Shown here: one piece after another, positions 1-64,000 of the stretch
Layout of the letters: the number at the start of each line of letters is the position of its first letter
Numbering within the stretch: position 1 is the first letter of the stretch
From: Escherichia phage BUCT632
Strand: one strand, 5' to 3'
Sequence record: PQ488502.1
Length of the DNA: 64,000 nt
Translations under genes and position numbers: made by a program
The notes under the pieces: model-generated
What the model saw: the letters and a program-made list of their open reading frames with translations, nothing else
Databases searched by the model: none
What the model was told of the DNA's origin: nothing

Positions 1-560
1 ATGCTTACTTTGCAATCTACGGTCTGGAAGCAATGCAGTTTTACGCATCCTTTGCATGTACCTTTGCATTAGCAGAGAACGATATTCTGCAAGGTATTGC
101 TAAAAACCTACAATTAATCGCTAAAGATGAAGCTCTGCACACTCAGATGTCCAAAGCAATCATCCAGATTATGTTTCAGCAATTTGACAAAGATCTGGTA
201 GATGAAGCAGTGGCTAAAGCACCAGCACAGCTCTTAAAAACTCTGAAAACTGAAATTGAATGGGGTCATTTCATTTTCAAAGGTCGTAGTCTGATTGGTT
301 TGAACGCAGAACTTCTAGAAGAGTACCTATATTTTGTGGGACGTAATGCGTTTATGCACATTGGTGTAGAATGGCCTAGTCATTTACCAGTAATCACCAA
401 AAACCCTATTCCGTGGATCATGAACTGGTTGGATACCACTTCTTTACAGCCTGCTCCACAAGAAATCCAGATTGGTGCAGCCTACCGTGTAGGTCAGGTA
501 ACTGAGACCTCTACGGATACTCTGAAAGATCTGGGCAATGAATTTGGAGATTTCTTATGA
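1..560 (+). CDS. nrdB: Ribonucleotide reductase class Ia small (beta) subunit, C-terminal part; 5' end lies outside window
   Basis: C-terminal tail NPIPWIMNWL...QPAPQEIQIG...VGQV closely resembles recalled E. coli NrdB C-terminus; ORF open to window edge. Confidence 0.8.
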   Translation, partial: AYFAIYGLEAMQFYASFACTFALAENDILQGIAKNLQLIAKDEALHTQMSKAIIQIMFQQFDKDLVDEAVAKAPAQLLKTLKTEIEWGHFIFKGRSLIGLNAELLEEYLYFVGRNAFMHIGVEWPSHLPVITKNPIPWIMNWLDTTSLQPAPQEIQIGAAYRVGQVTETSTDTLKDLGNEFGDFL

Positions 561-1090
561 TAACGGCATTATATGCAGTTGGGCCGAATGGGGAGTTCGG
601 CCTCCGAGGTAAACTCCCCTGGGGTTCCTTCAAAGAAGAACTAGATGCTTTCTACTCTCAACTGGACGTGTTGAACCCAGATAACATCATCATTGGTGCG
701 GGTACTTATTTAGCACTTCCAGAAGTTGTTCGGCAACGTATGATTGGAGAATCTGACCTCTTTATTCGTGCGGATCGTCCTCTGCCTGATGATATTAAAC
801 ATGGTATTTACACTCCAATTTCTAAGATTGGGGATACATTACCTACATTCTTAAAAGATCAACAGACAGTGGTTTTAGGTGGCGCAACATTACTGTACGA
901 AATGTATATTCATGGACATATTGAAAGTGCTTTTGTATCAACAATCTTTAGTAATCAAAAACTAGAGGCAGATGTACATCTGGATAATATGATTCTAGAT
1001 TACAACTATGAATCTACTCGTTTAGTTTACGCAACCGGCGCAAACAGTGATAACAGCCTGCGATTTGTACAGGAATTGGTTACTTATTAA
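557..1090 (+). CDS. frd: Dihydrofolate reductase
   Basis: 177 aa; N-terminal IxAxxxNGxxGxxGxLPW pattern typical of DHFR; overlaps neighbours by 1-4 nt (operon with nrdB, thyA). Confidence 0.75.
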
Positions 1091-1944
1091 TGGATCAGTA
1101 TATCGAAGTTGGAAAACGTATTCTATCAGAAGGTCAGTGGGTAACGAACCCTAGAACAGGGGTTCGTTGCCTCACTATTATTGACGCAGACTTTACTTTT
1201 AACGTGGGTGCAGGGGAATTTCCACTTATTACTACTCGTAAGGCGTTTGCAAAACAAGCAATAATGGAAATGATTGGGTATCTACGTGGGTATGACTCAG
1301 CAGCACAATTCCGCGCTATTGGTGTTAACACATGGAATGCTAATGCAAATGAAAACTTAGCTTGGCTAGACAATCAATACCGTAAAGGTGAGGATGATAT
1401 GGGACGAGTCTATGGTGTTCAAGGACGTCAGTGGACTAATTCCGATGGTCTTATGTTTGACCAACTAGCCAAGATTTATCATAACCTGAAGAAGGGCATT
1501 GATGATCGTGGGGAAATTCTAACATTCTGGAATCCGGGAGAGTTCTCAAAGGGTTGCTTACGTCCATGTATGCACACTCATCAATTCTCTATTTTGGGAG
1601 ATACATTATACCTGAACTCTTTCCAGAGATCTAATGACTTCCTGTTAGGCCAAGTATTTAACATGGTTCAGTGCTATACGCTTCTAGCATTAATGGCACA
1701 GATTACAGGTCTTAAACCAGGAATTGCACGCCAGAAGATTATCAATCTTCATATCTATGAGGATCAGTATAATGTTTTGATGGAGCATAAGCAATTCGAT
1801 CGTGAACCTTTTGCGCATCCTACTCTAGAAATCAATCCAAACATCCGAACTCTGGAGGATGTATTGACCTGGGTAAGTAAGGATGATTTTACTGTTCGTG
1901 GTTACGAACACCACCCTGCTATTGCATATCCATTCACTGTGTAA
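1090..1944 (+). CDS. thyA: Thymidylate synthase
   Basis: 284 aa; ThyA-like motifs [10 protein letters not shown], active-site [20 protein letters not shown]; followed by hairpin terminator. Confidence 0.8.
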
Positions 1945-1949
1945 TTTAA

Positions 1950-1975
1950 ATAGCCCTTCGGGGCTATTATATTTG
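1950..1975 (+). terminator. Hairpin terminator after thyA (TAGCCC-TTCG-GGGCTA plus T-rich tail)
   Basis: perfect 6-bp GC-rich stem with tetraloop followed by TTATATTT. Confidence 0.5.
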
Positions 1976-2043
1976 AAATTGTATTTGCTTATTAAGTACA
2001 ATTTCAAATATAATATACTCAATAAGTACAAAAGGATAATAAA

Positions 2044-2427
2044 ATGAGTAAAGAAATTGAATTAGAACAAGCCCTTCTGAGTTACTCCAATTACTTGCAG
2101 AGTGATAAAGAAACTATTACTAAGGAACAGGTATTATTAATACTAGACTCTATCACTTCTAAATTCAGGACTTTAGAAGACTACTACTCTGTAGGCAATG
2201 GAGATGAGAAGGTAGAGTTACGTCTAAATCTTCTAGAAGATATGGGTTGGGACGAGGAAGATCAATTAGGACATTTAGGTATATCTACAGAAATTCTAGA
2301 AAATACAGAGTATGAAAATATACTTGAAGTAAAGAGCAGAAGTGCTATTCGATATAATACTTATGGTACAGGTATTACAGGAATAAAAGCATTACTTAGT
2401 ATAGACATAGGATGGTTAGATGAATAA
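2044..2427 (+). CDS. Hypothetical acidic protein
   Basis: 127-aa ORF in co-directional gene array; no recognisable motif. Confidence 0.45.
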   Translation: MSKEIELEQALLSYSNYLQSDKETITKEQVLLILDSITSKFRTLEDYYSVGNGDEKVELRLNLLEDMGWDEEDQLGHLGISTEILENTEYENILEVKSRSAIRYNTYGTGITGIKALLSIDIGWLDE

Positions 2428-2968
2428 AAAGTTACCTAGCCAAGAAAGATTAAAAGAATTATTAATCTATGATCCAGATACCGGTATATTTACTAATAAG
2501 GTAAGTCGTGGTAGGGGAGGAAAAGCAGGTTCACCCGCTGGATACCTAAGAAAAGATGGCTATATAACTATTAAGATAGATAAAATAGATTATTTAGCAC
2601 ATAGACTAGCCTTTCTATACATGACAGGATCAATACCAGATTTAATAGACCACAAAAATAGGATTAGGTCAGATAATAGGTGGATAAACCTAAGAGAAGC
2701 TACAAGCCAGTCTAATAATAGAAACTGTACCGCATCGAGTAAATCTGGATATCTAGGTGTACACTGGAACAAACAATTGCAGAAATGGCAAGTACAGGTG
2801 ATTGATAATAATGGTAAAAATATTTACGGGGGTGTTTTTGACTACTTAGACCTAGAAAGTGCGGTCATAAAGGCTAATGAACTAAGAAAAACACTTCATG
2901 GTAGCGAAGCTGTTATAGAAGATTTCTATACCAACTATTACCCACCAATAGAGGAACTTAATAAGTGA
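2420..2968 (+). CDS. HNH homing endonuclease with AP2-like DNA-binding domain
   Basis: HNH motif DHKNRIRSDNRWINLREATSQSNNRN and AP2-like SGYLGVHWNKQLQKWQVQV. Confidence 0.7.
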   Translation: MNKKLPSQERLKELLIYDPDTGIFTNKVSRGRGGKAGSPAGYLRKDGYITIKIDKIDYLAHRLAFLYMTGSIPDLIDHKNRIRSDNRWINLREATSQSNNRNCTASSKSGYLGVHWNKQLQKWQVQVIDNNGKNIYGGVFDYLDLESAVIKANELRKTLHGSEAVIEDFYTNYYPPIEELNK

Positions 2969-3441
2969 GCGTTTTCCACATTTACACAGATGGTGCTTGT
3001 AAGTCTAACCCAGGTCCAGGTGCTTGGGGTTTTATTGTCTATGATGATAACGACGATCGTTTAGGTTCTAAATCTGGTTATAATCCTAAAACTACAAATA
3101 ATGAGATGGAACTCACAGCTATTGTAGAAGCTCTACGTTGGTCTGTTAAAAAAGATAATAGACCGATTGCTATCTATACTGACTCTGCTTATTGCAAAAA
3201 TGGTATGGAAAGTTGGATGTTTTCTTGGCAAAGGAAAGGTTGGAAGAAAGCAGATGGTGAAGTTCCTCTTAATCTAGAACTTTGGCAGGAAGCATTTAAA
3301 TTAACACAGCAGTATATCAACTTTCATAACACTAACCCTACCTTTATTAAGGTTAAAGGACATTCTGGTATTAGTGGTAATGAAGCTGTAGATGCCTTAT
3401 GTAATACAGTTATTACTGAAGCTGAAATGGCTGAGATGTGA
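2965..3441 (+). CDS. rnhA: Ribonuclease H
   Basis: RNase HI motifs IYTDGAC...GxGAWG, ELTAIVEAL, YTDSAY, GHSGISGNEAVDAL. Confidence 0.85.
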   Translation: MSVFHIYTDGACKSNPGPGAWGFIVYDDNDDRLGSKSGYNPKTTNNEMELTAIVEALRWSVKKDNRPIAIYTDSAYCKNGMESWMFSWQRKGWKKADGEVPLNLELWQEAFKLTQQYINFHNTNPTFIKVKGHSGISGNEAVDALCNTVITEAEMAEM

Positions 3442-3461
3442 TAAATAAACTAAAAATTTTC

Positions 3462-3490
3462 TTGCTTAAAACCCTCTAATTTAGTATAAT
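3462..3490 (+). promoter_or_regulatory. PN25-type sigma70 promoter (-35 TTGCTT, 17-nt spacer, -10 TATAAT)
   Basis: TTGCTT at 3462-3467, TATAAT at 3485-3490, AT-rich upstream element. Confidence 0.6.
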
Positions 3491-3517
3491 ATTCGTATTG
3501 AAAGTGAGGAGGGCTTT

Positions 3518-3796
3518 ATGCGAATTTATAACTCAAATTCATTAGGGTTTAAACCATTGAGAAAACGTGCACAATCACCTCGTAAAATAAGAAAGGCTAA
3601 TATTGGTGAGCCAGAAACACGTCTTCCACCTCCACCAGAACAACGTTTAGTTTACCTGGATGAAGAATTAGCTGAACGCGAAAGAAAAGCTCAAGAAGAG
3701 ATTGAGCGTAAGAAAATGTGTACTGCTCCAGCGTATAATAAAGGGGCGTATCAATATGTCTCAGATGCCGAACAAGCTAAGATGGTTGGTAGATAA
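3518..3796 (+). CDS. Hypothetical basic protein
   Basis: 92-aa ORF downstream of promoter with GAGGAGG RBS. Confidence 0.4.
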   Translation: MRIYNSNSLGFKPLRKRAQSPRKIRKANIGEPETRLPPPPEQRLVYLDEELAERERKAQEEIERKKMCTAPAYNKGAYQYVSDAEQAKMVGR

Positions 3797-3812
3797 TTTT
3801 TAAAAAATTCAT

Positions 3813-3841
3813 TTGCTAAACGCTTCAAATTCTCGTATAAT
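3813..3841 (+). promoter_or_regulatory. PN25-type sigma70 promoter
   Basis: AAAAATTCATTTGCTA -35 (3813-3818), 17-nt spacer, TATAAT 3836-3841, conserved ATAAATTGA leader. Confidence 0.65.
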
Positions 3842-3879
3842 ATACTTCATAAATTGATAAACAAAAAGGAAAATAAATA

Positions 3880-4395
3880 ATGGCTAAGCAGAAAACCGCA
3901 AAAACTCAAGCAGCTCCGGCAGTTAAAACTTTCCCGCAGACCGAGGCTAATCGCAAAGCTCGTCTGGAACGCCACCTGCGTAAGCATCCTACCGATGCTC
4001 AGGCTGCTCAAGCACTGAATAATCCGGCTCCGATTCGTCAGAAGCCTAAGGCTAAAAATGCCACACGTCAATTCTACAAAATGGTTATGTATGTAGAAAA
4101 TTACGGCCACAAATCTGTCCCAGTTTCCCTGAGCTTCAACGCTGGGGCTGAATTGTTCTCTCGTAATGGTATGTCTATGAAAGACTATGAAAAGGCAGTT
4201 AACCAGAAGCGTAAACCAACAGCAGATGTATTGCGTGATACTCGTGGACAGTTTGGCTCTGTTAAACCAAATATCTTTGGCGTAGAGTATAGTAAAGATA
4301 ATGTTCGTGCTCTGTGTTACGGTGTAGGCATTAAGTTCACGGGTGATTCTGCTCGTAAATCTGCTAAACCAGCTCGTAAGCGTAAAGCGAAGTAA
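3880..4395 (+). CDS. Hypothetical lysine/arginine-rich protein (possible nucleic-acid binding)
   Basis: 171-aa ORF with basic N- and C-termini; followed by hairpin AGGGGC-GAAA-GCCCCT at 4405-4420. Confidence 0.5.
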   Translation: MAKQKTAKTQAAPAVKTFPQTEANRKARLERHLRKHPTDAQAAQALNNPAPIRQKPKAKNATRQFYKMVMYVENYGHKSVPVSLSFNAGAELFSRNGMSMKDYEKAVNQKRKPTADVLRDTRGQFGSVKPNIFGVEYSKDNVRALCYGVGIKFTGDSARKSAKPARKRKAK

Positions 4396-4436
4396 TAGAT
4401 AAATAGGGGCGAAAGCCCCTCTTATTTGGAGAGACT

Positions 4437-4673
4437 ATGCGTAATTTTGTAGCAAAGAATGATTTTAACCGTGCTAGCACTCATAAGTCCGCTAGAGATT
4501 ACACGCGACTTTCTAGTCATGAGGTAATGGACACCTGTTATGAAGAGCTGGAAGGTAGCTGGAATGAATGGCCCGACTTCTCTATGGAAGAGAACTGGGA
4601 TGTCAGTGAGGATATGCTTCCTGGTTTTAAAGACCCCAAGAAGTGGGAGTCTATTAAAGAGACAGCTCTTTAA
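4437..4673 (+). CDS. Hypothetical acidic protein
   Basis: 78-aa ORF in gene array. Confidence 0.35.
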   Translation: MRNFVAKNDFNRASTHKSARDYTRLSSHEVMDTCYEELEGSWNEWPDFSMEENWDVSEDMLPGFKDPKKWESIKETAL

Positions 4674-4701
4674 TAGTTTTCTACACAATAAAGGATAAGT
4701 T

Positions 4702-5403
4702 ATGAAAGTAAAACCATTTGGTATGCTAGATATTGAATCTCTAGGAACTCCAGGAGATTGTGGTACTACTCATATCGCAATGCCTTCATTCGCTTTTGTA
4801 GCTATGCATGGAATTGATAAAGACCCTGGTCTAGTATTTGTTACTTTGGATGTACAAGATCAGCTTAATTCTGGTGCTAAAGTTACAGCGTCTACTCTAG
4901 CATTCTGGATGGATCAAGCTAAGCATAGCCCGTCTGCTATCCACATTATGGAAGCTATGAACGAGCGTAATCCAAAGCTGATTGCATTCCAAAACGGTAA
5001 ACATCATTGTACTAGTAAACTCGGCTCTAACTATGCTGCCTACTCTAAGGCCCAAAATATTATGGAGTTGGCTCTAGGCGATAATGCTTTGTATTATGGC
5101 AACGGCCCAGAGTTCGATATGACTATCTACTCTGCAAACACTTTCCATGCTGGAACCAATGAAGAAATAGTTCCGTGGAAATTCTGGAACTTGGGTAATG
5201 TTCGATCTCTTCGTAATCTCTGGATGCAAACTGGCTATAGTTATAAAGCTCTAGAAACCGAAGCTATTAGCTGGGCAATAGCTAAAATGGAGAAAATGGA
5301 CACTATTCGTTATGGGATCTATCCGGTTAAGCATGATCCAGCATTCGATGCCTTAGTTGAGAGCTATTGTGTTGCAGCTATGATCGAAAAAATGAAAATT
5401 TGA
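4702..5403 (+). CDS. Hypothetical protein
   Basis: 233-aa ORF with RBS AAAGGA upstream; N-terminal MLDIESLG could be a DEDD-like exonuclease motif (weak). Confidence 0.5.
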   Translation: MKVKPFGMLDIESLGTPGDCGTTHIAMPSFAFVAMHGIDKDPGLVFVTLDVQDQLNSGAKVTASTLAFWMDQAKHSPSAIHIMEAMNERNPKLIAFQNGKHHCTSKLGSNYAAYSKAQNIMELALGDNALYYGNGPEFDMTIYSANTFHAGTNEEIVPWKFWNLGNVRSLRNLWMQTGYSYKALETEAISWAIAKMEKMDTIRYGIYPVKHDPAFDALVESYCVAAMIEKMKI

Positions 5404-5404
5404 T

Positions 5405-5433
5405 TTGCTTTCGGCTCCAAAATTCTGTATAAT
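5405..5433 (+). promoter_or_regulatory. PN25-type sigma70 promoter
   Basis: TTGCTT 5405-5410, 17-nt spacer, TATAAT 5428-5433. Confidence 0.6.
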
Positions 5434-5473
5434 ATATTCATAAATTTGAGAAAACAATAAAAGGAAAACAAAT

Positions 5474-5656
5474 ATGCCAGTATCTAAAAATGTTCGTAAA
5501 AATGGTAAGAAAGCTACTCGTAATCTGGGTATCCGTCGTATGGCTGAACGTCAATCAGGTATCCAGAAAATCTTTGATCTGCTAAATCGTGCTAATCCTA
5601 AAATTGATAACAGTAACGATACTGTTCTGCGCACTCTGCTGGCAATTGGTCTGTAA
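5474..5656 (+). CDS. Hypothetical small basic protein
   Basis: 60-aa ORF directly downstream of promoter. Confidence 0.4.
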   Translation: MPVSKNVRKNGKKATRNLGIRRMAERQSGIQKIFDLLNRANPKIDNSNDTVLRTLLAIGL

Positions 5657-5709
5657 TAGACCAAATTTAAACAAATTCAAATCTCAAACTTCATATAAGG
5701 AAGCAAATA

Positions 5710-6348
5710 ATGACTACTCGTATTTCTAAAACTCGCGCTCTGGCAACTATCAAATCTCTGGAAGCTAAAATCCGTAAAGCTACTGAACAACAGCTTCTGA
5801 TCGCTGTTGGTGAAGGTAAGGATAAAAATAAGGTTGTAGTTGGCGCTGCAATCGAAGTAGATGACCTGTCTACCCGTATTAAGACTGATTTCCAATCTCT
5901 GCTGGATATGATGTCCCAGCGTGATCGTATCAAAGCTGCTCTGATTAAGAGCAATGCAGAAACAATCGTTGAGATTGGTTCTCGTAAAATGACTGTTGCG
6001 GAAGCAATTGAAGCTAAGCGTTCTATGGAGCTTAAAGCTCAACTGCTGGCTAACATGCGTAAGCAGTTCCATGCCGCTACGGTTAAGTTTAATACGCAGA
6101 AAGCACAGTTTGATGCTAAATATGAGCGTTTGCAGGATAGCATGGCTACCCGCGATAAGAAAACTTCCGAAGATGAAGTTAAAATGCAGCTCAACCTGCT
6201 GGAACTCAAGAATACTCCATTCTTGATTGATCCTCTGGAACTGGAGAAGCTGATTAAGCAGCATGACGAGGAATACCAGGACTTTGCAACAAATGTTGAC
6301 TTTGTTCTGTCCGAGTCTAACGCTTCTACCTTCATTGAAGTAGAGTAA
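5710..6348 (+). CDS. Hypothetical coiled-coil protein
   Basis: 212-aa ORF with RBS AAGGAAG; antisense ORF 5677..6390 judged spurious. Confidence 0.55.
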   Translation: MTTRISKTRALATIKSLEAKIRKATEQQLLIAVGEGKDKNKVVVGAAIEVDDLSTRIKTDFQSLLDMMSQRDRIKAALIKSNAETIVEIGSRKMTVAEAIEAKRSMELKAQLLANMRKQFHAATVKFNTQKAQFDAKYERLQDSMATRDKKTSEDEVKMQLNLLELKNTPFLIDPLELEKLIKQHDEEYQDFATNVDFVLSESNASTFIEVE

Positions 6349-6731
6349 TAATTTAAAAGCTAGTAAATCGGTAGACGAAAGCCCAAGCATCTTACCTCGC
6401 AGCAGCGGTTGAAATACGAGGTTAAATAAGACCGCTGACCATACTATAAAGTATAATCTATTGGAGATTATGTTTATTACACCAGCCTTTTAAGCTGACA
6501 CGTAAGAACAAAGCGTCGTTGATATTACCGACACAACTTCAAAGATAAACATTTAAGTATGAAAGCTGAAAAGTTTAAAGAACTCAAACTTCTAAACTTC
6601 TAAAGCTAAAAGATGCAAAGTATTCGTTGATGATTCAAACCCTAGATCAAAGGTACATGGCTCATAAGATATGGCCTGTGGCGCCTCTAGGCTGTTTATC
6701 GGTTTACTAGTTTCACAATTTAAAAATGTAT

Positions 6732-6760
6732 TTGCTAATTTACTAAGTTATCTGTATAAT
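6732..6760 (+). promoter_or_regulatory. PN25-type sigma70 promoter
   Basis: TTGCTA 6732-6737, 17-nt spacer, TATAAT 6755-6760. Confidence 0.6.
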
Positions 6761-6790
6761 ATATTTTTAAATTGATGAAACGAGGCTATT

Positions 6791-7108
6791 ATGACTTTTC
6801 ATATTTTGATTGATGATGTGCGTAATCTTCACGGAATGGACATTATCATTCGAACCCCAGAAGCCGCTGTAGAGTTTCTGAATAAAACTGATACCACAGG
6901 CCATTTCGTTTATATGGATAATGACTTGGCTGTAGATGGTATGGAAGGTTATCAAATTCTTCGTTTACTCTTAGAATTTGGGCAGAGACCAAAGAAAGTG
7001 GTACTAGTAACCTCGAACCCAGTAGCTAAGCAAAATATGCGTAATGATTTGCTTGACTTAGGGTATAAAGAAAATCCCAATCGTGTTGAATATGATTGGC
7101 AGGAGTAA
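6791..7108 (+). CDS. Hypothetical protein
   Basis: 105-aa ORF downstream of promoter. Confidence 0.45.
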   Translation: MTFHILIDDVRNLHGMDIIIRTPEAAVEFLNKTDTTGHFVYMDNDLAVDGMEGYQILRLLLEFGQRPKKVVLVTSNPVAKQNMRNDLLDLGYKENPNRVEYDWQE

Positions 7109-7113
7109 AAAGA

Positions 7114-7563
7114 ATGAAGGCAGCTTTGCTTTTAGTAGCTGCCCTTACCTTCAGCTTTAGTAGTCAGGCATCGCACGATGCAAAAGAAATAGATTGCATT
7201 GCTAAAAATATCTATTTCGAGAGTCGTGGTGAGGGCATAAAGGGAATGACGGCGATTGCACATGTTACTAAAAACCGTGTAAACTCCGGTAAATTCCCAG
7301 ATTCCTACTGTAAAGTAGTATATCAGTCTAACCAGTTCTCTTGGGTATCTAAGAGACCAAAAGTTGATAAAACCGATGAGGCTTGGCAAACAGCCAAGAA
7401 TTTAGCTAGAGTGATATACTACGTTGATTTACCACAAGATCCTACACATGGAGCACTATACTTCCATAGTGGTAAAGATAAACCTTATTGGACAAAGAAG
7501 TTTAAGAAAACAACTAAGATTAAGGGACATACGTTTTATAAACCTGTTGTCACTAAAACTTAA
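7114..7563 (+). CDS. SleB-like cell wall hydrolase domain protein with signal peptide
   Basis: N-terminal signal-like MKAALLLVAALTFSFSSQA; SleB-like stretch NIYFESRGEG...AIAHVTKNRV...YQSNQFSWV; ATG at 7114 with AGGAG RBS (track start 7096 is TTG). Confidence 0.6.
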   Translation: MKAALLLVAALTFSFSSQASHDAKEIDCIAKNIYFESRGEGIKGMTAIAHVTKNRVNSGKFPDSYCKVVYQSNQFSWVSKRPKVDKTDEAWQTAKNLARVIYYVDLPQDPTHGALYFHSGKDKPYWTKKFKKTTKIKGHTFYKPVVTKT

Positions 7564-7571
7564 AAATTTAC

Positions 7572-7600
7572 TTGCTTAAATACTTAAATTTCTGTATAAT
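7572..7600 (+). promoter_or_regulatory. PN25-type sigma70 promoter
   Basis: TTGCTT 7572-7577, 17-nt spacer, TATAAT 7595-7600. Confidence 0.6.
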
Positions 7601-7801
7601 ACTTCCATAAACTAATGAGAGGAAGCGAAATATGAAATCAGTTGTAATTATTGGTGTTAACACTCGCGGTATTCGTACTACGAAAACTGTTAAAACATCT
7701 AACGTGGCTGAAATTACTACTAACCCTAAAAAGTTTGATTTCGCCAAAGTCTCGGCAGTTATGACAGAACAATCTTTTAACCAAGCGTTAGGAATGAAAT
7801 A

Positions 7802-8245
7802 ATGGAAGAGAATATTTTAGATGTTTTGCGTAGAGCTTTGCAGGATTCTAAGTTTAATGGTTCTGATAAAGAAGTCGCTAAAAGCTACCAGACCATAATC
7901 GGGGATCTTCAGCGTATTGATAAAGATTTCATCACTTCTGAACAATTTGTGTCTTATCTCAAAGCTCAACTAAAAAGCATTAACCAGATGAAAGCTAAAC
8001 TTCATGGTCGAGATCTTGATAGCTATAGCTTACAGTCTGCTCAGTATGAATACATTCTAAATAAGTGGTTGCAGGAGTATCTGCCTCCTCAGTTATCTGA
8101 TACTGAGATTCGTAAATACTTTGCAGAATTAGTTAAGCTAAACCCTGGAATTACAAAGGGTATGCTGATGAAAGCGATTAAGGAAGAATTTCCTGGGCGT
8201 TATGATGGTGGTACTGCTGCTCAGATTGCTGGCGAATTTAATTAA
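7802..8245 (+). CDS. Hypothetical protein, possibly GatB/YqeY-domain like
   Basis: 147-aa ORF; weak resemblance to YqeY-type helical domain; assignment tentative. Confidence 0.4.
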   Translation: MEENILDVLRRALQDSKFNGSDKEVAKSYQTIIGDLQRIDKDFITSEQFVSYLKAQLKSINQMKAKLHGRDLDSYSLQSAQYEYILNKWLQEYLPPQLSDTEIRKYFAELVKLNPGITKGMLMKAIKEEFPGRYDGGTAAQIAGEFN

Positions 8246-8253
8246 AAATTCAT

Positions 8254-8282
8254 TTGCTAAATGCTTATAAATTCTGTATAAT
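8254..8282 (+). promoter_or_regulatory. PN25-type sigma70 promoter driving an ORF-free transcript
   Basis: TTGCTA 8254-8259, 17-nt spacer, TATAAT 8277-8282; no ORF for about 790 nt downstream. Confidence 0.6.
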
Positions 8283-8289
8283 ATATTCA

Positions 8290-9079
8290 TAAATTAGGGA
8301 ACAGCGAGCCGATTACGCTGAGTGCAGAATCCCAACCGGAGCGCATTGAATAGAGTCGGTGGGTTAGTTGTAAAACTAGTACACAGGGGGCGGCAATCCC
8401 GGTTAGTGGCTAGAACGTGTAAAATGAGGCGTCTGAAACCTCTCCCCTAAACTCTTCTCTAATTTATAAATAGTGGGGTGTGGAAATCACTTATGTAGTA
8501 ACACTGCCGTCCTAGTATAATTGGTATTATCAAGCCGTAACTGGTGGAAGATGTAGGTTCGAATCCTACGGTCGGTAAGAACTGGATAACTGATGCTTTT
8601 AACGTAAAAGCTTCCGAGGTTAGTTGCGCACTGCCTAAACCACGCGGTAGTTGGTTCCAGACTAACCAACCAGTCTGCTGAATAGTTTTATTACGATTTA
8701 ACTATGTCCAGGCTAAAGAAGAACTTTAGAAGGTATTCTAGGATAGTGAAGTTCTTTCTCCATATCGGAGTAGTTTTTCAAGCTATCCACAAAGTGGGAA
8801 ATGCTGACATGAGAGATGTCACTAATGGTGCACAATAGCACAGGTAATTCGCGATAACTCCTGTTGAGTAGCAGCAAAAGGCGGGAAGTCATGACCCCAA
8901 GCCTAACCGAGTCCTCAATATACCGCAGGATATAACCACTAAGTCACCCTGACTTAAACTGGAAAATAATAGACGTTACCGTATTTTGTCTTGAAATACT
9001 TAATGAGTGAGACTTATGACTCTCCCGGTATCGTCTGTATTTTTAAGAGTTTTTACGAGAGTTCTTAAAAATACTTAAA
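8290..9079 (+). ncRNA. Promoter-driven ORF-free region; candidate structured non-coding RNA(s) or degenerate tRNA
   Basis: no plus-strand ORF of 60 aa or more; T-arm-like hairpin GTAGG-TTCGAAT-CCTAC at 8553-8569 with acceptor-like pairing 8506-8512/8570-8576 but no anticodon arm; several local hairpins. Confidence 0.3.
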
Positions 9080-9154
9080 CGGGGTGTAGTCTAAGGGAGA
9101 GGCAGGAGTCTTCTAAATTCCTTTATGCAGGTTCGAATCCTGTCACCTCGGCCA
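9080..9154 (+). tRNA. tRNA-Arg (anticodon UCU)
   Basis: acceptor CGGGGTG/CACCTCG, D-stem GTCT/AGGC, anticodon arm GGAGT-CTTCTAA-ATTCC, T-arm GCAGG-TTCGAAT-CCTGT, encoded CCA. Confidence 0.7.
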
Positions 9155-9188
9155 ATTTTATTAACTGTAACTAAAACAAAGGAAACAT

Positions 9189-10136
9189 ATGTTTAATACT
9201 AAAAATATGAAAGAACTGACTTCTGAGCAGAAAGTAATTCGTACTATTAAACGTTGGGGTATTGGTGCTGTAGTTGGTTTAGCAGGCTTGATTCTAGCTT
9301 TTAATTCATATACTATTGTTTCTGATGGTACGGTTAAAACCCAAACATTCCTGGGTAAAGTAGATCCTAATCCAGTATTGCCTGGTTTCCATCTTGTAAA
9401 TCCGTTTGCATCTTTCGATACTTTTAGTACAAAAGATATTGCTGTAAAATTAGATAAACTTCAGGTTCCTAGCCAGGATAAGTTTAAATCCACTGTTGAC
9501 CTGACTGTTATGTTGCAGTTTGATGGTTCTAAGGCACCGATTAACCGTATTAACGCAGGTACTCAGGATCAGGCACTAGACAAGTATGTAACTGAAAAAT
9601 TATTGTCTACTATTCGTGAGTTTGGTAAGTCTGTACCTAAAGCACAAGATTTGTTTGATGCTAAAATTCAGGCTCAATTACAAACTGCAATTCAACAGGA
9701 AGTTGAAGAGTATGCACGCCCATATGGTTACACAGTTAAGCAGGTGTTCCTTCAGGATATTACTCTGCCACCAGTAATCATGGAGCAGGTACAGAATACC
9801 AAAGTTCGTGAAGAGCAAGTTAATGCTGCGAAAGCTGAACTGGCTCGTGTTGAACAGGAAGCACAGCAGAAGGTTAAACAAGCAGAAGCAGATCGTGAAG
9901 CTCGTAATAACCAAGCTATTGCTAATGAACGTGACGCAGATGCTAAACTGTATGCAGCTAAGAAAGAAGCTGAAGCTAACGCCGCACTGCAACGTACCAT
10001 TACTCCTGAGATGATTCGTTGGAAACAACTGGAAGTTGAAATGATTCGTGCTCAGAAATATCAAGGTGGTGTACCGCAGACTGTGGTTGGCACTGGCTAT
10101 GATGGCCAAATGATTATGGATATGCGTAATAAATAA
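9189..10136 (+). CDS. SPFH/band-7 (prohibitin/HflK-like) membrane protein
   Basis: N-terminal TM segment, SPFH-like core and C-terminal Ala/Glu/Gln-rich coiled coil. Confidence 0.7.
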   Translation: MFNTKNMKELTSEQKVIRTIKRWGIGAVVGLAGLILAFNSYTIVSDGTVKTQTFLGKVDPNPVLPGFHLVNPFASFDTFSTKDIAVKLDKLQVPSQDKFKSTVDLTVMLQFDGSKAPINRINAGTQDQALDKYVTEKLLSTIREFGKSVPKAQDLFDAKIQAQLQTAIQQEVEEYARPYGYTVKQVFLQDITLPPVIMEQVQNTKVREEQVNAAKAELARVEQEAQQKVKQAEADREARNNQAIANERDADAKLYAAKKEAEANAALQRTITPEMIRWKQLEVEMIRAQKYQGGVPQTVVGTGYDGQMIMDMRNK

Positions 10137-10160
10137 TACCCGCATGTAACATCTGAAGTA

Positions 10161-10195
10161 AGCCCTGCGTTCCCTGGAGAGCGCAGGGTTTTTCT
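10161..10195 (+). terminator. Rho-independent terminator
   Basis: GCCCTGCG...CGCAGGGT hairpin followed by TTTTTCTG. Confidence 0.7.
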
Positions 10196-10213
10196 GTATT
10201 TAAGATAAAAGAA

Positions 10214-10248
10214 AAGCCCCTAAGTCTTTCGACTAGGGGCTTTATTGT
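10214..10248. terminator. Bidirectional hairpin terminator between convergent genes
   Basis: AGCCCCTAAGTC / GACTAGGGGCT stem flanked by A-run upstream and T-run downstream. Confidence 0.6.
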
Positions 10249-10460
10249 TTGGTTCTTTAGAACCATATACTCTTATTACAGCAACCACCCATACGGGAGG
10301 CCAATCTTGACTGAAAATCTACTCTAGGGGGCAGGATAAGAGTAGGCTTAAAGGCAAACGGATTGAACGCCGGTATTTGCGTAAACATTGCTGGAGAGCA
10401 ACAACGTGCTACAGGCATTGGGCAGCACGAAACAGATTTTCTGCAACACATAATTCCTCC

Positions 10461-10877
10461 TTAGGAGTTATTACCACCATTTTGAGCTTTTGCAACTTGG
10501 CTTTGGCAGAAGCTATTAAACTTACCCATAAGTGATACAAGCTGTTTCCCATCCTCTGTCTTTGCGAAGTCTTCGAAAAGGGCTAGTACTGCCTGTCCTT
10601 CCGCAGAAACCTGCGATTGTTGGGTTTGTTGCTGAACTTGCTGCTGCGGCACCTGTTGCTGCATTTGTTGAGGCATTTGCGACTGCCCGCTCATTTGCTG
10701 CATCATTTGTATAGGACTCACACTTCCAGGGTTTTGCTGGAGTTGTTGCTGCATCTGTTGCGCTTCTGCTAAACGCTGTTGCAATTGTTGTAAGTAGGGG
10801 TTATCCAGACCCGGAATGGGCTGCTGGGAGCCCATACTTTGATTAAGTCCGTTATTTACAAAACCATATTTACTCAT
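10461..10877 (-). CDS. Hypothetical glutamine-rich low-complexity protein
   Basis: 138-aa minus-strand ORF, Q-rich repeats (QQMQQQLQQ, QQQVQQQTQQ); one of few minus-strand genes in the early region. Confidence 0.5.
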   Translation of the reverse strand: MSKYGFVNNGLNQSMGSQQPIPGLDNPYLQQLQQRLAEAQQMQQQLQQNPGSVSPIQMMQQMSGQSQMPQQMQQQVPQQQVQQQTQQSQVSAEGQAVLALFEDFAKTEDGKQLVSLMGKFNSFCQSQVAKAQNGGNNS

Positions 10878-10898
10878 AATGGGCTCCTCCCCTTAATA

Positions 10899-11888
10899 TT
10901 AAGCCGGCAGTTTAGCCTGCAGACCAGCCAGAGTCTGAGTGATAGCACCAAGACTTAAAGCGATTTGATTAATTACCTGACCGTTAGCACCGCTACCTGC
11001 AGCGATTGCTTCACGTAGGCGACATGCATCTAACTCATCCTGGATACGCGCAGTAGTTACACCAGCGATCGCAGTCTGAAGTTCACAGCAACATTCAGCG
11101 ATCTGACGTTCCAGAGAGTTCTGGTTAGCACACATCTGAGCCTGAACAGCGGCAAACTGGTTATTAGTTTGTAAAGTCTGCTGGAAAGCGATCTGTGCAG
11201 AATCAAACTTATCTTGTGCACGAGCTATCTGGTTAGCTGCGAAAGATTGATCAATCTGGCGAGAAAGATCGAACTGACCCTGAATAACGTTGCGAGTTTC
11301 CTGGCAGATCTGATTAGATAGATTAGCACCTGTACCATAGATCGTAGTTAGTACAGACTGAGTATCACGGCTCTGGTTTTGGGATGTCTGGCTAAAACCA
11401 TTGTTAACTGCGCTTAAAACAGCTCCAGTACCCTGGTTAGCTTCTGTACGAGTAGTGTTAATAGCTGCTAGAATACTAGCGGTATCTTGGTTCTGAAGTA
11501 CTGCATCAACTGCGGTACCTTCACCAACTACACCACGTCCACCGAATCCACCGAAACCACCGAATCCGCCTGTTAATAGAGCACCGATTAGGATAGCTCC
11601 GAATAGTCCCATACCTTCACCACCGAAAGCACCTGCGTTTGCTGGGTAACCACCCAGTAGGCCAGGGAAGCCACTAGTGAATACGTTTACTGGTTCTTGC
11701 ATTTTATGTTTTCCATATTTATGACAATGTTCATCATCATCTTCTTCATCATCTTCATCGTGTTCGCGATGTTTCTCTTCGTAGGCTCTGACCTTCTCCC
11801 ACTTTTTCTTATCTGATTCCTCGTGACGGTGCAGTTCTGCTGCAACGCTAGCGACGGTCTCAGGACTCTTAGCTACTTCTTCTGTCAT
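10899..11888 (-). CDS. Hypothetical protein with acidic His/Asp/Glu-rich segment and Gly-rich (GGFGGFGGFGG) segment
   Basis: minus-strand ORF; start taken at ATG 11888 preceded by AGGAGGTG RBS (track start 11948 is further upstream). Confidence 0.5.
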   Translation of the reverse strand: MTEEVAKSPETVASVAAELHRHEESDKKKWEKVRAYEEKHREHDEDDEEDDDEHCHKYGKHKMQEPVNVFTSGFPGLLGGYPANAGAFGGEGMGLFGAILIGALLTGGFGGFGGFGGRGVVGEGTAVDAVLQNQDTASILAAINTTRTEANQGTGAVLSAVNNGFSQTSQNQSRDTQSVLTTIYGTGANLSNQICQETRNVIQGQFDLSRQIDQSFAANQIARAQDKFDSAQIAFQQTLQTNNQFAAVQAQMCANQNSLERQIAECCCELQTAIAGVTTARIQDELDACRLREAIAAGSGANGQVINQIALSLGAITQTLAGLQAKLPA

Positions 11889-12095
11889 TTTTTGACACCT
11901 CCTAGTATATAGAAAATGTGTGTCTCTTTGATCACTCATCCATAACATATACTTTACACTACCCCAGCGAAAATGTCAAGGGGTCTTTAAAAATTGCCCC
12001 CGGATTTTTAGTGGGGTCACAAATTTTGGTCCTCACCACTTATCTGCTACCCTTAAGTGCCCTATGATTTTCCTCTAAAAAGTTAAAAAATTTGA

Positions 12096-12124
12096 TTGCT
12101 TGAATGCTAAATTCTCTGTATAAT
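12096..12124 (+). promoter_or_regulatory. PN25-type sigma70 promoter
   Basis: TTGCTT 12096-12101, 17-nt spacer, TATAAT 12119-12124, leader ATAAATTTGAGAGAGG. Confidence 0.65.
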
Positions 12125-12154
12125 ATATCTATAAATTTGAGAGAGGAACCAAAT

Positions 12155-12673
12155 ATGAATGTTGATGAGCTAACACAGCACCTCTTATCTAGAGGATTTG
12201 ATACAGATAAATATCATTGCTGGTTAAGTCCGGAAGGGTGGCTAACAGTCCCGTTGTATGATTTCTCTGGAATGTTGAGGGGCTATCAAACTTATAATCC
12301 TTCTGCTCCAAAAGGTCATGGTAAGTGCCCATTTGAAGCTAAATACTTTACTTATTCTACTACACAGTGTGTATGGGGACTAGAAACTCTCAATGGAGAT
12401 GAAAAAGTAGTATTGATCGCTGAATCTGTATTTAAGGCAGTTGCGTTACATAATGCGGGTTATCCAGCCCTGGCAATGTTGGGTTCTTCTCCAGGAAAAG
12501 CGTTATTAAAGCAACTGAAATTACTACCTTTTAAATTGGTAGCTGTTGGAGACAATGATCCCGATGGTGAAAAATTTGCTAGACAATTAAATGGATTTGT
12601 TTCTCCTGTAGATGTAGATGAGATGTCTACCGAAAACTTGAAAAATTTTCTTGCTATGAAGCTAAATTTCTAA
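12155..12673 (+). CDS. Hypothetical protein (possible Toprim-like fold)
   Basis: ORF from ATG 12155 after promoter; segment VVLIAESVF...VAVGDNDPDGEKFA loosely Toprim-like. Confidence 0.45.
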   Translation: MNVDELTQHLLSRGFDTDKYHCWLSPEGWLTVPLYDFSGMLRGYQTYNPSAPKGHGKCPFEAKYFTYSTTQCVWGLETLNGDEKVVLIAESVFKAVALHNAGYPALAMLGSSPGKALLKQLKLLPFKLVAVGDNDPDGEKFARQLNGFVSPVDVDEMSTENLKNFLAMKLNF

Positions 12674-12694
12674 TATAATATATCTTATAAATTC

Positions 12695-12783
12695 GGAAGA
12701 ATAGCATAACGGTATTGCAGCAGATTGCTAATCTGTCGGTTTGAAATATAGCCTTGTGGGTTCGATTCCCACTTCTTCCGCCA
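12695..12783 (+). tRNA. tRNA-Ser (anticodon GCU), type II
   Basis: acceptor GGAAGAA/TTCTTCC, anticodon loop TTGCTAA, long variable arm, T-arm GTGGG-TTCGATT-CCCAC, encoded CCA. Confidence 0.75.
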
Positions 12784-12789
12784 GATTTT

Positions 12790-12867
12790 GGTTCTCAAGC
12801 TCATATGGTATGAGCACCCGGCTCATAACCGGAAGGTACGTAGGTTCGAATCCTCGGGGAGCCACCA
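12790..12867 (+). tRNA. tRNA with CAU anticodon (Met or Ile2)
   Basis: acceptor GGTTCTC/GGGAGCC with G-U pairs, D-arm GCTC-ATATGGTAT-GAGC, anticodon loop CTCATAA, T-loop TTCGAAT, CCA. Confidence 0.65.
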
Positions 12868-12885
12868 ATTAAATAGAGGTCACAA

Positions 12886-13074
12886 ATGGATCTATATATA
12901 GTTTATGTTGTGTTTATTCAAGATAGAGAATACCCGGGTGAATATAAAAAAGGATATAGGTTAGCCAGAGCTACCTCTGAAGCCCAAGCTATGGATAAAG
13001 TGGCGGATTATATGATTACAGTAGAAAACGTACACTATATCGACTACCTTGAAGCCTCAAAAGTAATTGACTAA
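12886..13074 (+). CDS. Hypothetical small protein
   Basis: 62-aa ORF between tRNA genes. Confidence 0.35.
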   Translation: MDLYIVYVVFIQDREYPGEYKKGYRLARATSEAQAMDKVADYMITVENVHYIDYLEASKVID

Positions 13075-13081
13075 ACTACAC

Positions 13082-13158
13082 GGGGGTGTAATCGAATTGG
13101 CATAGGTACTGGACTTAAAATTCAGGTTTTGTGGGTTCGAATCCCACCACCCCTACCA
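13082..13158 (+). tRNA. tRNA with UAA anticodon (Leu by anticodon) and short variable arm
   Basis: acceptor GGGGGTG/CACCCCT, anticodon arm CTGGA-CTTAAAA-TTCAG, T-arm GTGGG-TTCGAAT-CCCAC, A73, CCA. Confidence 0.6.
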
Positions 13159-13333
13159 AATTAAGGAAATAAGATGTATAGACATCCACCTCCGCCAACA
13201 CGTCGTTCTAGGGAAGTCGTCCTTATGGAATTGACTAAAAACTTCAAGGCAACTCTTGAAGATAGAGATCTGGGCACGGATGAAGACATTGATTTTATTT
13301 GTAGACTATTAAAGATGAAACTGGAGAAACAAC

Positions 13334-13540
13334 ATGGCTAATCCTGAAATTACCGCACAACGTTTCATGCTTAAAGGCATGATTGCTGAGGCAGGTATAA
13401 CTCAAGAGGTTGCAGATTTTCATAAGCAATTTCTTGACATTATAACTCTAGCTAAAGAGACTGGAGAAAAAGAACATGGAGCGGCAATTATGGCTATATC
13501 TCTTATTAGTCTAGACTTGGCTGAAGAATCTGGAGTTTAG
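13334..13540 (+). CDS. Hypothetical small protein
   Basis: 68-aa ORF. Confidence 0.4.
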   Translation: MANPEITAQRFMLKGMIAEAGITQEVADFHKQFLDIITLAKETGEKEHGAAIMAISLISLDLAEESGV

Positions 13541-13570
13541 CTCCTCCAAACAGAATTTTTAAAAATGTAC

Positions 13571-13600
13571 TTGCCTTTTGCTTTAAATTTCTGATATAAT
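13571..13600 (+). promoter_or_regulatory. PN25-type sigma70 promoter
   Basis: TTGCCT 13571-13576, 18-nt spacer, TATAAT 13595-13600. Confidence 0.55.
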
Positions 13601-13630
13601 AGTTATATAAATTGATGAAGGAGTTAACGA

Positions 13631-13906
13631 ATGCAAAATCGTGTTATAGCTGCTGGTATTGAAAGTGCAATCTGTAAATCCTGGGAAGGCTGGGAAGGTG
13701 AGATTGAATGGCTTTATTTCTACGATGTAGAACTTCTGCCGGAAATTAAAGCTAAATGTATTGAAGCTGGCATGGCTCCAGATGCAAAAGCTGATATTGA
13801 TATTTCAATGTCTGAACTTAAAGGTCGTGTAATCACTGTTAGTGATGAGGGCGAAGAAGTTTTTGAACTTCCATTCTCCTTAACTGTCACTCCTAAGTTC
13901 GACTAA
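13631..13906 (+). CDS. Hypothetical acidic protein
   Basis: 91-aa ORF downstream of promoter with GAAGGAG RBS. Confidence 0.45.
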   Translation: MQNRVIAAGIESAICKSWEGWEGEIEWLYFYDVELLPEIKAKCIEAGMAPDAKADIDISMSELKGRVITVSDEGEEVFELPFSLTVTPKFD

Positions 13907-13942
13907 CTAATACAGCATTGGGCAAGTTCTTTAAAATTTGAC

Positions 13943-13971
13943 TTGCTCAGTGCCTTAAAACTTGATATAAT
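13943..13971 (+). promoter_or_regulatory. PN25-type sigma70 promoter ahead of hairpin and tRNA-Tyr
   Basis: TTGCTC 13943-13948, 17-nt spacer, TATAAT 13966-13971. Confidence 0.55.
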
Positions 13972-13990
13972 AGTTATCTAATTTGGAAAC

Positions 13991-14095
13991 ATATCTGAAT
14001 GAGAAGTAATTAGGCGAGTTGCTTTTAGGGGTAAAGTCAGGAAATCCTGAAATATTCCACCTTGAGTTTAACCGACTTACTTTTCATTCAAATAT
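13991..14095 (+). other. Long hairpin (about 19-bp closing stem) abutting the tRNA-Tyr 5' end; candidate RNase III processing site or small structured RNA
   Basis: 5' arm ATATCTGAATGAGAAGTAA (13991-14009) pairs with 3' arm TTACTTTTCATTCAAATAT (14077-14095), one mismatch and one G-U. Confidence 0.45.
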
Positions 14096-14176
14096 GGGGG
14101 ATTGGCTCAGCGGCGACGGCGCCTGGCTGTAGACCGGGTATATCACGCGGAGGTTCGAGTCCTCCATCCCCCACCA
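14096..14176 (+). tRNA. tRNA-Tyr (anticodon GUA), type II
   Basis: acceptor GGGGGAT/ATCCCCC, anticodon arm CCTGG-CTGTAGA-CCGGG, long variable arm, T-arm GGAGG-TTCGAGT-CCTCC, CCA. Confidence 0.7.
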
Positions 14177-14194
14177 AATTACTAAGGAAGTAAT

Positions 14195-14740
14195 ATGCAC
14201 AATAAGTTAATAAATGAGCTTCAAAAAAGACAGATAATAACAAAAACTAAGGAGTTTGATATAACTCCAGATTTAATAGTTGAATGCTCGAAAGTTTACT
14301 TAGAGTTAAGTAATACAAAGGCTAAGAAAGTCTCCTTAGGAGATCTTAGATATAATGTTAAACTATTGTGCTTATCCTTAATTAAATTTAAGCAAAAAAA
14401 TAAACTTCCCATAAAAGAAGGCTTCATATATTTTATAGCAAATAAGGCCTGGCCCAATTATTTTAAGATTGGTATGTCAGCTAACCCAAAGAAACGCTTA
14501 GCAAACTATCAAACATATAGCCCTTTTAGGGACTATACAATGCTACACTGGTCTTTCTGGTTTGATAGAAAGGAAGGCAAAAAGTTTGTCCATAGCCTCT
14601 ATCAAGATAGGGATCATGAATGGGTTAAGTTGCCTCGAAGAAAACTAAATAAAATATTTGAACAAATTAATAAACTTTCTGGCTTGGAACATTTAGTACA
14701 GAAAGTTAATAAAGAAATAGTTAATGCACCTATCGTCTAA
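14195..14740 (+). CDS. T5orf172-domain protein (GIY-YIG-related, MUG113-like)
   Basis: motif GFIYFIANKAWPNYFKIGMSANPKKRLANYQTYSP matches the T5orf172-type core; 3' end overlaps tRNA-Glu by 15 nt. Confidence 0.55.
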   Translation: MHNKLINELQKRQIITKTKEFDITPDLIVECSKVYLELSNTKAKKVSLGDLRYNVKLLCLSLIKFKQKNKLPIKEGFIYFIANKAWPNYFKIGMSANPKKRLANYQTYSPFRDYTMLHWSFWFDRKEGKKFVHSLYQDRDHEWVKLPRRKLNKIFEQINKLSGLEHLVQKVNKEIVNAPIV

Positions 14741-14800
14741 TGGTTAGGACATCAGGATTTCAATCTGAGAATCGGAGTTCAATTCTCCGTGGGTGTACCA
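14726..14800 (+). tRNA. tRNA-Glu (anticodon UUC)
   Basis: acceptor GCACCTA/TGGGTGT with G-U pairs, D-stem GTCT/GGAC, anticodon arm TCAGG-ATTTCAA-TCTGA, T-arm CGGAG-TTCAATT-CTCCG, CCA. Confidence 0.65.
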
Positions 14801-14808
14801 ATTTCTGC

Positions 14809-14885
14809 ATTCCTAGAGTGTTACTGGACAGCATGTCGGTCTCCAAAACCGTACGGTCTAGGTTCGAGTCCTAGTAGGTTTGCCA
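14809..14885 (+). tRNA. tRNA-Trp (anticodon CCA), with U-U mismatches in acceptor stem
   Basis: T-arm CTAGG-TTCGAGT-CCTAG, anticodon loop CTCCAAA on CGGT/ACCG stem, D-stem GTGT/GCAT, CCA; acceptor ATTCCTA/TAGGTTT has two U-U. Confidence 0.5.
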
Positions 14886-14891
14886 AAATTT

Positions 14892-14966
14892 GCACCTTTA
14901 GCTGAGATGGATTAGCGCTTGCCTGAAGAGCTTGAGAGGTTCGTTCGATACGAACAGGGTGCACCA
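14892..14966 (+). tRNA. tRNA-Phe (anticodon GAA), with U-U mismatches in anticodon stem
   Basis: acceptor GCACCTT/AGGGTGC, D-stem GCTG/TAGC, anticodon loop CTGAAGA, T-arm GTTCG-TTCGATA-CGAAC, CCA. Confidence 0.5.
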
Positions 14967-14983
14967 AATTGAAGGAGCTGCTG

Positions 14984-15256
14984 ATGCATCCTGAAAACTT
15001 CTTTATTTACTGCGCGGATAAGTCGCTGAAACGTAGAATTAACAAAGTCTATCATTATCGTGCTAGTCAACAGCCTTATGTATACGCTTTTGACGGTGAT
15101 CACATTCCACTAGAACAATTATCTTGTGATTACATGATATTGAAGAACTTTGACGAGACGAAGATCTCAAGCGTTCATAATCGACAGAATCCATTAACGT
15201 GGAAATATAAGAAGAAAAAGAAAGGCATCAAATTCTTAAAAAATGTAGTTGCTTAG
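14984..15256 (+). CDS. Hypothetical protein
   Basis: ORF from ATG 14984; lysine-rich C-terminus; low confidence. Confidence 0.3.
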   Translation: MHPENFFIYCADKSLKRRINKVYHYRASQQPYVYAFDGDHIPLEQLSCDYMILKNFDETKISSVHNRQNPLTWKYKKKKKGIKFLKNVVA

Positions 15257-15277
15257 TTTCCAAAAGTTCTGTATAAT
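15249..15277 (+). promoter_or_regulatory. PN25-type sigma70 promoter
   Basis: TTGCTT 15249-15254, 17-nt spacer, TATAAT 15272-15277. Confidence 0.6.
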
Positions 15278-15325
15278 AATTACATAAATTGAACTGGAGA
15301 AGCAACATGACAGAACAAGATAAAT

Positions 15326-15401
15326 CGACCGTTGGCTGAATGGCTTAGGCGAAGGATTGCAAATCCTTTTTATGTGAGTTCAAATCTCATGCGGTCGTCC
15401 A
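15326..15401 (+). tRNA. tRNA-Cys (anticodon GCA)
   Basis: acceptor CGACCGT/GCGGTCG, anticodon arm AAGGA-TTGCAAA-TCCTT, T-arm GTGAG-TTCAAAT-CTCAT, CCA. Confidence 0.75.
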
Positions 15402-15402
15402 A

Positions 15403-15547
15403 TTTGCTGAAAGAATTGTTAAATCAATTCAGGCACGCGTAGGAACACTGTCTCCGTAATTGAAAGATGGGGCACGGTTTGGAGAGGTATGCCGCTACAC
15501 GCTACGGTGCTAACTCCGTCTAGGTGAAAATCCTAGTCAGCAATGTA
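15403..15547 (+). other. Structured ORF-free element closed by a 7-bp long-range stem with T-arm-like hairpin; candidate ncRNA or degenerate tRNA
   Basis: TTGCTGA (15403-15409) pairs with TCAGCAA near 15540; hairpin CTAGG-TGAAAAT-CCTAG just before the 3' arm. Confidence 0.3.
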
Positions 15548-15553
15548 AATTTA

Positions 15554-15635
15554 GGGTCGTTAGCCAAGCGGTTTGGCGGCGGATTGTTAATCCGTGTCGA
15601 AAGACAACGTAGGTTCGAATCCTACACGGCCCGCC
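15554..15635 (+). tRNA. tRNA with GUU anticodon (Asn) and unusually long variable arm
   Basis: acceptor GGGTCGT/ACGGCCC, anticodon arm GCGGA-TTGTTAA-TCCGT, 13-nt variable arm GTC-GAAA-GAC, T-arm GTAGG-TTCGAAT-CCTAC, G73, CCA. Confidence 0.6.
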
Positions 15636-15738
15636 AAATTCTGTGTAGAGTTAAGTAAACCGGTAGCCAATCAGCTATCATTGCTGACATCGAATTCAGC
15701 CACAGATACCATTTTCATTAATAACTGAGGAAACAAGC

Positions 15739-15924
15739 ATGTCCAAGAATGTAATTGCACAGTTAGAAGTTCATCGTGATAGCACTATCAACAATATTGA
15801 AGTTGAGAAGAAATACATCGAAGAACTTAAACATGATATACTAGTAAGTCTTAATCGTCTTAATGTACGAAAAGAGTTTCTTAAAGAACTTAATGCAGCT
15901 ATTGAAAAACTCAAAGCTGAGTAA
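15739..15924 (+). CDS. Hypothetical small coiled-coil protein
   Basis: 61-aa ORF with GAGGAAA RBS. Confidence 0.4.
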   Translation: MSKNVIAQLEVHRDSTINNIEVEKKYIEELKHDILVSLNRLNVRKEFLKELNAAIEKLKAE

Positions 15925-15933
15925 ATGAATTAT

Positions 15934-16010
15934 GCGACCGGGGCTGGCTTGGTAATGGTACTCCCCTGTCACGGGAGGGAATGTGGGTTCAAATCCCATC
16001 GGTCGCGCCA
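15934..16010 (+). tRNA. tRNA-Asp (anticodon GUC)
   Basis: acceptor GCGACCG/CGGTCGC, anticodon arm CTCCC-CTGTCAC-GGGAG, T-arm GTGGG-TTCAAAT-CCCAT, CCA. Confidence 0.8.
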
Positions 16011-16036
16011 AACTAAACTAGCACGAGAAAAATGCT

Positions 16037-16384
16037 ATGATTAATGCTAAAGAAGAATTGTTACTTGCCCTAAAGAATACTAATTCTGAAGTTAAGTGTA
16101 TTAAGATAGAATTCGGTTATTATGGGGACAAAGAAGTTTGGGTATTACCCGTAGGTTATACAGAAAAAGATATTGAAGATTTTCTAAATAATCTAGACTT
16201 TAAATATGATTCTGGTTTCGGTGGACAATTGCTTTATGGTAACGTATGGTTTACTGATGGAACTTGGTTAGAACGTGGTGAATATGATGGTTCTGAATGG
16301 TGGGAGTATAAGACTACACCAGCAATCCCTGAGGAATGCCGAACAATTAATGGTGAGGTAGATAATACTTTACGGTTAAACTAA
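16037..16384 (+). CDS. Hypothetical protein
   Basis: 115-aa ORF between tRNA genes. Confidence 0.45.
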   Translation: MINAKEELLLALKNTNSEVKCIKIEFGYYGDKEVWVLPVGYTEKDIEDFLNNLDFKYDSGFGGQLLYGNVWFTDGTWLERGEYDGSEWWEYKTTPAIPEECRTINGEVDNTLRLN

Positions 16385-16506
16385 TAAAATTTCAGTGCAG
16401 AACACGGAGCTAGCAATTCGGAAGTGCTGACTCATGATAAGCTGCCTATGTACTTGCGAAGCGGTCGTGTCCAAGACTCGGACTCTTGCACTGAAAACAA
16501 TCAAAC

Positions 16507-16627
16507 ATTCTAGCGTGGTTGATGGGGAAACCAGCTTGGCGAGGGCAGAAGCTCGTTCGATTCGAGTGAAAGAATGGTTCTCGTAAGTCCGCACAAGTGA
16601 TAACAGGTTCGAGTCCTGTCTAGAATG
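16507..16627 (+). tRNA. Oversized tRNA-like gene (121 nt) with about 55-nt insertion in the anticodon loop; no encoded CCA
   Basis: acceptor ATTCTAG/CTAGAAT, D-arm TGGT-TGATGGGGAA-ACCA, anticodon-stem-like pairing GCTTG(16534-16538)/CAAGT(16594-16598) enclosing 55 nt, T-arm ACAGG-TTCGAGT-CCTGT. Confidence 0.4.
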
Positions 16628-16635
16628 ACACTATA

Positions 16636-16763
16636 AAGTTTACTTATTATGTAGGTTCCGGTAGATCGGCGGGTCTATTCTGGCATTTAAGAGGGGTCTC
16701 GCAAACTTCTTTGTCAGCCGTGGGGTTGGTAGCCTCCAGGCGGCCTACACAATAAGTAAATTT
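16636..16763 (+). other. Long hairpin (about 20-bp closing stem enclosing about 88 nt); candidate small structured RNA or RNase III site
   Basis: AAGTTTACTTATTATGTAGG (16636-16655) pairs with CCTACACAATAAGTAAATTT (16744-16763). Confidence 0.45.
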
Positions 16764-16776
16764 ATTAAAAATTCAT

Positions 16777-16805
16777 TTGCTATTCTGCTTAATTCTCTGT
16801 ATAAT
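16777..16805 (+). promoter_or_regulatory. PN25-type sigma70 promoter
   Basis: TTGCTA 16777-16782, 17-nt spacer, TATAAT 16800-16805. Confidence 0.6.
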
Positions 16806-17000
16806 ATATTTTATAAAGTGAAGAGAAGGAAAGCAAAATGAAACACAAGATAGCTCAAGTTTTTATGGCATTATGGTGTATGCCAATAGCTGTAACAGCT
16901 TTTAATCTAGATACTTTTACTATAGAAGAAAAATGTATCGGATTAGTTAGCGGCTTTAGTATGCTTGGCTTATCTTTGTTGTGGTTGAAGAAATAATATT

Positions 17001-17078
17001 CTCCGTGTAGCTCAGTTTGGCCAGAGCGTTTCGTTTGGGGCGATAGGGTCGGGGGTTCAAATCCTCCCACGGAGACCA
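17001..17078 (+). tRNA. tRNA-Pro (anticodon UGG)
   Basis: acceptor CTCCGTG/CACGGAG, D-stem GCTC/GAGC, anticodon loop TTTGGGG, T-arm GGGGG-TTCAAAT-CCTCC, CCA. Confidence 0.65.
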
Positions 17079-17084
17079 AACAAT

Positions 17085-17162
17085 TGCGGGTTAGATCTCT
17101 GGTAGAGATCGCTAGTCTCATAAGCTAGAAAGAGGTAGGTTCGATTCCTGCACCCGCTTCCA
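17085..17162 (+). tRNA. tRNA with CAU anticodon (Met or Ile2)
   Basis: D-arm GATC-TCTGGTAGA-GATC, anticodon arm CTAGT-CTCATAA-GCTAG, T-arm GTAGG-TTCGATT-CCTGC, CCA. Confidence 0.65.
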
Positions 17163-17351
17163 TTTTAATAGGGGATTTCGAAATGAAAGTATTTCGATTA
17201 GTAGTAAGTGACAAACGTTTAGGTAAGAATACCTCAAAATCATTACTTGCTCATTATGGTAAAAATTGGGATGAAGTAATGGTAGAGTTTAATACTAATC
17301 ACCCTTACTTGAAAGTTCACTCTATTAAAGAAGTATACAATGGTTACTAAT

Positions 17352-17430
17352 AGATCGCTAGCTCAATAGGTTTAGTAGCATCCGACTTTTAATCGGAAGG
17401 TTCTGGGTTCGAGTCCCAGGCGATCTACCA
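17352..17430 (+). tRNA. tRNA-Lys (anticodon UUU)
   Basis: acceptor AGATCGC/GCGATCT, anticodon arm TCCGA-CTTTTAA-TCGGA, T-arm CTGGG-TTCGAGT-CCCAG, CCA. Confidence 0.8.
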
Positions 17431-17448
17431 ATTTCAAGAAAAACGCAG

Positions 17449-17477
17449 TTGCTTGATGCTTAATTTCTTGTTATAAT
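17449..17477 (+). promoter_or_regulatory. PN25-type sigma70 promoter ahead of structured RNA and tRNA-Ala
   Basis: TTGCTT 17449-17454, 17-nt spacer, TATAAT 17472-17477. Confidence 0.6.
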
Positions 17478-17516
17478 ATTTATATAAATTGATGAGGAGA
17501 AATCCTCATCATAGTT

Positions 17517-17701
17517 CACTAAGGTATTAGCTCGACCTAGGACTGGCTGCCAAAAAGCACGATCCCCATGATTCGGGAGAAGTTCTAGATTGGTCCACTA
17601 GATTCAGCGGCAACTGAATAGTGTATTGGGTTTGCGAGATGACGCAGTTCCTTCCGCTCGAAGCGAAGGTGCTGTAGTTACGCCGAGCTAATAGCCTTAG
17701 T
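17517..17701 (+). other. Structured ORF-free element closed by about 17-bp long-range stem (one bulge); candidate ncRNA or RNase III processing domain
   Basis: ACTAAGGTATTAGCTCG (17517-17534) pairs with CGAGCTAATAGCCTTAGT (17684-17701); internal hairpins. Confidence 0.4.
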
Positions 17702-17715
17702 AAACTAAAGAATTT

Positions 17716-17794
17716 GGGGAATGGGTCTGCATGGAGTGGACACCTCGCTTGCACCGAGGACATCAGAACGGTTCGATTCCGTTATTCTCCACCA
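17716..17794 (+). tRNA. tRNA-Ala (anticodon UGC)
   Basis: acceptor GGGGAAT/ATTCTCC, anticodon arm CCTCG-CTTGCAC-CGAGG, T-arm AACGG-TTCGATT-CCGTT, CCA. Confidence 0.75.
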
Positions 17795-17799
17795 AATAC

Positions 17800-17876
17800 G
17801 CGTGATTGATGGAATTGGCATACATACCGTCCTTAGAAGTCGGGTTTTGAGGGTTCGAATCCCTTGTCACGCACCA
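17800..17876 (+). tRNA. tRNA with UAG anticodon (Leu by anticodon) and short variable arm
   Basis: acceptor GCGTGAT/GTCACGC, anticodon arm CCGTC-CTTAGAA-GTCGG, T-arm GAGGG-TTCGAAT-CCCTT, A73, CCA. Confidence 0.55.
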
Positions 17877-17987
17877 AATTTGATGGTCAGAGTAAATTAA
17901 ACCTACTATCTCGGTTGAGCTGTTTTAATGGGTTCGAATCCCAGCGAGGCGTAACTGCCTGGTGTGATAGAGGCATCATCTTATTAT

Positions 17988-18078
17988 TGGAAGAGCAAAT
18001 CGAATTGGCGACGAAAACCGCTTGGAAAGTGGCTGACTGGTAAAACGGCTTGAGAGTTCAAATCTCTCCTCTTCCGCC
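17988..18078 (+). tRNA. tRNA-Ser (anticodon GGA), type II
   Basis: acceptor GGAAGAG/CTCTTCC, D-stem TCG/CGA, anticodon loop TTGGAAA, long variable arm, T-arm GAGAG-TTCAAAT-CTCTC, CCA. Confidence 0.6.
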
Positions 18079-18098
18079 AAACACTTGAGGTAATAATA

Positions 18099-18446
18099 AT
18101 GCTAGCAAAAGATAAAGCTCTAGAGTTTTTAGCATCTTTAGATGAAGATAAGATTATAGATGCTGCTGAAAAAGCTGGAATGCCAGATTTAACATATCTG
18201 GAACGTGCTATTATTGCTCGTGATAAACTACAGAAAGAGTTTGCTATTGCTCAGGAGGAGTTTTATACTCGCTATAACGCTCTTACTAAGCAAATTGAAA
18301 ATGAGTGTTCTCATACTTGGGGAGTAACAGAAAACCTAGGTAATGATCACGATGGCTGGTCTAAAGTAAAAATTACCTACTACCATCGTAGGACTTGTAA
18401 AATTTGTGGAAAAGTAGAAAACTTCACTAGTACGAGTGACTATTAG
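18099..18446 (+). CDS. Hypothetical protein with C-terminal zinc-ribbon-like Cys/His cluster
   Basis: 115-aa ORF; CSHTWG...HRRTCKICGKVE. Confidence 0.45.
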   Translation: MLAKDKALEFLASLDEDKIIDAAEKAGMPDLTYLERAIIARDKLQKEFAIAQEEFYTRYNALTKQIENECSHTWGVTENLGNDHDGWSKVKITYYHRRTCKICGKVENFTSTSDY

Positions 18447-18459
18447 TATAATAAATACT

Positions 18460-18549
18460 AGAAGATAGGACGTAGTGGTATGTAACTGGTCTTGAAAACC
18501 AGCCCGCTGTAGTGATACGGTGATGGTTCGACTCCATTATCTTCTGCCA
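18460..18549 (+). tRNA. tRNA-Ser (anticodon UGA), type II
   Basis: acceptor AGAAGAT/ATCTTCT, anticodon arm CTGGT-CTTGAAA-ACCAG, long variable arm, T-arm GATGG-TTCGACT-CCATT, CCA. Confidence 0.75.
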
Positions 18550-18569
18550 ATTAACTATAAGGAAATCTT

Positions 18570-18743
18570 ATGAGCAAAACAGTTACTGTAACAATGAAGG
18601 ATGGTAAAAAATTTAAAGCATGTCTTCATGAAACAGATAAGGGATGGATGGCTTATTTGCCACACCTAGATTCCACCGGGTACGGAATGACCCAACGTGA
18701 AGCTATTGTTGATGCTTTAAATGAGGCTTCTGCTGGTTTATAA
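18570..18743 (+). CDS. Hypothetical small protein
   Basis: 57-aa ORF with AAGGAAA RBS, below the ORF-track length cutoff. Confidence 0.3.
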   Translation: MSKTVTVTMKDGKKFKACLHETDKGWMAYLPHLDSTGYGMTQREAIVDALNEASAGL

Positions 18744-18750
18744 AAATTCT

Positions 18751-18882
18751 TGAAGTATGCCGGAATTGGTAGACGGGGCTGCCTAAAAGGTTTATAGAGA
18801 ACATCCACTCTCTACAACATACCTCATAAAGCGGCTGAGATAAATGGTCTATCTCGTGAAGGTTCAAGTCCTTCTGCTTCTT
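18751..18882 (+). tRNA. Oversized tRNA-like gene (132 nt, Leu-like D-arm, type II variable arm) with 48-nt insertion in anticodon loop; no encoded CCA
   Basis: acceptor TGAAGTA/TGCTTCT, D-region CCGGAATTGGTAGACGG, anticodon-stem GCTGC(18778-18782)/GCGGC(18831-18835) enclosing 48 nt with internal hairpin, variable-arm hairpin GAGATA/TATCTC, T-arm GAAGG-TTCAAGT-CCTTC. Confidence 0.4.
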
Positions 18883-18996
18883 GATACATCTATGGCTCAA
18901 AGTGTAACGGTGCTATTTGATGCTCTTAGTAAGACTTCCCCGACATGCGTTCGGGAGTAAGCTGCTAAGGCTAGAGTAGAAGAGTTTCTGAGAGCC

Positions 18997-19116
18997 GCCA
19001 CAATTGAAAATTCGTACTCGTCTTGAGCTGCGTGCAATAGGAGATAACTTGATTAGTATTCTAGAACATGCTAATTGAGGAAGGTTTCGCTAACCCTGCG
19101 AGTTTTCAATTGTGGC
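18997..19116 (+). other. Long-range 14-bp stem whose 3' arm overlaps the tRNA-His 5' end; candidate processing hairpin
   Basis: GCCACAATTGAAAA (18997-19010) pairs perfectly with TTTTCAATTGTGGC (19103-19116). Confidence 0.4.
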
Positions 19117-19188
19117 TATATTATAATTGGTTAATGATCCTGATTGTGAATCAGGCCTATGTGGATTCGAATTCCACTAGCCACCCCA
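19112..19188 (+). tRNA. tRNA-His (anticodon GUG)
   Basis: acceptor GTGGCTA/TAGCCAC, anticodon arm CCTGA-TTGTGAA-TCAGG, T-arm GTGGA-TTCGAAT-TCCAC, CCA. Confidence 0.75.
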
Positions 19189-19213
19189 AATTAACTTAAA
19201 TAGGAAATAAAAT

Positions 19214-19414
19214 ATGGCTGATTTCTGCAAACAATGCTCTATTGATATGTGGGGTAAAGATACTGGTGATCTTTCTGGTTTGATTACAGAAGCTGAAGTT
19301 AAAGAAGGTTACGGTGCTGTTGTGCTTTGCGAGGGATGCGGAGTTATTCGTGTAGATCATGAAGGCAAACGTCTAGAAGAACCAGAACCAATAGCCACGG
19401 TTCCTGTAGAGTAA
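19214..19414 (+). CDS. Hypothetical small Cys-rich (zinc-ribbon-like) protein
   Basis: 66-aa ORF with CKQC...CEGC pairs. Confidence 0.45.
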   Translation: MADFCKQCSIDMWGKDTGDLSGLITEAEVKEGYGAVVLCEGCGVIRVDHEGKRLEEPEPIATVPVE

Positions 19415-19422
19415 AGAATTAT

Positions 19423-19498
19423 TGGAGTGTAGATCAATTGGCAGATCGTCGGCCTCTGACTCCGAAGGTTCCTGGTTCGATCCCAGGCACTCCAGCCA
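19423..19498 (+). tRNA. tRNA-Gln (anticodon CUG)
   Basis: acceptor TGGAGTG/CACTCCA, D-stem GATC/GATC, anticodon loop CTCTGAC, T-arm CCTGG-TTCGATC-CCAGG, CCA. Confidence 0.65.
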
Positions 19499-19504
19499 AA
19501 CAAT

Positions 19505-19580
19505 TGGAGAGTAGTGTAACGGTTAGCACAACGGCCTTTGACCCCGTTAATGGTAGGTTCGATTCCTCCTTCTCCAGCCA
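19505..19580 (+). tRNA. tRNA-Gln (anticodon UUG)
   Basis: acceptor TGGAGAG/TTCTCCA, D-stem GTGT/GCAC, anticodon loop CTTTGAC, T-loop TTCGATT, CCA. Confidence 0.65.
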
Positions 19581-19588
19581 AATAATAA

Positions 19589-19664
19589 GCGGTTAAGCAC
19601 ACGGGTTGTGTCGCAGGCCTTCCAAGCCTCGCTGAGTAGGGTTCGATTCCCTCTAGCCGCTCCA
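19589..19664 (+). tRNA. tRNA-Gly (anticodon UCC)
   Basis: acceptor GCGGTTA/TAGCCGC, anticodon arm AGGC-CTTCCAA-GCCT, T-loop TTCGATT, CCA. Confidence 0.65.
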
Positions 19665-19680
19665 ACTTTAAGGAAACATT

Positions 19681-19932
19681 ATGCACGTTTTTGAGTTTCG
19701 TAATAAAAGTACCGATAAACGAGTTATTGTTATTGGAGAAACATACCGAGCATACGAACAAACTGACGGCTCTGTTATCCTGAATGATGAGAAAGGAGGT
19801 TTTAGCTTTTATCCAGAAGAACCTTATGAAGAGTTTCGAAAACAATTTAACCTAGACTGGAGAAAGCATTTAAACACTGTTGCTTCATCCGTAGTATTGC
19901 CAACTACCAGTACTGTACTCTCTAATGGCTGA
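19681..19932 (+). CDS. Hypothetical protein
   Basis: 83-aa ORF with AAGGAAA RBS after the tRNA triplet. Confidence 0.45.
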   Translation: MHVFEFRNKSTDKRVIVIGETYRAYEQTDGSVILNDEKGGFSFYPEEPYEEFRKQFNLDWRKHLNTVASSVVLPTTSTVLSNG

Positions 19933-20075
19933 TAACCTAAAAGTCAAGATCGATAAACAAAAGAAACGTGTAGAAGTAGAGATTGGTGAAGAACGTGTAG
20001 CCTTCACCTTTGAATTTCTACAACAAATGGCAATGACAGTTATGACTGACAAGTCTCTTGTTATTGAAAAAGAAA

Positions 20076-20099
20076 TCCCGTTGAAATAACGGGTTTTTG
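20076..20099 (+). terminator. Rho-independent terminator
   Basis: CCCGTT-GAAATA-ACGGG hairpin followed by TTTTT. Confidence 0.7.
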
Positions 20100-20173
20100 C
20101 TCCTAAAGCATTGTTGGCGATGCAGTTGCCTTGTAAGCATCTGAACCGGGTTCGATTCCTGGTGGGAGCACCA
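20099..20173 (+). tRNA. tRNA-Thr (anticodon UGU)
   Basis: acceptor GCTCCTA/TGGGAGC, D-arm GCAT-TGTTGGCG-ATGC, anticodon loop CTTGTAA, T-arm CCGGG-TTCGATT-CCTGG, CCA. Confidence 0.7.
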
Positions 20174-20188
20174 AATTTAAAAATTCAT

Positions 20189-20217
20189 TTGCTTTCTCTC
20201 TTATTTCTTGTTATAAT
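20189..20217 (+). promoter_or_regulatory. PN25-type sigma70 promoter
   Basis: TTGCTT 20189-20194, 17-nt spacer, TATAAT 20212-20217. Confidence 0.6.
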
Positions 20218-20247
20218 ACTTGTATAAATTAACGAGAGGGAAACCAA

Positions 20248-20541
20248 ATGAAACGTTATCTTTCTGTTATGTTCCAAACTGGTGGTCAACGCTATACCTA
20301 TGAATTTCCTAGCTCTTGGAAAATCAAAGAAGGTGATCAAGTAGTTGTACTAACACCGCGTGATGGGTACAAGGTAGTAACGGTTAAGCAAGTCTTTCCA
20401 AAAGATTATACGCCATCTAAGTCTATTAATTATAAGATGATTCATGGTGTAGTTCGTCAAGTACCCCGAGTGGACATCGAGGTCAAAGTAGATAAAGATG
20501 GTAAACTTAAATATACCTCTTGCTTAGACGAGTTGCTATAA
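20248..20541 (+). CDS. Hypothetical protein
   Basis: 97-aa ORF downstream of promoter. Confidence 0.5.
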   Translation: MKRYLSVMFQTGGQRYTYEFPSSWKIKEGDQVVVLTPRDGYKVVTVKQVFPKDYTPSKSINYKMIHGVVRQVPRVDIEVKVDKDGKLKYTSCLDELL

Positions 20542-20747
20542 TGAGAATTACTTTCACAGAAAAGATTATGGGTGATGGTGTTATGATCATTACCGCATGG
20601 GATGGTAATCAGTGGTGTAGTGTTTCAGGTATTAAGCCTGAAGAACAAACACTAGAAAATATCTCAAAGATTAAGCGAAGAATGGCAGAACGTGCACGAC
20701 TTCCAGGTGCGCCTAGAAATGGTAAACGTTCTGCAATTAAATGTTAA
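20541..20747 (+). CDS. Hypothetical protein
   Basis: ORF from ATG 20541 overlapping upstream stop (ATAATG). Confidence 0.4.
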   Translation: MRITFTEKIMGDGVMIITAWDGNQWCSVSGIKPEEQTLENISKIKRRMAERARLPGAPRNGKRSAIKC

Positions 20748-20748
20748 T

Positions 20749-20825
20749 GCTTCGGTAGCTTAGCGATCTAAAGCACTCGGCTGATAACCGAGAGATCGGG
20801 GGTTTAAATCCCTCCCGGAGTACCA
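20749..20825 (+). tRNA. tRNA-Ile (anticodon GAU)
   Basis: acceptor GCTTCGG/CCGGAGT with G-U pairs, anticodon arm CTCGG-CTGATAA-CCGAG, variant T-loop TTTAAAT, CCA. Confidence 0.65.
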
Positions 20826-20931
20826 AATTTAGGAATTAAGACTATGCGTCCAGGAAAGTTTAAAAAAGCTAATTGGTCTAAAGAGTATAAAGAATACTTA
20901 CTTAGTCTAATAAAACATAATAGTTAGTTGG

Positions 20932-21007
20932 CAGAGTGGTTATGCACCTCCTTCATACGGAGCGACTACAGTGGTTCAAATCCACTACTAACTACCATTA
21001 AAATAGC
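20932..21007 (+). tRNA. tRNA with CAU anticodon (Met or Ile2)
   Basis: acceptor AGTTAGT/ACTAACT, anticodon loop TTCATAC on CTCC/GGAG stem, T-arm AGTGG-TTCAAAT-CCACT, CCA. Confidence 0.6.
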
Positions 21008-21034
21008 TAGAGATAGCTAAATTTAGGAGCAGCT

Positions 21035-21229
21035 ATGTTAACAATTAAAATAATGTCAGCCAAGAATGGGGAACAGATTCATACAGGCAAAAGTGTAAGC
21101 TTTAATCCTAGAAATAAAAGATTGGCTATAGTTGGAGTAGATCAAGCCATCTTTTTAAAAGAAGATGAAGTAGCATATGTCATGAACCAAACTGGTAAGA
21201 CAGTTTCCGTATACTATGGAAAAGTATAA
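21035..21229 (+). CDS. Hypothetical small protein
   Basis: 64-aa ORF. Confidence 0.4.
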   Translation: MLTIKIMSAKNGEQIHTGKSVSFNPRNKRLAIVGVDQAIFLKEDEVAYVMNQTGKTVSVYYGKV

Positions 21230-21271
21230 AGAATAAATAGCTGAGCCAAATTCTAACATCGGGGAGATCTA

Positions 21272-21640
21272 ATGAAAGCATATCAAAATCTTAAATCTGG
21301 CGTAATTAACCTTGTTCATGAAAATCAGATTATTCAGCTATACTCCGACAATGGTGAACTTAAACAGAAAGTTCTAGTTGAAGATCTAGAAGGTATCACA
21401 CCACAATTCGATCCCGAAGCCTTCCGTGAAGTCAAAGTGGAAGTCGCTCCTCAAATCGAAGGTGGTCAGCACCTAAATGTCAATGTATTAAGCCGTGATC
21501 AGCTTTTGGATGCGCAGAAACATCCTGAAAAATATCCTCAGCTGACAATCCGTGTCTCTGGCTATGCTGTTCGATTTAATGCATTGACGCGTGAACAACA
21601 GAACGACGTTATTAGTCGTACATTTACTCAGGCGATGTAA
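21272..21640 (+). CDS. grcA: Autonomous glycyl-radical cofactor (GrcA/YfiD-like)
   Basis: C-terminal half [11 protein letters not shown]...[36 protein letters not shown] matches recalled E. coli GrcA glycyl-radical region. Confidence 0.75.
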
Positions 21641-21721
21641 TGGGGTTTGGATACGGTTTCTCCGAACTACGCAAGGTAGTCGAGCAAACTCCATTTATCT
21701 CCCAAGTTTTAGGAGAAATGT

Positions 21722-22027
21722 GTGGATCGAGCATTAAGACGCCATCACCGGCAACGTGTGAAAAACAACCGCAAGAAGTATTGGACAGTCTTCCCACATG
21801 AAGAAAGTCCCAAGCGGTTAGGTATTGTCACTACTACTCCTTGCATCTGTTCTTGCTGGATGTGTGGGAACCCTCGCAAGTATTATAAGAATAGTAAAGC
21901 AGGCATGAAAACCTCGGAGATCCGGAAAATGGAAGCGATGATTGCGGACATCACCTATACTGGTGGTATTTCAAATGATGAATTTGATGGCTTCGTAGCG
22001 TTCGAAGATGAACGCCCCGATCTGTAA
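21722..22027 (+). CDS. Hypothetical Cys-rich protein
   Basis: 101-aa ORF, CICSCWMC cluster; followed by terminator. Confidence 0.4.
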   Translation: MDRALRRHHRQRVKNNRKKYWTVFPHEESPKRLGIVTTTPCICSCWMCGNPRKYYKNSKAGMKTSEIRKMEAMIADITYTGGISNDEFDGFVAFEDERPDL

Positions 22028-22035
22028 TTAATAAC

Positions 22036-22073
22036 AAACCCCAGCTATTGAATAAGTAGTCTGGGGTTTTTCT
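22036..22073 (+). terminator. Rho-independent terminator
   Basis: AACCCCAG...CTGGGGTT hairpin followed by TTTCTG. Confidence 0.65.
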
Positions 22074-22148
22074 GTATAAAGGTACATAATATATGTATAA
22101 TAAAATCCATCCACATTAGGTTAACTTAAAAGACTTAATGGAGGTAAT

Positions 22149-22496
22149 ATGAGCCGTACTTATCGTAGACAATCTGGGGATCAGTGGTGGAAGTCTAAAG
22201 AACAATTCTCTCAAGAATATTCTTTCCTCAAAGAAAATGGCTACTGGATTCGTGTTATTTATGCTAAATCCTGGGATGATGTAGAGCAGGAAATGAAGGA
22301 AGCAACCATTCGTAATGAGAAAAAGGATGGTTATAACTGGAATTCTATTAGTAAGAATGTTAAGTGGCATTCTAATAAAATGGTTCGTCAAGGGAATCGT
22401 CAAGAACTCCACCGCGTGATGAAAGATCCAGAAAATTATGACTATAATCGCGATCATGACATGCGTAAGCGTGGATTATGGTGGTGCTATGACTAA
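22149..22496 (+). CDS. Hypothetical protein
   Basis: 115-aa ORF with GGAGG RBS. Confidence 0.5.
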   Translation: MSRTYRRQSGDQWWKSKEQFSQEYSFLKENGYWIRVIYAKSWDDVEQEMKEATIRNEKKDGYNWNSISKNVKWHSNKMVRQGNRQELHRVMKDPENYDYNRDHDMRKRGLWWCYD

Positions 22497-22513
22497 TTTC
22501 TGAAATAATTCAT

Positions 22514-22542
22514 TTGCTAAACCTCTCTTTTCTTGCTATAAT
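22514..22542 (+). promoter_or_regulatory. PN25-type sigma70 promoter
   Basis: TTGCTA 22514-22519, 17-nt spacer, TATAAT 22537-22542. Confidence 0.6.
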
Positions 22543-22572
22543 ATGTTTATAAATTGATGAGAGAGGTTTGAA

Positions 22573-22854
22573 ATGAAAACTCGTCTAGACTGTGCTGTTC
22601 ATGTTCTTGAACATGATGTTGCAGGAACCTGTATGTCTTACCACGAAGCAGGTCGTTTAATTAAAGAACGTGTGGCAGATGTGTGCGGATTGAAGATTAC
22701 TGCTGAGGAAGCTGATGATCTTTTAGGCCAAGCACTGGAGAAAACCGAAATGTTTCTCTGCGATTCTTGTTCTTGGTGGTGTGAAGCTCACGAACGTTCT
22801 TTCAACGATTATGATGTATGTCGTGACTGTAGTGGGGAGGATGAAGATGAATAA
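22573..22854 (+). CDS. Hypothetical Cys-rich acidic protein
   Basis: 93-aa ORF; CDSCSWWC...CRDC zinc-binding-like pattern. Confidence 0.5.
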   Translation: MKTRLDCAVHVLEHDVAGTCMSYHEAGRLIKERVADVCGLKITAEEADDLLGQALEKTEMFLCDSCSWWCEAHERSFNDYDVCRDCSGEDEDE

Positions 22855-23146
22855 GTTTATTATTGCACTGGTGATCTCCGCAGTTAGTTTCGGTTCTCTG
22901 GCGTCTACCAAAGTTTCTATGAAAAATGGCAGTGTTAAAGTCCAACAGAACGGCATTATTACCGAGTATGGTAAAGTTCGTGATGTTAAGGAACGTAATG
23001 GTAAAGTAGAAATATATACTAATAAAAACTTCTCTACTCCAGCCGTTACTATTAGCAAACGCGGTGAAATAACCACTCAACGTACTAATAGCTCCAGTTC
23101 TTTTACTTGTCGTTATGATTGCGACTTTGAAGGTGAAGATGAATAA
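22847..23146 (+). CDS. Hypothetical secreted protein
   Basis: ORF from ATG 22847, signal-peptide-like MNKFIIALVISAVSFGSLAST. Confidence 0.45.
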   Translation: MNKFIIALVISAVSFGSLASTKVSMKNGSVKVQQNGIITEYGKVRDVKERNGKVEIYTNKNFSTPAVTISKRGEITTQRTNSSSSFTCRYDCDFEGEDE

Positions 23147-23534
23147 TTTAGACCCTAGAATTAAATTTGCAATTACAGAAATCCAAGATCAAATTGATGA
23201 GGATTTCACTGTTTGGTCAAGGTCTGGTAATGGAGAATATTGCCAGCTTTATAGTATGAAAATGGGTATCTCAATTGAGCTTAATATCAACTCTGAAGGT
23301 AAAGTAGAAGCCCAACCCATGTTCAGTATTCCAGGCTTCTCTGGATTTGTTGAAGGTATAAAACTATGCCTACCAAATAACCATCTTCATCGAGTTATTT
23401 GTCAGTTAGAGACTATTAAGCATTTCTTGCCAGAGGGTAACATTAATGACTACTACCATGAAGTTGTAGCAGCTCATATGATGAAAGAACGCAAACGTCG
23501 GAGAGAAGAACGTGAAAAGACTAAACATCAATAG
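23139..23534 (+). CDS. Hypothetical protein
   Basis: ORF from ATG 23139 overlapping upstream gene end. Confidence 0.45.
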   Translation: MNNLDPRIKFAITEIQDQIDEDFTVWSRSGNGEYCQLYSMKMGISIELNINSEGKVEAQPMFSIPGFSGFVEGIKLCLPNNHLHRVICQLETIKHFLPEGNINDYYHEVVAAHMMKERKRRREEREKTKHQ

Positions 23535-23808
23535 CACAGTGCAGATTCCAGCAACTAAGGATGTTTTAACATTCCTACGTAGTGAGAATACCCAGTTTTG
23601 GCATGACTATATTCAGGAAAATAAAAATAATCCAGATATAGTTGCCTTTGCAAAAAAACGTATCGAAGAATATAAAGATCCAGAGATTAAAGATGGGATG
23701 ATCACTATGCAATTGTGGGTAGCCATGAATACGTTTGGCCCTACTATGAGTCTAGGAGTTACTCCACTGTTTACTAATATTCTAATTAATGAAAAGGATC
23801 TGAAATGA
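23512..23808 (+). CDS. Hypothetical protein
   Basis: 98-aa ORF. Confidence 0.4.
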   Translation: MKRLNINSTVQIPATKDVLTFLRSENTQFWHDYIQENKNNPDIVAFAKKRIEEYKDPEIKDGMITMQLWVAMNTFGPTMSLGVTPLFTNILINEKDLK

Positions 23809-24089
23809 TTATCTCTCCATTTGCTCTTTGGTTCGTCATTGGATCTATAGTAGCTATTTACAGCTTGGTTGATGATCTGTATATTTCTAAGAATAAAGAT
23901 GTAATATTATACGTTATACATAAAACTCGACCGTTAGATCTGCCTCCTCTTGATGATAAAACATTACTCAGATGTGCTAGATCTATGATATTTATTGTAG
24001 ATATTCTTCTAGGCCCAACATCTGTGTTTTTCTTTTATAGAAAGACTCGTAATATGAAAAAATTTAAAGCTGAAATGCAGAATACCTAA
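23805..24089 (+). CDS. Hypothetical membrane protein
   Basis: 94-aa ORF with two hydrophobic segments. Confidence 0.4.
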   Translation: MIISPFALWFVIGSIVAIYSLVDDLYISKNKDVILYVIHKTRPLDLPPLDDKTLLRCARSMIFIVDILLGPTSVFFFYRKTRNMKKFKAEMQNT

Positions 24090-24199
24090 AGAACTCGCGT
24101 AGGACCGAGTTGCGTCACCTGCAACTGTTACGGATAAGGGAGTCGTGCCCCTTAGTGCGGTAAGTGGTGAGGTGGCTGCTAGCCATAACTGGAGATAAT

Positions 24200-24544
24200 A
24201 TGACTATATTACTAATTCTTGTTACAACTTGGTTTTTAATCGGTGCTGTATATGCGATAGCTATTATTAGACATTTGGACGAATATTCTGCTGAATGGTT
24301 TATTAAGTATCTACGTATTGATGATCAAGAACAGAAGTTTAAAGATGAAAAGCAGAAAAAAGCAGTAAATAATATGACAGCCAAAGAATGCTTGTTCTAC
24401 ATGCGTATTGTAGGGTTCTTTGGACTATTAGTTGCTGGCCCAATTGGTTCTACCATTGCTCCATATAAAGAAACAGTTGCTGACATCAAATTGTGGAGAA
24501 ATGCAGGGGTACTACGCAAAGCTAGAGAAACTAATATTACATAA
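24200..24544 (+). CDS. Hypothetical membrane protein
   Basis: ORF from ATG 24200; N-terminal TM segment ILLILVTTWFLIGAVYAIAII. Confidence 0.4.
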   Translation: MTILLILVTTWFLIGAVYAIAIIRHLDEYSAEWFIKYLRIDDQEQKFKDEKQKKAVNNMTAKECLFYMRIVGFFGLLVAGPIGSTIAPYKETVADIKLWRNAGVLRKARETNIT

Positions 24545-24587
24545 GATTGATGCTAAATCAACTTACTAGCAAAAGCAAATAATGACA

Positions 24588-24625
24588 AAGCCCAGCCTGC
24601 ACTTTTGCGACTGGGCTATTTTTAT
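24588..24625 (+). terminator. Rho-independent terminator
   Basis: AAGCCCAG...CTGGGCT hairpin followed by ATTTTTAT. Confidence 0.6.
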
Positions 24626-24638
24626 AATAAAATTTTAG

Positions 24639-24667
24639 TTGCTTAGATGCCCAAACTTTTGTATAAT
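24639..24667 (+). promoter_or_regulatory. PN25-type sigma70 promoter
   Basis: TTGCTT 24639-24644, 17-nt spacer, TATAAT 24662-24667. Confidence 0.6.
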
Positions 24668-24698
24668 ATGTTTATAGATTGAGGCAAGAGGATTAAAT

Positions 24699-25397
24699 AT
24701 GAGGATTATTTCTAAGTTCGCCGATGTGTATGATTTGCAGAACAGTTTGTTCGACCCAGATCGTGTGTGGGAACGTAAAACTGAGGAGTTGCTGGTTAAA
24801 GTAACTGATGATGCAGAAAAGAACATTGTGCATACTCGCCAGGTATTTCGTGATGGTTCACTATCCTTCCGTGGTGATTTCGAATATTTTGTAAACCCAC
24901 TATTTGTTGCAGGTGAAGTTTACTGGTTGCACGAGCTGTACTGCTGGCATCCGGCATTTAGCTTCAAAACGTTCAACCTAGACACTATGTTCGATAAAAT
25001 GGAAGAGATGGGATTGCATGCCCGCTCTTATTTAATGGATAAGAGTCGCGGAGATGTTCGTGAAACAATGCGTGATTTGCTCGCTGAAGCAAAACCTAAA
25101 GCAGAACGTATCTTATCCGAACTGCGTGTACCGATTGCATATGTGAAAGGTATTAAAAAGAACGATAACGATGATGTTCGTAACTTCGTGATTCAGACTA
25201 ACATTCGTTTCCATCAGTCAGGTATTCCGTGGCAGGAAATTGAAAGTAACTTATACCGTTTACACCAAGTTCTCGAACAGTATATCTTCGGTGTACTAGG
25301 AACTGGTGAGCCTGATATGATTAAAGTATCAGATAAAGACAGGTTAGCAGCGCATGGATTTGATACAAAAACTTCTTTCAGGAATATGGCACGGTAA
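24699..25397 (+). CDS. Hypothetical protein
   Basis: 232-aa ORF downstream of promoter. Confidence 0.5.
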   Translation: MRIISKFADVYDLQNSLFDPDRVWERKTEELLVKVTDDAEKNIVHTRQVFRDGSLSFRGDFEYFVNPLFVAGEVYWLHELYCWHPAFSFKTFNLDTMFDKMEEMGLHARSYLMDKSRGDVRETMRDLLAEAKPKAERILSELRVPIAYVKGIKKNDNDDVRNFVIQTNIRFHQSGIPWQEIESNLYRLHQVLEQYIFGVLGTGEPDMIKVSDKDRLAAHGFDTKTSFRNMAR

Positions 25398-25803
25398 GTG
25401 GTATATCCTGGGAGCAGGTCTAGCGATAGGCATCGGGTTCGGTGCTTATCACTTAGTAAATAAAGTGGAGACTTTGGCGGGAGATCTTGCGGTAGCTACT
25501 AAAAAGATTTCTTCTCTAGAGACTTCCCTTAACAAGGTGAAAGCTGAAAGCGAACTTCGTGAGACTAGAATGAATCAGTATTTCACGATGAATAATATTT
25601 CTCAAGCAGATCTAGATAAGAAAATTAGTCAGCTTGATAAAGCACTTAGTCGTCAAGACATTATAGCTGCAAAGCCTAGATTGGTAACATTAATTGCTAA
25701 AAAGCAGGGTAAGGAGTTCGAGGAAAGATTAGCATGTTTAACTGGAAACTTGGAATACTGCTCGCAGCCGCAATCACAATCACAGGCTGTGCACAAGAAA
25801 TAA
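25354..25803 (+). CDS. Membrane-anchored coiled-coil protein (i-spanin-like candidate)
   Basis: N-terminal TM ILGAGLAIGIGFGAY then coiled coil; 3' end overlapped by lipoprotein ORF. Confidence 0.4.
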   Translation: MDLIQKLLSGIWHGKWYILGAGLAIGIGFGAYHLVNKVETLAGDLAVATKKISSLETSLNKVKAESELRETRMNQYFTMNNISQADLDKKISQLDKALSRQDIIAAKPRLVTLIAKKQGKEFEERLACLTGNLEYCSQPQSQSQAVHKK

Positions 25804-26087
25804 AGACAGAATCTACACATGAGCTACCAACAGCTCATGTAGACTGGCCCAAAGGACTTCAACCTTGTAGCTTTGACTTTAAGTTTGAAAAGAAATTAGC
25901 TACAAATGGAGAAGATGGCGTAGTAGTTGTTGTACCATATAAAGACTGGAATATGTTGGCAAAATGCCGTGAGGCAGAATATTCCTATATTTCACGACTG
26001 ACTGGTATGGTTTGCTTCTATCGCCAAGATTTACAAGAAAAACGTTGCTTAGTTTACTATCCACCAATTAACAATAGGAAAGATTAA
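25734..26087 (+). CDS. Lipoprotein (o-spanin-like candidate)
   Basis: signal peptide with lipobox ITGC; starts inside preceding gene, as in Rz/Rz1-type pairs. Confidence 0.4.
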   Translation: MFNWKLGILLAAAITITGCAQEIKTESTHELPTAHVDWPKGLQPCSFDFKFEKKLATNGEDGVVVVVPYKDWNMLAKCREAEYSYISRLTGMVCFYRQDLQEKRCLVYYPPINNRKD

Positions 26088-26839
26088 TGTCAGTATTAGT
26101 CGGTTTACATGGTGAAGCTGGTTCGGGAAAAGATACTGTTGCAAAATTAATTATCGATTGGTGTAATGACACGTATCCAACGTGTTTACCCCGTCGTTAC
26201 AGTTTTGCTAAGCCCGTTTATGAACTTGCATCCGTAATCCTCGGTGTAACTCCAGAGTTTCTAGGAGAGCGCAGGGGAAAAGAGGTTGACCAATGGTTTA
26301 CAGTCACACAATCTCAATTGGAGCGAGCCAGAGATGTGTGGTTTAAGTACGGTATCGATAAGTTTGAAGACTTCTCGTACGTTTGGCCTATTTTTGAGGA
26401 AAAATATCTTAATCCTCAACAACTTATCTCAGAGAATAAAGAAGACGGACTTTATAGTTTATTTATTTCTCCGAGAAAAATGTTACAGCTCGTAGGGACA
26501 GAGCTAGGAAGGCAGCTGGTGCATGAACGCATTTGGCTCATAATTCTGGAGCAATCCATCGCTAAAGACGACCCAGATGTCGCCGTAATAACAGATGTTA
26601 GATTCCCCAATGAAGGAGAGCTACTCAGAGAAACAAACCATTTAGATATGGATTCTTTGATAGTAAATGTAGTACCCGCTGAGCAGAAGTTCACTATTAA
26701 ATCAGATCATCCATCTGAAAGTGGTATTCCTGCAAAATATATTACTCACGAATTAGTTAATAAATTCGATGGTATCAATAACCTTAAACTAGAAGTTTAT
26801 AACTTCTGTGACTTAGAGCTAGAACCACTAGTAGGATAA
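26087..26839 (+). CDS. Deoxynucleoside monophosphate kinase (P-loop NTPase)
   Basis: 250 aa, Walker A GLHGEAGSGKDT at N-terminus; length matches recalled T5 dNMP kinase. Confidence 0.6.
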   Translation: MSVLVGLHGEAGSGKDTVAKLIIDWCNDTYPTCLPRRYSFAKPVYELASVILGVTPEFLGERRGKEVDQWFTVTQSQLERARDVWFKYGIDKFEDFSYVWPIFEEKYLNPQQLISENKEDGLYSLFISPRKMLQLVGTELGRQLVHERIWLIILEQSIAKDDPDVAVITDVRFPNEGELLRETNHLDMDSLIVNVVPAEQKFTIKSDHPSESGIPAKYITHELVNKFDGINNLKLEVYNFCDLELEPLVG

Positions 26840-26851
26840 TCAAGGATCGCT

Positions 26852-27451
26852 ATGACTAATAAAAAAGAAGAAAAGACTAACCTGTTTCACTCCATTCGCC
26901 AATCTAACGAGTATACCTTTTTCTTTGATGAAGAATTAGGGCCGCCGGATGAATACCGTGATTTATCAATGGTACTTATGCAGGCAAATGAGGACGACGA
27001 AATTAATCTGATGATTAATGGCCCGGGTGGTTATGTTGATACTGCTGCACAGTTATCTAACTTAATTGCTAATTGCCGTGGAACAGTTATAGGACATCTG
27101 ATTGGTCCTAGTGCTTCTGCTTACTGCACAATTTTCCTATCCTGTCATGGATGGGTAGTACATCCACATGCTACGCTAATGGGACACACGTTCTCTGGCG
27201 GGTTCTGTGAGAAAGGTCAAGAAATCAAGAAAGCCTATGAATCTTACAACAAGTTTGTAGAAGATATGATGCTAGATGTCTACTATCCATTTTTCTCAAT
27301 AGATGAAATCGACGAGATGGTAAAAGACAACAAAAATATCTATCTAGATAGCAAAGAAATCCATAAGCGTATTGAAATCTTGGCAAAATATCGATCTGAG
27401 CAATATAATAAAGCCCAGTTACCTCAATCCGGGGAGCACAACGAAGAGTAA
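26852..27451 (+). CDS. ClpP-like serine protease domain protein (tentative)
   Basis: LMINGPGG and GPSASAY segments resemble ClpP INSPGG and GxAAS(M)G motifs. Confidence 0.4.
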   Translation: MTNKKEEKTNLFHSIRQSNEYTFFFDEELGPPDEYRDLSMVLMQANEDDEINLMINGPGGYVDTAAQLSNLIANCRGTVIGHLIGPSASAYCTIFLSCHGWVVHPHATLMGHTFSGGFCEKGQEIKKAYESYNKFVEDMMLDVYYPFFSIDEIDEMVKDNKNIYLDSKEIHKRIEILAKYRSEQYNKAQLPQSGEHNEE

Positions 27452-27459
27452 GTAATTTT

Positions 27460-27493
27460 AAGCCAGGGTTTAACGACCCTGGCTTTTCTTTTA
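27460..27493 (+). terminator. Rho-independent terminator
   Basis: AGCCAGGGT-TTAAC-GACCCTGGCT hairpin followed by TTTCTTTT. Confidence 0.75.
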
Positions 27494-27554
27494 TCTAAAA
27501 TTCTTCTTGACAACGACAAAATTTTATGCTCCAGAAGTGATCTTTAAAAACACA

Positions 27555-27582
27555 TTGTAATTTTCCTCCAAAATTAGTATAA
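27555..27582 (+). promoter_or_regulatory. sigma70-type promoter ahead of lysis genes
   Basis: TTGTAA 27555-27560, 16-nt spacer, TATAAT 27577-27582. Confidence 0.45.
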
Positions 27583-27607
27583 TGGTACTGGTTAGAGGAG
27601 GTTACAA

Positions 27608-28264
27608 TTGGAAAAGTTCTTACAATTATTAACGGTACTGCTCCAAGAAGCGAAAGATCCAGCATCGCTTCTTAAACGTCTGCTAACTATCTTAGTTGCT
27701 GTCATTATTTTCTTATTTGTTAGTAATACTAGCGAGGTGATGTCATTCTTAAAGACTTTCTCCACGTCTGCGGTTCTACAGGATGTTCAAACTCAAAGGA
27801 TAGATAACTTTCCTAATGTAGCTAGAGAGAAGAGCATGGTACTCTTTTCTCAAACGGGTGCGGATGCTGTTTTTGTCGTCAAGTATAAACCCGATGCCAT
27901 TAATGATTATTCTAACATTATTGCATGGGAAAGCAATGCGCAATTAGATAGGGCTGACTTGGCCGATAAAGCGGTAAATAAAACGTCTGAGCTATATAGA
28001 CGTCACTTGGAAGGCTTTAACTACGCATCGGATTTAAGTGTAAAAGTAAATAAATACATGGGGTTAAATATACCTGCGTTTAAGAACGTTACTTTTAATT
28101 ACATATACACTTGTCCGTATTTCAATCTAAACAATATCTATGCTGGATATATTGGTATTGCTTGGAAAGATAATCCTGTAGATGCAGCCGATTCTGAGAA
28201 ATTTAACGAGTATTTAACAAAGCTCTGTTCCCCACAACAGAGATCTTTAGGTAGATCAATATGA
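27608..28264 (+). CDS. Holin-like membrane protein (candidate)
   Basis: 218-aa ORF directly upstream of and overlapping endolysin; N-terminal TM LTILVAVIIFLFV; TTG start after AGGAGG RBS. Confidence 0.4.
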   Translation: MEKFLQLLTVLLQEAKDPASLLKRLLTILVAVIIFLFVSNTSEVMSFLKTFSTSAVLQDVQTQRIDNFPNVAREKSMVLFSQTGADAVFVVKYKPDAINDYSNIIAWESNAQLDRADLADKAVNKTSELYRRHLEGFNYASDLSVKVNKYMGLNIPAFKNVTFNYIYTCPYFNLNNIYAGYIGIAWKDNPVDAADSEKFNEYLTKLCSPQQRSLGRSI

Positions 28265-28674
28265 GTTTTAAATTTGGTAAAAATAGCGAAAAACAATTAG
28301 CTACCGTTAAGCCAGAGCTACAAAAAGTAGCTCGTAGAGCTTTAGAATTATCTCCGTATGATTTCACGATCGTACAGGGTATTCGTACAGTAGCACAAAG
28401 TGCCCAGAATATTGCTAATGGTACTTCATTTTTAAAAGATCCTAGTAAAAGCAAGCATATTACTGGGGATGCCCTTGATTTTGCTCCATACATTAATGGC
28501 AAAATTGATTGGAATGATTTAGAAGCATTTTGGGCAGTTAAAAAGGCTTTTGAACAAGCTGGTAAAGAACTGGGCATTAAACTTCGCTTTGGTGCTGATT
28601 GGAATGCTTCGGGAGATTATCACGATGAAATAAAACGTGGTACCTATGATGGCGGTCATGTCGAACTAGTTTAA
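28261..28674 (+). CDS. Endolysin, L-alanyl-D-glutamate peptidase (peptidase M15 / VanY-like)
   Basis: 137 aa; zinc-peptidase motifs HITGDALDF and DGGHVEL; length matches recalled T5 endolysin. Confidence 0.75.
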   Translation: MSFKFGKNSEKQLATVKPELQKVARRALELSPYDFTIVQGIRTVAQSAQNIANGTSFLKDPSKSKHITGDALDFAPYINGKIDWNDLEAFWAVKKAFEQAGKELGIKLRFGADWNASGDYHDEIKRGTYDGGHVELV

Positions 28675-28683
28675 TTAATAACT

Positions 28684-28708
28684 GAGGCGGGAATATTCCC
28701 GCCTTTTT
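28684..28708 (+). terminator. Rho-independent terminator
   Basis: GGCGGGA-ATATT-CCCGCC hairpin followed by TTTTT. Confidence 0.75.
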
Positions 28709-28751
28709 AGGCAAAGGGGGCTTTAATAATTTTTGAAGATAGGAGAAAGCC

Positions 28752-29168
28752 ATGTTTGCAGAACTATTCACTATGATGCTGCTAGGTATCTGGAAAATAA
28801 GTCTAGTAGTATTCGTTTTAATGATAGTCTTTACTATCCTTGCATTAACTACCCGAAATAGCTTATTAATAAAGGTTATTCACGGACTAGAGTATATAAT
28901 TATGGGTTCATTCGGCGTTTGTAAATGCAATTGCCATAGAGATACGAAATATTGTTGGTTATGGATGGAACTAGAGAATCCTATATCCATAGCTTTGGCT
29001 GTTTCATTCGGTATGATTCTTATGGCCCTTACTCTAGCATTAATACCTTTGATGTTAGCTGGGGGAGTTACAGCGTATTTCACCCTTTTCTCCCCGATAC
29101 TTATGTACTCAATTTACCCAATAACTATGTATCTAGTTAGGAAAAGATTTATACATGTAGTAGATTAA
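28752..29168 (+). CDS. Hypothetical multi-pass membrane protein
   Basis: 138-aa ORF with several hydrophobic segments. Confidence 0.4.
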   Translation: MFAELFTMMLLGIWKISLVVFVLMIVFTILALTTRNSLLIKVIHGLEYIIMGSFGVCKCNCHRDTKYCWLWMELENPISIALAVSFGMILMALTLALIPLMLAGGVTAYFTLFSPILMYSIYPITMYLVRKRFIHVVD

Positions 29169-29181
29169 GATAAAAAAGTAG

Positions 29182-29210
29182 TTGACTTTTAGTCCTAGTT
29201 ATTATATAAT
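29182..29210 (+). promoter_or_regulatory. PN25-type sigma70 promoter
   Basis: TTGACT 29182-29187, 17-nt spacer, TATAAT 29205-29210. Confidence 0.6.
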
Positions 29211-29243
29211 ATATACATAAATTAGTTAAGAGAGGTATATATT

Positions 29244-29675
29244 ATGTCTGATCGTTTCTATACTCAAATGGCGGAACATTTTCGTATACCACATTACGAG
29301 CTAAACATTGCACTCCGTGATCATGACTCTCCTGAGTACAAAAAGCTCGAAAAGAAAGCGGAAAAATCTATTGATACAAAGGTAGGTGCATCTATGTCTA
29401 AGGGCAAAAAGTTAACTCGTCTTGATCTTAATAAAATTTTAACTGAACTTTTGGGTACTGATATTGAAGGTGCTAAATTACCGCTTCTTGTACTAGAGAC
29501 TATGATTAAAAAGGTCAAAAATAAAGAGTATAAAAAGGTAGAAGTCCCAGAAGGCAGATTAAAAGCTCCTTATCAGGAAGCATTAACCGAGTGTTTGGGT
29601 GTAAATCTTGATCTAAGCACTGCAACCGTAAAAACTATGAGAAACTTCTTAGAGGCCATTAATAACTATGAGTAA
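29244..29675 (+). CDS. Hypothetical protein
   Basis: 143-aa ORF downstream of promoter. Confidence 0.45.
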   Translation: MSDRFYTQMAEHFRIPHYELNIALRDHDSPEYKKLEKKAEKSIDTKVGASMSKGKKLTRLDLNKILTELLGTDIEGAKLPLLVLETMIKKVKNKEYKKVEVPEGRLKAPYQEALTECLGVNLDLSTATVKTMRNFLEAINNYE

Positions 29676-29958
29676 ATTAGTATATCTATTGAAAGGTTCC
29701 ACTTGCAATCCTTGCAAAATGTTTGAGCCAGTATTTGATAAAGTAGTCAATGACTATAATTTGGAAATCCATAAAGAGACTGATAATACAGAATTAATGC
29801 AGAAATTTGGTGTGCGCCAAGTTCCTGTAGTAGTTCTGGCGGATCGCTTACCTAATGGTCGAGTAGAAGCTAATCATATTCTGATTGGACGTCAGCTTCG
29901 TAAAGAAACTATGCACGAAGCTATTAAAAATTTCCTGGATGATAATCCAGAGGACTAA
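29668..29958 (+). CDS. Thioredoxin/glutaredoxin-like protein
   Basis: 96-aa ORF with CNPC active-site-like motif (STCNPCKMFEP). Confidence 0.5.
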   Translation: MSKLVYLLKGSTCNPCKMFEPVFDKVVNDYNLEIHKETDNTELMQKFGVRQVPVVVLADRLPNGRVEANHILIGRQLRKETMHEAIKNFLDDNPED

Positions 29959-29965
29959 TAAACAA

Positions 29966-29997
29966 AGCCTGATCTTAGCTGATCAGGCTTTTATTTT
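29966..29997 (+). terminator. Rho-independent terminator
   Basis: AGCCTGATC-TTAGCT-GATCAGGCT hairpin followed by TTTATTTT. Confidence 0.75.
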
Positions 29998-29999
29998 AC

Positions 30000-30028
30000 T
30001 TGCTTTTTGCTAAAAATTTTGGTATAAT
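30000..30028 (+). promoter_or_regulatory. PN25-type sigma70 promoter
   Basis: TTGCTT 30000-30005, 17-nt spacer, TATAAT 30023-30028. Confidence 0.6.
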
Positions 30029-30137
30029 ACTTATATAAATTGATGAGAGACATTAATATGATTATGTCACATATCTTTGTATGGATTTTAGTCATATTAA
30101 TGGCTTTCTTTGTCCTTCAAGAAATAGGAGTATTACG

Positions 30138-30515
30138 ATGAACTATGCATATCTTATTATTAATAATAATGTAGTTTGTGGTACTCGCGCCGTTGAGATG
30201 GGTATTACAGAAGAAAAGTATAAGTCACTTCCAGAAAAGGAACAACAATATTATGTTGAAGAAGCTGCTTGGGAATATGCTGATGTTTATCCCGAACAAC
30301 GTGAAGATCGCGTTACTATTGTTGTTTCTTTGGGGTTGGTTGGCTGTGATACCGAAGTTGATACAGACCTAGAGACTTTAGAAGAATGGGGAGAATTAGA
30401 CATTTTAGCTAAAAACTCTTTAATCCGTGAGGCTTTTTGGGAAGCAGTTGACTGCCATGTTGTCTTTGAGCCTAACGATGAGGAAGCTGAGAAGCATACT
30501 AATCACTGGAGATAA
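30138..30515 (+). CDS. Hypothetical acidic protein
   Basis: ORF from ATG 30138 with GGAG RBS. Confidence 0.4.
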   Translation: MNYAYLIINNNVVCGTRAVEMGITEEKYKSLPEKEQQYYVEEAAWEYADVYPEQREDRVTIVVSLGLVGCDTEVDTDLETLEEWGELDILAKNSLIREAFWEAVDCHVVFEPNDEEAEKHTNHWR

Positions 30516-30519
30516 TTAA

Positions 30520-30765
30520 ATGTTAGCAGAACAAGCAAAACGTTTAACCAGAATAAATAGAGCTGCACTTCTTAAGAGCAGAAAGAAATCATATAAGTAT
30601 GTTAAAAAGAGAATAGTTTCTTCTGTGGAGATTGGGGGTTCTTTTGTACAGTTTAATCGTGATGAAATTAGTTATGAAGCTATAAAAGCCCTCTATAAAG
30701 AGGGTTATACTCTCCAACTATCTAATGATTATGGCACAACTATTTTAACTGTTATTTGGGAATAA
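30520..30765 (+). CDS. Hypothetical small basic protein
   Basis: 81-aa ORF. Confidence 0.4.
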   Translation: MLAEQAKRLTRINRAALLKSRKKSYKYVKKRIVSSVEIGGSFVQFNRDEISYEAIKALYKEGYTLQLSNDYGTTILTVIWE

Positions 30766-30767
30766 TT

Positions 30768-31631
30768 ATGAAAAAAGAATTTAATGTACATAAAACTCTA
30801 GTAGTGCCTGATGACGCCAACTTATTTTTCGTTGGTGATATTCATGGATGCAATGATTTGCTAGAAGATGCGTTGAAATTAGCAGGGTATAATGGCAAAA
30901 AAGATTGCTTAGTATGTGTTGGTGACTTAATTGACCGAGGCACACAAAACCTACAAGTTTTAGCCAAATTCCTGTATAATCCACATTTTATCAGTGTCCG
31001 TGGTAATCATGACCAATTTATGATTGCAGGAGATTGGGCTAATTGGATGTATAACGGTGGTATGTGGGCTATGGATGAGCTGGATGCAGACACCATTAAA
31101 AATATTGCCGAAGATATGGCTGAAAAAATGCCAGTATTCCTAACTGTTAGACATCGTGGTAAGAAGTATGGTGTTGTTCACGGTGGCGTACCTTTTACGT
31201 ACAAAGAATGTGGTAATGAAGTAGAAACCCCAATATGGGATAATCTTATTGCACAAGTAGAAGCAGCTAAGGAAGACCCACATGACCATCCTGGATACCA
31301 TATTGAACCATATTTATGGGATCGAGATGTAATCCAAGAAATAGGCTTCTACTTGTCCAAAAATGGTGAAGAACACCCGTATTTCCAGCGTTATGCAGGA
31401 TTTAAAGAAAAATATATGGTAGAAGTGCCAGAGGTTAAAGGGGTAGATTTCGTATTTCACGGACATACTGGGGTTCCTTACCCACTTCTTTATAAAAACC
31501 GTGTTTATCTTGATACTGGCGGTGTTTTCAACGGGCAGTTGACGATTGCGCAAGTTAATGATGAAACGGGTAAAATCACCACATTTACTACACTCCGGGA
31601 AGATAGCTGTGGTGTACAGAGGGTTCTTTAA
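30768..31631 (+). CDS. Serine/threonine protein phosphatase (PPP-family metallophosphatase)
   Basis: motifs GDIHG, GDLIDRG, GNHD in canonical order. Confidence 0.75.
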   Translation: MKKEFNVHKTLVVPDDANLFFVGDIHGCNDLLEDALKLAGYNGKKDCLVCVGDLIDRGTQNLQVLAKFLYNPHFISVRGNHDQFMIAGDWANWMYNGGMWAMDELDADTIKNIAEDMAEKMPVFLTVRHRGKKYGVVHGGVPFTYKECGNEVETPIWDNLIAQVEAAKEDPHDHPGYHIEPYLWDRDVIQEIGFYLSKNGEEHPYFQRYAGFKEKYMVEVPEVKGVDFVFHGHTGVPYPLLYKNRVYLDTGGVFNGQLTIAQVNDETGKITTFTTLREDSCGVQRVL

Positions 31632-32152
31632 TGAAAGTTCGCTTTTGGAGTGATCTCCACTTGTGGCATGCAAATATTACTAAATTCAGACCAATCTTCT
31701 CTACTATGGAAGAGCATGACGAATTTATTATGGATACTATTACATCCGTGAAAGATAAGCGTACAGTATTCTATATTTTAGGAGACGCATTTGTATCTAG
31801 AAATGGTTTGGAGAAGTTCGAAAAACTCTTTGGCAATGTTAGAACTACGTTAGTTTTGGGAAACCACGACTTAGAACGAGAAGGATTATCTTTCAAAGAC
31901 TTAATAGGGATTGTAGATAATGTACAATCACTAGTTAAGTATAAAAACTTCTGGCTTTCCCATGCTCCAATACACCATGGGGAGCTGAGAGGTAAGAAGA
32001 ACTTACATGGGCATACTCACTTTGAGCTAATGGGGGATCCTCGTTATATTAACGTTTGTGTCGAGTATGCAAAATCACCAGTACGTCTGGAAGACATCAT
32101 GAGTGGTAAGTATACCTCACATGATAAAACTAGCTGGATGTTAAATGTCTGA
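31631..32152 (+). CDS. Calcineurin-like metallophosphoesterase
   Basis: 173 aa; SDLHLWH, GDAF, GNHDLE, HGHTHFE motifs. Confidence 0.6.
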   Translation: MKVRFWSDLHLWHANITKFRPIFSTMEEHDEFIMDTITSVKDKRTVFYILGDAFVSRNGLEKFEKLFGNVRTTLVLGNHDLEREGLSFKDLIGIVDNVQSLVKYKNFWLSHAPIHHGELRGKKNLHGHTHFELMGDPRYINVCVEYAKSPVRLEDIMSGKYTSHDKTSWMLNV

Positions 32153-32260
32153 GTATATAGCTGAGGCTATTATTAAACGAATCATACAAGCGATAGCAAT
32201 ACTTATAATCATTTATATTGCTATTGGCACAGGATTAGGCATTTTAATTAAAAGTTTTAT

Positions 32261-32289
32261 TTGCTAAAATGCTTAAGTTTCTGTATAAT
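32261..32289 (+). promoter_or_regulatory. PN25-type sigma70 promoter
   Basis: TTGCTA 32261-32266, 17-nt spacer, TATAAT 32284-32289. Confidence 0.6.
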
Positions 32290-32319
32290 TACTTTATAAA
32301 TTGATGAGAGGGAATCAAA

Positions 32320-32751
32320 ATGAACAAAGTTGATAAAGCTCTAGTTTTCGCAGCAGCAGATAAGTTTGAACAAGTTAAGGCAACTTTCCGAACCTTATTC
32401 CAGTCTTACGTTCAGGATAAGTCTAACCCTATCTCTGAACGTTTGATGGTCTGGGAATGTCATGCTTGCAATGCCCTATTAATTGCTGATTATCGTAGCG
32501 ATATAGATAAAGATCTGTGCGAAATTCTTATCCCTGAGGAGGCAGAACGTTATCAGTTAATCTCTTTCCAAGATTTGGCGGAGCATATCATTCCTGATGA
32601 TCTTTGGGATAAATACTATGGTGATCCTGAAGATGAAGGAATGACTCCAGAAGCCTGTATTGAGCTGATCTGCAAAGATCATCCTGAAATTGCAGAGAAA
32701 TTTGAAAAAGTTTTTGCTTCTGAGTTCTCCGGCGTTGTTAACGATTGGTAA
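32320..32751 (+). CDS. Hypothetical acidic protein
   Basis: 143-aa ORF downstream of promoter. Confidence 0.45.
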   Translation: MNKVDKALVFAAADKFEQVKATFRTLFQSYVQDKSNPISERLMVWECHACNALLIADYRSDIDKDLCEILIPEEAERYQLISFQDLAEHIIPDDLWDKYYGDPEDEGMTPEACIELICKDHPEIAEKFEKVFASEFSGVVNDW

Positions 32752-32768
32752 GTAATTAAAAAATTCAG

Positions 32769-32797
32769 TTGCTTTAAGCCTTAAAATTCTGTATAAT
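32769..32797 (+). promoter_or_regulatory. PN25-type sigma70 promoter
   Basis: TTGCTT 32769-32774, 17-nt spacer, TATAAT 32792-32797. Confidence 0.6.
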
Positions 32798-32829
32798 AAG
32801 TTCATAAATTAATGAGAGAGGAAATTCTA

Positions 32830-33081
32830 ATGGAAAACATGACTAAAAACGAAATGGCTAACGTTCTGGCAATTCTCCTCGACATGCAGGGTTTTGAGGG
32901 TCAGCTCATGAAGATGTCTATTCCAGCAATGAAAAAGATGTATGATTCTCTGAATAAGAATGCTATGGCATTCAACCTTGCAAAACAGGAAGCACGTTTT
33001 GCTAAAGAGCATCAGGCGACTGCCGAACGCCGTGCAGCATCTTTTGAGCGTGAAGTTAAGCAACTGAAAGGTAAGAAATAA
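32830..33081 (+). CDS. Hypothetical protein
   Basis: ORF from ATG 32830 downstream of promoter. Confidence 0.45.
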   Translation: MENMTKNEMANVLAILLDMQGFEGQLMKMSIPAMKKMYDSLNKNAMAFNLAKQEARFAKEHQATAERRAASFEREVKQLKGKK

Positions 33082-33247
33082 TAATGGAAAGAGTATCAAT
33101 TTCAATACTGTCATTCCTTATAGGAATACTAATATATAATATGGTTTCTCTTAACATACGCTTAACTGAAGTAGACAAGTCTCTTCATGAGCTAAACGTA
33201 GAGATTTGCAAAGTAACTCCAAATAACGAAAAATGTAGGGGTATTTA

Positions 33248-33529
33248 ATGTTAATTGAAATTCTCATTGGATTGCTAGTGCTTATGACACTAGCAGCGAT
33301 TGGTGGAGTTATTGGTATTGTAAGCATACGAAAAAATATGGAGAGTATGCTTATTACTAATAGTGGACTCCACTGTCGCTTAATAGAACAAGAACAAGAT
33401 ATTGAACTAGCACAAAGACGCTCAGATATTCTAAAAGAAAAACTAAACAATATTGAAGCAATAGCTGGGGATACAAAATTACCTAATAAAGTAATGCGTG
33501 CACAGATAATTACGGAGATTAAAAAATGA
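33248..33529 (+). CDS. Hypothetical membrane protein
   Basis: 93-aa ORF, N-terminal TM segment. Confidence 0.4.
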   Translation: MLIEILIGLLVLMTLAAIGGVIGIVSIRKNMESMLITNSGLHCRLIEQEQDIELAQRRSDILKEKLNNIEAIAGDTKLPNKVMRAQIITEIKK

Positions 33530-33771
33530 TGATGTTTATTCTAGCGTTTTATCTAATTGTGGTTGGTGTACTGGTTACTAAATACCACACATGGACGCCA
33601 AAGAATGTTGTTAAGGTAGCCTTATTTGTTATTCCAGTTCCACTTATTATCTTTTCTATGTTACTGGTGATGTTAGTTGGTAAAGTAACAAAAACCGATA
33701 TTAAACGTATTGCTGATGAATTGCAACAGTCTTGTGATATGGTAGAGGATATTCTTAAAGATGAAGCTTAA
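33526..33771 (+). CDS. Hypothetical membrane protein
   Basis: 81-aa ORF with two TM segments. Confidence 0.4.
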   Translation: MMMFILAFYLIVVGVLVTKYHTWTPKNVVKVALFVIPVPLIIFSMLLVMLVGKVTKTDIKRIADELQQSCDMVEDILKDEA

Positions 33772-34087
33772 TTTTAATGAATTAAATACCTTACATGAGA
33801 TACTACAGTTTGTGAATAATAATATTAGTATTCCAGATGATACATTAGAAGTTCTCACGTTAATCGAGAAAAAGGTAGGAATTGAGATTGAGGACTCTTG
33901 GAAACCACTTTCTGTATTAACACCACTTAATATGAAAGTGATAGTTAAAAATATTGATACTGGTGAAGAGTGTGAAATGATTCGTAAAGAACTAGCTGAT
34001 AGCTATTCACCAAAGTCTGTAGTAATGTACCATGATGATACCGCTAAGACTCTACAGACAGCTAATTACGTATGGCGTCTCCCATGA
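33761..34087 (+). CDS. Hypothetical protein
   Basis: 108-aa ORF. Confidence 0.45.
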   Translation: MKLNFNELNTLHEILQFVNNNISIPDDTLEVLTLIEKKVGIEIEDSWKPLSVLTPLNMKVIVKNIDTGEECEMIRKELADSYSPKSVVMYHDDTAKTLQTANYVWRLP

Positions 34088-34383
34088 TTGATTTAGTACC
34101 AATTACTGCGGGGCTAATAGCACTATTAGTGCTTGCAGTTTTTATTATTGTGGAGCAGGCCAAAGTAATAAGGAGACTTAAAAACAATGATAAAACGTCT
34201 TGTTTATCAGGCACCAAAGATTGTAACTGAGTATTTTGTATTACTTCCTCAGATTGTATTTCTAACAGCATTATTTAATATACTTTTTCGACATCTAGGA
34301 ATAACGGAAAATATCTTCTACACTTCTGGACTACTTCCTTTTATGTACGAAGGCATCATCGTGGCAATTAACGGAGTTCGTAA

Positions 34384-34845
34384 ATGACAGCACTACAACA
34401 ACTACAGAATTACTGGTTTGATAATCAATTTAACGATCTCTTTATCCAGTTATTTGTCGAAACGAACGGACGCTTCAACTACCGATTCTTTAATAAGTTT
34501 CATGAAACAAAATTCTCCCATACAGAAATTAATGCAGCGATCCAAGACCTAACTGGTTCTAAAGTAGTTCAATATCGTGAAGTAGACTTTACACCAGATT
34601 GTTTTGGGTTTGAATTGTTTAAGAAAGCATATAAATTTGGTAAGTTTGAAGATGCTCGTCAATGGGTTCATGATTTCTGGTACAACACTGATATTGTTCC
34701 TAGTCGTGTACTGATTCTTAACTGGATTGCTAAACAACATCCACCTAAAACTCAATCGTCCTTCTTACCAACTGACACAGGAAACCTCTACCATGACAGA
34801 AAAGAAAAATCCATTGCTGGAGCAGATGAAGGAATGGGAGAGTAA
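34384..34845 (+). CDS. Hypothetical protein
   Basis: 153-aa ORF. Confidence 0.45.
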   Translation: MTALQQLQNYWFDNQFNDLFIQLFVETNGRFNYRFFNKFHETKFSHTEINAAIQDLTGSKVVQYREVDFTPDCFGFELFKKAYKFGKFEDARQWVHDFWYNTDIVPSRVLILNWIAKQHPPKTQSSFLPTDTGNLYHDRKEKSIAGADEGMGE

Positions 34846-35164
34846 TATTGAATCTGGTCTAGTAGACGGTGAAGATATTGTTAACTCCATGTTAGAAGTA
34901 ACAATAGATAATATTAATCCTATTTTGGCGGGGGAAGCTTCTGATCTTATAGGACTTTCTAGTACTTTCGATTCTTTGGCTAAATTAGCTTTAGATGATG
35001 AAGAGATAACCAAAGAAGATCTCGCCTCAGCTATGAATATGGCTATTAACGCTTACATTGGCAAACGTACCGATGAACTCGACAAACAAATCAAAAAGCG
35101 TGATACAACGTTAAATCTTATGGAAACGGCCACTATGTTAAGAAGTGGTAAACAACTTCATTAA
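34793..35164 (+). CDS. Hypothetical acidic protein
   Basis: ORF from ATG 34793; followed by hairpin AGGCCAG...CTGGCCT at 35171-35196. Confidence 0.4.
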   Translation: MTEKKNPLLEQMKEWESNIESGLVDGEDIVNSMLEVTIDNINPILAGEASDLIGLSSTFDSLAKLALDDEEITKEDLASAMNMAINAYIGKRTDELDKQIKKRDTTLNLMETATMLRSGKQLH

Positions 35165-35218
35165 TTCTAGAGGCCAGGACTTAATTGTTCTGGCCTTTTG
35201 TGTTTCAAGGAATTTCAA

Positions 35219-35422
35219 ATGCAAGTATACGTCCTTACTAGAGATATAAATGAGTATAATCAGGATGGTGAATATTTTGTAAAGGTATTCGCTGAAAAGC
35301 CAAGTAAACAACAATTATTAGATGCTGGAGTACCAGAAGACCAGGCTAAGTGTATATTACAAGATAAAGAGTTTACTGGTGATGCTTACGAATGTTTCTA
35401 CCTTAGCTGTGAGAATATCTAA
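35219..35422 (+). CDS. Hypothetical small protein
   Basis: ORF from ATG 35219. Confidence 0.4.
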   Translation: MQVYVLTRDINEYNQDGEYFVKVFAEKPSKQQLLDAGVPEDQAKCILQDKEFTGDAYECFYLSCENI

Positions 35423-35423
35423 T

Positions 35424-35870
35424 ATGAGAGAAAAAGTAAATGAATTACTAATCGAGGAAGCTAACAACTTCCCAATAAATAGGTTTATCAAATCGGATGG
35501 ATCTATTAATAGAACCAAGATTAAGCAGCTACATCCCGACTTTCAGCAAGAAGCACTAAATCTTATATTTATCAAGAAAGCTGTTGCAGTTCATGGAGCT
35601 TTCTTTGGGTATGAGCGTGTAAATTACAAAACAATGCAACAGCAAGTCGAGATCTATTGTCCGGACCATGAAGGGTATTACTGGCAAACTGCTAGATCTC
35701 ATTTAGAAGGGCATGGTTGTCGACTGTGTGCACACAAGGTTGTGCAGCGTGTCACAGATTATGGAACCTACACCGTGCCAGCATGTTACCATAAATTTGT
35801 AATTGACGATAATCATATAGTTTGGTATAATAAGTTTTCAAAGTTAAGAATGGAGATAAATAGTGAGTAA
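35424..35870 (+). CDS. Hypothetical protein with Cys/His cluster
   Basis: ORF from ATG 35424; CPDHEGYYW...HGCRLCAHK. Confidence 0.4.
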   Translation: MREKVNELLIEEANNFPINRFIKSDGSINRTKIKQLHPDFQQEALNLIFIKKAVAVHGAFFGYERVNYKTMQQQVEIYCPDHEGYYWQTARSHLEGHGCRLCAHKVVQRVTDYGTYTVPACYHKFVIDDNHIVWYNKFSKLRMEINSE

Positions 35871-36153
35871 CTATATTATATGGTCAAATCCATTAGCAGC
35901 ACTTAGTAACAAACTATTTAAAACAACGTGGGGCTATAATGAAATAGACTTAAGCAGTCGCCCAATACCAAATACATGCTCACTAGTCCCAGATCTGTAT
36001 AAAGTAGTAATAAATAACGTAGAATATTTGGTTGACGAATTTGATAGAAGGCATATACTAGAGAGTATTTATGATGCCAATATATCAATGAATGAATTAA
36101 TAGATCATGCCCAAATGTGTGATAAAAGCTGGATGTTAATATGGAAATCATAG
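35863..36153 (+). CDS. Hypothetical protein
   Basis: 96-aa ORF. Confidence 0.4.
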   Translation: MSNYIIWSNPLAALSNKLFKTTWGYNEIDLSSRPIPNTCSLVPDLYKVVINNVEYLVDEFDRRHILESIYDANISMNELIDHAQMCDKSWMLIWKS

Positions 36154-36374
36154 CAATTATTTTAGTAGTTATGTTATTCATCGTAGTACTTGTATCTTTT
36201 GCTATTATGCGTAGAGCTAGAGAACTAGCAGAAGATCTAGTAAAATTACGTGGTGAGTTAGCTGCTCTTAAATTACAACGAGAGGCCTTAAAAGTATTTG
36301 TAGCTCAAGGTAGCGCAGCGCATACAGCAGAAGACTTCATCGTATATCTCAAACGTTACGTGGGAATCAAATAA
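36141..36374 (+). CDS. Hypothetical membrane protein
   Basis: 77-aa ORF with N-terminal TM segment. Confidence 0.4.
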   Translation: MEIIAIILVVMLFIVVLVSFAIMRRARELAEDLVKLRGELAALKLQREALKVFVAQGSAAHTAEDFIVYLKRYVGIK

Positions 36375-36559
36375 TGGAAACATTACTTCTTGTATTATTA
36401 GGAGGCTCACTCCTAATAATCCTGGGACTGATACTGATTTGCAGTCGCCTCAATACTAAGAATCTAGAGTTAACCTGTGAGAATGAAATTCTCAATAATG
36501 AACTCTTTCAATATAACATCGCAGCCCATAAACTGTTAGACAAACTGGAGAATAAATAA
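36374..36559 (+). CDS. Hypothetical small membrane protein
   Basis: 61-aa ORF, hydrophobic N-terminus. Confidence 0.35.
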   Translation: METLLLVLLGGSLLIILGLILICSRLNTKNLELTCENEILNNELFQYNIAAHKLLDKLENK

Positions 36560-37179
36560 TGACTTTTAATGCACAACAACCTATTCAAGTAGTACCGGAT
36601 CATGAACTGAACACATGGGATTATAGCTTTAAAGATTTAACTGCTACTGTACAATTTAAATCTATGAAGCTAACATTTGCACATAATGACCTTAGAGCAT
36701 GTAAAGATCTTGAGGATAAGCTCGAAGATGCTCGTAAGATTTTTGGCAAGGCTCGCATCCCAGCTGATAATCTAATTAACGCATTAATCGATGCAGGGTA
36801 CAAACTTGTGAAGACTGAGGTGAACCGCCCTAGTACTCCAGTGACTATTAGAGATCCGTGGCAGTCAGGGACAATCTCAATGCTGAATAACTCCGATAAA
36901 AGATTAATGTCGGATATGCACAATGTTCCTTGTGGGGGTGTGGTAAGTAGTACGCAGTCATATAAGTTTGTGGAAGATTACGGCCCTTCTGTACAGTTGA
37001 AACATACTCAAGAAGCTTTTGAATCTGATATGCGAAGCGTAGCACCTGCGGATGTTGGAGTTTCTAGGAGTTCTGTTTGTACTATTCATTTTAATAATCC
37101 TGGTCAACATGGAAGTTTAGAAGATGCTATTATGGAGGCGTTGGGAGCTGCCATTAATGAAGATAATAGGGGTAGCTAA
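36559..37179 (+). CDS. Hypothetical protein
   Basis: 206-aa ORF; followed by hairpin GAGCCTC-TACG-GAGGCTC. Confidence 0.5.
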   Translation: MTFNAQQPIQVVPDHELNTWDYSFKDLTATVQFKSMKLTFAHNDLRACKDLEDKLEDARKIFGKARIPADNLINALIDAGYKLVKTEVNRPSTPVTIRDPWQSGTISMLNNSDKRLMSDMHNVPCGGVVSSTQSYKFVEDYGPSVQLKHTQEAFESDMRSVAPADVGVSRSSVCTIHFNNPGQHGSLEDAIMEALGAAINEDNRGS

Positions 37180-37257
37180 TCCTCTAATACATGAGCCTCT
37201 ACGGAGGCTCTAAAATAAAAAGAAGGTCATCCAGACCTTAAAAATGAGAGATAAATA

Positions 37258-38142
37258 ATGTATAACTTTAAAGATAAACTAAGACAAAATGCTGGCAAAG
37301 GAAAGGCAAAGGAGAATAATAGTGTTCCTAATGCTAAAGTACTTCCGTTTCCTGAACTAACTCAAGAAGAAAAAGATAAACTAGCATTTATGTTCGATGC
37401 ACTTATAGGATTAAGTGGACGACTGTACTCCACCCTTAGTCTTAATGAGAAACGTCTAGTAGAGATGTTTTGTAAACGTTACCCAGTTACTTCAAAGGGC
37501 AATGCCCATAAAGAAGGTGAAAAAGCATTCACAGTCTTAAAAATCAGTGCATATGCACATCGTTTCTTAGTTTATGGGTTACAGATGGAATACTTCACCA
37601 TTCCACCATTTAAGTCATTTCACATTTTTGAAGATGAACGAATGAATATTGATGATCTCTATGGAGATACGTACAAATATTCAGGGAGTCCATTCCATGA
37701 TGCATTAAGAAGCTATCCTACTAGTTATTTACCAGTTAGGGCATCACAAGGTAAAGCTAGCATCTTTGCGGTATACTCAGGATCTAAAGCATCTGATCTA
37801 GAAACTTATATATTTAAAGAGCGTAAATCTGTGCTTCCAGATGAAGCATTATATAATAATCCATTGCTTCCAGAAAAAGAACCAGAGAAAATTGATGTAA
37901 CCCCACCAACCCCATCTGATTCTCCTTATCTGAAGTTTGAAAATCAAGTTGGATGGGTTCTAGAAATGGGTGTAGCCTCACCGCTTGCTGCAGCATTCAT
38001 CAATAGGTATCTAGAAATTCCTGACGAGTTCCACTCACGTTATAATACGAATATTCAGATTACAGATGAATTAATAGCCATTGCAAAAGGTACACCTACT
38101 GACACTGAGGCGTATCAAAAAGCATACCAAGAGTTACTATAA
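37258..38142 (+). CDS. Hypothetical protein
   Basis: 294-aa ORF with RBS GAGAGA; last plus-strand early gene before the repeat locus. Confidence 0.5.
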   Translation: MYNFKDKLRQNAGKGKAKENNSVPNAKVLPFPELTQEEKDKLAFMFDALIGLSGRLYSTLSLNEKRLVEMFCKRYPVTSKGNAHKEGEKAFTVLKISAYAHRFLVYGLQMEYFTIPPFKSFHIFEDERMNIDDLYGDTYKYSGSPFHDALRSYPTSYLPVRASQGKASIFAVYSGSKASDLETYIFKERKSVLPDEALYNNPLLPEKEPEKIDVTPPTPSDSPYLKFENQVGWVLEMGVASPLAAAFINRYLEIPDEFHSRYNTNIQITDELIAIAKGTPTDTEAYQKAYQELL

Positions 38143-38562
38143 GATCCTGCATGTCTCGGTGCACAATACCTGTACCGAGACTCAAATACAAACTCTCGTT
38201 GACAGATAGCTAAATGTATGTTATCATAACTCTATGAGTTAATAGAATTAACCATTTAGAGTTGCCACACAGAAGGTGTGGTGGTTCAGTAATTTAAAAT
38301 TACTAACTTGTAGCGGAGGATACGGAGCGACAGGACAAGTTAATAAGTAATTTAATATAAATTGCTAGAAACATCACGAGACCTTCTGGCGGGGCAAAGC
38401 TCTATATGAGAACCCTGGGGGGATCTTATATTTAAAATAAAAGTAAAACTTTTGACCACATAATTTACATTCAAGATGATACACCGGTTGCCGCTCATCT
38501 GCTAGGATGGCACAACACTTTCCTAAAAACTCCAGAGTTCTCACGAAATATCACACTTCTAG

Positions 38563-38640
38563 TGGGCGGTTCTCCTAAGTTTCTAGGAACATATACTAGG
38601 CGGTTTAATACAGGGCGGTTATTGGGAGGGCGGTTATTTC
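38563..38640. repeat. Four direct copies of GGGCGGTT spaced about 20-25 bp
   Basis: GTGGGCGGTT, TAGGCGGTT, AGGGCGGTT, AGGGCGGTT within 80 bp. Confidence 0.6.
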
Positions 38641-38679
38641 TAGAAGGCATTTTTCCAAAACACATTTCCAGAAATTACT

Positions 38680-39279
38680 GTCGGATTTGCACACTGACAT
38701 AAGTTTAAAAACTGGTCGGATTTGCACAATTGCCTAAGTTTTTAGGAACATATAATCTCCTGAAAATGGCAGCATTATTTCGGGCCGAAGGCCCATGATT
38801 GCCTGAGTTTTTAGAGCCACAGAAATTTTCACTTGTCAAGCTATTTTGCCCCATTTTGCTAATAAAATTTTACTTTATCTCACCCCAAGCCCAATTAACC
38901 CAAATCTTCTCAACTCTTCCCCAAAAACGCAGCAAATCAGGCGTTGCACGCCACCAATGCTGCTCCTCTCGCAGTTCCCCCTATTTTCTCTCGCTCTCTC
39001 ATCTTATCCCCAAACCCACACAATCACACACCCTCTCATCGAAGTCACAAAAATCTTGTCGGATTCGCACATCTTAATCCTAGAAAAACCGTGTCGGATT
39101 TGCACATACCCCACAGGATTCGAACGCAGTTCGAGATTGCTGGAGTTTTTGGGAGACAGATTCGTCACTCTCACGAATTTATAAATTTTTCGGGTCGGAT
39201 TTGCACACTACCAAAAATTGTCGGATTTGCACATACACGCCCGCACGTAACACCCGTGGAGCAATGTCGGATTTGCACA
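38680..39279. repeat. Seven direct copies of 14-bp iteron-like motif GTCGGATTTGCACA
   Basis: copies at 38680, 38715, 39058 (variant GTCGGATTCGCACA), 39093, 39193, 39219, 39266; irregular spacing. Confidence 0.8.
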
Positions 39280-39282
39280 AAA

Positions 39283-39306
39283 GCGCAGGGCAATTGCCCT
39301 GCGCTA
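39283..39306. repeat. Perfect 24-bp palindrome AGCGCAGGGCAATTGCCCTGCGCT
   Basis: 10-bp GC-rich arms around AATT centre. Confidence 0.75.
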
Positions 39307-39530
39307 AATGAGAATAAAAATAAGAATCATTCTCATTTAAAAAGCGGAATGAGAATGATAATAATTCGCATTTAGAAAGTGAAACGATTCTCACTTAGAA
39401 AGTGGAATGATTCTCATTTAAAAAACGGAATGAAAATTATTCAGGAAGTGAAACGATTCTCATTTAGAAAGTGGAATGCGAATGATAATGATTCGCATTT
39501 AAGAATGGAAGTGAGAAACACTGCTATTTA
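39307..39530. repeat. AT-rich degenerate tandem repeat array (units like GAATGATTCTCATTTAAAAA)
   Basis: at least 8 related units of about 20-25 bp with GAATGA/TCTCATTT cores. Confidence 0.65.
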
Positions 39531-39615
39531 AGTTATCCACAGACTTATCAACAGCACGATTTGACTTGACAAAATCCTAGCCATTTTGAAGCGTTATTAA
39601 CAGACTTATCCACAG
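39523..39615. promoter_or_regulatory. Two DnaA-box consensus sites (TTATCCACA)
   Basis: TTATCCACA at 39523-39531 and 39607-39615, exact matches to E. coli DnaA box consensus. Confidence 0.6.
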
Positions 39616-39960
39616 CTTATCCTACTGTATAAATATACAGTATTCCTATGCAGTGAATAATTCTAATATACCGCTAAAACGCTCTCAAAGATTGGAGGAG
39701 GCTTGAAAATTAGTTAGCCCGCTAACGATCACACAAGGCGACACGTAACACCCTAATCATTAGCAGGCTAACCATCGCGGGCGCTGTCAAATAAGAATGA
39801 TTCTTATTTGAGAATTGGGGGCACTTCCTGATAGTTGCGCCCCGTGATTATTATAGTAGTGGGCAATCGTTACGCTTTGCCCACTCCCGCCACTCATCTT
39901 GATGCCTAGACTTGCGACGGCGTACTAAAAACCGTTTGTACCAGTGATTAAACCATCGTT

Positions 39961-40164
39961 TCATAAATCTTCCTCCGGTAGTCGATGCGTGATTTTTTCC
40001 TCTTCCCCGTAGGAATCCACTAAATACTGATAATAACCATCGTGATCATAAATCACTTTATCATACTCGCCACGCTCGACCGCTTGTCTATTTTCCGGCG
40101 TATCGGGCACGTAAAAAACATCAACCATTGTGCTAGTTTTGGTCACAACAATTTTATTGCTCAT
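39961..40164 (-). CDS. Hypothetical protein
   Basis: 67-aa minus-strand ORF, first of a minus-strand block. Confidence 0.4.
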   Translation of the reverse strand: MSNKIVVTKTSTMVDVFYVPDTPENRQAVERGEYDKVIYDHDGYYQYLVDSYGEEEKITHRLPEEDL

Positions 40165-40216
40165 AATAACGCTCCGTTACTATATAATCTCGTTGCAATA
40201 CACCAAAATTATATAG

Positions 40217-40432
40217 TTACTCATATTCTAGCTCGAAAATATCCTCACCATATAATTTGATTAAATCAACTAAATAAAACGCTGTGCCAGTATTATTATT
40301 TCTCCTTATAAATCTATGATTCGCGTCTTTAAATACAGTGAATACATCACCTGTTTTACCTACTCCCCATAAATCCTGTGTTAATTTTACCCGTTTAACC
40401 TTTAGCAACATATTCCAAGTAATTTCATTCAT
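40217..40432 (-). CDS. Hypothetical protein
   Basis: 71-aa minus-strand ORF. Confidence 0.4.
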   Translation of the reverse strand: MNEITWNMLLKVKRVKLTQDLWGVGKTGDVFTVFKDANHRFIRRNNNTGTAFYLVDLIKLYGEDIFELEYE

Positions 40433-40788
40433 TGCGCCACCTTTCGAAACGCTGTTTCAATACTATCCGCAGTGGATTGAATATATGCGCCTTTCATTAT
40501 CAGGCGCTCGGTGCATACTTTGCGGAAAATATTAATAAAATCATCTTCATTTTCTGCAATTAATGCTTCCCCCATAACTTGAACGTCACAAGATGCAAAG
40601 GTCAAAAATTGAAACGCTAGTTCACGGGCAACGACCGCATTGATTTTATAATGCGCCTTGCCCTCATAAATATTAATAACGCCCTTATAAGCTGGGGAAA
40701 GCTGATTTAAGTAGTTTGCTAGTAATGCCGGACGGCAATTAGCAACAAAACGATTACCTTCATAAATAACCATTTGACAACCTCCCAA
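40429..40788 (-). CDS. Hypothetical protein
   Basis: 119-aa minus-strand ORF overlapping downstream gene by 4 nt. Confidence 0.4.
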   Translation of the reverse strand: MGGCQMVIYEGNRFVANCRPALLANYLNQLSPAYKGVINIYEGKAHYKINAVVARELAFQFLTFASCDVQVMGEALIAENEDDFINIFRKVCTERLIMKGAYIQSTADSIETAFRKVAQ

Positions 40789-40896
40789 TTATATAGCCGG
40801 ATAATAACATAAAGATCCCCAATGAAAGGGGATCATTCTTAAATAGGGTGGCTGTAAAACCGCCAACCATTGCAAGGATAATAACAATAACGCTTT

Positions 40897-41109
40897 TCAT
40901 AGCACCCCACGAAACGCAGCGTAAAAGGTGGCAAAATGTTTAACCGTTTCAGCGATCACGTTGCCGCGCTTATCAAATTTCTTTTCTGTAACACGAAAAG
41001 CGTTTTTATTACGTGCTACATATTCGATTTTACAATCTTCCCGCTCGAACGTGTTAACATCCACCAGCTTAAATCCTTTCGAACGTGCAAGAGAAACGTT
41101 ACGGATCAT
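40897..41109 (-). CDS. Hypothetical protein
   Basis: 70-aa minus-strand ORF. Confidence 0.4.
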   Translation of the reverse strand: MIRNVSLARSKGFKLVDVNTFEREDCKIEYVARNKNAFRVTEKKFDKRGNVIAETVKHFATFYAAFRGVL

Positions 41110-41307
41110 TTTTATTCTCCTTTACTAGTCATGCAGCCCAGCAGATAAGAAAACGCAGCAATGCCAGCGCCAATAATAACGGCGTGAACGCCAAAAGCTA
41201 TTGCAAATAACGATAAAATAGCGCCCAAGATACCCGCCAGAATAGCTCGAAAAATAATCATTTTTATTCTCCTAGTCAGTGGGGGATATAATATCCCCCG
41301 TTACTAA

Positions 41308-41538
41308 TTACATTAAAACAATTTTTGCGGCTTGTTTTTTAGTGCAATGTTCAGCTTTCAGGGTATCCAGCAAAAAGCCCGCCGTTTGCTGATCGATTTT
41401 ATCGGCGTTGTATAGTTCTTGGATGGTGTTATAAGTTTTAGCAATGCCGAACTCCTGCACCATTTCATGAATAACAACGCGATTGGACACCCAACCTTGA
41501 GCGGTAAACAGATGAGTAGCAGAAGAGTAAGCAACCAT
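41308..41538 (-). CDS. Hypothetical protein
   Basis: 76-aa minus-strand ORF. Confidence 0.4.
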   Translation of the reverse strand: MVAYSSATHLFTAQGWVSNRVVIHEMVQEFGIAKTYNTIQELYNADKIDQQTAGFLLDTLKAEHCTKKQAAKIVLM

Positions 41539-41642
41539 TTTAAGCCTCCAAATTTTTGGGAAATTTTCAATCCACCGTTTTGGTGTAAAGGCATTATAAC
41601 AAAAAAGGCCACCATAAAAGGCGACCTTTACAAAACTTTACA

Positions 41643-42137
41643 TTAGACTACTTGTAAGGATTCAACATTGAAACATCGTTTCAATTCGTCATGCAAAACA
41701 GCGTATTCCTCCCATCGGGTACTATCAGGAATATAAACAAGCTGTTTTAATCGATTTGCGTATATTACCGCTTTGTTATCGACTATCTCGACGCCGCCAT
41801 ATTTAATAATTAATTTCATGACGGAATTAATAGGATCGCCGCCGTTTACATATGTGCCGGATTTACTTAGCTGATAATGATAAAGGCTTGCATATACGTT
41901 TTCATTTTCATACCATTCGCCAGTTTCTTCGTCTTCATAGCCATCACTACCAAAACGAGAAGCATTATCAACAGCCATTTCCTGAGCAAAAGCGTCCAGA
42001 TCCGTACCAGCAGGAACAAAGTATTCCTCGGTGTTCCCTTCCCCGCAATAGCCAGTATGACAATCGACTAAAATGATCATATCATGTTTAGCCGTGCTTA
42101 CTTCCCCTAGCGAGAAGCCGTATTTTTCCTCAGCCAT
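41643..42137 (-). CDS. Hypothetical acidic protein
   Basis: 164-aa minus-strand ORF. Confidence 0.5.
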   Translation of the reverse strand: MAEEKYGFSLGEVSTAKHDMIILVDCHTGYCGEGNTEEYFVPAGTDLDAFAQEMAVDNASRFGSDGYEDEETGEWYENENVYASLYHYQLSKSGTYVNGGDPINSVMKLIIKYGGVEIVDNKAVIYANRLKQLVYIPDSTRWEEYAVLHDELKRCFNVESLQVV

Positions 42138-42202
42138 TTATTAGCCTCCTATTAATTAACAAGGGAATAGTAAAGTGGGGAAATAATCCCCACTAAATAT
42201 TA

Positions 42203-43213
42203 TTACTCGATTTCGGTGCTAGTGGTAAAAGTAGAAATATCAATACCTTTCACCATTTCATCAATCATTTCAGCGATGTTAAAACTTTGCACCATTTCCA
42301 GCATTGCCGCTTCCATAGCCGCCCCCGCTACCGCTTTCGCCTTTTGGTTACTCGGTGCGTACTGGTCAACCGCCACACTCAGCAGGTTAGCAATCACTAC
42401 TCGACCGATCGGCGTATCAATATAACCTTTAATCATAAACGGTGCTTTTTTAGCCGCTACTTTCGTAATTTGAGTCAGTGCAATTTTACCCGCTTCCAGT
42501 TTTGCAGCATTTACAACAGCGGATTTATTAGCGGCAACGATGTTAGCAATCTTGGTCATGGTGTTTTTTCCTTTGTTTTCAGTAGTTTGAGTATTAACGC
42601 TTTGAGTGTTAGAATTTACAGCATGGTTTTCTACGCTGTCAATAATCTGATCTTCATCTTTCCAGAAAGAAAAACCAGCGCTTTCTATATCCCCATCATA
42701 AATATACGGGTATAACTCCCGTGGTAACAAAAAATTACCATCGCCATCAAAAGCCATTATACCAGTATATTGAGATCCGTCGTTATCCGGCTTATGCCAT
42801 CCAGCGGGTAAATACTTCCAGATAACATCTAAAAATCCCTCAATGCTAGAAAGTCCATTTATCAGATCAAGCCCAATAAGCTCGAAACCATTTATATTAA
42901 ATGATTGACGGCCTGAATTGCTATGATACGCAACAATATTATTACCCTGCGTAATAATAAAATCGGCATCCGGCCCCGCTCCCCTGCCTGTAAAGATATG
43001 GCAATCCCGATTATATAAAACTAGCGTTGCCCCTTGTTTATATAACGGCAAAAAACCATCCATATCATAAGCGTCATAATCATCAAAAAAGTTTTGATGA
43101 ATAGTCTCAATCTTGTTAATAAAATGTTTAATGCTGGTTGACTTGCTACCGTCCAGCAGGTTGCGCAATGCACCCTTTAATACGGTGGCATTATCAGGTT
43201 TATACAGCCTCAT
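42203..43213 (-). CDS. Hypothetical protein
   Basis: 336-aa minus-strand ORF; start preceded (on minus strand) by AGGAGGCCGAACAA RBS. Confidence 0.55.
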   Translation of the reverse strand: MRLYKPDNATVLKGALRNLLDGSKSTSIKHFINKIETIHQNFFDDYDAYDMDGFLPLYKQGATLVLYNRDCHIFTGRGAGPDADFIITQGNNIVAYHSNSGRQSFNINGFELIGLDLINGLSSIEGFLDVIWKYLPAGWHKPDNDGSQYTGIMAFDGDGNFLLPRELYPYIYDGDIESAGFSFWKDEDQIIDSVENHAVNSNTQSVNTQTTENKGKNTMTKIANIVAANKSAVVNAAKLEAGKIALTQITKVAAKKAPFMIKGYIDTPIGRVVIANLLSVAVDQYAPSNQKAKAVAGAAMEAAMLEMVQSFNIAEMIDEMVKGIDISTFTTSTEIE

Positions 43214-43505
43214 TTGTTCGGCCTCCTCGTTAATCGGTGAGTGAATGATATAGATATTTGTTCACTAGGGGCAAGAAAAAAGAAAATGTTTTTTATTCCT
43301 TGCCTAGCGCCTATTTTTATGCTAACCGCGCAGCGGTGTAATAAAGAGCAAAAAACGGCGAAGCCACCAGGCCGCAGCATTGAGGCTTTACTTTACTATT
43401 ACCTTGCAGCGTTTAGCTCGTTAGAATGCGATTTAGGCCGCTTAAAATTGATTGCAGTTGTTAACACTACCTTTTTACCCTGTATATTTATACAGTGGAA
43501 TAACC

Positions 43506-43872
43506 TGTGGATAAGTCTGTGCAAAAGTCCTTATATCGCCGCCTATCGTGTCAAGTTATTTCGTGCTGTGGATAACGTTGTGGATAACTTAAATGATAGT
43601 GGTTCTCACTTAGGCCGATAGTTTCTTATAGTTATTATTTCTCATTAATTTATAAGTATATTATATATTATGAAATAGTTAGTTGGCTAATGAGATTTTT
43701 CGTGATTAATAGTCTGCTAATAGTTTACTCTGTTACAGTCCACCAGCATGATTATCATCCTAGCAATTATTATCCTGCTATCTTTCCGATACATACTAGC
43801 AAACAAAAGTCAATTAATTTATTTCATAAAATAAGTAGTTATCCACTGGAAAATAAAAGTCAAGTGGATAAC
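43506..43872. promoter_or_regulatory. Cluster of five DnaA-box matches in divergent intergenic region
   Basis: TGTGGATAA at 43506-43514, 43567-43575, 43579-43587; TTATCCAC at 43839-43846; GTGGATAAC at 43864-43872. Confidence 0.55.
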
Positions 43873-44751
43873 TAGGAAAATTTCATTTTTGCTTTTGGGG
43901 ATAAGTTATCAACAAGGCTAGAATGCGCCTAAAACGCCCTAGAACGCGATGAAGTTTTTAGCCATCCCATCATAAGGGGATAGGCCGTTTATCGCTGCCA
44001 CGAGCTTTTTGGATTTTGTCAAGTAGGGCAAAGCAAATATAAATGAAAAAATTACTTGCCTATCTGCTTTATTTTGTGGTATTCGCGCGCCCGTTTCTTT
44101 TAATTTTAGGCCATCGCCGCACGGTGTCCGGTGAGTTTTGTCTTTACGTTTCTTTACAAAAATAAGGTTGCGCCATTTTCGGGAATCCCCTATTATTTAT
44201 CACGTAGGGCGGCAATGACGAACTACACGGCGGGAAGTTTACCGCCACGCTCTTTAAAAATTGGGTACATCTTAAAGCCTATCGGCGGTAAACTTATACA
44301 TTATAAGGAATCGACGATATGAAACAAACGCTTTTGATCACTGGCAAGCCTATTAAGGCACTAGATAGCAAAACAAAAAATTTGTTGACAGTAGCTCAAA
44401 GATCAGTAAAATATAGATTCACGCAGTACAAGAAAGGCCGCCAGCAAGGTTTAGAAATGATCTGGCGCAATATTATGATTGACCTGAAGGAAAATCATAA
44501 AAAATTGCAAAAAATTGTTTGACACCCTAGCCGATAGGCTTTAAGATGTACTCAGTTCGATAAGAGCGATAACTTGATAAAATTTGACGGTCGGTGCTTA
44601 CCATAATGCATCCCGCCCCCTAACGGGATATAGCGGCCTACGTGGAGTTCTTTAAATTGATTATAGCGGCGGGAGGATTGTTACTTATTACCTGCTAGTA
44701 TTTTCTAGTAGGTAATGCGGAACAATCCCCAAATAACTAGGAGTTTATACT

Positions 44752-45003
44752 ATGCAAAACGTTATTACCGCGCCGAAAGTTGGTCAATCCGTCTTCATTC
44801 CTTTCGTTACTAAAACGGATGAATTAACCGGAAAAGCCGAACGTATTAAAGGTGCGGCGCTTATGCCGTTCGATACAATCGACGCGGTATATGCTGAAAA
44901 TGAACGCAGTAACAACGGCAAGCCGATTTATAACGTTCGCGTTAAATCCGGCGACGTTGTAAAGGTTGTTCAACGCAACGAAAAATGGGAAGCTGTATTG
45001 TAA
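44752..45003 (+). CDS. Hypothetical protein
   Basis: 83-aa ORF with AGGAGTTTATACT-ATG initiation context shared by neighbouring genes. Confidence 0.45.
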   Translation: MQNVITAPKVGQSVFIPFVTKTDELTGKAERIKGAALMPFDTIDAVYAENERSNNGKPIYNVRVKSGDVVKVVQRNEKWEAVL

Positions 45004-45104
45004 TGTAGTGTTAACTTTATATTCCCCTGAAATATGGGGAATATATGGATTAACATTTAGTTAATCATTAAATCCCTTAAATTAAACTAATAGGAGTTTT
45101 TACC

Positions 45105-45512
45105 ATGACTAACGCAAAAACCGCAAAATTCGCATGGAACGAAGAAAACACTCAGAAAGCTGTTTCTATGTATCAGCAGTTAATCAACGAAAACGGTTTA
45201 GATTTCGCAAATAGCGACGGTTTAAAAGAGATTGCAAAAGCAGTAGGCGCGGCTTCTCCCGTATCCGTTCGGTCAAAATTGACCAGTGCAAAAGCCTATC
45301 AAAAAAGCGATAAGCCGCGTAAAGTTGGCGGCGGTAGCTCTGTGCGTAAAGCTCACTATGTGCGCGTTATCGCTAAACATGCTATCGATTCCGGCATTAT
45401 CAAAGACGCCGATGATCTGGCAAGTCTGGAAAGTGCAAAACTTGAAACGCTGGACGCAGTAGCGCAATTGTTAGGCGTTGCTGATGAAGTAAAACAAGCC
45501 GCAGGCGAATAA
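45105..45512 (+). CDS. Hypothetical protein
   Basis: 135-aa ORF with shared AGGAGTTTTTACC-ATG context. Confidence 0.5.
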   Translation: MTNAKTAKFAWNEENTQKAVSMYQQLINENGLDFANSDGLKEIAKAVGAASPVSVRSKLTSAKAYQKSDKPRKVGGGSSVRKAHYVRVIAKHAIDSGIIKDADDLASLESAKLETLDAVAQLLGVADEVKQAAGE

Positions 45513-45513
45513 T

Positions 45514-45557
45514 AGTTATACCTTGCCCCCTTCTAGTGAGGGGGCAATAATATAACT
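45514..45557. other. Long palindromic hairpin (no U-tract) after gene
   Basis: AGTTATACCTTGCCCCC...GGGGGCAATAATATAACT. Confidence 0.5.
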
Positions 45558-45602
45558 GTTTAGCGATAGTTATTTTCTTCCCTTAAATCAGGAGTTTTAA
45601 AA

Positions 45603-45800
45603 ATGATTTTCTTCCCTACTGAATCTTTGATTCTAGGCTTGTTTATTATGGCGGCCTCATTATTGTTCGCTTATTTTCAAAATGATTTAGATTCGTATTA
45701 TTTTAAACGTAAATCTAAGTTAGCAAAACGTTTAGGTCTGCTTTGTTTTATCGCTGCCGTTGCTTGTGGTGTTAGTTCTAGCCTAGTGCCTTTAAATTAA
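45603..45800 (+). CDS. Hypothetical small membrane protein
   Basis: 65-aa ORF, two hydrophobic segments. Confidence 0.35.
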   Translation: MIFFPTESLILGLFIMAASLLFAYFQNDLDSYYFKRKSKLAKRLGLLCFIAAVACGVSSSLVPLN

Positions 45801-45890
45801 TGTTGCAAATTATAACGCCTATTATTTGAGGCGTTATATTTGGCAATATTGCCATTATTAATCTAATCCCTTTAATGGAGTTTTATTACT

Positions 45891-47561
45891 ATGATTATTT
45901 CCGCAGAAAAACAAACCGTTATCCTGAAAATGGCCGCTGACTTTAATTTCTATGGTAAACGTCTGCGCGCTACTAAACTGGAGGTCTGCGACGATATATC
46001 AAAAGCAGTCTACGATACAACGAAACATTCTACCGCCATTTGTGATTGGCTGGAAGCAAACAAACCAGCTAAACCGAAAGCGGCAAAAGTAGCAAAAGCC
46101 ATTAAAAACGACGAGCGCCCCGAAGCGGCTGGGATTGTTTCTAGTACGGTTGAGCAATGGGAAGTAAAACAGGGTAAACGTTTTATTATTACGTCGATTC
46201 AGAATAATACTTTCCCGCATAAAAACTTTTTAGCAAGTCTGGAAAAATTCGCTGAATATATCGGTGCCGATTTGCTTGTTTCTAAGTATATTTATAATAA
46301 AAACGGCTTCCAAAATGGAGAAGGTGCAGACGGAATCAAATATGATTCTGCGTTTGATAAATATATTTGCAGCAAAAACGTGTTTTTAAATAACCGCCGT
46401 TTTGCTTTCATGGCTGAAATTAATGTTTTGCCTACCGCAGATTATCCGCTTTCTGGATTCGCAGAAACTGCAACGGCTTTAAATATTGAAGGTCTGGCAA
46501 TTGGTCACGCTAAAATTACCGCTGAAAGCGTACCAGCTTTAAAAGGTGAAGTAGTGCGCCGTATGTACTCAACCGGAACGGCAACCCTCAAAAACTACAT
46601 TCAGCAGAAAGCAGGACAAAAGGCCGAGGCGCTGCATAACTTCGGTGCGCTGATTGTTGAGTTCGACGAGGACGGGGAATTTTTTGTTCGCCAGCTTGAA
46701 ACGATGGACGAAAGCGGGGTATTTTATGATCTGAATGTGTGCGCTACTCCTGCCGGATGCTATGAGACATCGGGGCATGTTTTAGGCTTGCAGTATGGTG
46801 ATATTCATGCAGAAAAACTAGATGAGGCTTGCGCTCAAGCGTCTTGGGGTCATGGTGATACTTATGGGCTTGTGGATATTCTCAAACCGAAATATCAGTT
46901 TGTACATGATGTGCATGATTTTACATCCCGCAATCATCATAACCGCGCTTCTGGTGTATTCCTAGCGAAACAGTACGCCGCCGGACGTGATAAGGTTATT
47001 GATGATCTTATCGATACGGGGCGCGTGCTGGAATCAATGGAGCGTGATTTTTCTCAAACAATCATTGTTGAATCAAATCACGATTTGGCGTTATCCCGTT
47101 GGCTGGATGATCGAAATGCTAACATCAAAGACGATCCAGCAAACGCCGAACTATATCACAGCCTAAACGCTGCAATCTATGCGGCTATTGCAAAGCAGGA
47201 CGATACTTTCAACGTGCTAGATTATGCCTTGCGTAAGGTAGCAGGTTGTGAATTTAACGCCATTTTCCTGACCACTGACCAATCATTTAAAATTGCAGGC
47301 ATTGAATGCGGCGTACACGGTCACAACGGCATTAACGGCAGCCGTGGCAACCCGAAACAATTTAAGAAATTGGGCAAGTTAAACACGGGGCATACGCATA
47401 CCGCCAGCATTTACGGTGGCGTTTATACCGCTGGCGTTGCTGGTAGTCTGGATATGGGTTACAACGTTGGCGCGTCAAGCTGGACGCAAACGCATTTAAT
47501 TACATACGCCAACGGCCAGCGCACTTTGATTGACTTTAAAAACGGCAAGTTTTTCGCATAA
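45891..47561 (+). CDS. A1: A1-like pre-early protein with calcineurin-like metallophosphoesterase motifs
   Basis: 556 aa (length matches recalled T5 A1); motifs GDIHAEKLD, HDVHDF, GHTHTASIY. Confidence 0.6.
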   Translation: MIISAEKQTVILKMAADFNFYGKRLRATKLEVCDDISKAVYDTTKHSTAICDWLEANKPAKPKAAKVAKAIKNDERPEAAGIVSSTVEQWEVKQGKRFIITSIQNNTFPHKNFLASLEKFAEYIGADLLVSKYIYNKNGFQNGEGADGIKYDSAFDKYICSKNVFLNNRRFAFMAEINVLPTADYPLSGFAETATALNIEGLAIGHAKITAESVPALKGEVVRRMYSTGTATLKNYIQQKAGQKAEALHNFGALIVEFDEDGEFFVRQLETMDESGVFYDLNVCATPAGCYETSGHVLGLQYGDIHAEKLDEACAQASWGHGDTYGLVDILKPKYQFVHDVHDFTSRNHHNRASGVFLAKQYAAGRDKVIDDLIDTGRVLESMERDFSQTIIVESNHDLALSRWLDDRNANIKDDPANAELYHSLNAAIYAAIAKQDDTFNVLDYALRKVAGCEFNAIFLTTDQSFKIAGIECGVHGHNGINGSRGNPKQFKKLGKLNTGHTHTASIYGGVYTAGVAGSLDMGYNVGASSWTQTHLITYANGQRTLIDFKNGKFFA

Positions 47562-47568
47562 TTAAATT

Positions 47569-47594
47569 TATAAGCTGGAAATATTTCCAGCTTA
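47569..47594. other. Perfect palindromic hairpin after A1-like gene
   Basis: ATAAGCTGGAAATATTTCCAGCTTAT. Confidence 0.5.
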
Positions 47595-47626
47595 TACCCT
47601 TATTAAATTAATTGGAGTTTATAACT

Positions 47627-48019
47627 ATGAAAAAGCAAAATATCCCATTCGATCGCGCTCAATCCTCAATCGTTCTGGTTTATTCTAATGGTGAACGTTA
47701 CCACGTCGAGGCGGGGCACGTTGTTGATGATTTAATCGAGTTTAACGAGGCGTTACAGATCACGACTTTCGCCTATACGCAAGGCCGCGCAAGTAGTCAC
47801 ATCAAGGCCGCTGGCGTTTATGTTGACACGGTGAAACAAGAAACGATTATCATCGACGCCGTAAAATCCGGCCTAGCCTTTGCAGTTGTCGCGCCTTGCC
47901 CCGCTTGCCTAGATGATCAGCTAACGAGTGCAAAGGTATATACCTGCGCGGGTATTCGTTCCAGTGTATCAGGTGAGGATGTTAGTTTTATCGCTGATGC
48001 GTTGGCTTATGGTCTTTAA
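47627..48019 (+). CDS. A2: A2-like pre-early protein (by position and size)
   Basis: 130-aa ORF immediately downstream of A1-like gene; ATG 47627 after GGAG. Confidence 0.45.
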   Translation: MKKQNIPFDRAQSSIVLVYSNGERYHVEAGHVVDDLIEFNEALQITTFAYTQGRASSHIKAAGVYVDTVKQETIIIDAVKSGLAFAVVAPCPACLDDQLTSAKVYTCAGIRSSVSGEDVSFIADALAYGL

Positions 48020-48098
48020 TAGTTAATTTATTATTACCCGCTTATAAATAGCGGGTAATGCTGAATTAATCTAATCCCTTAAATGGAGAACGTAACAA

Positions 48099-48833
48099 AT
48101 GAATAAAGCTATTATGAATATTTCCCGCAGCTTCCCGCATATTTCCCGCGTCATGATTTGGGATTTAGACGGCACTATCATTAATTCTTTCCATCGTGTA
48201 GCGCCTTGCTTTGATAGTGAGGGCAATTTAGATTTAAATAAGTATAAAAATGAAGCGTGTAAACATCATTTAATAATGCAGGATTCTTTATTGCCATTGG
48301 TTGAATACATGCGCCAATGTATGAATGACGCAAATACTTTAAATATTATTTGTACCGCTCGACTAATGAGCAAGTCGGACTATTATTATTTGCGTAAACA
48401 AGGTCTGCGCGGTCGTGGTAATAGTAATATCCGCGTGTTTTCCCGCGATACACTGCATAAATATTTTAAAGCTGATAAGGTTAGCGAGATATACCACAGC
48501 AAAGACGCAGTTTATAAATCTTATTATTTTGAATTATTTAAACAGCTATATCCGAACGCTGATTTTACGATGATTGATGATCATAAAGGCGTATTATCAG
48601 CGGCGGCATCATACGGATTTAAAACGCTGGACGCGCAAGCCGTTAACGATATTCTATCAATCGGGGTGGCATTGATAGGTGAAACCTTTATCGATGAATC
48701 GCTCGATGATGATAATGATTATCAGTTCCTAGCCGATCGTTTGAAATTATGTTGGGAAGGTATGACCGAGGAAGAACGCGCAGAATATAGTTGCAGCCCG
48801 CAACAATACATGGAGAAATTAAAAGTTGCATAA
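48099..48833 (+). CDS. dmp: HAD-family 5'-deoxynucleotidase (dmp-like)
   Basis: 244 aa; HAD motif I MIWDLDGTII near N-terminus; size and position consistent with recalled T5 dmp. Confidence 0.5.
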   Translation: MNKAIMNISRSFPHISRVMIWDLDGTIINSFHRVAPCFDSEGNLDLNKYKNEACKHHLIMQDSLLPLVEYMRQCMNDANTLNIICTARLMSKSDYYYLRKQGLRGRGNSNIRVFSRDTLHKYFKADKVSEIYHSKDAVYKSYYFELFKQLYPNADFTMIDDHKGVLSAAASYGFKTLDAQAVNDILSIGVALIGETFIDESLDDDNDYQFLADRLKLCWEGMTEEERAEYSCSPQQYMEKLKVA

Positions 48834-48847
48834 TAATTAAAGTTGAA

Positions 48848-48884
48848 ATAGTCACGGTGTGTAACGATAACATGCCGTGACTAT
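48848..48884. other. Hairpin with 10-bp perfect stem after dmp-like gene
   Basis: ATAGTCACGG...CCGTGACTAT. Confidence 0.5.
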
Positions 48885-48984
48885 TAGCTTGCTAAGTACC
48901 GGGCGGTAATGAGACTTATTCTCATCTCGGGGGGCACTGGACACACCTCCATGTGTAATCTTATGAAATTTGGCAAAAGTCAAA

Positions 48985-49230
48985 TTAGCGCATAGAAGGG
49001 TCATCAAACCTGTGTTCTGGTCTGAACTCACGGAATCTCTTCCGCGACGCCCGAGATCCATCCGACCACTCCCGATCAAACTCCGCACGTTTCTCGTCAA
49101 ACTTCCGCTCCCTTTCCGCAATCTCCCGCGCCACTTCCGCAATATATTTACGATGCTTGTTGATTGCCGCAGTCGTCCCGAAAACTCCCGCGAGTACCCC
49201 TATAATAAAAGCAATTACAATACTAAACAT
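48985..49230 (-). CDS. Hypothetical membrane-anchored protein
   Basis: 81-aa minus-strand ORF, N-terminal TM then Arg/Glu-rich tail; two shorter membrane ORFs follow upstream on the same strand. Confidence 0.35.
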   Translation of the reverse strand: MFSIVIAFIIGVLAGVFGTTAAINKHRKYIAEVAREIAERERKFDEKRAEFDREWSDGSRASRKRFREFRPEHRFDDPSMR

Positions 49231-49639
49231 TATTTATATTCCCGTAGCTTACGTTCAATACGAGCTAAGTGGTTATCCAAGACACATTGCCCTAGAATTA
49301 CCACAACTAATAAAACAATAATTATTACCTCCATTAAAGCCACCCCGCCATAGCTGCTAACCAAAAGCCTACGAAGATTAGGAATAATACAAAACCAAAT
49401 CCGTAAATATTAATCCACGCTTCATACACTTCTCCGCGTCTGCTCTTTCTTTTGTTTGGCATATCTTTCACTCTCCAATAAATATGGTATTTTAAAGTAT
49501 TTTATAGTTTGTACATAACCAACCATGCTCGTGACTTCCTAGAAGGACTTCTACTTTTCTCACATAGTGGTTTCTGCTAGTACACCATCCAAGAAATAAA
49601 AAATTTAGTTTACTTGGATGTCTTTTTGCTTTATACTAA

Positions 49640-49906
49640 TTACAGGTAGTTAGATTGCTCTAGTTTAAATTTACAATCACCATATTTAAGGTCAAACTGA
49701 CTGAGATCCCACCACCCAAACTTAGTACGGAGCTGTACTACTGGGAATCGATCTCCCTTAATACGAACTTTTTGAACCTTGAGGCCGTAATGTTCTTCTC
49801 CCGCACCACCAAAAGATTTTACAAATCCAGTACAAAATGGTTTGGGAGCAGGTGCACAACCAGATAACATAACTGCGGCAACTAGTGCAATCACAAACTT
49901 TTTCAT
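49640..49906 (-). CDS. llp: Lipoprotein, Llp-like (candidate receptor-blocking superinfection exclusion protein)
   Basis: signal peptide with lipobox LSGC; small; divergent from adjacent receptor-binding protein gene as recalled for T5 llp-oad. Confidence 0.5.
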   Translation of the reverse strand: MKKFVIALVAAVMLSGCAPAPKPFCTGFVKSFGGAGEEHYGLKVQKVRIKGDRFPVVQLRTKFGWWDLSQFDLKYGDCKFKLEQSNYL

Positions 49907-49991
49907 ATTTATCTCTCCATTTCTAATTTATGAGTATATTATAGCAAAATAGAGAGATGAAAGCAAATACATTTTTATAATAGGAGATTAT

Positions 49992-51749
49992 ATGGGTTTT
50001 TTCGCTGGAAAATATAGCGATGGTAAGACCGTACTATCTTTAAATACTGAATCTGGTGGTGACATTAATCGTCACTATAGTCCAAATGCCAATAGTATTT
50101 TTCATAGTGATATGCCATTTGTCCTAGTTGATGGTACTTATGAGTCTGGGTTAGGTGATGCCGGTAATGGGTTTTTTGTATGTCAGATGCCCTCTGACAT
50201 AATAAATATTAAATCCAATGACCCCGGTAGAGTTATATTAACTGCTATTGAGATTAATGGTACTCACAGAGCTTTTCTTAATGGTACTCAGAGTAAGGTG
50301 GGTCAAACTATAGTTGCCACTCAAGCAGATCCTTTTAGATCTTTTGCTAGTGTTTCCCAGACTAGTGGATTTGCATTTGGTAATAGCCTGGCATCTGGTA
50401 CATATAACTATAATCCATCTATAGGACATGAAGAATCTATTTCTAGGAATGGTACAGGGGGTACTACCTTACATAGTACGTATCATGGTATAGTTAGGCC
50501 AGGTGCAGGAGCTCCAGTAGGTATTACTGTTGCAGAAGCTTTTGCACAGTTAGGATTCCCTACTAATAGTAGTACAGTACCTATAGATAGTAATAACCAA
50601 TATTACTGGGACCCAGGATGGATGTCTCCTTTAGGATCAGCACACAGAGGGCACGATTGGTTTTATGTTTGTAACTCTAACATACGTGGGTATGGTGGGG
50701 TAAGACAAGGTCTTCCTGGTAATGTAAATACTATGTATCATGATGGGGGTAATAGATTTGTTTGTAGAGGTTCTACAACTAATTTAGCTAATCAATCTGG
50801 TAACGCTACAATATTACAGGATTGGTATAACATAACCCCTACTAAAGTTATTTGGTACGTTTTGAATTTAAGATACTCAAATGGTAATATGGGTATTTCT
50901 GGTAATCCTTTTACTGGCTCAGATATTCTTATCTCTCCCTCTAATTTTACTATAAAAGGGGTTAGTTTACCGAATACTGGGTATAAGTTTATCAACCAAA
51001 ATGCTTTTGGTAACTTAGGTTATAGACCAGATATGGAATATATTGGAAATAACGCAGCGTACACCGGGGCCTTTGGGGATACCACTGCAAGATGTGAACT
51101 TGTAGGTTCTAGTAACGGGAGTTTATGGTCTCCTGTAGACTATGGAGGGGCTAAGTCTCAAATTAGTATTTACAAATTCGGAGCTGGTAAGCAATGGTAT
51201 GTAAATTCTAATGATAATACTATCGGTAATGAACACGGGGTTGTTTGGGGGCCTTCAGCAGTTCCACTACGACTTTTTAGCGGAAATGTTGGTAGTTCTT
51301 ACATGGGGGATGATATTACTCCCAGCTATCCAGGAACTGGAGATAGATACGTTGGTTTATCAACTATTGGGCTAGGTATACCGGGTGGCAATGCTACTGT
51401 AATTCTTACCACTGAAGTTATATCAGGTAATCTTAACTGTGCAGGTGTTCCTGCTAATACATGGAATAACGGTGTGTTTCAAGTGCAGGGAAGAAGAGCA
51501 TATAGTTATAGTAATGGAGACGCGATATTCCACCAGATTTTAACACTACCAGTAGGGTATTTAGTACCTTTTCATACTACATCTGCTTTTAGATACACAC
51601 CTAACAATGCCCTAAGTAGAAATAGTTTTATATACACTGCTAAAAATCTGGGGAACGGAAATGTAGAGTTAGGGGTAGTTATGCACGTAAGTTTAGGTAG
51701 TGCAGTTTTTCTACCTAGATTAAGAGTAACAGTTCAACGCCTTACCTAA
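49992..51749 (+). CDS. Receptor-binding tail protein (pb5/Oad-like candidate)
   Basis: 585-aa Gly/Asn/Ser/Thr-rich ORF between Llp-like gene and terminase genes. Confidence 0.45.
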
Positions 51750-51759
51750 AGGAGGAAAT

Positions 51760-52242
51760 ATGGCAAATGATGTATTAGTACCAGATCTTATGTCCCCTGA
51801 AGGGATGGATGTGATTGAAGCTTATTTACAGTGCGGTAGCGATGTGCCTTCTGCCGCACGTAGTCTTGGAATGTCCGAAATTGCTTTCCGAGATATTATG
51901 AATCGTAGTGAAGTTAAGAATTACTTAAACGATATTTTTATGGAAAGTGGTTTCCGTAACAGGGATCGTTTATTTGGTGTTCTGGATGAAGTTATTAAGC
52001 GTAAGCTGGAGGAACTGGAAGAAACTGGCATGGGTTCTGACCAAGATATTATGGATATTCTCTGGAAAGCACATAAAATGAAAATGGAAGAAATGAAAAT
52101 GATGGTAGAATTGGAGAAAGTGAAGGCAGCAGCCCGTACTCCAGCTAACCAGACCAATATCCAGAATAATATTATTGCTGGAGCTGGGGATCAAAACTAC
52201 ATGGACTTAATTACTTCCCTAGCTACTGGAGGTAAGAAGTAA
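51760..52242 (+). CDS. Terminase small subunit (candidate)
   Basis: 160-aa ORF immediately upstream of and abutting large terminase; GGAGG RBS. Confidence 0.45.
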
Positions 52243-53558
52243 TGGAAGTATCAAGACCCTACGTTAATACGGTAGATGTTATTGATTTCGGGATAGATAA
52301 ACGTTTCTTTCGTCTACCTGTTTCAGGAATACTAGCACAAGAAGGTATTACACCTAATGGTCCTCAAATAGCGATTATCAATGCGCTAGAAGACCCTAGA
52401 CATCGTTTTGTAACGGCGTGTGTATCACGCCGTGTGGGCAAGTCCTTCATCGCGTATACTCTTGGGTTCCTAAAATTGCTGGAACCTAATGTGAAGGTGT
52501 TGGTAGTTGCTCCTAACTACTCACTGGCCAACATCGGGTGGTCTCAGATTCGTGGTCTTATTAAAAAGTACGGCCTACAAACCGAACGTGAGAACGCTAA
52601 AGATAAAGAGATTGAGCTAGCAAACGGCTCACTGTTTAAACTAGCTTCTGCGGCGCAGGCTGACTCCGCAGTTGGACGTTCATATGACTTTATCATCTTC
52701 GATGAGGCGGCAATTTCCGACGTTGGTGGTGATGCCTTTAGAGTTCAGTTGCGTCCTACTCTAGATAAGCCTAATTCTAAGGCTCTATTTATCTCTACTC
52801 CTCGTGGGGGTAACTGGTTTAAAGAGTTTTATGCCTATGGATTTGATGATACATTACCTAACTGGGTATCTATTCATGGTACATATCGTGATAACCCACG
52901 TGCTGATCTGAATGACATCGAAGAAGCACGTCGTACAGTTAGTAAAAACTACTTCCGTCAGGAATATGAGGCTGACTTCTCTGTATTCGAAGGTCAGATC
53001 TTTGATACCTTTAATGCTATCGATCATGTTAAAGATCTCAAAGGTATGCGTCACTTCTTTAAAGATGATGACGCATTCGAAACGTTGCTTGGTATTGACG
53101 TTGGTTATCGTGATCCTACAGCAGTTCTTACTATTAAGTACCACTATGATACAGATACCTACTATGTATTAGAAGAGTACCAGCAGGCAGAGAAAACTAC
53201 AGCGCAACATGCTGCGTATATTCAGCACTGTATAGATCGTTATAAAGTTGATCGTATTTTTGTTGACTCTGCAGCAGCTCAGTTCCGTCAGGACTTAGCT
53301 TATGAACATGAAATTGCATCAGCTCCAGCTAAAAAATCTGTCCTAGATGGTCTAGCATGTTTACAGGCACTATTCCAACAGGGAAAGATTATTGTAGACG
53401 CTTCATGCTCTTCATTAATCCATGCATTGCAGAACTACAAGTGGGATTTCCAAGAAGGTGAAGAGAAATTATCACGTGAAAAACCACGTCATGATGCTAA
53501 CTCTCACCTCTGTGATGCGCTGCGCTATGGAATTTACTCTATTTCCCGTGGTAAATAA
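52242..53558 (+). CDS. Terminase large subunit
   Basis: 438 aa; Walker A-like VSRRVGKSF and DE motif FIIFDEAA; position before portal/capsid genes. Confidence 0.7.
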   Translation: MEVSRPYVNTVDVIDFGIDKRFFRLPVSGILAQEGITPNGPQIAIINALEDPRHRFVTACVSRRVGKSFIAYTLGFLKLLEPNVKVLVVAPNYSLANIGWSQIRGLIKKYGLQTERENAKDKEIELANGSLFKLASAAQADSAVGRSYDFIIFDEAAISDVGGDAFRVQLRPTLDKPNSKALFISTPRGGNWFKEFYAYGFDDTLPNWVSIHGTYRDNPRADLNDIEEARRTVSKNYFRQEYEADFSVFEGQIFDTFNAIDHVKDLKGMRHFFKDDDAFETLLGIDVGYRDPTAVLTIKYHYDTDTYYVLEEYQQAEKTTAQHAAYIQHCIDRYKVDRIFVDSAAAQFRQDLAYEHEIASAPAKKSVLDGLACLQALFQQGKIIVDASCSSLIHALQNYKWDFQEGEEKLSREKPRHDANSHLCDALRYGIYSISRGK

Positions 53559-53672
53559 ATAAGTATAGGATGGGATACTACTCAGTTGGTATCCCATTCC
53601 TGCATTTTAAAATCCCCTTTACAAATTCGATACGATTATGTATACTATATTCATACAGTTGAGGAGAACACT

Positions 53673-54026
53673 ATGGCAAGCAATATAAAATATAAACGCG
53701 ATGCTATATCCCTTATGAGAGACGGAATAAAAAGTCAATATAAAAAAGACTCTCAATGTGCTATCTGCGGTTGTGCTGAAGAATTAGAGCTTCATCATTA
53801 CCATACGGTGTCTCTACTAGTTAAGGCATGAGCTAGTAGAAGACACTGTTACCCTTTGTGTACACCATCACCAATTATTACATAAGGTTTACACAAAAGA
53901 ACCTCCTTTATTTTCTGCTAATAAGCAAAAAGTGTGGGTTCAAAAGCAGAAAGACAAATTACAGAATCCTCAAGAAAAGACACAAGTCAAGACTGAAACA
54001 AAATCAGGATTCGCAAGGTTCTTATA
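53673..54026 (+). pseudogene. HNH endonuclease-like gene split by a frameshift near 53820-53833
   Basis: frame 0 gives ...CAICGCAEELELHHYH then stop at 53831; frame +1 continues ...TLCVHHHQLLH... to stop at 54026. Confidence 0.4.
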
Positions 54027-55039
54027 ATGGGTTTTAAAAGCTGGATTACTGAAAAGCTAAATCCGGGTCAACGTATTATAAGAGACATGGAACCAGTTAG
54101 TCATCGCACTAACCGTAAGCCTTTTACCACTGGACAAGCCTACAGTAAAATTGAGATTCTCAATAGAACTGCTAATATGGTTATAGATAGTGCGGCGGAG
54201 TGTTCTTATACTCATGTACGACCTAATCCGTAGACTTGTAGTCACTGACCTACTTTTTGAAGGTTGTGCATACATCTATTGGGATGGCACAGCACTTTAT
54301 CATGTCCCTGCTGCACTAATGCAAGTAGAGGCAGATGCCAATAAGTTTATCAAAAAATTTATATTTAATAATCAGATAGACTATCGCGTAGATGAGATTA
54401 TCTTTATAAAGGATAACAGTTACGTGTGTGGCACAAATTCTCAAATTTCTGGACAATCTCGTGTTGCTACTGTTATTGACTCTCTTGAGAAGCGTTCTAA
54501 GATGCTTAACTTTAAAGAGAAGTTCCTCGATAACGGAACCGTGATTGGTCTTATTCTTGAGACGGATGAAATCCTGAACAAGAAATTGCGTGAGCGTAAA
54601 CAAGAAGAATTACAACTAGATTATAATCCTAGTACAGGTCAGTCCTCTGTCCTGATTAGACTAAGTACTGCTTGATGGTGGTAATAATGCGAACATTCGA
54701 CCAAACATCGAATTGTTCTACTATATGACTATCATCCCTATGCTGAACAAGCTGACTAGTTCTCTTACTTTCTTTTTTGGTTATAAGATTACTCCTAATA
54801 CTAAGGAAGTAGCTGCATTAACACCAGATAAAGAATCTGAGGCTAAACATTTAACCTCATTGGTTAATAATGGTATTATAACTGGTAATGAAGCTCGTTT
54901 AGAGCTGAACCTTGAACCTTTAGATGATGAGCAGATGAATAAGATTCGTATTCCTGCTAACGTTGCTGGTTCTGCAACAGGTGTATCCGGTCAAGAAGGT
55001 GGTAGACCTCAAGGTTCCACCGAGGGAGATAAAGAATGA
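54027..55039 (+). pseudogene. Portal protein gene region, coding potential split across three reading frames
   Basis: ORFs 54027..54233, 54190..54675, 54713..55039 in three frames sit where portal is expected; an ATG at 53828 would give a 403-aa portal if frames were continuous. Confidence 0.4.
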
Positions 55040-55527
55040 TTGATTATAGTGGTCTAAAGACCATTTTTGGTGAAAAACTGCCAGAATCTCATATCTTCTT
55101 TGCTACGGTTGCTGCGCATAAATATGTTCCTAGCTATGCTTTTCTGCGTAGAGAACTAGGACTTTCATCTGCGCATACTAACCGTAAAGTATGGAAGAAA
55201 TTTGTAGAGGCTTATGGTGCAGCAGTTCCTCCTGCTCCGCCTGCTCCGCCCTTAACTCTTTCTAAAGATTTAACTGCTAGCATGTCTGTTGAAGAGGGAG
55301 CAGCGTTAACACTTTCTGTTACTGCAACCGGTGGCACTGGTCCGTATACTTATGCTTGGACTAAAGATGGTGCTCCTATTCCAGATGCTACAGATGCTAC
55401 CTATACTAAGCCTGCAGCAGCTACTGAGGATTCTGGAGTCTATAAAGTAACGGTAACAGATAGCAAGAAAGTTAGTAAGGATTCTACTGCATGCACAGTA
55501 ACGGTTAATCCCGGTGTTGGAGGCTAA
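55036..55527 (+). CDS. Capsid decoration protein with C-terminal Ig-like domain (pb10-like)
   Basis: 163 aa; Pro-rich linker then Ig-like segment LTLSVTATGGTGPYTYAWTKDG...VYKVTVTD. Confidence 0.55.
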   Translation: MIDYSGLKTIFGEKLPESHIFFATVAAHKYVPSYAFLRRELGLSSAHTNRKVWKKFVEAYGAAVPPAPPAPPLTLSKDLTASMSVEEGAALTLSVTATGGTGPYTYAWTKDGAPIPDATDATYTKPAAATEDSGVYKVTVTDSKKVSKDSTACTVTVNPGVGG

Positions 55528-55530
55528 TAA

Positions 55531-56163
55531 ATGACACAAGCTGCTATTGACTATAACAAGTTAAAATCAGCACCGGTTCATTTAGATGCTTATATTAAAT
55601 CTATTGATAGCGAATCTAAAGAGGGTGTTGTAAAAATCCGGGGATTCGCTAATACAATTAGTAAAGATCGCGCTGGCGATGTAATCCCTGCTTCCGCATG
55701 GAAAACATCTAATGCACTTGCTAACTATATGAAAAACCCGATTATTCTTTTCGGACACGACCATCGTCGTCCAATCGGCAAGTGTATTGATCTTAATCCT
55801 ACTGAAATGGGTCTCGAAATTGAGTGCGAGATTTATGAAAGTTCTGATCCGGCTATCTTTTCACTAATTAAAAACGGTGTGCTGAAAACTTTTAGTATCG
55901 GATTCCGCTGCTTAGATGCAGAGTGGGATGAAGCTACTGATATATTTATTATTAAAGATTTAGAACTATACGAAGTTTCGGTAGTTTCTGTACCTTGTAA
56001 TCAGGACTCAACATTCAATCTCGCTAAGAGCATGAATGGTCATGATTATACTGAATGGCGCAAATCTTTTACTGCAATAAGTTCTAAAGCTGTCCCAGCT
56101 CAAGAACGTAATCTTTCTGAACTAGAAAAACTTGCGATAGCTTTAGGCTACGTTAAAGAATAA
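55531..56163 (+). CDS. Prohead maturation protease (HK97-family S78-like)
   Basis: 210 aa, located between decoration and major capsid genes; segment FGHDHRRPIG. Confidence 0.6.
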   Translation: MTQAAIDYNKLKSAPVHLDAYIKSIDSESKEGVVKIRGFANTISKDRAGDVIPASAWKTSNALANYMKNPIILFGHDHRRPIGKCIDLNPTEMGLEIECEIYESSDPAIFSLIKNGVLKTFSIGFRCLDAEWDEATDIFIIKDLELYEVSVVSVPCNQDSTFNLAKSMNGHDYTEWRKSFTAISSKAVPAQERNLSELEKLAIALGYVKE

Positions 56164-56180
56164 CGGAGAATTATTTAAAA

Positions 56181-57557
56181 ATGACTATTGATATTAATAA
56201 GCTGAAAGAAGAACTTGGTCTGGGTGATCTGGCTAAATCTCTGGAAGGTCTGACCGCTGCTCAGAAAGCTGCTGAAGCTGAACGTATGCGTAAAGAGCAG
56301 GAAGAAAAAGAACTGGCTCGTATGAACGACCTGGTTTCTAAAGCAGTTGGCGAAGATCGTCAGAAGCTAGAAGAAGCTCTGGAACTGGTTAAATCCCTGG
56401 ATGAAAAATCCAAGAAGAGCGCAGAACTGTTTGCACAGACTGTAGAAAAACAGCAGGAAACTATTGTTGGTCTTCAGGACGAAATCAAATCTCTGCTGGC
56501 AGCTCGTGAAGGACGTTCCTTCGTCGGTGATAGCGTAGCTAAAGCACTGTATGGTACTCAGGAAAACTTTGAAGACGAAGTAGAGAAACTGGTTCTTCTG
56601 TCCTACGTGATGGAAAAAGGTGTATTTGATACCGAACATGGCCAGAGACACCTGAAAGCAGTAAACAACTCCTCTTCTGTAGAAGTTTCTAGTGAAAGTT
56701 ACGAAACTATTTTCTCCCAGCGTATTATTCGTGATCTGCAGAAAGAACTAGTGGTTGGTGCTCTGTTCGAAGAACTGCCAATGTCCAGCAAATTGCTGAC
56801 CATGCTGGTTGAGCCAGAAGCTGGTAAAGCTACCTGGGTAGATGCTTCCACTTATGGTACTGATGCTACTACGGGTAACGAAGTTAAAGGTGCTCTGACT
56901 GAAATTCAGTTCAAGACCTATAAACTGGCTGCTAAATCCTTCATTACTGATGAAACTGAAGAAGATGCAATCTTCTCCTTGCTGCCACTGCTTCGTAAGC
57001 GTCTGATTGAAGCACACGCTGTTTCTATTGAAGAAGCCTTTATGACTGGTGATGGTTCTGGCAAGCCAAAAGGTCTGCTGACTCTTGCTAGTGAAGATAG
57101 TGCTAAGGTTGTTACCGAAGCTAAAGCTGACGGTTCTGTACTGGTAACTGCTAAAACTATCTCTAAACTGCGTCGTAAACTGGGCCGTCATGGTCTGAAA
57201 CTGAGCAAACTGGTACTGATCGTATCTATGGATGCTTACTACGATCTGCTGGAAGATGAAGAATGGCAGGATGTTGCACAGGTTGGTAATGATGCTGTTA
57301 AACTGCAGGGCCAGGTTGGTCGTATTTATGGTCTGCCGGTTGTAGTTTCTGAGTACTTCCCGGCTAAAGCTAACTCTGCAGAATTCGCAGTTATTGTTTA
57401 TAAAGATAACTTCGTAATGCCGCGTCAGCGCGCTGTTACTGTTGAACGTGAGCGCCAGGCTGGTAAACAGCGTGATGCATACTACGTTACTCAGCGTGTT
57501 AACCTGCAACGTTACTTTGCAAATGGCGTTGTGTCCGGTACTTACGCTGCATCTTAA
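56181..57557 (+). CDS. Major capsid protein (pb8-like)
   Basis: 458 aa with N-terminal coiled-coil scaffold-like region; strongly biased codon usage; followed by strong terminator. Confidence 0.75.
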   Translation: MTIDINKLKEELGLGDLAKSLEGLTAAQKAAEAERMRKEQEEKELARMNDLVSKAVGEDRQKLEEALELVKSLDEKSKKSAELFAQTVEKQQETIVGLQDEIKSLLAAREGRSFVGDSVAKALYGTQENFEDEVEKLVLLSYVMEKGVFDTEHGQRHLKAVNNSSSVEVSSESYETIFSQRIIRDLQKELVVGALFEELPMSSKLLTMLVEPEAGKATWVDASTYGTDATTGNEVKGALTEIQFKTYKLAAKSFITDETEEDAIFSLLPLLRKRLIEAHAVSIEEAFMTGDGSGKPKGLLTLASEDSAKVVTEAKADGSVLVTAKTISKLRRKLGRHGLKLSKLVLIVSMDAYYDLLEDEEWQDVAQVGNDAVKLQGQVGRIYGLPVVVSEYFPAKANSAEFAVIVYKDNFVMPRQRAVTVERERQAGKQRDAYYVTQRVNLQRYFANGVVSGTYAAS

Positions 57558-57575
57558 TACAGGCTTTTCAGCCGA

Positions 57576-57603
57576 TAAGGAGAGCTTCGGCTCTCCTTTT
57601 TTA
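57576..57603 (+). terminator. Rho-independent terminator after capsid gene
   Basis: AAGGAGAGC-TTCG-GCTCTCCTT hairpin followed by TTTTTTATT. Confidence 0.8.
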
Positions 57604-57616
57604 TTGGGAAAAATAA

Positions 57617-58129
57617 ATGCAAATCATCACAGCCGAAGATTATAGATTATACGGTAGTTTAAAACGACCTGAATTAGAGTCTGGTGTAGAAATGATGATT
57701 ACTGCTGCCAATGCGCTGATTACGAGCCTTCTAGGCATGGATGATGCTGATGCGGTAGACCAGTTAATCAATACAAAACCTACACGTAGGAAATATTTTC
57801 TGAGCTCACCCTCTGCTACCTCCGTAACTAAAGTGACGATTAACGATAATGAGATTGATCCAGAGCAGTATAAGCTATACTCTGATGGTGTTATCCTCCT
57901 AAAGTTTAATCCTCCAGAAGGTTATATGGATGTAGCATATACACAAGGTGGCTTCAATCCAATGCCTGAAGATCTTAAGTTAGCAGCATGTATGCTAGTA
58001 GATCATTGGCATAAACAAGATTACCGCCAAGCTAAAACAATTGGTGGTGAAACAGTAACCTTCAATAATACTAAATCTGGTATTCCAGAGCATATTCGTA
58101 CTATTATTGAAGTATACAGGAGAGTATAA
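57617..58129 (+). CDS. Hypothetical head-tail joining/completion protein
   Basis: 170-aa ORF immediately after capsid gene. Confidence 0.45.
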   Translation: MQIITAEDYRLYGSLKRPELESGVEMMITAANALITSLLGMDDADAVDQLINTKPTRRKYFLSSPSATSVTKVTINDNEIDPEQYKLYSDGVILLKFNPPEGYMDVAYTQGGFNPMPEDLKLAACMLVDHWHKQDYRQAKTIGGETVTFNNTKSGIPEHIRTIIEVYRRV

Positions 58130-58896
58130 TGTCTCTTTCCGATCTAGCTAAACAAATTATTAAAGAGCAGCTAGATACTGCAGGACGATCTGAAAATAAT
58201 AAGAATACTGTTGTATACTCTGTTGAAACAGGGTTAAAAGATCCTACCAGAGATGGTACTGTTGCTCAAGTATCTTTTAAGTTTTCAAAACCCGTATCAC
58301 AAGATCTTCTTGATGTTAGAACAGCCTCTATACTAAAAGCGGTATCCTCTAGTTTAGATCTTTCTGGGGATTTAGGTGCTCTAGAAAATCTTATACAGGC
58401 AACTGCTGGTAAAAAATCCGCTGTAGGTAAAAAACGTTCTACAGGCAGAGTACAGGTAAACTTTGGGGATCCTAGAGACGTAGAGGATGGATACTCAGGT
58501 GCAATAACAGGTGCTTCTGGACGCTTCGTGTCTAATAGCAATATGAAGGTTATACTAGAGATAGTTGCTAAAGAATACTTAATAAAGGATATGAAGAAGA
58601 CAGGAGCACCACTAAAATTTAGAACCGGTCGCTTTGCAAACTCTTTAAAAATTAAAGATGTTATGCTTAGAGATGCAGAGACTAGTAAAGGTGCCCCAGA
58701 ACTAAACGTAACATATAACTATATGACTCGTCCATATTCTGTATTCAACCCCGTAGTATCTACATACAGGAGATTATCTCTACGACCTTATCCTGGCGCT
58801 AGAAACCCACAAAAACTTATTGGTGAGGCTATAGCAAAAGCTGCAAGAGACCTGATTCACTCCAGATATAAAATTAAGGTTAATCAAGGAACCTAA
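58129..58896 (+). CDS. Hypothetical structural protein
   Basis: 255-aa ORF, translationally coupled (ATAATG overlap). Confidence 0.45.
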   Translation: MSLSDLAKQIIKEQLDTAGRSENNKNTVVYSVETGLKDPTRDGTVAQVSFKFSKPVSQDLLDVRTASILKAVSSSLDLSGDLGALENLIQATAGKKSAVGKKRSTGRVQVNFGDPRDVEDGYSGAITGASGRFVSNSNMKVILEIVAKEYLIKDMKKTGAPLKFRTGRFANSLKIKDVMLRDAETSKGAPELNVTYNYMTRPYSVFNPVVSTYRRLSLRPYPGARNPQKLIGEAIAKAARDLIHSRYKIKVNQGT

Positions 58897-58899
58897 TAA

Positions 58900-59385
58900 A
58901 TGGATCATAGAACAAGTATTGCACAAGCTATGGTTGACCGAATCTCTAAACAAATGGATGGTTCTCAACCTGACGAATATTTTAATAACCTATACGGAAA
59001 CGTTTCTCGTCAAACTTATAAATTTGAGGAAATACGAGAGTTTCCTTATGTGGCAGTTCATATCGGAACTGAAACTGGGCAGTATCTTCCTTCGGGCCAA
59101 CAGTGGATGTTTTTAGAACTTCCAATCCTGGTGTACGATAAAGAGAAAACAGACATTCAAGAGCAACTTGAAAAACTCGTAGCGGATATAAAAACCGTTA
59201 TTGACACAGGTGGAAATTTAGAATATACTGTTAGTAAACCTAATGGATCGACCTTCCCATGTGAGGCAACTGATATGATCATTACATCAGTTAGTACAGA
59301 TGAGGGTCTACTGGCCCCATATGGTTTAGCAGAAATAAATGTAACAGTGAGGTATCAGCCTCCACGTAGGTCACTTCGCAGATAA
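58900..59385 (+). CDS. Hypothetical structural protein
   Basis: 161-aa ORF. Confidence 0.45.
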   Translation: MDHRTSIAQAMVDRISKQMDGSQPDEYFNNLYGNVSRQTYKFEEIREFPYVAVHIGTETGQYLPSGQQWMFLELPILVYDKEKTDIQEQLEKLVADIKTVIDTGGNLEYTVSKPNGSTFPCEATDMIITSVSTDEGLLAPYGLAEINVTVRYQPPRRSLRR

Positions 59386-59411
59386 GTTACAGATTAGGAG
59401 AAAATAATTAA

Positions 59412-60806
59412 ATGTCTTTACAACTATTACGTAATACTCGAATCTTCGTGTCTACGGTTAAGACTGGTCATGATAAGACCAACACGCAAGAGATTCTAGT
59501 TCAGGATGATATTTCTTGGGGTCAGGACAGTAACTCAACAGATATTACTGTTAATGAAGCTGGTCCACGTCCAACTCGTGGTTCTAAACGTTTTAATGAC
59601 TCTTTAAACGCGGCTGAGTGGAGTTTCTCTACTTATATCCTGCCGTATAAAGATAAAACTACTAGCAAACAAATTGTTCCTGACTATATGTTATGGCATG
59701 CACTTTCTAGTGGTAAAGCTCTTAACCTAGAAGGTGATACAGGGGCACACAATAACGAAGCTAACTTTATGGTTAACTTCAAAGATAACTCCTACCATGA
59801 GTTAGCAATGTTACACATTTATATTCTGACTGATAAAGCATGGAGTTATATCGATTCCTGTCAGATTAATCAGGCAGAAGTTAACGTTGATATCGAAGAT
59901 ATTGGCCGTGTAACTTGGTCTGGTAATGGTAATCAGCTTATTCCTCTGGATGAGCAACCATTTGACCCAGATGAATTAGGTATTGATGATGAAACTTATA
60001 TGACTATCCAGAGTTCTTATATTAAGAACAAACTTACTATCCTGAAAATTAAGGATATGGATTCTGGTAAAGCATATGATATTCCTATTACTGGTGGTAC
60101 TTTCACTATTAATAACAACATCACGTACCTAACCCCGAATATTATGTCCCGTGTAAATATTCCGATCGGTTCATTTACTGGCGCATTTGAACTGACTGGT
60201 TCATTAACTGCTTATCTGAATGATAAATCTCTTGGTTCTATGGAGCTGTACAAAGATCTTATCAAAACTCTGAAGGTAGTTAACCGCTTCGAAATTGCTC
60301 TAGTACTTGGTGGTGAATACGATGAAGAACGTCCTGCGGCTATTCTAGTAGCTAAACAAGCACACGTTAATATCCCTACTATTGAAACTGATGATGTACT
60401 TGGTACTTCAGTAGAGTTTAAAGCTATTCCATCTGATCTGGATGCTGGTGATGAAGGTTACTTAGGCTTCTCTAGTAAATATACCAAAACAACTATTAAT
60501 AACTTGATTGTTAATGGTGATGGTGCTACTAATGCTGTAACCGCAATTACTGTTAAATCTGCTGGTGATGCTACTACAGTAAACAACTCGGCTACTCTTC
60601 AAATGAGTGTTGAAGTTACTCCTTCTTCCGCAAAGAATAAGGAAGTTACTTGGGCTATCACTGCCGGTGATGCAGCTACTATCAGTGCAACCGGACTGTT
60701 AACAGCAGATGCTACTAAAACTGGTGCAGTTACTGTAGAAGCTACTGCTAAAGATGGTTCTGGAGTTAAAGGTACTAAACAGATTACTGTAACAGCAGGT
60801 GGCTAA
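59412..60806 (+). CDS. Major tail tube protein with C-terminal Ig-like domain (pb6-like)
   Basis: 464 aa (length matches recalled T5 pb6); C-terminal Ig-like/BIG2-like segment. Confidence 0.6.
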   Translation: MSLQLLRNTRIFVSTVKTGHDKTNTQEILVQDDISWGQDSNSTDITVNEAGPRPTRGSKRFNDSLNAAEWSFSTYILPYKDKTTSKQIVPDYMLWHALSSGKALNLEGDTGAHNNEANFMVNFKDNSYHELAMLHIYILTDKAWSYIDSCQINQAEVNVDIEDIGRVTWSGNGNQLIPLDEQPFDPDELGIDDETYMTIQSSYIKNKLTILKIKDMDSGKAYDIPITGGTFTINNNITYLTPNIMSRVNIPIGSFTGAFELTGSLTAYLNDKSLGSMELYKDLIKTLKVVNRFEIALVLGGEYDEERPAAILVAKQAHVNIPTIETDDVLGTSVEFKAIPSDLDAGDEGYLGFSSKYTKTTINNLIVNGDGATNAVTAITVKSAGDATTVNNSATLQMSVEVTPSSAKNKEVTWAITAGDAATISATGLLTADATKTGAVTVEATAKDGSGVKGTKQITVTAGG

Positions 60807-60810
60807 TTAA

Positions 60811-61710
60811 ATGTACTACTCTCTAATGAGAGAGTCAAAAGTTATAGTTGAGTATGATGGTAGGGCATTTCATTTTGATGCCCTATCAAACTATGATATA
60901 CAGACTTCCTACGAGGAATTCAAGACTCTTCGTAGGACTGTTCATCGTAGAACTAACTATGCAGACTCTATTATAAATGCTCAAACCCCCTCTTCTATCT
61001 CTCTAGCAGTAAATTTCAGCAATACTCTTACGGAGGCTAACTTCTTTGAATGGTTAGGTTTTGATAGAAAAGGTAATACTTTCTTACTCCCACTATATAG
61101 TAATAATATTGAACCTATTATGTTCAATATCTATATGGTAAACAAAGATAATAACTGTGTATATTTTGAAAACTGCTATGTATCTACGGTAGATTTTTCT
61201 TTAGATAAGAATATACCAATTCTTAATGTTGGTATTGAATCGGGGAAATTTTCCGAAGTATCTACGTATAGAGAAGCAGCTTCTATTATACAGGGTGAAG
61301 TAATGTCTTATAGCCCAGTAGTAGCTTCTACTAATGGTAGCATCTTACCTGGTCTTATTTCCGCCTCTTTATCTTTCCAACAGCAGTGCTCCTGGAGAGA
61401 GGATAAGAGTGTTTTTGATATAAATAAAATTTATAATAATAAAAGAGCCTATGTAACTGAAATGAATGCTTCGGCAACCATTTCTCTATACTACTTAAAA
61501 CGTTTTGCAGGAGATATGGTTTATAATATAGAACCGGAGACAGATGTACCTTTAACGATAAGAAATAATAATATTTCTATAGATTTTCCTTCAGCACGTA
61601 TTACAAAACGCCTAGATTTCTCAGATGTGTATAGAGTTGAGTGGGATATTATACCTACTGCTTCTTCAGACCCAGTGAGAATAGATTTCTTTGGAGAAAT
61701 TAAAAAATGA
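60811..61710 (+). CDS. Hypothetical tail protein
   Basis: 299-aa ORF between tail tube and tape measure genes. Confidence 0.45.
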   Translation: MYYSLMRESKVIVEYDGRAFHFDALSNYDIQTSYEEFKTLRRTVHRRTNYADSIINAQTPSSISLAVNFSNTLTEANFFEWLGFDRKGNTFLLPLYSNNIEPIMFNIYMVNKDNNCVYFENCYVSTVDFSLDKNIPILNVGIESGKFSEVSTYREAASIIQGEVMSYSPVVASTNGSILPGLISASLSFQQQCSWREDKSVFDINKIYNNKRAYVTEMNASATISLYYLKRFAGDMVYNIEPETDVPLTIRNNNISIDFPSARITKRLDFSDVYRVEWDIIPTASSDPVRIDFFGEIKK

Positions 61711-62111
61711 TTAATTTAAAAGATATTACTCTTGATACTCGTACTATTACTCTTTCCTACCCAGGTATGCCGAACTTTAAACTAGAACTTAACTATATGT
61801 CTCGTGCTACCTCTAAACGTGTTATTTCTTCTGCTAAACGCGATGAATGGGTTAACGGTACTTTGGTTCAGATACAGGATGATGATAAGTTTATTGAAGC
61901 TTTCGTTGATGCTGCGATTAAAGGTTGGACTGGTTTGACTGTAGGTGACGTTGAAAAACTGATGCTGATTGAAACTGATGCTGATCCTGAGACTGAAGTT
62001 CCTTTTAGCCGCGATAATGCTGTAATGCTCATGCAGAACTCTGCTGCGTTTGATTCTTGGATCAACCAGACAGTGTTCCACTTAGACACTTTTCGTAGCC
62101 CAAAAGCGTAA
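61707..62111 (+). CDS. Hypothetical protein (possible tail assembly chaperone)
   Basis: 134-aa acidic ORF upstream of tape measure gene. Confidence 0.4.
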   Translation: MINLKDITLDTRTITLSYPGMPNFKLELNYMSRATSKRVISSAKRDEWVNGTLVQIQDDDKFIEAFVDAAIKGWTGLTVGDVEKLMLIETDADPETEVPFSRDNAVMLMQNSAAFDSWINQTVFHLDTFRSPKA

Positions 62112-62172
62112 AGAGTTACTAAATGCTGTTGCTGACTTTGCTGATAAGTGTATTAAAAGCTCAGCATCTAAA

Positions 62173-62541
62173 ATGACTAAACAACAATATTTAATACTTT
62201 GCGAGTCAATGGGTATAGAACCTGATCCTAAGGCTATGCCTGTTGAACTTGAAGATTTTCCACCGATTGTAGCTATTAGTATGAATATTTATAACAGTCT
62301 AATTGACTGTTTCATACCGGGTGACTTTCCTATTTTTATAGGTAAGGATAAGGCTGCATTAGGTGTTTTATTTGATATTTATGGGATTACTGATCCCATA
62401 GAAAAAGAATTTGTTCTACACATTATCAATATATTTGATGCTAAAGCTGTAGATGCTGCACGTAAACGTGCTGAGAAGCATAAACCGCAAAACGGAAGGA
62501 TTCCTAACGTTAAGCCACATGCTAGATCTCGTGCACGGTAA
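62173..62541 (+). CDS. Hypothetical protein
   Basis: 122-aa ORF; followed by terminator. Confidence 0.4.
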   Translation: MTKQQYLILCESMGIEPDPKAMPVELEDFPPIVAISMNIYNSLIDCFIPGDFPIFIGKDKAALGVLFDIYGITDPIEKEFVLHIINIFDAKAVDAARKRAEKHKPQNGRIPNVKPHARSRAR

Positions 62542-62574
62542 AAGTTTCCTCCAATGGGCGTTCCACGATGAGGC

Positions 62575-62607
62575 TTGGCTCTGGGTGATTTGCCCAGAGC
62601 CTTTTTT
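62575..62607 (+). terminator. Rho-independent terminator
   Basis: GGCTCTGGG-TGATTTG-CCCAGAGCC hairpin followed by TTTTTTATT. Confidence 0.8.
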
Positions 62608-62624
62608 ATTGGGAAAAATAAAAC

Positions 62625-64000
62625 ATGACTGATAAGCTAATACGAGAATTACTAATAGACGTTAAACAGAAGGGGGCAACTCGTACTGCAAAGTCTATTG
62701 AAAACGTATCTGATGCGTTGGAAAATGCTGCTGCTGCTTCCGAACTGACAAATGAGCAGTTAGGTAAAATGCCCAGAACTCTTTATTCCATTGAGAGGGC
62801 AGCAGACAGAGCAGCGAAAAGTCTTACTAAAATGCAAGCTAGTAGGGGTATGGCTGGTATCACTAAATCCATTGATGGTATTGGTGATAAGCTAGATTAC
62901 CTGGCTATCCAACTTATTGAAGTAACAGATAAACTAGAAATTGGGTTTGATGGAGTTTCTAGATCTGTTAAAGCAATGGGTAATGATGTTGCAGCTGCAA
63001 CAGAGAAAGTTCAAGATAGATTGTATGATACTAATAGAGCATTAGGTGGCACAGCTAGGGGTTTTAATGACACTGCTGGTGCCGCTGGTAGAGCTTCTAG
63101 AGCTATTGGTAATACTTCTGGTTCAGCACGTGGTGCAACTCGTGATTTTGCGGCAATGGCTAAGATAGGTGGTAGTTTACCTATTATGTATGCAGCTCTT
63201 GCTTCCAACATCTTCGTTTTGCAATCTGCATTCGAACAACTTAAACTAGGTGATCAGTTAAATCGTCTAGAAAAATTTGGTGTTATAGTAGGTACTCAGA
63301 CAGGTACTCCTGTTCAGACCCTTGCTAGATCACTACAAGAAGCTGCTGGATATGCTATTTCTTTTGAGGAAGCAATGAGACAGGCATCTTCAGCATCTGC
63401 TTATGGATTTGATGCTGAACAGCTTAATAAATTTGGTTTAGTAGCTCGTCGTGCTGCTGCTGTTCTTGGCGTTGATATGACTGATGCACTTAACCGTGTA
63501 ATTAAGGGTGTATCTAAACAAGAAATCGAACTTCTGGATGAACTTGGTGTCACCATTCGTCTTAATGACGCATACGCTGATTATGTTAAACAGTTAAATG
63601 CTGCAAACACAGGTATAACATATAATGTTAATAGTCTTACTACCTTCCAGAAACAACAAGCGTACGCTAACGCGGTAATTGCTGAATCTACTAAACGGTT
63701 TGGCTACCTAGATGAAGTACTACGTGCAACTCCATGGGAGCAATTTGCTGCTAATGCAGATGCTGCACTAAGAAAAATACAACAAGCTGCTGCTAAGTAT
63801 TTAGGGCCAGTAATTGATGCTATCAACACAGTATTTTATACATCTCAGGCTTCTATATCCGCTGAGGCAGCTAGAGCTCAAGAAAAAACTAATAGACAGA
63901 TAGACCCTACCAACGTTGGTGCTGTTGCTTTAAGTTTAGCTGCTTCTGAAGAAGGCTATAATAAAGCTCTAGATATGTATAAGGAATCTCTTGATAAGCG
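62625..64000 (+). CDS. Tail tape measure protein (pb2-like), 5' part; continues beyond window
   Basis: open frame from ATG 62625 to window end (not in ORF track because no stop); Ala/Gly-rich helical repeats. Confidence 0.6.
   Translation, partial: MTDKLIRELLIDVKQKGATRTAKSIENVSDALENAAAASELTNEQLGKMPRTLYSIERAADRAAKSLTKMQASRGMAGITKSIDGIGDKLDYLAIQLIEVTDKLEIGFDGVSRSVKAMGNDVAAATEKVQDRLYDTNRALGGTARGFNDTAGAAGRASRAIGNTSGSARGATRDFAAMAKIGGSLPIMYAALASNIFVLQSAFEQLKLGDQLNRLEKFGVIVGTQTGTPVQTLARSLQEAAGYAISFEEAMRQASSASAYGFDAEQLNKFGLVARRAAAVLGVDMTDALNRVIKGVSKQEIELLDELGVTIRLNDAYADYVKQLNAANTGITYNVNSLTTFQKQQAYANAVIAESTKRFGYLDEVLRATPWEQFAANADAALRKIQQAAAKYLGPVIDAINTVFYTSQASISAEAARAQEKTNRQIDPTNVGAVALSLAASEEGYNKALDMYKESLDK

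Follow-up and report, generated by a model that had tools for sequence, protein, structure and literature searches.

A conserved non-coding interval in Escherichia phage BUCT632 very probably forms the right end of a T5-like long terminal repeat

Introduction

Why does entry of T5 DNA into the host cell stop at 8%, and how do A1 and A2 restart it? This old question reportedly dates to Lanni's work in the 1960s, and the locus described here represents its cis-acting half. The corresponding T5 architecture, 'Repeat Region 3', is said to have been described by Heusterspreute in 1987, by Wang in 2005 and by Davison in 2015. It is already known: the T5 reference record annotates it, and a comparison of 25 phages was published in 2020. 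Here we analysed a stretch of 64,000 nucleotides of Escherichia phage BUCT632 (PQ488502.1), referred to as the window, in which a first-pass annotation had marked an interval free of credible open reading frames (ORFs). Three side observations bear on the stop question: a LexA-type box, an invariant block and an iteron that persists across four host genera.

Results

The interval is collinear with the right end of the T5 terminal repeat

We observed that the window is a T5-like genome in reversed orientation, and that the interval separates an early gene from the last pre-early gene.

37258-38142, + strand: homologue of T5.018, an early gene
38143-39960, unstranded: whole non-coding interval between the T5.018 and T5.017 homologues, homologous to T5 9158-10935
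39961-40164, - strand: homologue of T5.017, the last pre-early gene

The interval aligns with T5 9158-10935 from end to end, at ~84-88% identity overall and >95% in several blocks. Identity is 84.6% between T5 9370-14000 and window 39681-35071, and 87.8% between T5 8936-9279 and the window. Positions were transferred from T5 through a base-by-base map of the interval. In the annotation of the T5 record (NC_005859) the iss spans 9140-10149, the nick lies at 9748/9749 and the LTR covers 1-10219; on the window, the iss maps to 39978-38884. A T5-type injection-stop or terminal-repeat boundary between pre-early and early genes had been anticipated by the first-pass annotation, and the alignment bears this out, since it covers the T5 iss, the 7.9% nick and the LTR end. 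The comparison with annotated T5-like genomes that it had proposed placed both the iss and the repeat end on the interval. Matching phage records numbered 457, nearly all of them T5-like. In Epseptimavirus loci whose flanking genes blastn can no longer align, the non-coding DNA still aligns at 74-77%.

Homologous repeat organisation is present in the relatives: the same elements occur in 25 T5-like phages, where the region is named 'Repeat Region 3' (Davison 2020). Genomic position, flanking genes and element order are all alike in the T5 iss/Repeat Region 3 and in BUCT632. With Davison's names (DRE, DRD) assigned by position, the common order is IRD'-spacer-IRC' with paired DnaA boxes, DRE array, nick palindrome, DRD iterons, repeat end, and then more DRD and DRA-type repeats. 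The two loci differ in detail. BUCT632 has seven iterons against nine in T5, one 23-bp unit more in its AT-rich array, and a perfect 24-bp nick palindrome where that of T5 is imperfect; the 270 bp adjoining its gene 017 are unrelated to T5 and lack T5's canonical terminator. These data indicate that, in this T5-like phage (Tequintavirus), the interval is very probably the right end of the long terminal repeat, non-coding and conserved, and, with the same high confidence, that it combines several cis-acting DNA elements and is neither gene nor origin. The stop, nick and termini of BUCT632 are all assigned from T5 by homology and are to be read as predicted.

The repeat ends inside an almost invariant block

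38470-38525, unstranded: nearly invariant block TCAAGATGATACACCGGTTGCCGCTCATCTGCTAGGATGGCACAACACTTTCC, across Tequintavirus and Epseptimavirus
38760-38880, unstranded: block with the repeat end, ~96-98% identical across two genera
38814-48943, unstranded: terminal repeat, collapsed into one 10,130-bp copy, by homology
38850-39055, unstranded: strand-asymmetric tract, starting ~40 bp inside the repeat end

The T5 LTR end maps to 38813|38814 (...CCTGAGTTTTTA|GAGCCACAG...), a junction that coincides, at the level of homology, with the physical genome terminus. Past 48943 the window continues with sequence homologous to the T5 DNA lying ahead of the right terminal repeat. Annotators of the collapsed assembly can thus locate the repeat at 38814-48943. 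Three independent records agree to the base on the repeat end (T5, SIY1lw and, by PhageTerm, Sepoy), and other records annotate it elsewhere, at ~39021 in chee24 and saus132 and at 39234 in Kenya-K20.

What the present analysis adds is that the repeat end sits inside an almost invariant block of ~120 bp. This block, which contains the hairpin GGGCC-GAA-GGCCC (38782-38794), is partly recognisable in Klebsiella Sugarlandvirus and is the only part that blastn still detects there. We infer that it is a putative terminase cut and recognition site. The adjoining asymmetric tract is poor in G on the window + strand (GC skew between -0.5 and -0.7) and rich in G on the T5 + strand.

Iterons flank the repeat end in a single orientation

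38564-38637, + strand: GGGCGGTT(AT) repeats, also in Klebsiella and Serratia relatives
38680-38693 and 38715-38728, + strand: outer iteron pair (T5 'DRD'), outside the terminal repeat
39058-39279, + strand: inner iteron cluster of 5 copies, inside the terminal repeat

Seven copies of the iteron GTCGGATTTGCACA had been counted in the first-pass annotation. We found six exact copies, at 38680, 38715, 39093, 39194, 39220 and 39266, and a seventh at 39058 that carries 1 mismatch; all are on the + strand, so that one orientation is kept on both sides of the repeat end. Only 0.02 matches are expected by chance in the whole window. The four GGGCGGTT copies reported for the interval likewise needed adjustment: three are exact (38564, 38613 and 38628), one is the near-exact AGGCGGTT at 38598, and the window's one remaining exact copy, at 36823 on the - strand, falls outside the interval.

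The analysis further adds that Klebsiella and Serratia relatives retain the iteron, with GTCGG and GCACA fixed and the T-rich half variable across genera. One Klebsiella phage and one Serratia phage keep the order of iteron, GGGCGGTTAT repeats and DnaA pairs. We also considered the iteron as a DnaA box. Its ATTTGCACA is one mismatch from TTWTNCACA and some relatives' copies read TTTTGCACA, but the cross-genus variation affects exactly the half that matches the T-rich half of the box, and a pure DnaA site appears unlikely. In keeping with the first-pass annotation, which could name no binding factor for the iteron, Davison 2020 gives these repeats no function.

The nick palindrome adjoins an AT-rich array

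39282-39305, + strand: perfect 24-bp palindrome AGCGCAGGGCAATTGCCCTGCGCT, with GCGC at both ends
39307-39530, unstranded: AT-rich 23/35-bp repeat array (T5 'DRE' region), GC about 30%

The perfect palindrome and the array of degenerate AT-rich repeats had both been recognised before, and we found both in place. The major single-chain interruption of T5 (9748/9749, - strand; the 7.9% nick) maps to 39282|39283 on the window + strand, at ...CACAAAA|GCGCAGGG..., where the conserved sequence is A|GCGC. This marks a putative nick in BUCT632. The array consists of 7 copies at 23- or 35-bp spacing (39315-39521, GC 29-31%), its copy number differs between relatives, and the estimated blender shear point of T5 (about 9618) maps within it. 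As a separate matter, Fur boxes were sought in the array. Four matches with <=5 mismatches were enriched relative to local shuffles, but the best has 4 mismatches and all four are copies of one repeat; they were set aside as weak.

Paired DnaA boxes lie next to a LexA-like box

39532-39616, + strand: two DnaA-box pairs, 3 bp apart within a pair (T5 IRD'-spacer-IRC')
39623-39642, unstranded: LexA-like SOS box TACTGTATAAATATACAGTA, 19/20 against the E. coli consensus TACTGTATATATATACAGTA
43419-43611, - strand: inverted second DnaA/LexA-like module (T5 IRC-spacer-IRD, Repeat Region 2)

The first pair combines TTATCCACA at 39533 with the variant TTATCAACA at 39545, and the second the variant TTATTAACA at 39594 with TTATCCACA at 39606; the two exact consensus sites noted earlier are thus located. 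The other exact boxes in the 64 kb all belong to the inverted module (43506-43587), which lies 3.9 kb from the first, further inside the repeat, and holds four consensus boxes at 43506, 43518, 43567 and 43579. The window contains exactly 8 DnaA boxes, and Davison 2020 gives 8 per repeat.

The LexA-like box is 8 bp from the last DnaA box. At the same spot it scores 19/20 in most relatives covering the site and 18/20 in three, and zero shuffles gave a match with <=3 mismatches. It matches both CTGT/ACAG half-sites and the TA-rich spacer of enterobacterial LexA SOS boxes but lies in the non-coding repeat of a virulent phage and not beside any known damage-inducible promoter. The inverted module has a weaker counterpart (CTGTATATTTATACAG at 43480-43495; 16/20 over 43478-43497). 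A scan of IMG/VR found the DnaA/LexA module only in T5-sized contigs of 104-123 kb. We found no mention of a LexA-like box in T5 in the accessible literature, and older T5 papers may have one. A LexA-repressed promoter was considered and set aside, because about half of the relatives lack the -35 of the promoter-like site next to the box.

The interval is non-coding and carries promoter-like sites

38199-38227, + strand: strong sigma-70 promoter-like site, TTGACA-17-TG-n-TATCAT, 11/12
39120-39134, + strand: 6-bp hairpin TCGAAC-GCA-GTTCGA, with compensatory changes in relatives, followed by GATTGCTGGAGTTTTTGG
39660-39688, - strand: weak promoter-like site, TTGAGA-17-TAGAAT, 10/12

The view that the interval holds no credible ORF stood up to closer inspection. 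Mechanical ORFs reach 143 aa, but a search of eight of them against PHROG gave no match, and indels between relatives (1, 2, 7 and 10 bp) break the frame. These lengths are incompatible with a reading frame, and the long open frames arise from the G-poor strand. The ORFs annotated here in many GenBank records are spurious, a warning for annotators.

ARAGORN detected no tRNA in the interval, Rfam with permissive filters returned no family at E<=1, and a search for a canonical terminator found none. The 38199 site, with its extended -10, is invariant in 13 sequences, lies past the stop of the T5.018 homologue and is directed into non-coding DNA; around it, over 38143-38460, identity to T5 reaches 97-99%, compared with 84-90% in the coding flanks. 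RNA structure in 38230-38460, including 38287-38310, was rejected, as substitutions between two haplotypes are not compensatory. The 39120 hairpin shows compensatory changes in 4/6 pairs, and its G·U pairs are compatible with the window + strand. The 39688 site lies just upstream of the LexA-like box, is directed toward not-yet-injected DNA, and has a -35 that is not conserved in about half of the relatives.

Discussion

Starting within the repeat and moving outward, which is leftward in the window, one meets first the DnaA pairs and LexA-type box, then the AT-rich array, the GCGC nick palindrome, five iterons, the strand-skewed tract and the invariant block with the repeat end. Outside the repeat lie two iterons, the GGGCGGTT repeats, an invariant block and the promoter-like site. 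On infection the left end would enter first, and transfer would pause once this region reaches the envelope. The pre-early genes, right of the region in the window, would then be expressed, and A1 and A2 would restart transfer; homologues of both are present (A1, 45891-47561; A2, 45105-45512). T5 DNA ejects completely in vitro with FhuA proteoliposomes, and therefore DNA alone does not stop transfer. The pause would most likely depend on proteins docking on the DNA of the region: host DnaA and LexA are candidates from their consensus sites, as is, for the iterons, the phage DNA-binding protein A2. The left end would also leave the capsid first, so that the right end should be packaged first, and the same sequence at the right terminal repeat would therefore be where terminase makes its terminal cut (38813|38814); the invariant block and flanking iterons are good candidates for the packaging recognition signal. 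The mechanisms proposed here for stop, restart and packaging are inferred. A deletion from hegG to 017 leaves T5 viable, and therefore the inverted second DnaA/LexA-like copy is probably dispensable. T5 forms plaques on recA strains, and LexA cleavage should therefore not be needed for restart.

Several readings compete for how these elements act. That the locus is primarily a signal for packaging and terminus generation is possible though doubtful. By analogy with the cosB R sites and cosN of lambda, the iterons and invariant block would recruit terminase, conservation would reflect packaging, and the injection stop would be secondary or separate. In lambda, the cosB R sites flank cosN. Precise termini in highly conserved sequence with short repeats in one orientation are common to lambda cosN/cosB, the pac of the T7/T3 concatemer junction and the present locus, but the BUCT632 repeat is 10 kb long against 12 nt or 160 bp in the lambda cos and T7 systems, and the likeness is one of analogy. 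The 120 bp that hold the repeat end are the most conserved, and the sole part detected by blastn in Klebsiella Sugarlandvirus, and iterons of one orientation stand on both sides of the cut. The left end of T5 is injected first, and the right end should accordingly be packaged first. Against this, terminase binding or cleavage at the site is a prediction, the left repeat end has no iterons, and by eye the two junctions have no obvious motif in common. The iterons also start directly past the nick and shear point, and a function in transfer restart would explain this position equally well. We found no mention of a packaging signal at this locus in the accessible literature. Rather unlikely is the model in which membrane-associated host DnaA on 4+4 boxes would arrest the incoming DNA until A1/A2 cut right of the block and release transfer (Davison 2020). 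It is favoured by eight boxes, paired and in fixed geometry, in the window as in 25 relatives, and by an arrangement kept in Klebsiella and Serratia phages, but the viable hegG-017 deletion should remove 4/8 boxes, and the iterons, AT-rich repeats and LexA-like box are given no role. A further, improbable reading takes the conserved DnaA-pair/LexA-box module as a candidate docking site for host proteins in a stop-or-go decision and, separately, the iterons and invariant block as the long-sought T5 packaging signal. LexA would then adjoin DnaA on the last DNA to enter, either repressing a promoter that faces outward or making a nucleoprotein block stiffer. Destruction of host DNA driven by A1 could alter how far LexA or DnaA occupies its sites, and thereby tune when second-step transfer takes place.

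The remaining alternatives concern transcription and replication. Functional non-coding RNA(s), starting at 38199 (+) or 39688 (-), with the conserved hairpins as RNA structures or terminators, would be an unlikely explanation. The invariant promoter match at 38199 and the compensated hairpin, whose G·U pairs fit the + strand, point that way, but the empty Rfam and terminator searches, the non-compensatory substitutions at 38287-38310 and the unconserved -35 of the 39688 site argue against it, and the hairpins could equally act in single-stranded DNA. A replication origin, to which the first-pass annotation had likened the locus, is very improbable. By analogy with oriC and iteron plasmids, DnaA would occupy its boxes, the AT-rich array would melt and the iterons would bind an initiator. 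The likeness of DnaA boxes, AT-rich array and iterons to an origin is real but is resemblance only. Four DnaA or DnaA-like boxes of one orientation adjoin a 220-bp array of ~30% GC, whose 23-bp repeats include no oriC-type 13-mers, the seven 14-bp direct repeats share one orientation, and Davison calls the arrangement reminiscent of oriC. However, the T5 origins were mapped near the genome centre by electron microscopy (Davison 2020, citing earlier work), and the replication genes lie in second-step DNA and are not yet in the cell while only first-step DNA has entered (Davison 2020). The DNA of the locus enters before any phage replication gene, a difference from oriC-type and iteron-plasmid origins. 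The module is moreover duplicated, inverted, within the pre-early region, an implausible place for an origin. Nor is there an adjacent initiator gene: the flanking genes gave no match to Pfam and matched only PHROGs of unknown function, and no iteron-linked initiator gene was found among them.

Further observations in relatives

39690-39960, unstranded: variable segment, unlike that of most relatives, in place of the terminator annotated after T5 gene 017

This segment contains the palindrome TCAAATAAGAAT-G-ATTCTTATTTGA at 39787-39811. The PECP14 record ends 3 bp from the nick-homologous site, and the annotated DTR of Kenya-K20 ends ~50 bp from it; these ends would fit a conserved nick read as a terminus, loosely in the case of Kenya-K20. 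In two relatives an HNH endonuclease gene is inserted into the 39120 hairpin, and GGGCGGTT repeats also occur where this insertion begins.

The non-coding interval aligns with the T5 injection stop signal

We observed that the interval at 38143-39960, which separates a 294-aa ORF (+, end at 38142) from a 67-aa ORF (39961-40164, -), matches 457 phage records, nearly all of them T5-like Salmonella and Escherichia phages. The window is reversed relative to T5 (NC_005859); over its full length, the interval aligns to T5 9158-10935. The landmarks of this T5 stretch fall in the window as follows.

T5 landmarks and their homologous positions in the window
39978-38884: T5 injection stop signal (iss), T5 9140-10149; from the T5 record annotation and alignment
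39282/39283, + strand (...CACAAAA/GCGCAGGG...): major single-chain interruption of T5 DNA, T5 9748/9749, - strand
38813/38814: end of the T5 left terminal repeat, T5 10219; from the T5 record annotation and alignment

The first-pass annotation had expected a T5-type injection-stop and terminal-repeat boundary here. Comparison with annotated T5-like genomes bears this out, as iss and terminal-repeat end both map to the interval, which is collinear with the annotated iss, nick and repeat end of T5. At the level of sequence, this establishes the identity of the locus, the repeat-end and nick-homologous positions, and the conservation pattern described below. The region is a known one and already carries an annotation in the reference genome; what makes it interesting is an unsolved mechanism, together with small additions, namely a LexA-like box, a hairpin, a skewed tract and the conserved segment 38143-38460.

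The interval is non-coding and rich in repeats

As had been claimed, the interval holds no credible ORF: mechanical ORFs reach at most 143 aa and lack a PHROG match, and the long open frames stem from the G-poor strand. Indels between relatives measure 1, 2, 7 and 10 bp, and no Rfam families or tRNAs were found in 38143-39960. The interval is non-coding. Strand skew is strong at 38850-39055, where GC skew falls to -0.69. Elsewhere in the window, 22 tRNA genes cluster at 9080-20997 (+), which is typical of T5-like early regions.

Every repeat element listed in the first-pass annotation was found, with two counts amended. Six of the seven reported copies of the 14-mer iteron GTCGGATTTGCACA are exact and the seventh carries one mismatch; all lie on the + strand. 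By chance, 0.02 matches would be expected in the window. Of four reported GGGCGGTT copies, three are exact and the fourth reads AGGCGGTT; the fourth exact match of the window lies beyond the interval, at 36823. The perfect 24-bp palindrome (AGCGCAGGGCAATTGCCCTGCGCT, 39282-39305) is present, and its left edge is the site homologous to the T5 single-chain interruption. So are the AT-rich array of degenerate 23/35-bp repeats (39315-39521, GC ~30%) and the two exact DnaA boxes (TTATCCACA at 39533 and 39606), each with a variant box 3 bp away. A further motif, ATTGCCTNAGTTTTTAG, occurs three times (38729-38745, 38798-38814 and 39136-39152), two of them directly after a hairpin.

This locus is the Repeat Region 3 of Davison (2020, bioRxiv 10.1101/866236), which contains palindromes, IRD'-spacer-IRC', DRE, nine DRD and DRA repeats. 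The IRD'-spacer-IRC' DnaA boxes are paired, 3 bp apart; an inverted copy, IRC-spacer-IRD, lies 3 kb further left, and almost all of 25 T5-like phages have eight DnaA boxes per repeat (10.1101/866236). The window fits this description exactly, with a second cluster at 43419-43611 adding four consensus DnaA boxes. A T5 mutant with a hegG-to-017 deletion is viable according to the literature, and this deletion should remove the inverted copy of the DnaA module.

Repeat order and a central block are conserved across genera

Eighteen relatives in the genera Tequintavirus and Epseptimavirus were aligned to 38460-39700 of the window. At Epseptimavirus loci where blastn fails to align the flanking genes, the non-coding DNA is still alignable at 74-77%. 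The most conserved part, 38760-38880 (~120 bp), is 96-98% identical across both genera, holds the hairpin GGGCC-GAA-GGCCC and the terminal-repeat end, and is the only part that blastn still picks up in Sugarlandvirus phages of Klebsiella. It is a candidate terminase cut and recognition site. The homologous repeat organisation extends to one phage of Klebsiella and one of Serratia (A1 protein 60% identical), which keep the order of GGGCGGTTAT repeats, iterons, gap, iterons and DnaA pairs. Across genera, the iteron reads GTCGG-WWWY-GCACA; since both ends are invariant and the middle is variable, a dedicated binding protein is favoured over a variant DnaA box.

The segment 38143-38460, which lies beyond the terminal repeat, shares 97-99% identity with T5; in the coding flanks the figure is 84-90%. 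Within the segment, an invariant sigma-70 promoter match (11/12; TTGACA-17-TGnTATCAT, 38199-38227, +) faces non-coding DNA, away from any ORF. Neither an Rfam match nor supporting covariation was found for this segment.

A 6-bp hairpin at 39120-39134 is kept by compensatory changes: in four of six pairs both partners change, and pairing holds in 88% of cells, compared to 25-47% with the partner slid. In two relatives, phage NR01 and one IMG/VR genome (loci L007 and L009), this hairpin is interrupted by an inserted HNH endonuclease gene; the insertion has its own GGGCGGTTAT repeats and a promoter-like sequence.

A LexA-like box adjoins the DnaA boxes

At 39623-39642, 8 bp past the last DnaA box, TACTGTATAAATATACAGTA differs from the E. 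coli LexA SOS-box consensus at a single position (19/20); none of the shuffled sequences gave a comparable match. The 19/20 box is present in most relatives covering the position, the Klebsiella phage included, and three (fp01, L6jm and the Serratia phage) have an 18/20 variant. A weaker copy (16/20, 43478-43497) lies in the inverted duplicate of the DnaA module. Davison 2020 (10.1101/866236) does not mention LexA or SOS, and a search of the accessible literature for a LexA box in T5-like phages found nothing. Nor was any mention found there of the hairpin at 39120-39134, the skewed tract or the conserved 38143-38460.

Of all Fur-box matches in the window, the best is GATGATGATAATGATTATC (48705-48723, two mismatches to GATAATGATAATCATTATC), within the ORF of the dmp homologue (48099-48833) and close to the left repeat end; weaker Fur-like matches occur in the AT-rich array at 39316-39502. 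These are possibly due to chance.

Proposed roles in transfer arrest and packaging

The repeats had also been likened to a replication origin. This reading is unsupported, and Davison 2020 (10.1101/866236) argues against it, because T5 origins map close to the middle of the genome and the replication genes are still outside the cell. He proposes an arrest of the DNA by membrane-bound DnaA, with A1/A2 cutting it free, a model that, as he himself admits, leaves the other repeats without a role.

We suggest that transfer stops when proteins dock on the interval DNA upon its arrival at the envelope. Going by the consensus sites, host DnaA and LexA are docking candidates, and phage A2 (PHROG "DNA binding protein") may bind the iterons, which start just beyond the T5 shear point. 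T5 plates on recA strains, so LexA cleavage would be inessential for restart. The interval copy in the right repeat could serve as the starting point of packaging and the site of the terminal cut: with the left end first out of the capsid, the right end should be first in. The packaging signal would then comprise the invariant block 38760-38880 and the flanking iterons. The stop and packaging roles are compatible, and present data do not separate them.

Repeat ends and assembly structure

The SIY1lw and Sepoy (PhageTerm) records place the repeat end at the same base as T5 (...CCTGAGTTTTTA/GAGCCACAG...). This end falls exactly 3' of TTTTTA in the middle ATTGCCTNAGTTTTTAG copy. Three records annotate it elsewhere: chee24 and saus132 at ~39021, and Kenya-K20 at 39234. 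The left repeat end maps to 48943, and the window from 48944 onward is homologous to T5 DNA preceding the right repeat. The window thus contains one collapsed 10,130-bp repeat copy (38814-48943), so the assembly is circularised or concatemer-like rather than a true linear genome.

The genome end of the PECP14 record (L020), at 39279, lies 3 bp away from the counterpart of the T5 7.9% nick (39282/39283), and the 'DTR' end annotated in Kenya-K20 (L002) is ~50 bp from it. Nicks may thus be mistaken for termini in T5-like genome submissions.

Follow-up and report, generated by a model that had tools for sequence, protein, structure and literature searches.

In phage T5 (NC_005859), the long terminal repeats occupy positions 1 to 10219 and 111532 to 121750. 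The pre-early (first-step-transfer) module was located at both virion ends in BF23 by PhageTerm, in Kenya-K37 by PhageTerm, double coverage, and PFGE, and in phiR2-01 by double coverage, and experimental evidence for A1/A2-dependent two-step DNA transfer comes from T5 and BF23 only. According to Davison, the same injection-stop (iss) architecture of an inverted repeat with DnaA boxes is found in all T5-like phages, the order dmp, A1, A2 counted from the outer repeat end is used as a criterion, and GenBank holds records in which these three genes were misplaced into the late region, assemblers being prone to mishandle the repeats. The module, the iss architecture, and the collapse artifact are already on record for T5, BF23, and many relatives; the locus reported here adds no new biology and its value is practical.

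The analyzed DNA of Escherichia phage BUCT632 (PQ488502.1) was a stretch of 64 kb, referred to as the window and written in reverse relative to the T5 reference. The phage is T5-like and belongs to Tequintavirus, family Demerecviridae, and the best-matching phage records were 89 to 97% identical to the window. An exact 61-mer search of IMG/VR, JGI metagenomes, and GTDB genomes gave no match, and neither did megablast against complete E. coli genomes and PLSDB plasmids or look-ups of the exact RBP, A1, and dmp proteins. The region from 38.1 to 49.6 kb comprises the T5 pre-early module with the iss and the flanks. A sequence-only reading had placed A1-like, A2-like, and dmp-like genes at 38150 to 49600, between a tRNA/early region and a late region with llp, receptor-binding, and terminase genes. 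Comparison with T5 proteins by tblastn and with PHROGs recovered all three genes and bore out their position. The interval itself covers the repeat but overshoots it by about 660 nt per side, where it takes in an early-side spacer (38143 to 38813) and late-side DNA (48944 to 49639).

Upstream of the module were found 22 tRNA genes (9080 to 20997), 14 copies of an early-promoter family (3.8 to 32.8 kb), and homologs of T5.019 and T5.018 (36559 to 38142). The T5.018 homolog (37258 to 38142, plus strand; 88% amino acid identity over 294 aa by tblastn) corresponds to the first early-region gene beside the left terminal repeat of T5, located at 10936 to 11820 just inside the boundary. It is followed by the unique noncoding spacer between early region and repeat, 38143 to 38813, colinear with T5 10220 to 10935 and containing four GGCGGTT motifs (38566 to 38640), two TGTCGGATTTGCACA repeats, and the hairpin GGGCCGAAGGCCC at 38782 to 38794.

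Gene content and order of the module matched the left terminal repeat of T5 with 86 to 100% amino acid identity by tblastn, and the genes dmp, A1, and A2 were present in this order from the outer repeat end with 93 to 99% identity. The pre-early operon toward the outer end (44215 to 48833, plus strand; 86 to 99% identity to T5) consists of the T5.009, T5.008, and T5.007 homologs, A2 (45105 to 45512; 135 aa, 99.3% identity), the homolog of the membrane protein T5.005 (45603 to 45800), A1 (45891 to 47561; 556 aa, 95.9%), the T5.002 homolog (47630 to 48019), and dmp (48099 to 48833; 244 aa, 93.4%), all on the plus strand and assigned by tblastn. PHROGs names in this operon include DNA transfer protein and DNA binding protein. 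The 135-aa ORF between A1 and dmp (47612 to 48019) was considered as A2 and rejected, as tblastn identified it as the T5.002 homolog and A2 sits upstream of A1. The divergent operon toward the iss (39961 to 43213, minus strand; tblastn and PHROGs) carries homologs of T5.011, T5.012, T5.013, T5.014, T5.015, and T5.017, among them T5.011 (42203 to 43213, with a DUF7566 match), T5.014 (40897 to 41109, 100% identity), and T5.017 (39961 to 40164), each found by tblastn on the minus strand. An additional ORF of 164 aa (41643 to 42137, minus strand) is absent from T5 and common to BF23, MM-1, L6jm, SIA3lw, and K37.

The proteins A1, A2, and dmp matched no Pfam domain, and a PDB sequence search with A1 and dmp returned no match. 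Within residues 300 to 505, A1 contains the motifs GDIH (304), HDVHD (340), SNHD, and GHTH (500), and a 2026 preprint describes A1 as a predicted metallo-phosphatase; dmp has the motif DLDGT at residue 22 and matches PHROG 415, named "polynucleotide kinase". Calcineurin-like metallophosphoesterases are marked by the metal-binding motifs DxH ... D ... NH[DE] ... H ... GHxH, and HAD-superfamily phosphatases by an N-terminal motif I, DxDx[TV]. The fold labels phosphoesterase for A1 and HAD-type for dmp are putative, drawn from motifs and PHROG names only.

The untranslated iss region (38885 to 39980) is equivalent to T5 9140 to 10149 by approximate mapping. It includes five TGTCGGATTTGCACA repeats, a 23-nt periodic repeat/palindrome array (39315 to 39521), and the palindrome AGCGCAGGGCAA/TTGCCCTGCGCT, to which the major nick of T5 maps (about 39283); the sequence at 39263 to 39302 was 100% conserved across five relatives. 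One arm of a 132-nt inverted repeat, IRD'-spacer-IRC' (39509 to 39640, plus strand), holds two pairs of DnaA-type boxes (39533 to 39553 and 39594 to 39614), and the other arm, IRC-spacer-IRD (43480 to 43611, minus strand), holds the other two pairs (43506 to 43526 and 43567 to 43587). The eight boxes form four pairs with 3 bp between partners. In the whole 64-kb window, four paired-box matches were found versus 0.14 expected by chance, all of them in the inverted repeat. The iss architecture of T5 type is complete in the window.

On the other side, the late-side unique DNA (48944 to 49639, minus strand) encodes small membrane proteins identified by tblastn as homologs of T5.162 (48985 to 49230) and T5.159 (49337 to 49462), both on the minus strand; in T5, these genes lie at 110826 to 111490, directly before the right repeat. 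The late region starts with llp, the receptor-binding protein, TerS, and TerL (49640 to 53558; tblastn and PHROGs). TerS (51760 to 52242, plus strand) is 100% and TerL (52242 to 53558, plus strand) 99.8% identical to T5 at the amino acid level, which leads us to expect the same enzyme for end formation.

The sequence-only reading had interpreted this layout as a collapsed terminal repeat, which was supported by colinearity of the window with both inner junctions of T5 around one repeat copy. T5 9370 to 12988, leading from the left repeat into early DNA, aligned without a break to window 39681 to 36081, and T5 111245 to 112894, leading from late DNA into the right repeat, aligned equally unbroken to window 49230 to 47597. 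In T5, about 101 kb separates these two junctions; there and in relatives with resolved ends, the unique DNA has one flank at each of its ends, with about 100 kb between them. In vB_EcoS_MM-1 (PV577657), in which both repeats are annotated, the late flank of the window adjoins the right repeat and the early flank adjoins the left one. The segment 38814 to 48943 matched end-located repeats in records of at least 116 kb (L6jm 108066 to 118452, TUMS_E3 1 to 10021, and NBSal005 1 to 10823). No second copy or long direct repeat was found within the 64-kb window, the only repeats being the early-promoter family and those of the iss. The segment of 10,130 bp is very probably a collapsed long direct terminal repeat, present twice in virion DNA. 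A collapse would leave the sequence unscarred, so it is from homology that we infer two virion copies for this particular phage.

In comparison to T5, the window shares the order dmp, T5.002, A1, T5.005, A2, T5.007 to T5.009, a divergent promoter region, T5.011 to T5.017, and iss, with 86 to 100% protein and 81 to 89% DNA identity, as well as the inverted repeat and its DnaA-type box pairs, the flanking genes T5.018 on one side and T5.162 on the other, and a nearly identical right-end boundary sequence. In contrast to T5, it has one repeat copy, lacks the HNH endonuclease gene hegG, T5.003, and T5.016, contains the extra 164-aa ORF, and shows another sequence variant in the final ~100 nt on the dmp side. 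BF23 (OR083247) has its boundaries at positions equivalent to 38814 and 48943 and shares the 164-aa ORF, but its 9,743-bp repeats, determined by PhageTerm, are both placed at the ends of a linear genome of 114,544 bp. Among relatives whose records include both repeats, L6jm (MN956514) and MM-1 are the closest, with 92.5 to 92.8% DNA identity over the repeat at 95 to 98% coverage and, for MM-1, 95.7% identity over the late flank. Their boundaries map to 38814 and 48942, but these linear records of 118 kb contain the repeat twice (10,386 and 10,407 bp). Deposits of T5-like phages with a single copy, either collapsed or re-originated, for example, Stokescottia (OR896820), Lindwurm (OK143207), SUT_E1520 (OQ885479), and ECOP18 (MT080103), are 102 to 113 kb long and show an identical layout of early, pre-early, and llp/RBP/terminase regions around one internal copy; they do not differ in kind from the window, to which their DNA identity is 89 to 93%. 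This single-copy layout, with A1 present once, is seen in around 80% of public T5-like records.

The predicted repeat, present once in the window at 38814 to 48943, was delimited by the mapped boundaries of relatives. In five of six references (T5, BF23, MM-1, SIA3lw, and L6jm), the repeat boundaries mapped to 38814 and 48942/48943, including the PhageTerm ends of BF23 (38814 and 48943) and the self-identity of L6jm (1 to 10386 equal to 108067 to 118452). The physical ends had been proposed near 38.1 to 39.9 kb and about 49.5 kb; the former range includes the mapped end at 38814, while the latter missed the mapped end at 48943, which lies about 550 bp short of it. Among five relatives, the sequence is most strongly conserved at the boundary, with 95 to 98% at 38783 to 38862 versus 46 to 57% at 38183 to 38422. 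The cut-site sequences read ...TTTTTA/GAGCCACAG... and ...CACTGGACA/CACCTCC... (cuts marked by slashes), and no motif shared between the two was seen when they were compared by eye. The TGTCGGATTTGCACA repeats span the boundary at 38814, and together with the near-invariant island of ~80 nt at this position, they could represent a putative cis site for right-end formation by the T5-type terminase.

The most probable of the alternatives, though unlikely, is that the repeat is real and its ends are offset from those of T5 and BF23, either to the positions of Kenya-K37 or by tens to hundreds of bases. The annotated DTR of Kenya-K37 maps to 38843 and 48927, 16 to 29 bp inside the others, the dmp-proximal ~100 nt of the window are closer to the variant common to K37 and L6jm than to T5, and the repeat lengths of the relatives vary from 9,743 to 10,407 bp. 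Against an offset stand the concurrence of the five references, the fact that L6jm, despite having the dmp-end variant of the window, still maps to 38814 and 48942/48943, and the nearly invariant sequence of about 40 nt on either side of 38814. Given the Kenya-K37 boundaries, the termini may deviate from the mapped positions by some tens of bases.

The absence of any assembler artifact is less probable still. The window would then show a true single-copy junction, as present in replicative concatemers or in circular DNA inside the cell, or a one-copy record deposited deliberately with an arbitrary start. DTR phages are believed to form concatemers during replication, in which each junction has a single repeat that is duplicated when the ends are formed, and many depositors give one copy on purpose, in line with the share of records that hold a single A1 gene. 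Phage genomes are, however, normally sequenced from virion DNA, and such a junction or deposit looks the same as a collapsed assembly from sequence and leads to the same conclusion on the virion ends. Highly improbable is a module truly internal in virion DNA with no long terminal repeat, for example, under headful, circularly permuted packaging, which the scarless nature of a collapse would permit and which, if true, would run counter to the rule by which a terminal pre-early segment is injected first in T5-like phages, but the near identity of the terminase to that of T5 (99.8 to 100%), the conserved boundary sequences and iss, and the need of two-step transfer for the module at the entering end speak against it, and no relative with determined ends has the module internal in linear virion DNA, the observation named beforehand as refuting a collapse. 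The milder reading of the conserved boundary as a putative cis site is more plausible than such an internal module.

Under the collapsed-repeat interpretation, virion DNA would carry the 10.1-kb segment 38814 to 48943 twice, one copy per end. Because the copies would be identical, the assembler would merge them and join the ends of the unique DNA via a single copy, and the pre-early module would thus appear between the early genes and llp/RBP/terminase. The virion order in the orientation of the window would be the terminal repeat (38814 to 48943), the late region from 48944, the remainder of the genome, the early region up to 38813, and the terminal repeat again. Following what is established for T5 on two-step transfer and on the roles of the genes, the repeat would constitute the first-step-transfer DNA, whose dmp-side end (48943) would enter the cell first. 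The two divergent pre-early operons would be transcribed by the host RNA polymerase, transfer would pause at the untranslated iss at about 38.9 to 40.0 kb, and A1 and A2 would then be required for the remaining DNA to enter.

For the use of the record, this means that it probably falls short of the virion genome by about 10.1 kb and has an arbitrarily placed origin. For annotation and comparison, the origin should therefore be moved to 38814 or 48943 and the repeat entered twice, and conclusions drawn from gene order, for example, "pre-early genes in the late region", should be disregarded.

The receptor-related genes next to the late flank distinguish the window from T5, as llp and the receptor-binding protein are of the BF23/L6jm type and not of the FhuA-binding pb5 type. 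The llp-type lipoprotein gene (49640 to 49906, minus strand) has a lipobox, and its product is 100% identical in amino acid sequence to the receptor-blocking protein of BF23. The receptor-binding protein of 585 aa (49992 to 51749, plus strand) is only 68% identical to that of BF23, 30% identical to pb5 of T5, and 97% identical to that of L6jm.

The window was identified as a T5-like phage segment that runs opposite to the T5 reference (NC_005859). In that reference, the annotated repeat copies span 1-10219 and 111532-121750; T5.018 is close by on the inner side of the left one, and T5.159 to T5.162 and llp lie directly ahead of the right one. With blastn, T5 9370-12988 matched window 39681-36081, colinear across one inner junction, and T5 111245-112894 matched window 49230-47597, colinear across the other, so that junctions separated by about 101 kb in the DNA of T5 virions border one repeat copy here. 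A second repeat copy was absent within the 64-kb window. This single-copy layout is exactly the product expected if two identical end copies were merged, which would leave no scar. By sequence, a collapsed repeat would be indistinguishable from a genuine concatemer junction or from a record deposited with one copy on purpose. The collapsed terminal repeat, already proposed in the sequence-only reading, is supported by the two inner junctions bordering one copy, and the layout would be an artefact of representation already described for this known module.

Repeat ends of six phages, annotated or self-derived, were mapped onto the window. The end on the injection stop signal (iss) side fell at 38814 for T5, BF23 (OR083247; 9,743-bp repeats, PhageTerm), Escherichia phage vB_EcoS_MM-1 (PV577657), SIA3lw, and Salmonella phage L6jm (MN956514; 1-10386 identical to 108067-118452), and at 38843 for Kenya-K37 (PhageTerm, coverage, and PFGE). 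The dmp-side end fell at 48943 for T5 and BF23, 48942 for SIA3lw and L6jm, and 48927 for Kenya-K37; the MM-1 alignment ended 104 nt short on this side. The terminal repeat is predicted at 38814-48943 (10,130 bp). At 38814, the alignment was near-invariant (…GATTGCCTGAGTTTTTA/GAGCCACAGAAATTTTCAC…, slash at the boundary), and conservation among T5, BF23, MM-1, L6jm, and Kenya-K37 was maximal there, with 95-98% at 38783-38862 versus 46-57% at 38183-38422. The non-coding stretch 38783-38862, around the predicted right-end cut site, was the best-conserved part of the spacer and is a candidate for a cis-acting site at which ends are formed. At the dmp-side end, a window variant common to Kenya-K37 and L6jm was followed by a return to the consensus (…CACTGGACA/CACC…). 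This would place the virion ends more precisely, near 38,814 and 48,943. Of the ends first placed at 38.1-39.9 kb and 49.5 kb, the former range includes 38814 and the latter lies about 550 bp beyond 48943; likewise, the module interval 38150-49600 includes the repeat and extends about 660 nt past it in both directions.

A1 matches were found at 545 places in 463 phage records; therefore, at most 82 records carry two copies. Among 60 records sampled at even spacing, two-copy records were mostly 117-125 kb long with A1 1.4-4.7 kb from the record start (length exceptions DT571/2, 108,418 bp, and SA001, 110,965 bp), and single-copy records were mostly 102-115 kb with A1 at any position. The module and its single-copy representation artefact are already known: the Kenya study described a circular assembly in which the two repeats overlapped as a single segment of high coverage, the 112,795-bp assembly of phiR2-01 became a 122,696-bp genome after double coverage was used, and Davison regarded GenBank entries placing dmp, A1, and A2 "in the late region" as assembly problems and put them aside. 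The T5-like record of Klebsiella phage KPP2018 (OQ031075.1/NC_110934.1), unusually long at 137,988 bp, has an internal repeat-like segment at 40437-50545 with two matching places reported and looks like a mis-assembly or partial duplication.

Homologues were named by tblastn with annotated T5 proteins (amino acid identities to T5 in brackets), and PHROGs names were consistent. Both confirmed that the pre-early genes lie between the early and late regions, with three corrections to the sequence-only reading. Downstream of 22 tRNA genes (9080-20997) came homologues of T5.019 and T5.018 (36559-38142; 72% and 88%), T5.017 to T5.011 (39961-43213, minus strand; 65-100%), T5.009, T5.008, and T5.007 (44215-45003; 88-94%), A2 (45105-45512; 99.3%), T5.005 (45603-45800; 95%), A1 (45891-47561; 95.9%), T5.002 (47630-48019; 86%), dmp (48099-48833; 93.4%), T5.162 (48985-49230, minus strand; 85%), and T5.159 (49337-49462, minus strand; 76%), then TerS (51760-52242; 100%) and TerL (52242-53558; 99.8%). 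The open reading frame (ORF) between A1 and dmp was rejected as A2, which is the ORF upstream of A1. The labels phosphoesterase (A1) and HAD (dmp) agree with motifs and literature; Pfam and PDB sequence searches gave no match backing either. T5 lacks a 164-aa pre-early ORF (41643-42137, minus strand; PHROG 6741, unknown function) that is 91-97% conserved in BF23, MM-1, L6jm, SIA3lw, and Kenya-K37, whereas T5 hegG (HNH endonuclease), T5.003, and T5.016 are not in the window's repeat. A weak tblastn match to the homing endonuclease hegG (29%, E = 3e-7) points to an early-region HNH endonuclease gene at 2462-2821. The classic strong early promoters of T5 are represented at 3799-32816 by at least 14 near-identical sigma-70 promoters (TTGCT…TATAAT…ATAAATTGATGAG) that precede early genes and tRNA clusters.

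The internal anatomy fits that of first-step-transfer DNA in T5. An untranslated region at about 38.9-40.0 kb is the counterpart of the annotated T5 iss and contains a 23-nt periodic repeat/palindrome array (39315-39521). Seven TGTCGGATTTGCACA repeats lie at 38679-39286, two outside 38814 and five inside, and the array therefore straddles the predicted virion right end; it probably corresponds to the T5 DRD repeats and Repeat Region 3, which extends beyond the left terminal repeat into unique DNA (Davison). The perfect palindrome AGCGCAGGGCAA/TTGCCCTGCGCT (39263-39305) was 100% conserved in five relatives, and the annotated T5 major single-chain interruption (9748/9749) mapped within it, at 39283. 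The two arms of a 132-nt inverted repeat, at 39509-39640 and 43480-43611, together bear eight DnaA-type boxes in four pairs with 3-bp spacers (0.14 pairs expected by chance in 64 kb), with no further such pairs elsewhere in the 64-kb window; this arrangement is reported by Davison to be general in T5-like phages. Four closely spaced GGCGGTT motifs (38566-38640) were present in the unique spacer adjoining the repeat.

By analogy with established T5 knowledge, the dmp-adjacent end would enter the cell first, two divergent pre-early operons would be transcribed by host RNA polymerase, and transfer would stop at the iss, the second step needing A1 and A2. In T5, degradation of host DNA requires A1, and A1 suffices for it. 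A second copy of the repeat is believed to arise at packaging, by extension synthesis from staggered nicks. The 99.8-100% identity of the terminase subunits to those of T5 argues for the same end-forming chemistry.

Next to the repeat, the llp-type lipoprotein (49640-49906) was 100% identical to the BF23 receptor-blocking protein, and the 585-aa receptor-binding protein (49992-51749) was 97% identical to that of L6jm, 68% to that of BF23, and only 30% to T5 pb5. These identities suggest a BtuB-type rather than FhuA-type receptor.

With megablast, 512 phage records matched the window over 36-52 kb at 80-95% identity; Tequintavirus of Salmonella and Escherichia made up most of them, and the phage collection (August 2025 release) contained no near-identical record. 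The best matches per segment reached 92-93% identity in the repeat, 96-97% in early DNA, and about 96% in late DNA, each segment having a different best relative; the phage is probably a mosaic and possibly a new species-level Tequintavirus.

Follow-up and report, generated by a model that had tools for sequence, protein, structure and literature searches.

The 64,000-nt stretch of Escherichia phage BUCT632 DNA analysed here (hereafter the window) belongs to a T5-like phage (Tequintavirus) and is presented in reverse orientation. A homology search with region 43214-44750 returned 249 full-length T5-like records at 91-95% DNA identity, and the T5 counterpart of the region lies at ~4482-6494, between the divergent pre-early operons. 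The region is located inside the terminal repeat, is flanked by the A2/A1/dmp-side pre-early operon and by the 011-017-side operon, and shows the same gene order and annotated promoters as the T5 left terminal repeat. There is hardly any doubt that it represents the known T5-type non-coding centre of the terminal repeat, within the first-step-transfer DNA. It corresponds to T5 Repeat Regions 1 and 2 minus the HNH insert, and it is a mosaic of the 011-017 promoter, a 132-bp element, a variable segment, hdi and promoters, and a structured mRNA leader. The length between the operons varies from 1479 to 2186 bp among relatives, and an Rfam scan of positions 38000-46000 (E <= 1) gave only two chance-level matches, far under the gathering score. 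The genes and promoters of the region are as follows.

43245-43274, minus strand: promoter of the 011-017 operon, with -35 TTGCCC at 43274-43269 and -10 TATCAT at 43250-43245 (sigma-70 scan)
44016-44043, plus strand: candidate additional rightward promoter, TTGTCA, 16 nt, TATAAA, proposed from a reading by eye
44215-44322, plus strand: possibly coding T5.009-like ORF of 35 codons, the C-terminal part of ORF 44131-44322; T5 annotates T5.009 here
44319-44522, plus strand: hdi (T5.008), 67 aa, host division inhibitor targeting FtsZ, a real gene
44385-44412, plus strand: P-H22 equivalent, TTGACA, 16 nt, TAAAAT, an 11/12 sigma-70 match inside hdi
44519-44547, plus strand: P-D/E20-like promoter, TTGACA, 17 nt, TAAGAT, a 10/12 match overlapping the hdi stop codon

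A preliminary description, made from the sequence alone, had presented the region as intergenic and as a possible host-factor-dependent control region for divergent transcription, with plus-strand pre-early genes beginning at 44752 (gene 007). P-H22, P-D/E20 and the gene 011 promoter are assigned to this region by the annotation of T5 and by a 2026 preprint, in line with a divergent control region. In contrast, hdi is a real gene that precedes gene 007, so that the region cannot be called purely intergenic and the plus-strand genes do not begin with gene 007. ORF 44319-44522 is 88% identical to T5.008, matches phrog_4718 with E = 2.7e-40 and displays a third-position bias (0.176 versus 0.086 and 0.065); the function of hdi has been reported in PMC10714956 and in the 2026 preprint. 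The ORFs predicted in the region had all been judged non-coding by composition, which holds for 43241-43621 and 43690-43875 but not for hdi. These two ORFs, together with 44043-44165, lacked codon periodicity and had no real family match. In the T5.009-like ORF, which overlaps one of the repeat arms around hdi (IRA, see below), the variability at the three codon positions was 0.032, 0.022 and 0.057, all near-invariant.

The 011 promoter is followed by a 5' leader that extends as far as the 011 start at 43213, and it falls in a stretch homologous to the T5 promoter at 6411-6489, just 5' of T5.011. The 2026 preprint counts this T5.011-upstream promoter among those characterised experimentally. 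The P-H22 equivalent aligns with T5 'promoter P-H 22' (4799-4873). The promoter at 44519-44547 is conserved in all relatives and is probably P-D/E20. According to the 2026 preprint, P-D/E20 partly overlaps hdi, whereas RefSeq T5 assigns the name to a 327-bp stretch directly downstream; because these sources differ, the assignment of 44519-44547 is one that we infer. The candidate promoter at 44016-44043 sits in a highly conserved block (variability 0.04-0.07) and is missed by the scan because its -10 ends in A.

Between the 011 promoter and hdi lies a composite element that has an inverted twin beyond the 3' end of the 011-017 operon. The two copies and the sites that we located in them are listed below.

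43480-43611, no strand: composite element (T5 IRC-spacer-IRD, Repeat Region 2), 132 bp, inverted repeat with 39509-39640
39509-39640, no strand: inverted twin (T5 IRD'-spacer-IRC'), at the injection stop region
43506-43526, minus strand: DnaA box pair 1, box1 TTATCCACA (strong slot) and box2 TTTTGCACA (weak slot), with 3 bp between them
43567-43587, minus strand: DnaA box pair 2, box3 at 43567-43575 and box4 at 43579-43587, both TTATCCACA in BUCT632
43478-43497 (core 43480-43495), no strand: LexA/SOS-box-like palindrome ccCTGTATATTTATACAGtg, matrix score 21.2 bits
39623-39642, no strand: distal SOS-like box TACTGTATAAATATACAGTA, 25.9 bits, more than any operator that went into the matrix

In an inverted-repeat search the arms 43480-43611 and 39509-39640 were 132 nt long and 77% complementary, which places an inverted partner of the expected ~131 bp beside the injection stop region. 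Since the element is the inverted twin of the injection-stop copy, the two copies bracket the 011-017 operon. The central copy is built from an SOS-like palindrome, 10 bp, a DnaA box pair, 40 bp, a second DnaA box pair and a conserved tail, CTTAAATGATAGTGGTTCTCAC; the 3-bp linker, box2 and the next 40 bp make up 52 bp, the spacer length of the T5-type element with its DnaA/DnaA* pairs 3 bp apart. The boxes of the distal twin are on the plus strand and start at 39533, 39545, 39594 and 39606. A 131-bp element with a 52-bp spacer, box pairs 3 bp apart and a twin at the stop signal was described for T5 by Davison 2020 (bioRxiv 10.1101/866236), where Heusterspreute 1987, Wang 2005 and Davison 2015 are cited as sources for the T5 repeats. 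The presence of DnaA boxes in the pre-early non-coding DNA is thus an already published observation.

Five DnaA-box matches had been claimed for the region, and all five were located. Three are perfect TTATCCACA boxes on the minus strand (43506-43514, 43567-43575 and 43579-43587) and two are 8/9 matches, TTATCCACT, at 43839-43847 (plus strand) and 43863-43871 (minus strand), which together form the arms of a palindrome. Three additional sites had been overlooked: a relaxed-consensus box, TTTTGCACA, at 43518-43526, and a further 8/9 pair arranged head-to-head at 43896-43904 and 43906-43914. The tandem pair at 43567-43587 proved to be two perfect TTATCCACA boxes, as described. A mutated form designed for the TTATCCACA box is TTATCGTCA.

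The DnaA boxes are real and non-random. Five perfect 9-mers were found in the window against 0.64 expected, a number that no shuffle reached, and all five fall within the two 132-bp inverted elements. One-mismatch boxes taken alone were not significant in the window (29 observed versus 19.8 expected). Conservation of the box positions, proposed beforehand as a check, was clearly evident as four fixed slots in 27 distinct central and 29 distinct distal copies, and held for every relative examined. Among the distinct central copies, box1 and box4 were each perfect in 22 of 27 and box3 in 14 of 27, while box2 was mostly degenerate. Column variability was 0.026 for box4 and 0.115 for box3, and the general pattern across copies was one of strong outer and weak inner boxes, all co-oriented. 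The Klebsiella, Erwinia, Proteus and Vibrio relatives still have perfect boxes.

Four co-oriented boxes, strong outside and weak inside, loosely resemble the DnaA assembly region of oriC, and the cluster could be read as a DnaA-dependent replication origin or helicase-loading site. This is scarcely credible to us, because there are no 13-mer unwinding repeats near the element, no GATC between 43214 and 44335 and no markedly AT-rich flank, T5 initiates replication close to mid-genome, and the genes for replication are still outside the cell at this stage.

Both copies of the element, with the same boundaries, were present in 39 of 39 related loci. Column variability of the palindrome, box1, box4 and the tail was 0.019-0.038, compared with 0.04 for the first and second codon positions of gene 007 and 0.137 for its third positions. 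Within one genome the two copies are only 74-80% alike, whereas the central copy, the one compared between phages, is 82-97% conserved; this argues that each copy is under selection and that their similarity is more than a product of gene conversion. In the Vibrio phages compared, A1 identity is down to 32-35%, and outside coding sequence nothing but the palindrome and the boxes can still be aligned. An alternative reading is that the inverted repeats are mainly recombination substrates flanking an invertible or exchangeable 011-017 cassette, the motifs being incidental. It gains some credit from Klebsiella phage L040, in which the module between the elements is inverted with the elements in place, and from the varying gene content and distance between the copies among relatives. 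Nevertheless, 74-80% identity is poor for homologous recombination, and the constraint sits in short blocks resembling protein sites while the spacer drifts, so that we consider this reading very unlikely.

At the operon-proximal end of the element lies the palindrome. For scoring, we derived a LexA matrix from 20 known E. coli operators, which themselves score 12.4-24.2 bits. On this matrix the CTGT-N8-ACAG palindromes of BUCT632 reached 21.2 and 25.9 bits, and the runner-up site in the window reached 16.6 bits; the LexA-type sites as a group (19.6-25.9 bits) equal or exceed the known operators. Compared with the LexA 20-mer, flanking bases included, the palindrome agrees at 18-20 positions, and its column variability (0.019) is under that of the first and second codon positions of gene 007. 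CTG...CAG was retained in 29 of 29 distinct distal copies, TTG replaced CTG in one half-site in 4 of 27 central copies, and related palindromes were found in six of six distant relatives. A near-consensus LexA box thus occurs at the operon-proximal end of both elements and, together with the DnaA boxes, is conserved out to Vibrio phages.

A search for the composite motif gave 34 viral matches, all on contigs of 100-121 kb. No host locus with a composite LexA-DnaA motif was found, the sole non-viral match being a 3-kb contig of a 'Clostridia' MAG. When LexA motifs matching other hosts were sought in A1-bearing Dinoroseobacter and Agrobacterium phages, no FST-like locus was found. The literature examined, in which Heusterspreute 1987 and Wang 2005 are represented through papers citing them, contained no prior report of the LexA site and no implication of LexA in T5 biology. 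The Davison preprint mentions neither the LexA-type palindrome nor an RNA-level reading of IRA/IRA' and the leader hairpin. The putative LexA/DnaA composite is therefore possibly the new part, and worth testing.

Recognition of these motifs by phage proteins, for instance A2 with A1, would make the resemblance to DnaA and LexA sites coincidental. A1 and A2 are needed for second-step transfer and are conserved in the family, A2 binds DNA, and the tail and GTCAAG motifs have no obvious host partner. On the other hand, several slots are 9/9 matches to the DnaA R-box and their variants obey the relaxed DnaA consensus, the palindrome fits the LexA 20-mer at 18-20 positions, and both motifs stay constant while A1 drops to 32% identity. 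We therefore regard phage-protein recognition as unlikely and, as far as the sequence can tell, rather expect the boxes and the palindrome to bind DnaA and LexA.

The boxes had also been read as possible operators, by which host DnaA would regulate the divergent pre-early promoters. The region does contain these promoters and the boxes are conserved, but the boxes overlap no mapped promoter: the distance is 232 bp to the -35 of the 011 promoter, upstream of which they lie, and about 800 bp to P-H22, and no DnaA box was found at or within tens of bp of a mapped promoter. Moreover, the second copy of the element lies past the 3' end of the 011-017 operon, a place without any promoter that it could regulate. 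In BUCT632 a promoter-like sequence (TTAACA, 16 nt, TATATT, at 43461-43488) would read through the boxes, and its -10 is overlapped by the palindrome; because of this overlap, the palindrome may have a local regulatory role in this phage. However, the -35 of this site is absent from T5 and other relatives, and the distal copy has no counterpart of it. A search of both copies brought up no conserved promoter over the boxes or the palindrome; likewise, the TTGACA-like GTCAAG motif of the spacer, read by eye, has no -10 at proper spacing. Genetic data point in the same direction. We mapped the T5 deltaL-deltaR deletion to T5 5394-9160, so that it removes the central copy and still leaves the essential A1/A2 operon working. 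The published mutant is viable and forms small plaques, a phenotype that could equally come from the eight genes co-deleted. Given the distance of 230-800 bp from mapped promoters and the viability of a mutant lacking the central copy, the boxes are not classical operators, and control of the divergent promoters by DnaA bound at these boxes appears quite unlikely.

Next to the central element, at higher coordinates, are two segments that differ among relatives.

43612-43835, no strand: poorly conserved segment, variability 0.21, the site of hegG (HNH homing endonuclease) in T5 and others
43836-43914, no strand: lineage-specific palindrome AGTTATCCACTgGA/TCaAGTGGATAACT and head-to-head pair GGGGATAAgTTATCAACA, present in 11 of 26 distinct relatives

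In T5, hegG occupies 5411-5929 and the insertion is visible in the alignment; segment 43612-43835 is a homing-endonuclease insertion site in relatives. The inverted box pair described at 43839-43872 is present as the arms of the second palindrome, but it is lineage-specific and missing from T5 and half of the relatives. At the same place, another palindrome, GGTCTTGA...TCAAGACC with a T-run after it, is found in T5 and 12 others. The BUCT632 palindrome segment 43836-43914 folds as a hairpin (z = -3.0). We discarded 43836-43874 as an intrinsic terminator, since the terminator scan did not report it, its stem is AT-rich and its T-run comes ~12 nt after; the T5-type allele has a T-run. A terminator-like site on the minus strand at 43354-43369 was also discarded, being weak, containing three G.U pairs and occurring at a frequency no higher than chance.

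At the gene 007 side, the palindromic sequences probably act as RNA structures rather than as protein sites.

44248-44286, plus strand: IRA arm, predicted long-range RNA stem with IRA' (44530-44568), enclosing hdi
44530-44568, plus strand: IRA' arm, overlapping the -10/start region of the P-D/E20-like promoter
44672-44730, plus strand: two-stem RNA hairpin in the 5' leader of gene 007, predicted -32.8 kcal/mol, z = -4.35

A near-palindrome reported at 44683-44720 as operator-like does exist, as TACCTGCTAG...CTAGTAGGTA at 44689-44714, but it forms the upper stem of the 44672-44730 hairpin and its covariation is that of an RNA stem-loop rather than of a protein operator. The hairpin ends 9 nt upstream of the Shine-Dalgarno GGAG (44740-44743). 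Its consensus comprises 16 pairs with 99.4% of cells paired, and compensatory double changes were detected at seven pairs; none of 500 shuffles was as good. The 34 G.U cells of the alignment pair on the plus strand only, and the same structure is formed by different stem sequences in the Klebsiella and Erwinia phages. Judging from this fold, the palindrome would act at the RNA level, as a stem-loop of the leader whose shape recalls the RNase III processing or stabilising sites of T7. The IRA and IRA' arms are 39 nt long and 85% complementary in the inverted-repeat search, and their stem dominates the predicted fold (z = -7.4). In the 27-bp IRA core, eight of eight variable pairs are Watson-Crick or G.U on the plus strand and none is A.C. 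These patterns suggest that the repeats around hdi act at the RNA level. Such action near hdi and gene 007 bears on the expression of the essential A2/A1 operon and on the resistance of this locus to cloning.

Our proposal for the 132-bp elements is as follows. On DNA entry, host proteins already present in the cell would load the elements: a LexA dimer would occupy the palindrome, and DnaA would take the outer high-affinity boxes and spread cooperatively to the weak inner ones. The resulting complexes would mark the two borders of the right-arm module, acting in cis as roadblocks or as architectural elements; their place would be in the machinery by which the first-injected DNA is handled or paused, and not among the operators of mapped promoters. 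The distal copy at the stop signal would be the principal one, and the central copy an auxiliary that is dispensable in the laboratory. That the elements serve to pause or organise DNA rather than to control promoters is a serious possibility, falling a little short of what we would expect to be true. Only tentatively do we suggest the full form of this idea, in which the elements are LexA and DnaA landing pads throughout the Demerecviridae, from Escherichia to Vibrio phages, that help to arrest, anchor or insulate the first-injected DNA. Against the proposal, LexA is a cytoplasmic protein, and proteins sitting on DNA that is already inside the cell need not obviously halt further entry.

Davison has offered a related model in which DnaA, being largely membrane-bound, tethers the incoming DNA to the membrane through the eight boxes, possibly with a knot between the copies, to form the stop signal, and cutting by A1/A2 releases it. 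One copy does lie just inside the mapped shear point of first-step DNA, and the architecture, conserved in 25 T5-like phages in that study, extends here to more distant genera. We nonetheless find the model doubtful: the central copy is dispensable, phages without it were noted by Davison himself, and the equally conserved LexA-type palindrome is left unexplained. Taken together, the T5-type identity of the locus, 132-bp elements loaded by host proteins and a palindrome acting at the RNA level make up what we hold to be the probable explanation of the region.

The locus shares with T5 Repeat Regions 1 and 2 the position between operons, the inverted pair of 131/132 bp, the 52-bp spacer and the 3-bp box pairs, as well as the IRA/IRA' repeats around hdi and the HNH insertion polymorphism. 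TTGACA-16-TAAAAT and TTGACA-17-TAAGAT occur at the BUCT632 positions homologous to the strong T5 sigma-70 promoters P-H22 and P-D/E20. Unlike T5, BUCT632 has no hegG and carries the lineage-specific TTATCCACT palindrome that T5 lacks; each of its four central slots conforms to TT(A/T)TNCACA, while one of them is lost in T5.

In oriC, the arrangement of strong boxes flanking weak ones favours cooperative loading of DnaA. The element resembles E. coli oriC, datA and DARS in having several co-oriented 9-mers with high-affinity sites flanking low-affinity ones, but it differs in its 3-bp spacing (a 12-bp register, compared with 2 bp in oriC arrays), in the attached LexA box, and in that no unwinding element, GATC cluster or IHF site was identified here. 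The palindrome is similar to gammaproteobacterial SOS boxes (TACTGTATATATATACAGTA; sulA, umuDC, dinD) in its CTGT-N8-ACAG core, AT-rich centre and TA/TA flanks. In contrast to LexA operators, it is found in a virulent phage, as two inverted copies, with no conserved promoter underneath and at a fixed 10 bp from DnaA boxes in the Markadamsvirinae-type relatives examined (Tequintavirus, Klebsiella, Erwinia). The hairpin at 44672-44730 is like the RNase III hairpins of T7, as these are generally known, in its stems of 8 and 12 bp, its small internal loop and its intercistronic or leader position just 5' of the RBS; the likeness is one of predicted fold, there being neither sequence similarity to the T7 sites nor an Rfam match.

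The two-step DNA injection mechanism of T5 has been open since the 1960s, in particular as regards the ligand of the cis-acting stop signal. Since the box slots and the LexA site are the only non-coding features surviving family-wide, they point to host proteins as the ligands and put a name to a second candidate beside DnaA. Because the published deletion shows that the central copy is dispensable, the distal copy is the one to target. If our tentative proposal is true, a nucleoprotein complex of LexA and DnaA would be the host partner of the T5 injection stop signal that has long been sought.

The region at 43214-44750 matched 456 phage records in a database nucleotide search, 249 of them with at least 80% coverage; nearly all matches were T5-like, from Escherichia and Salmonella phages, and identity was 91-95% among the matches listed that covered at least 80% of the 1.5-kb stretch. 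Orientation was set against the T5 reference NC_005859 and one T5-like genome with annotated terminal repeats. The window is reversed relative to the standard T5 orientation, and the T5 counterpart of the region lies at about 4482-6494. By this correspondence, the region is assigned to the middle of the 10-kb terminal repeat, the first-step-transfer (FST) DNA that enters the cell first. To its right lie gene 007, A2, a membrane protein gene and A1 (556 aa), and to its left gene 011 and the remainder of the right-arm pre-early operon. T5 carries an additional HNH endonuclease gene, hegG, in the interval, whereas the window phage does not.

The preliminary description had reported five DnaA-box matches here. 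Three of them were perfect, but the two forming an 'inverted pair' agreed with the box at only eight of nine positions.

DnaA-box sites in the window
43506, minus strand, perfect DnaA box TTATCCACA (motif scan)
43567, minus strand, perfect DnaA box TTATCCACA (motif scan)
43579, minus strand, perfect DnaA box TTATCCACA (motif scan)
43518-43526, fourth central site, TTTTGCACA, fitting the relaxed consensus TT(A/T)TNCACA
43839 and 43863, 'inverted pair', 8/9 matches to the DnaA box
39533 and 39606, further perfect 9-mers TTATCCACA (motif scan)

Five perfect 9-mers in the 64-kb window compare with 0.64 expected, and no shuffle reached that number; one-mismatch boxes alone were not significant in the window (29 versus 19.8 expected). 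The central boxes fall within 43480-43611, 132 nt that recur in inverted orientation at 39509-39640, at a distance of 3.8 kb and past the far end of the 011-017 operon. The finding as first written was already known, because Davison's preprint (bioRxiv 10.1101/866236) describes the same element for T5 and 24 relatives. There the 131-bp 'IRC-spacer-IRD' lies in Repeat Region 2, the central one, and the twin 'IRD'-spacer-IRC'' in the region of the injection stop signal; the spacer is a constant 52 bp, and the DnaA boxes form pairs 3 bp apart. That preprint credits a 1987 paper with first noticing the boxes, and later papers have repeated its account of putative DnaA boxes. The preliminary observation thus holds for the most part and is far from chance, but the boxes are a known feature of T5-like phages.

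To follow the element across relatives, we retrieved the DNA around gene-007 homologues at 37 loci; the alignment comprised 26 distinct intergenic regions. Both copies were present with identical boundaries in all loci examined, and box positions were conserved, with DnaA boxes in four fixed slots. The outer slots were usually perfect (box1 in 22/27 central and 19/29 distal copies; box4 in 22/27 and 25/29), and the inner ones were mostly degenerate (TTTTACACA, TTATTAACA, TTATCAACA). Column variability was 0.038 in box1, 0.026 in box4 and 0.144 in the spacer, compared with 0.041, 0.037 and 0.137 at codon positions 1, 2 and 3 of gene 007. The two copies within one genome were only 74-80% alike, whereas the central copy, the one compared between phages, was 82-97% conserved, which argues for constraint on each copy beyond copy-to-copy homogenisation.

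The operon-proximal end of each copy is a palindrome, CTGTATATTTATACAG. The E. coli SOS-box consensus is TACTGTATATATATACAGTA, and the distal palindrome, TACTGTATAAATATACAGTA, agrees with it at 19 of 20 positions by hand count. On a LexA matrix built from 20 E. coli operators, the two palindromes scored 25.9 and 21.2 bits, the source operators 12.4-24.2 and the window's next best site 16.6. The palindrome was also the most conserved block of the element (column variability 0.019), with CTG...CAG kept in 29/29 distinct distal and 23/27 central copies. The word 'LexA' is absent from Davison's preprint (bioRxiv 10.1101/866236), and a literature search, beyond whose reach key older papers lay, returned 'not found' for LexA or SOS boxes linked to T5-like FST DNA. 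What our analysis adds to the known feature is this putative LexA-type site, conserved together with the DnaA boxes throughout the family. For the T5 injection stop problem it offers a second host candidate that is concrete and testable.

A1 neighbourhoods were then fetched from six distant family members.

Distant relatives, A1 identity to the window
Klebsiella phage, 74%
Erwinia phage, 66%
Proteus phage, 42%
Three Vibrio phages, 32-35%

Perfect TTATCCACA boxes were present in all six, at 2-5 each versus 0.15-0.28 expected per about 18 kb (about 26 kb for Vibrio JSF12), as was a CTGTAT-N4-ATACAG palindrome (6/6; expected 0.007 or fewer). Both lay in non-coding DNA flanking the minus-strand pre-early operon and, in the Vibrio phages, formed the sole non-coding islands still alignable to the window. 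A 35-nt LexA-DnaA composite motif gave 34 viral matches, on contigs of 100-121 kb and in T5-like genomes only, and a single match in 185,579 reference bacterial and archaeal genomes, on a 3-kb MAG contig. This contig (RZZU01000077.1, 'Clostridia bacterium'), with the motif at 382-416, is probably a piece of a T5-like phage that was binned with the MAG. In Klebsiella phage vB_Kpn_K7_rec15 (5257-9220 versus window 39509-43611), the module between the elements, made up of the 011 homologue and the gene next to it, runs opposite to its orientation in the window and T5, and yet the elements keep position and orientation. Either inversion can proceed through the repeats, which the arrangement fits, or what counts is the symmetry of the 'site - operon - site' layout.

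The region had been proposed as a host-factor-dependent control region for divergent transcription. A promoter-like site (TTAACA, 16 nt, TATATT) does overlap the central palindrome in the window phage, but T5 lacks its -35 and the distal copy has nothing comparable. The 011 promoter has its -35 at 232 bp from the boxes, the pre-early promoter P-H22 is about 800 bp from them, and the twin is located past the end of an operon, which makes a role as classical operators unlikely. A replication origin, as a box cluster might indicate, was also rejected: a sequence scan found no origin-like features at the element, and T5 origins map elsewhere (bioRxiv 10.1101/866236). T5 with a deletion 'from hegG to 017' is reported to be viable and to form small plaques (bioRxiv 10.64898/2026.04.02.716235). 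The junction primers of this mutant map to T5 5393 and 9161, so it has lost the central element (T5 about 6098-6229) but retains its distal twin. The central copy is thus dispensable, in agreement with Davison's observation that losses always hit this copy (bioRxiv 10.1101/866236). In the reading that the evidence supports best, LexA and DnaA already present in the host would land on the elements, as putative high-affinity sites. Loaded with these proteins, the elements would mark the borders of the right-arm module and act architecturally, by pausing, anchoring or insulating first-step DNA, and the distal copy would be the main one. The earlier interpretation thus holds in part, as a putative host-factor-linked control region, but probably not with the boxes as promoter operators.

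Other repeats lie beside the distal element. Adjoining it, 39315-39521 holds seven tandem GAATGATTCTCAT-type units (23/35-bp spacing, repeat family D1). Both 132-bp elements have a conserved 'tail' (..GTG(G/T)TTCTCAC) that resembles the first of these units. Beyond the distal element, 38671-39286 contains about seven plus-strand copies of TGTCGGATT(T/C)GCACA (repeat families D4-D6), within which ATTTGCACA matches the relaxed DnaA box at 8/9 positions in the orientation of the distal boxes. Fur-box-like matches lie on either side of the 23-bp repeats in the injection stop region (GAGAATGATAATAATTCGC, 15/19, 39351-39369; GCGAATGATAATGATTCGC, 14/19, 39478-39496), and another, GATGATGATAATGATTATC (17/19), lies at 48705-48723, in a stretch whose T5 counterpart, judged from position alone, is the repeat's dmp end. 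T5 and the Klebsiella phage have comparable matches at corresponding places, as do the stop-region repeats of the Erwinia and Proteus phages, whereas none was seen in the Vibrio phages; all of these matches could be composition-driven.

The 'inverted pair' at 43839/43863 was not generally conserved: the 43839-43914 cluster occurs in 11/26 distinct relatives, and T5 and 12 others have a different palindrome there. The surrounding 80 bp or so (43836-43915) exist as two sharply distinct alleles, a TTATCCACT palindrome (window phage and 10 others) and GGTCTTGA...TCAAGACC with a T-run (T5 and 12 others), both found in phages with and without the HNH insertion.

ORFs in the region had been judged non-coding. 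Across 26 relatives, 43241-43621, 43690-43875 and 44043-44165 lacked codon periodicity, but 44319-44522 displayed it (column variability 0.086, 0.065 and 0.176 at codon positions 1, 2 and 3), matched a phage protein family (E = 2.7e-40) and was 88% identical to T5.008, which is hdi, the host division inhibitor targeting FtsZ (PMC10714956; bioRxiv 10.64898/2026.04.02.716235). We identify this ORF by homology as hdi, and the region is consequently not purely intergenic. ORFs 44043-44165 and 44131-44322 overlap in different frames and match the N- and C-terminal halves of the 61-aa family phrog_17446; codon periodicity was not seen over them, and either a small gene is frameshifted in the window phage or the family was built on conserved non-coding DNA.

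Inverted repeats of 39 nt, IRA (44248-44286) and IRA' (44530-44568), flank hdi. In their 27-bp core, all eight variable pairs were Watson-Crick or G.U on the plus strand, with no A.C; one position, for example, reads C-G, U.G and U-A across relatives. The stem dominates the predicted fold (z = -7.4). These data suggest a long-range RNA duplex of 27-39 bp around the hdi cistron, overlapping a P-D/E20-like pre-early promoter and possibly serving as an RNase III target or expression switch. When 44519-44900 was compared with T5, the 327-bp RefSeq 'promoter P-D/E 20' (NC_005859, 4338-4664) lay downstream of the best sigma-70 match (TTGACA, 17 nt, TAAGAT), and a 2026 preprint draws P-D/E20 partly over hdi (bioRxiv 10.64898/2026.04.02.716235). 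The RefSeq feature appears to mark a cloned fragment rather than the promoter itself.

The palindrome noted near the gene-007 ribosome-binding site exists, at 44689-44714, as the upper stem of a two-stem hairpin (44672-44730; predicted -32.8 kcal/mol, z = -4.35). In 22 distinct sequences, 99.4% of pair cells were standard pairs, 7/16 pairs had compensatory double changes, none of 500 shuffles equalled the pairing, and slid registers dropped to 32-56% paired. On the opposite strand the 34 G.U cells would read as A.C mismatches, so it is in the transcript of the plus strand that the structure appears to be selected. In the Klebsiella and Erwinia phages the architecture is retained with unrelated inner-stem sequences. 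What had been called an operator-like palindrome therefore behaves as a plus-strand RNA hairpin, a predicted RNA element in the 007-A2-A1 operon leader. No Rfam family matched it. Its 3' end is 9 nt upstream of the Shine-Dalgarno sequence. RNase III sites of phage T7 have two stems around an internal loop, and the hairpin at 44672-44730 is similar in shape.
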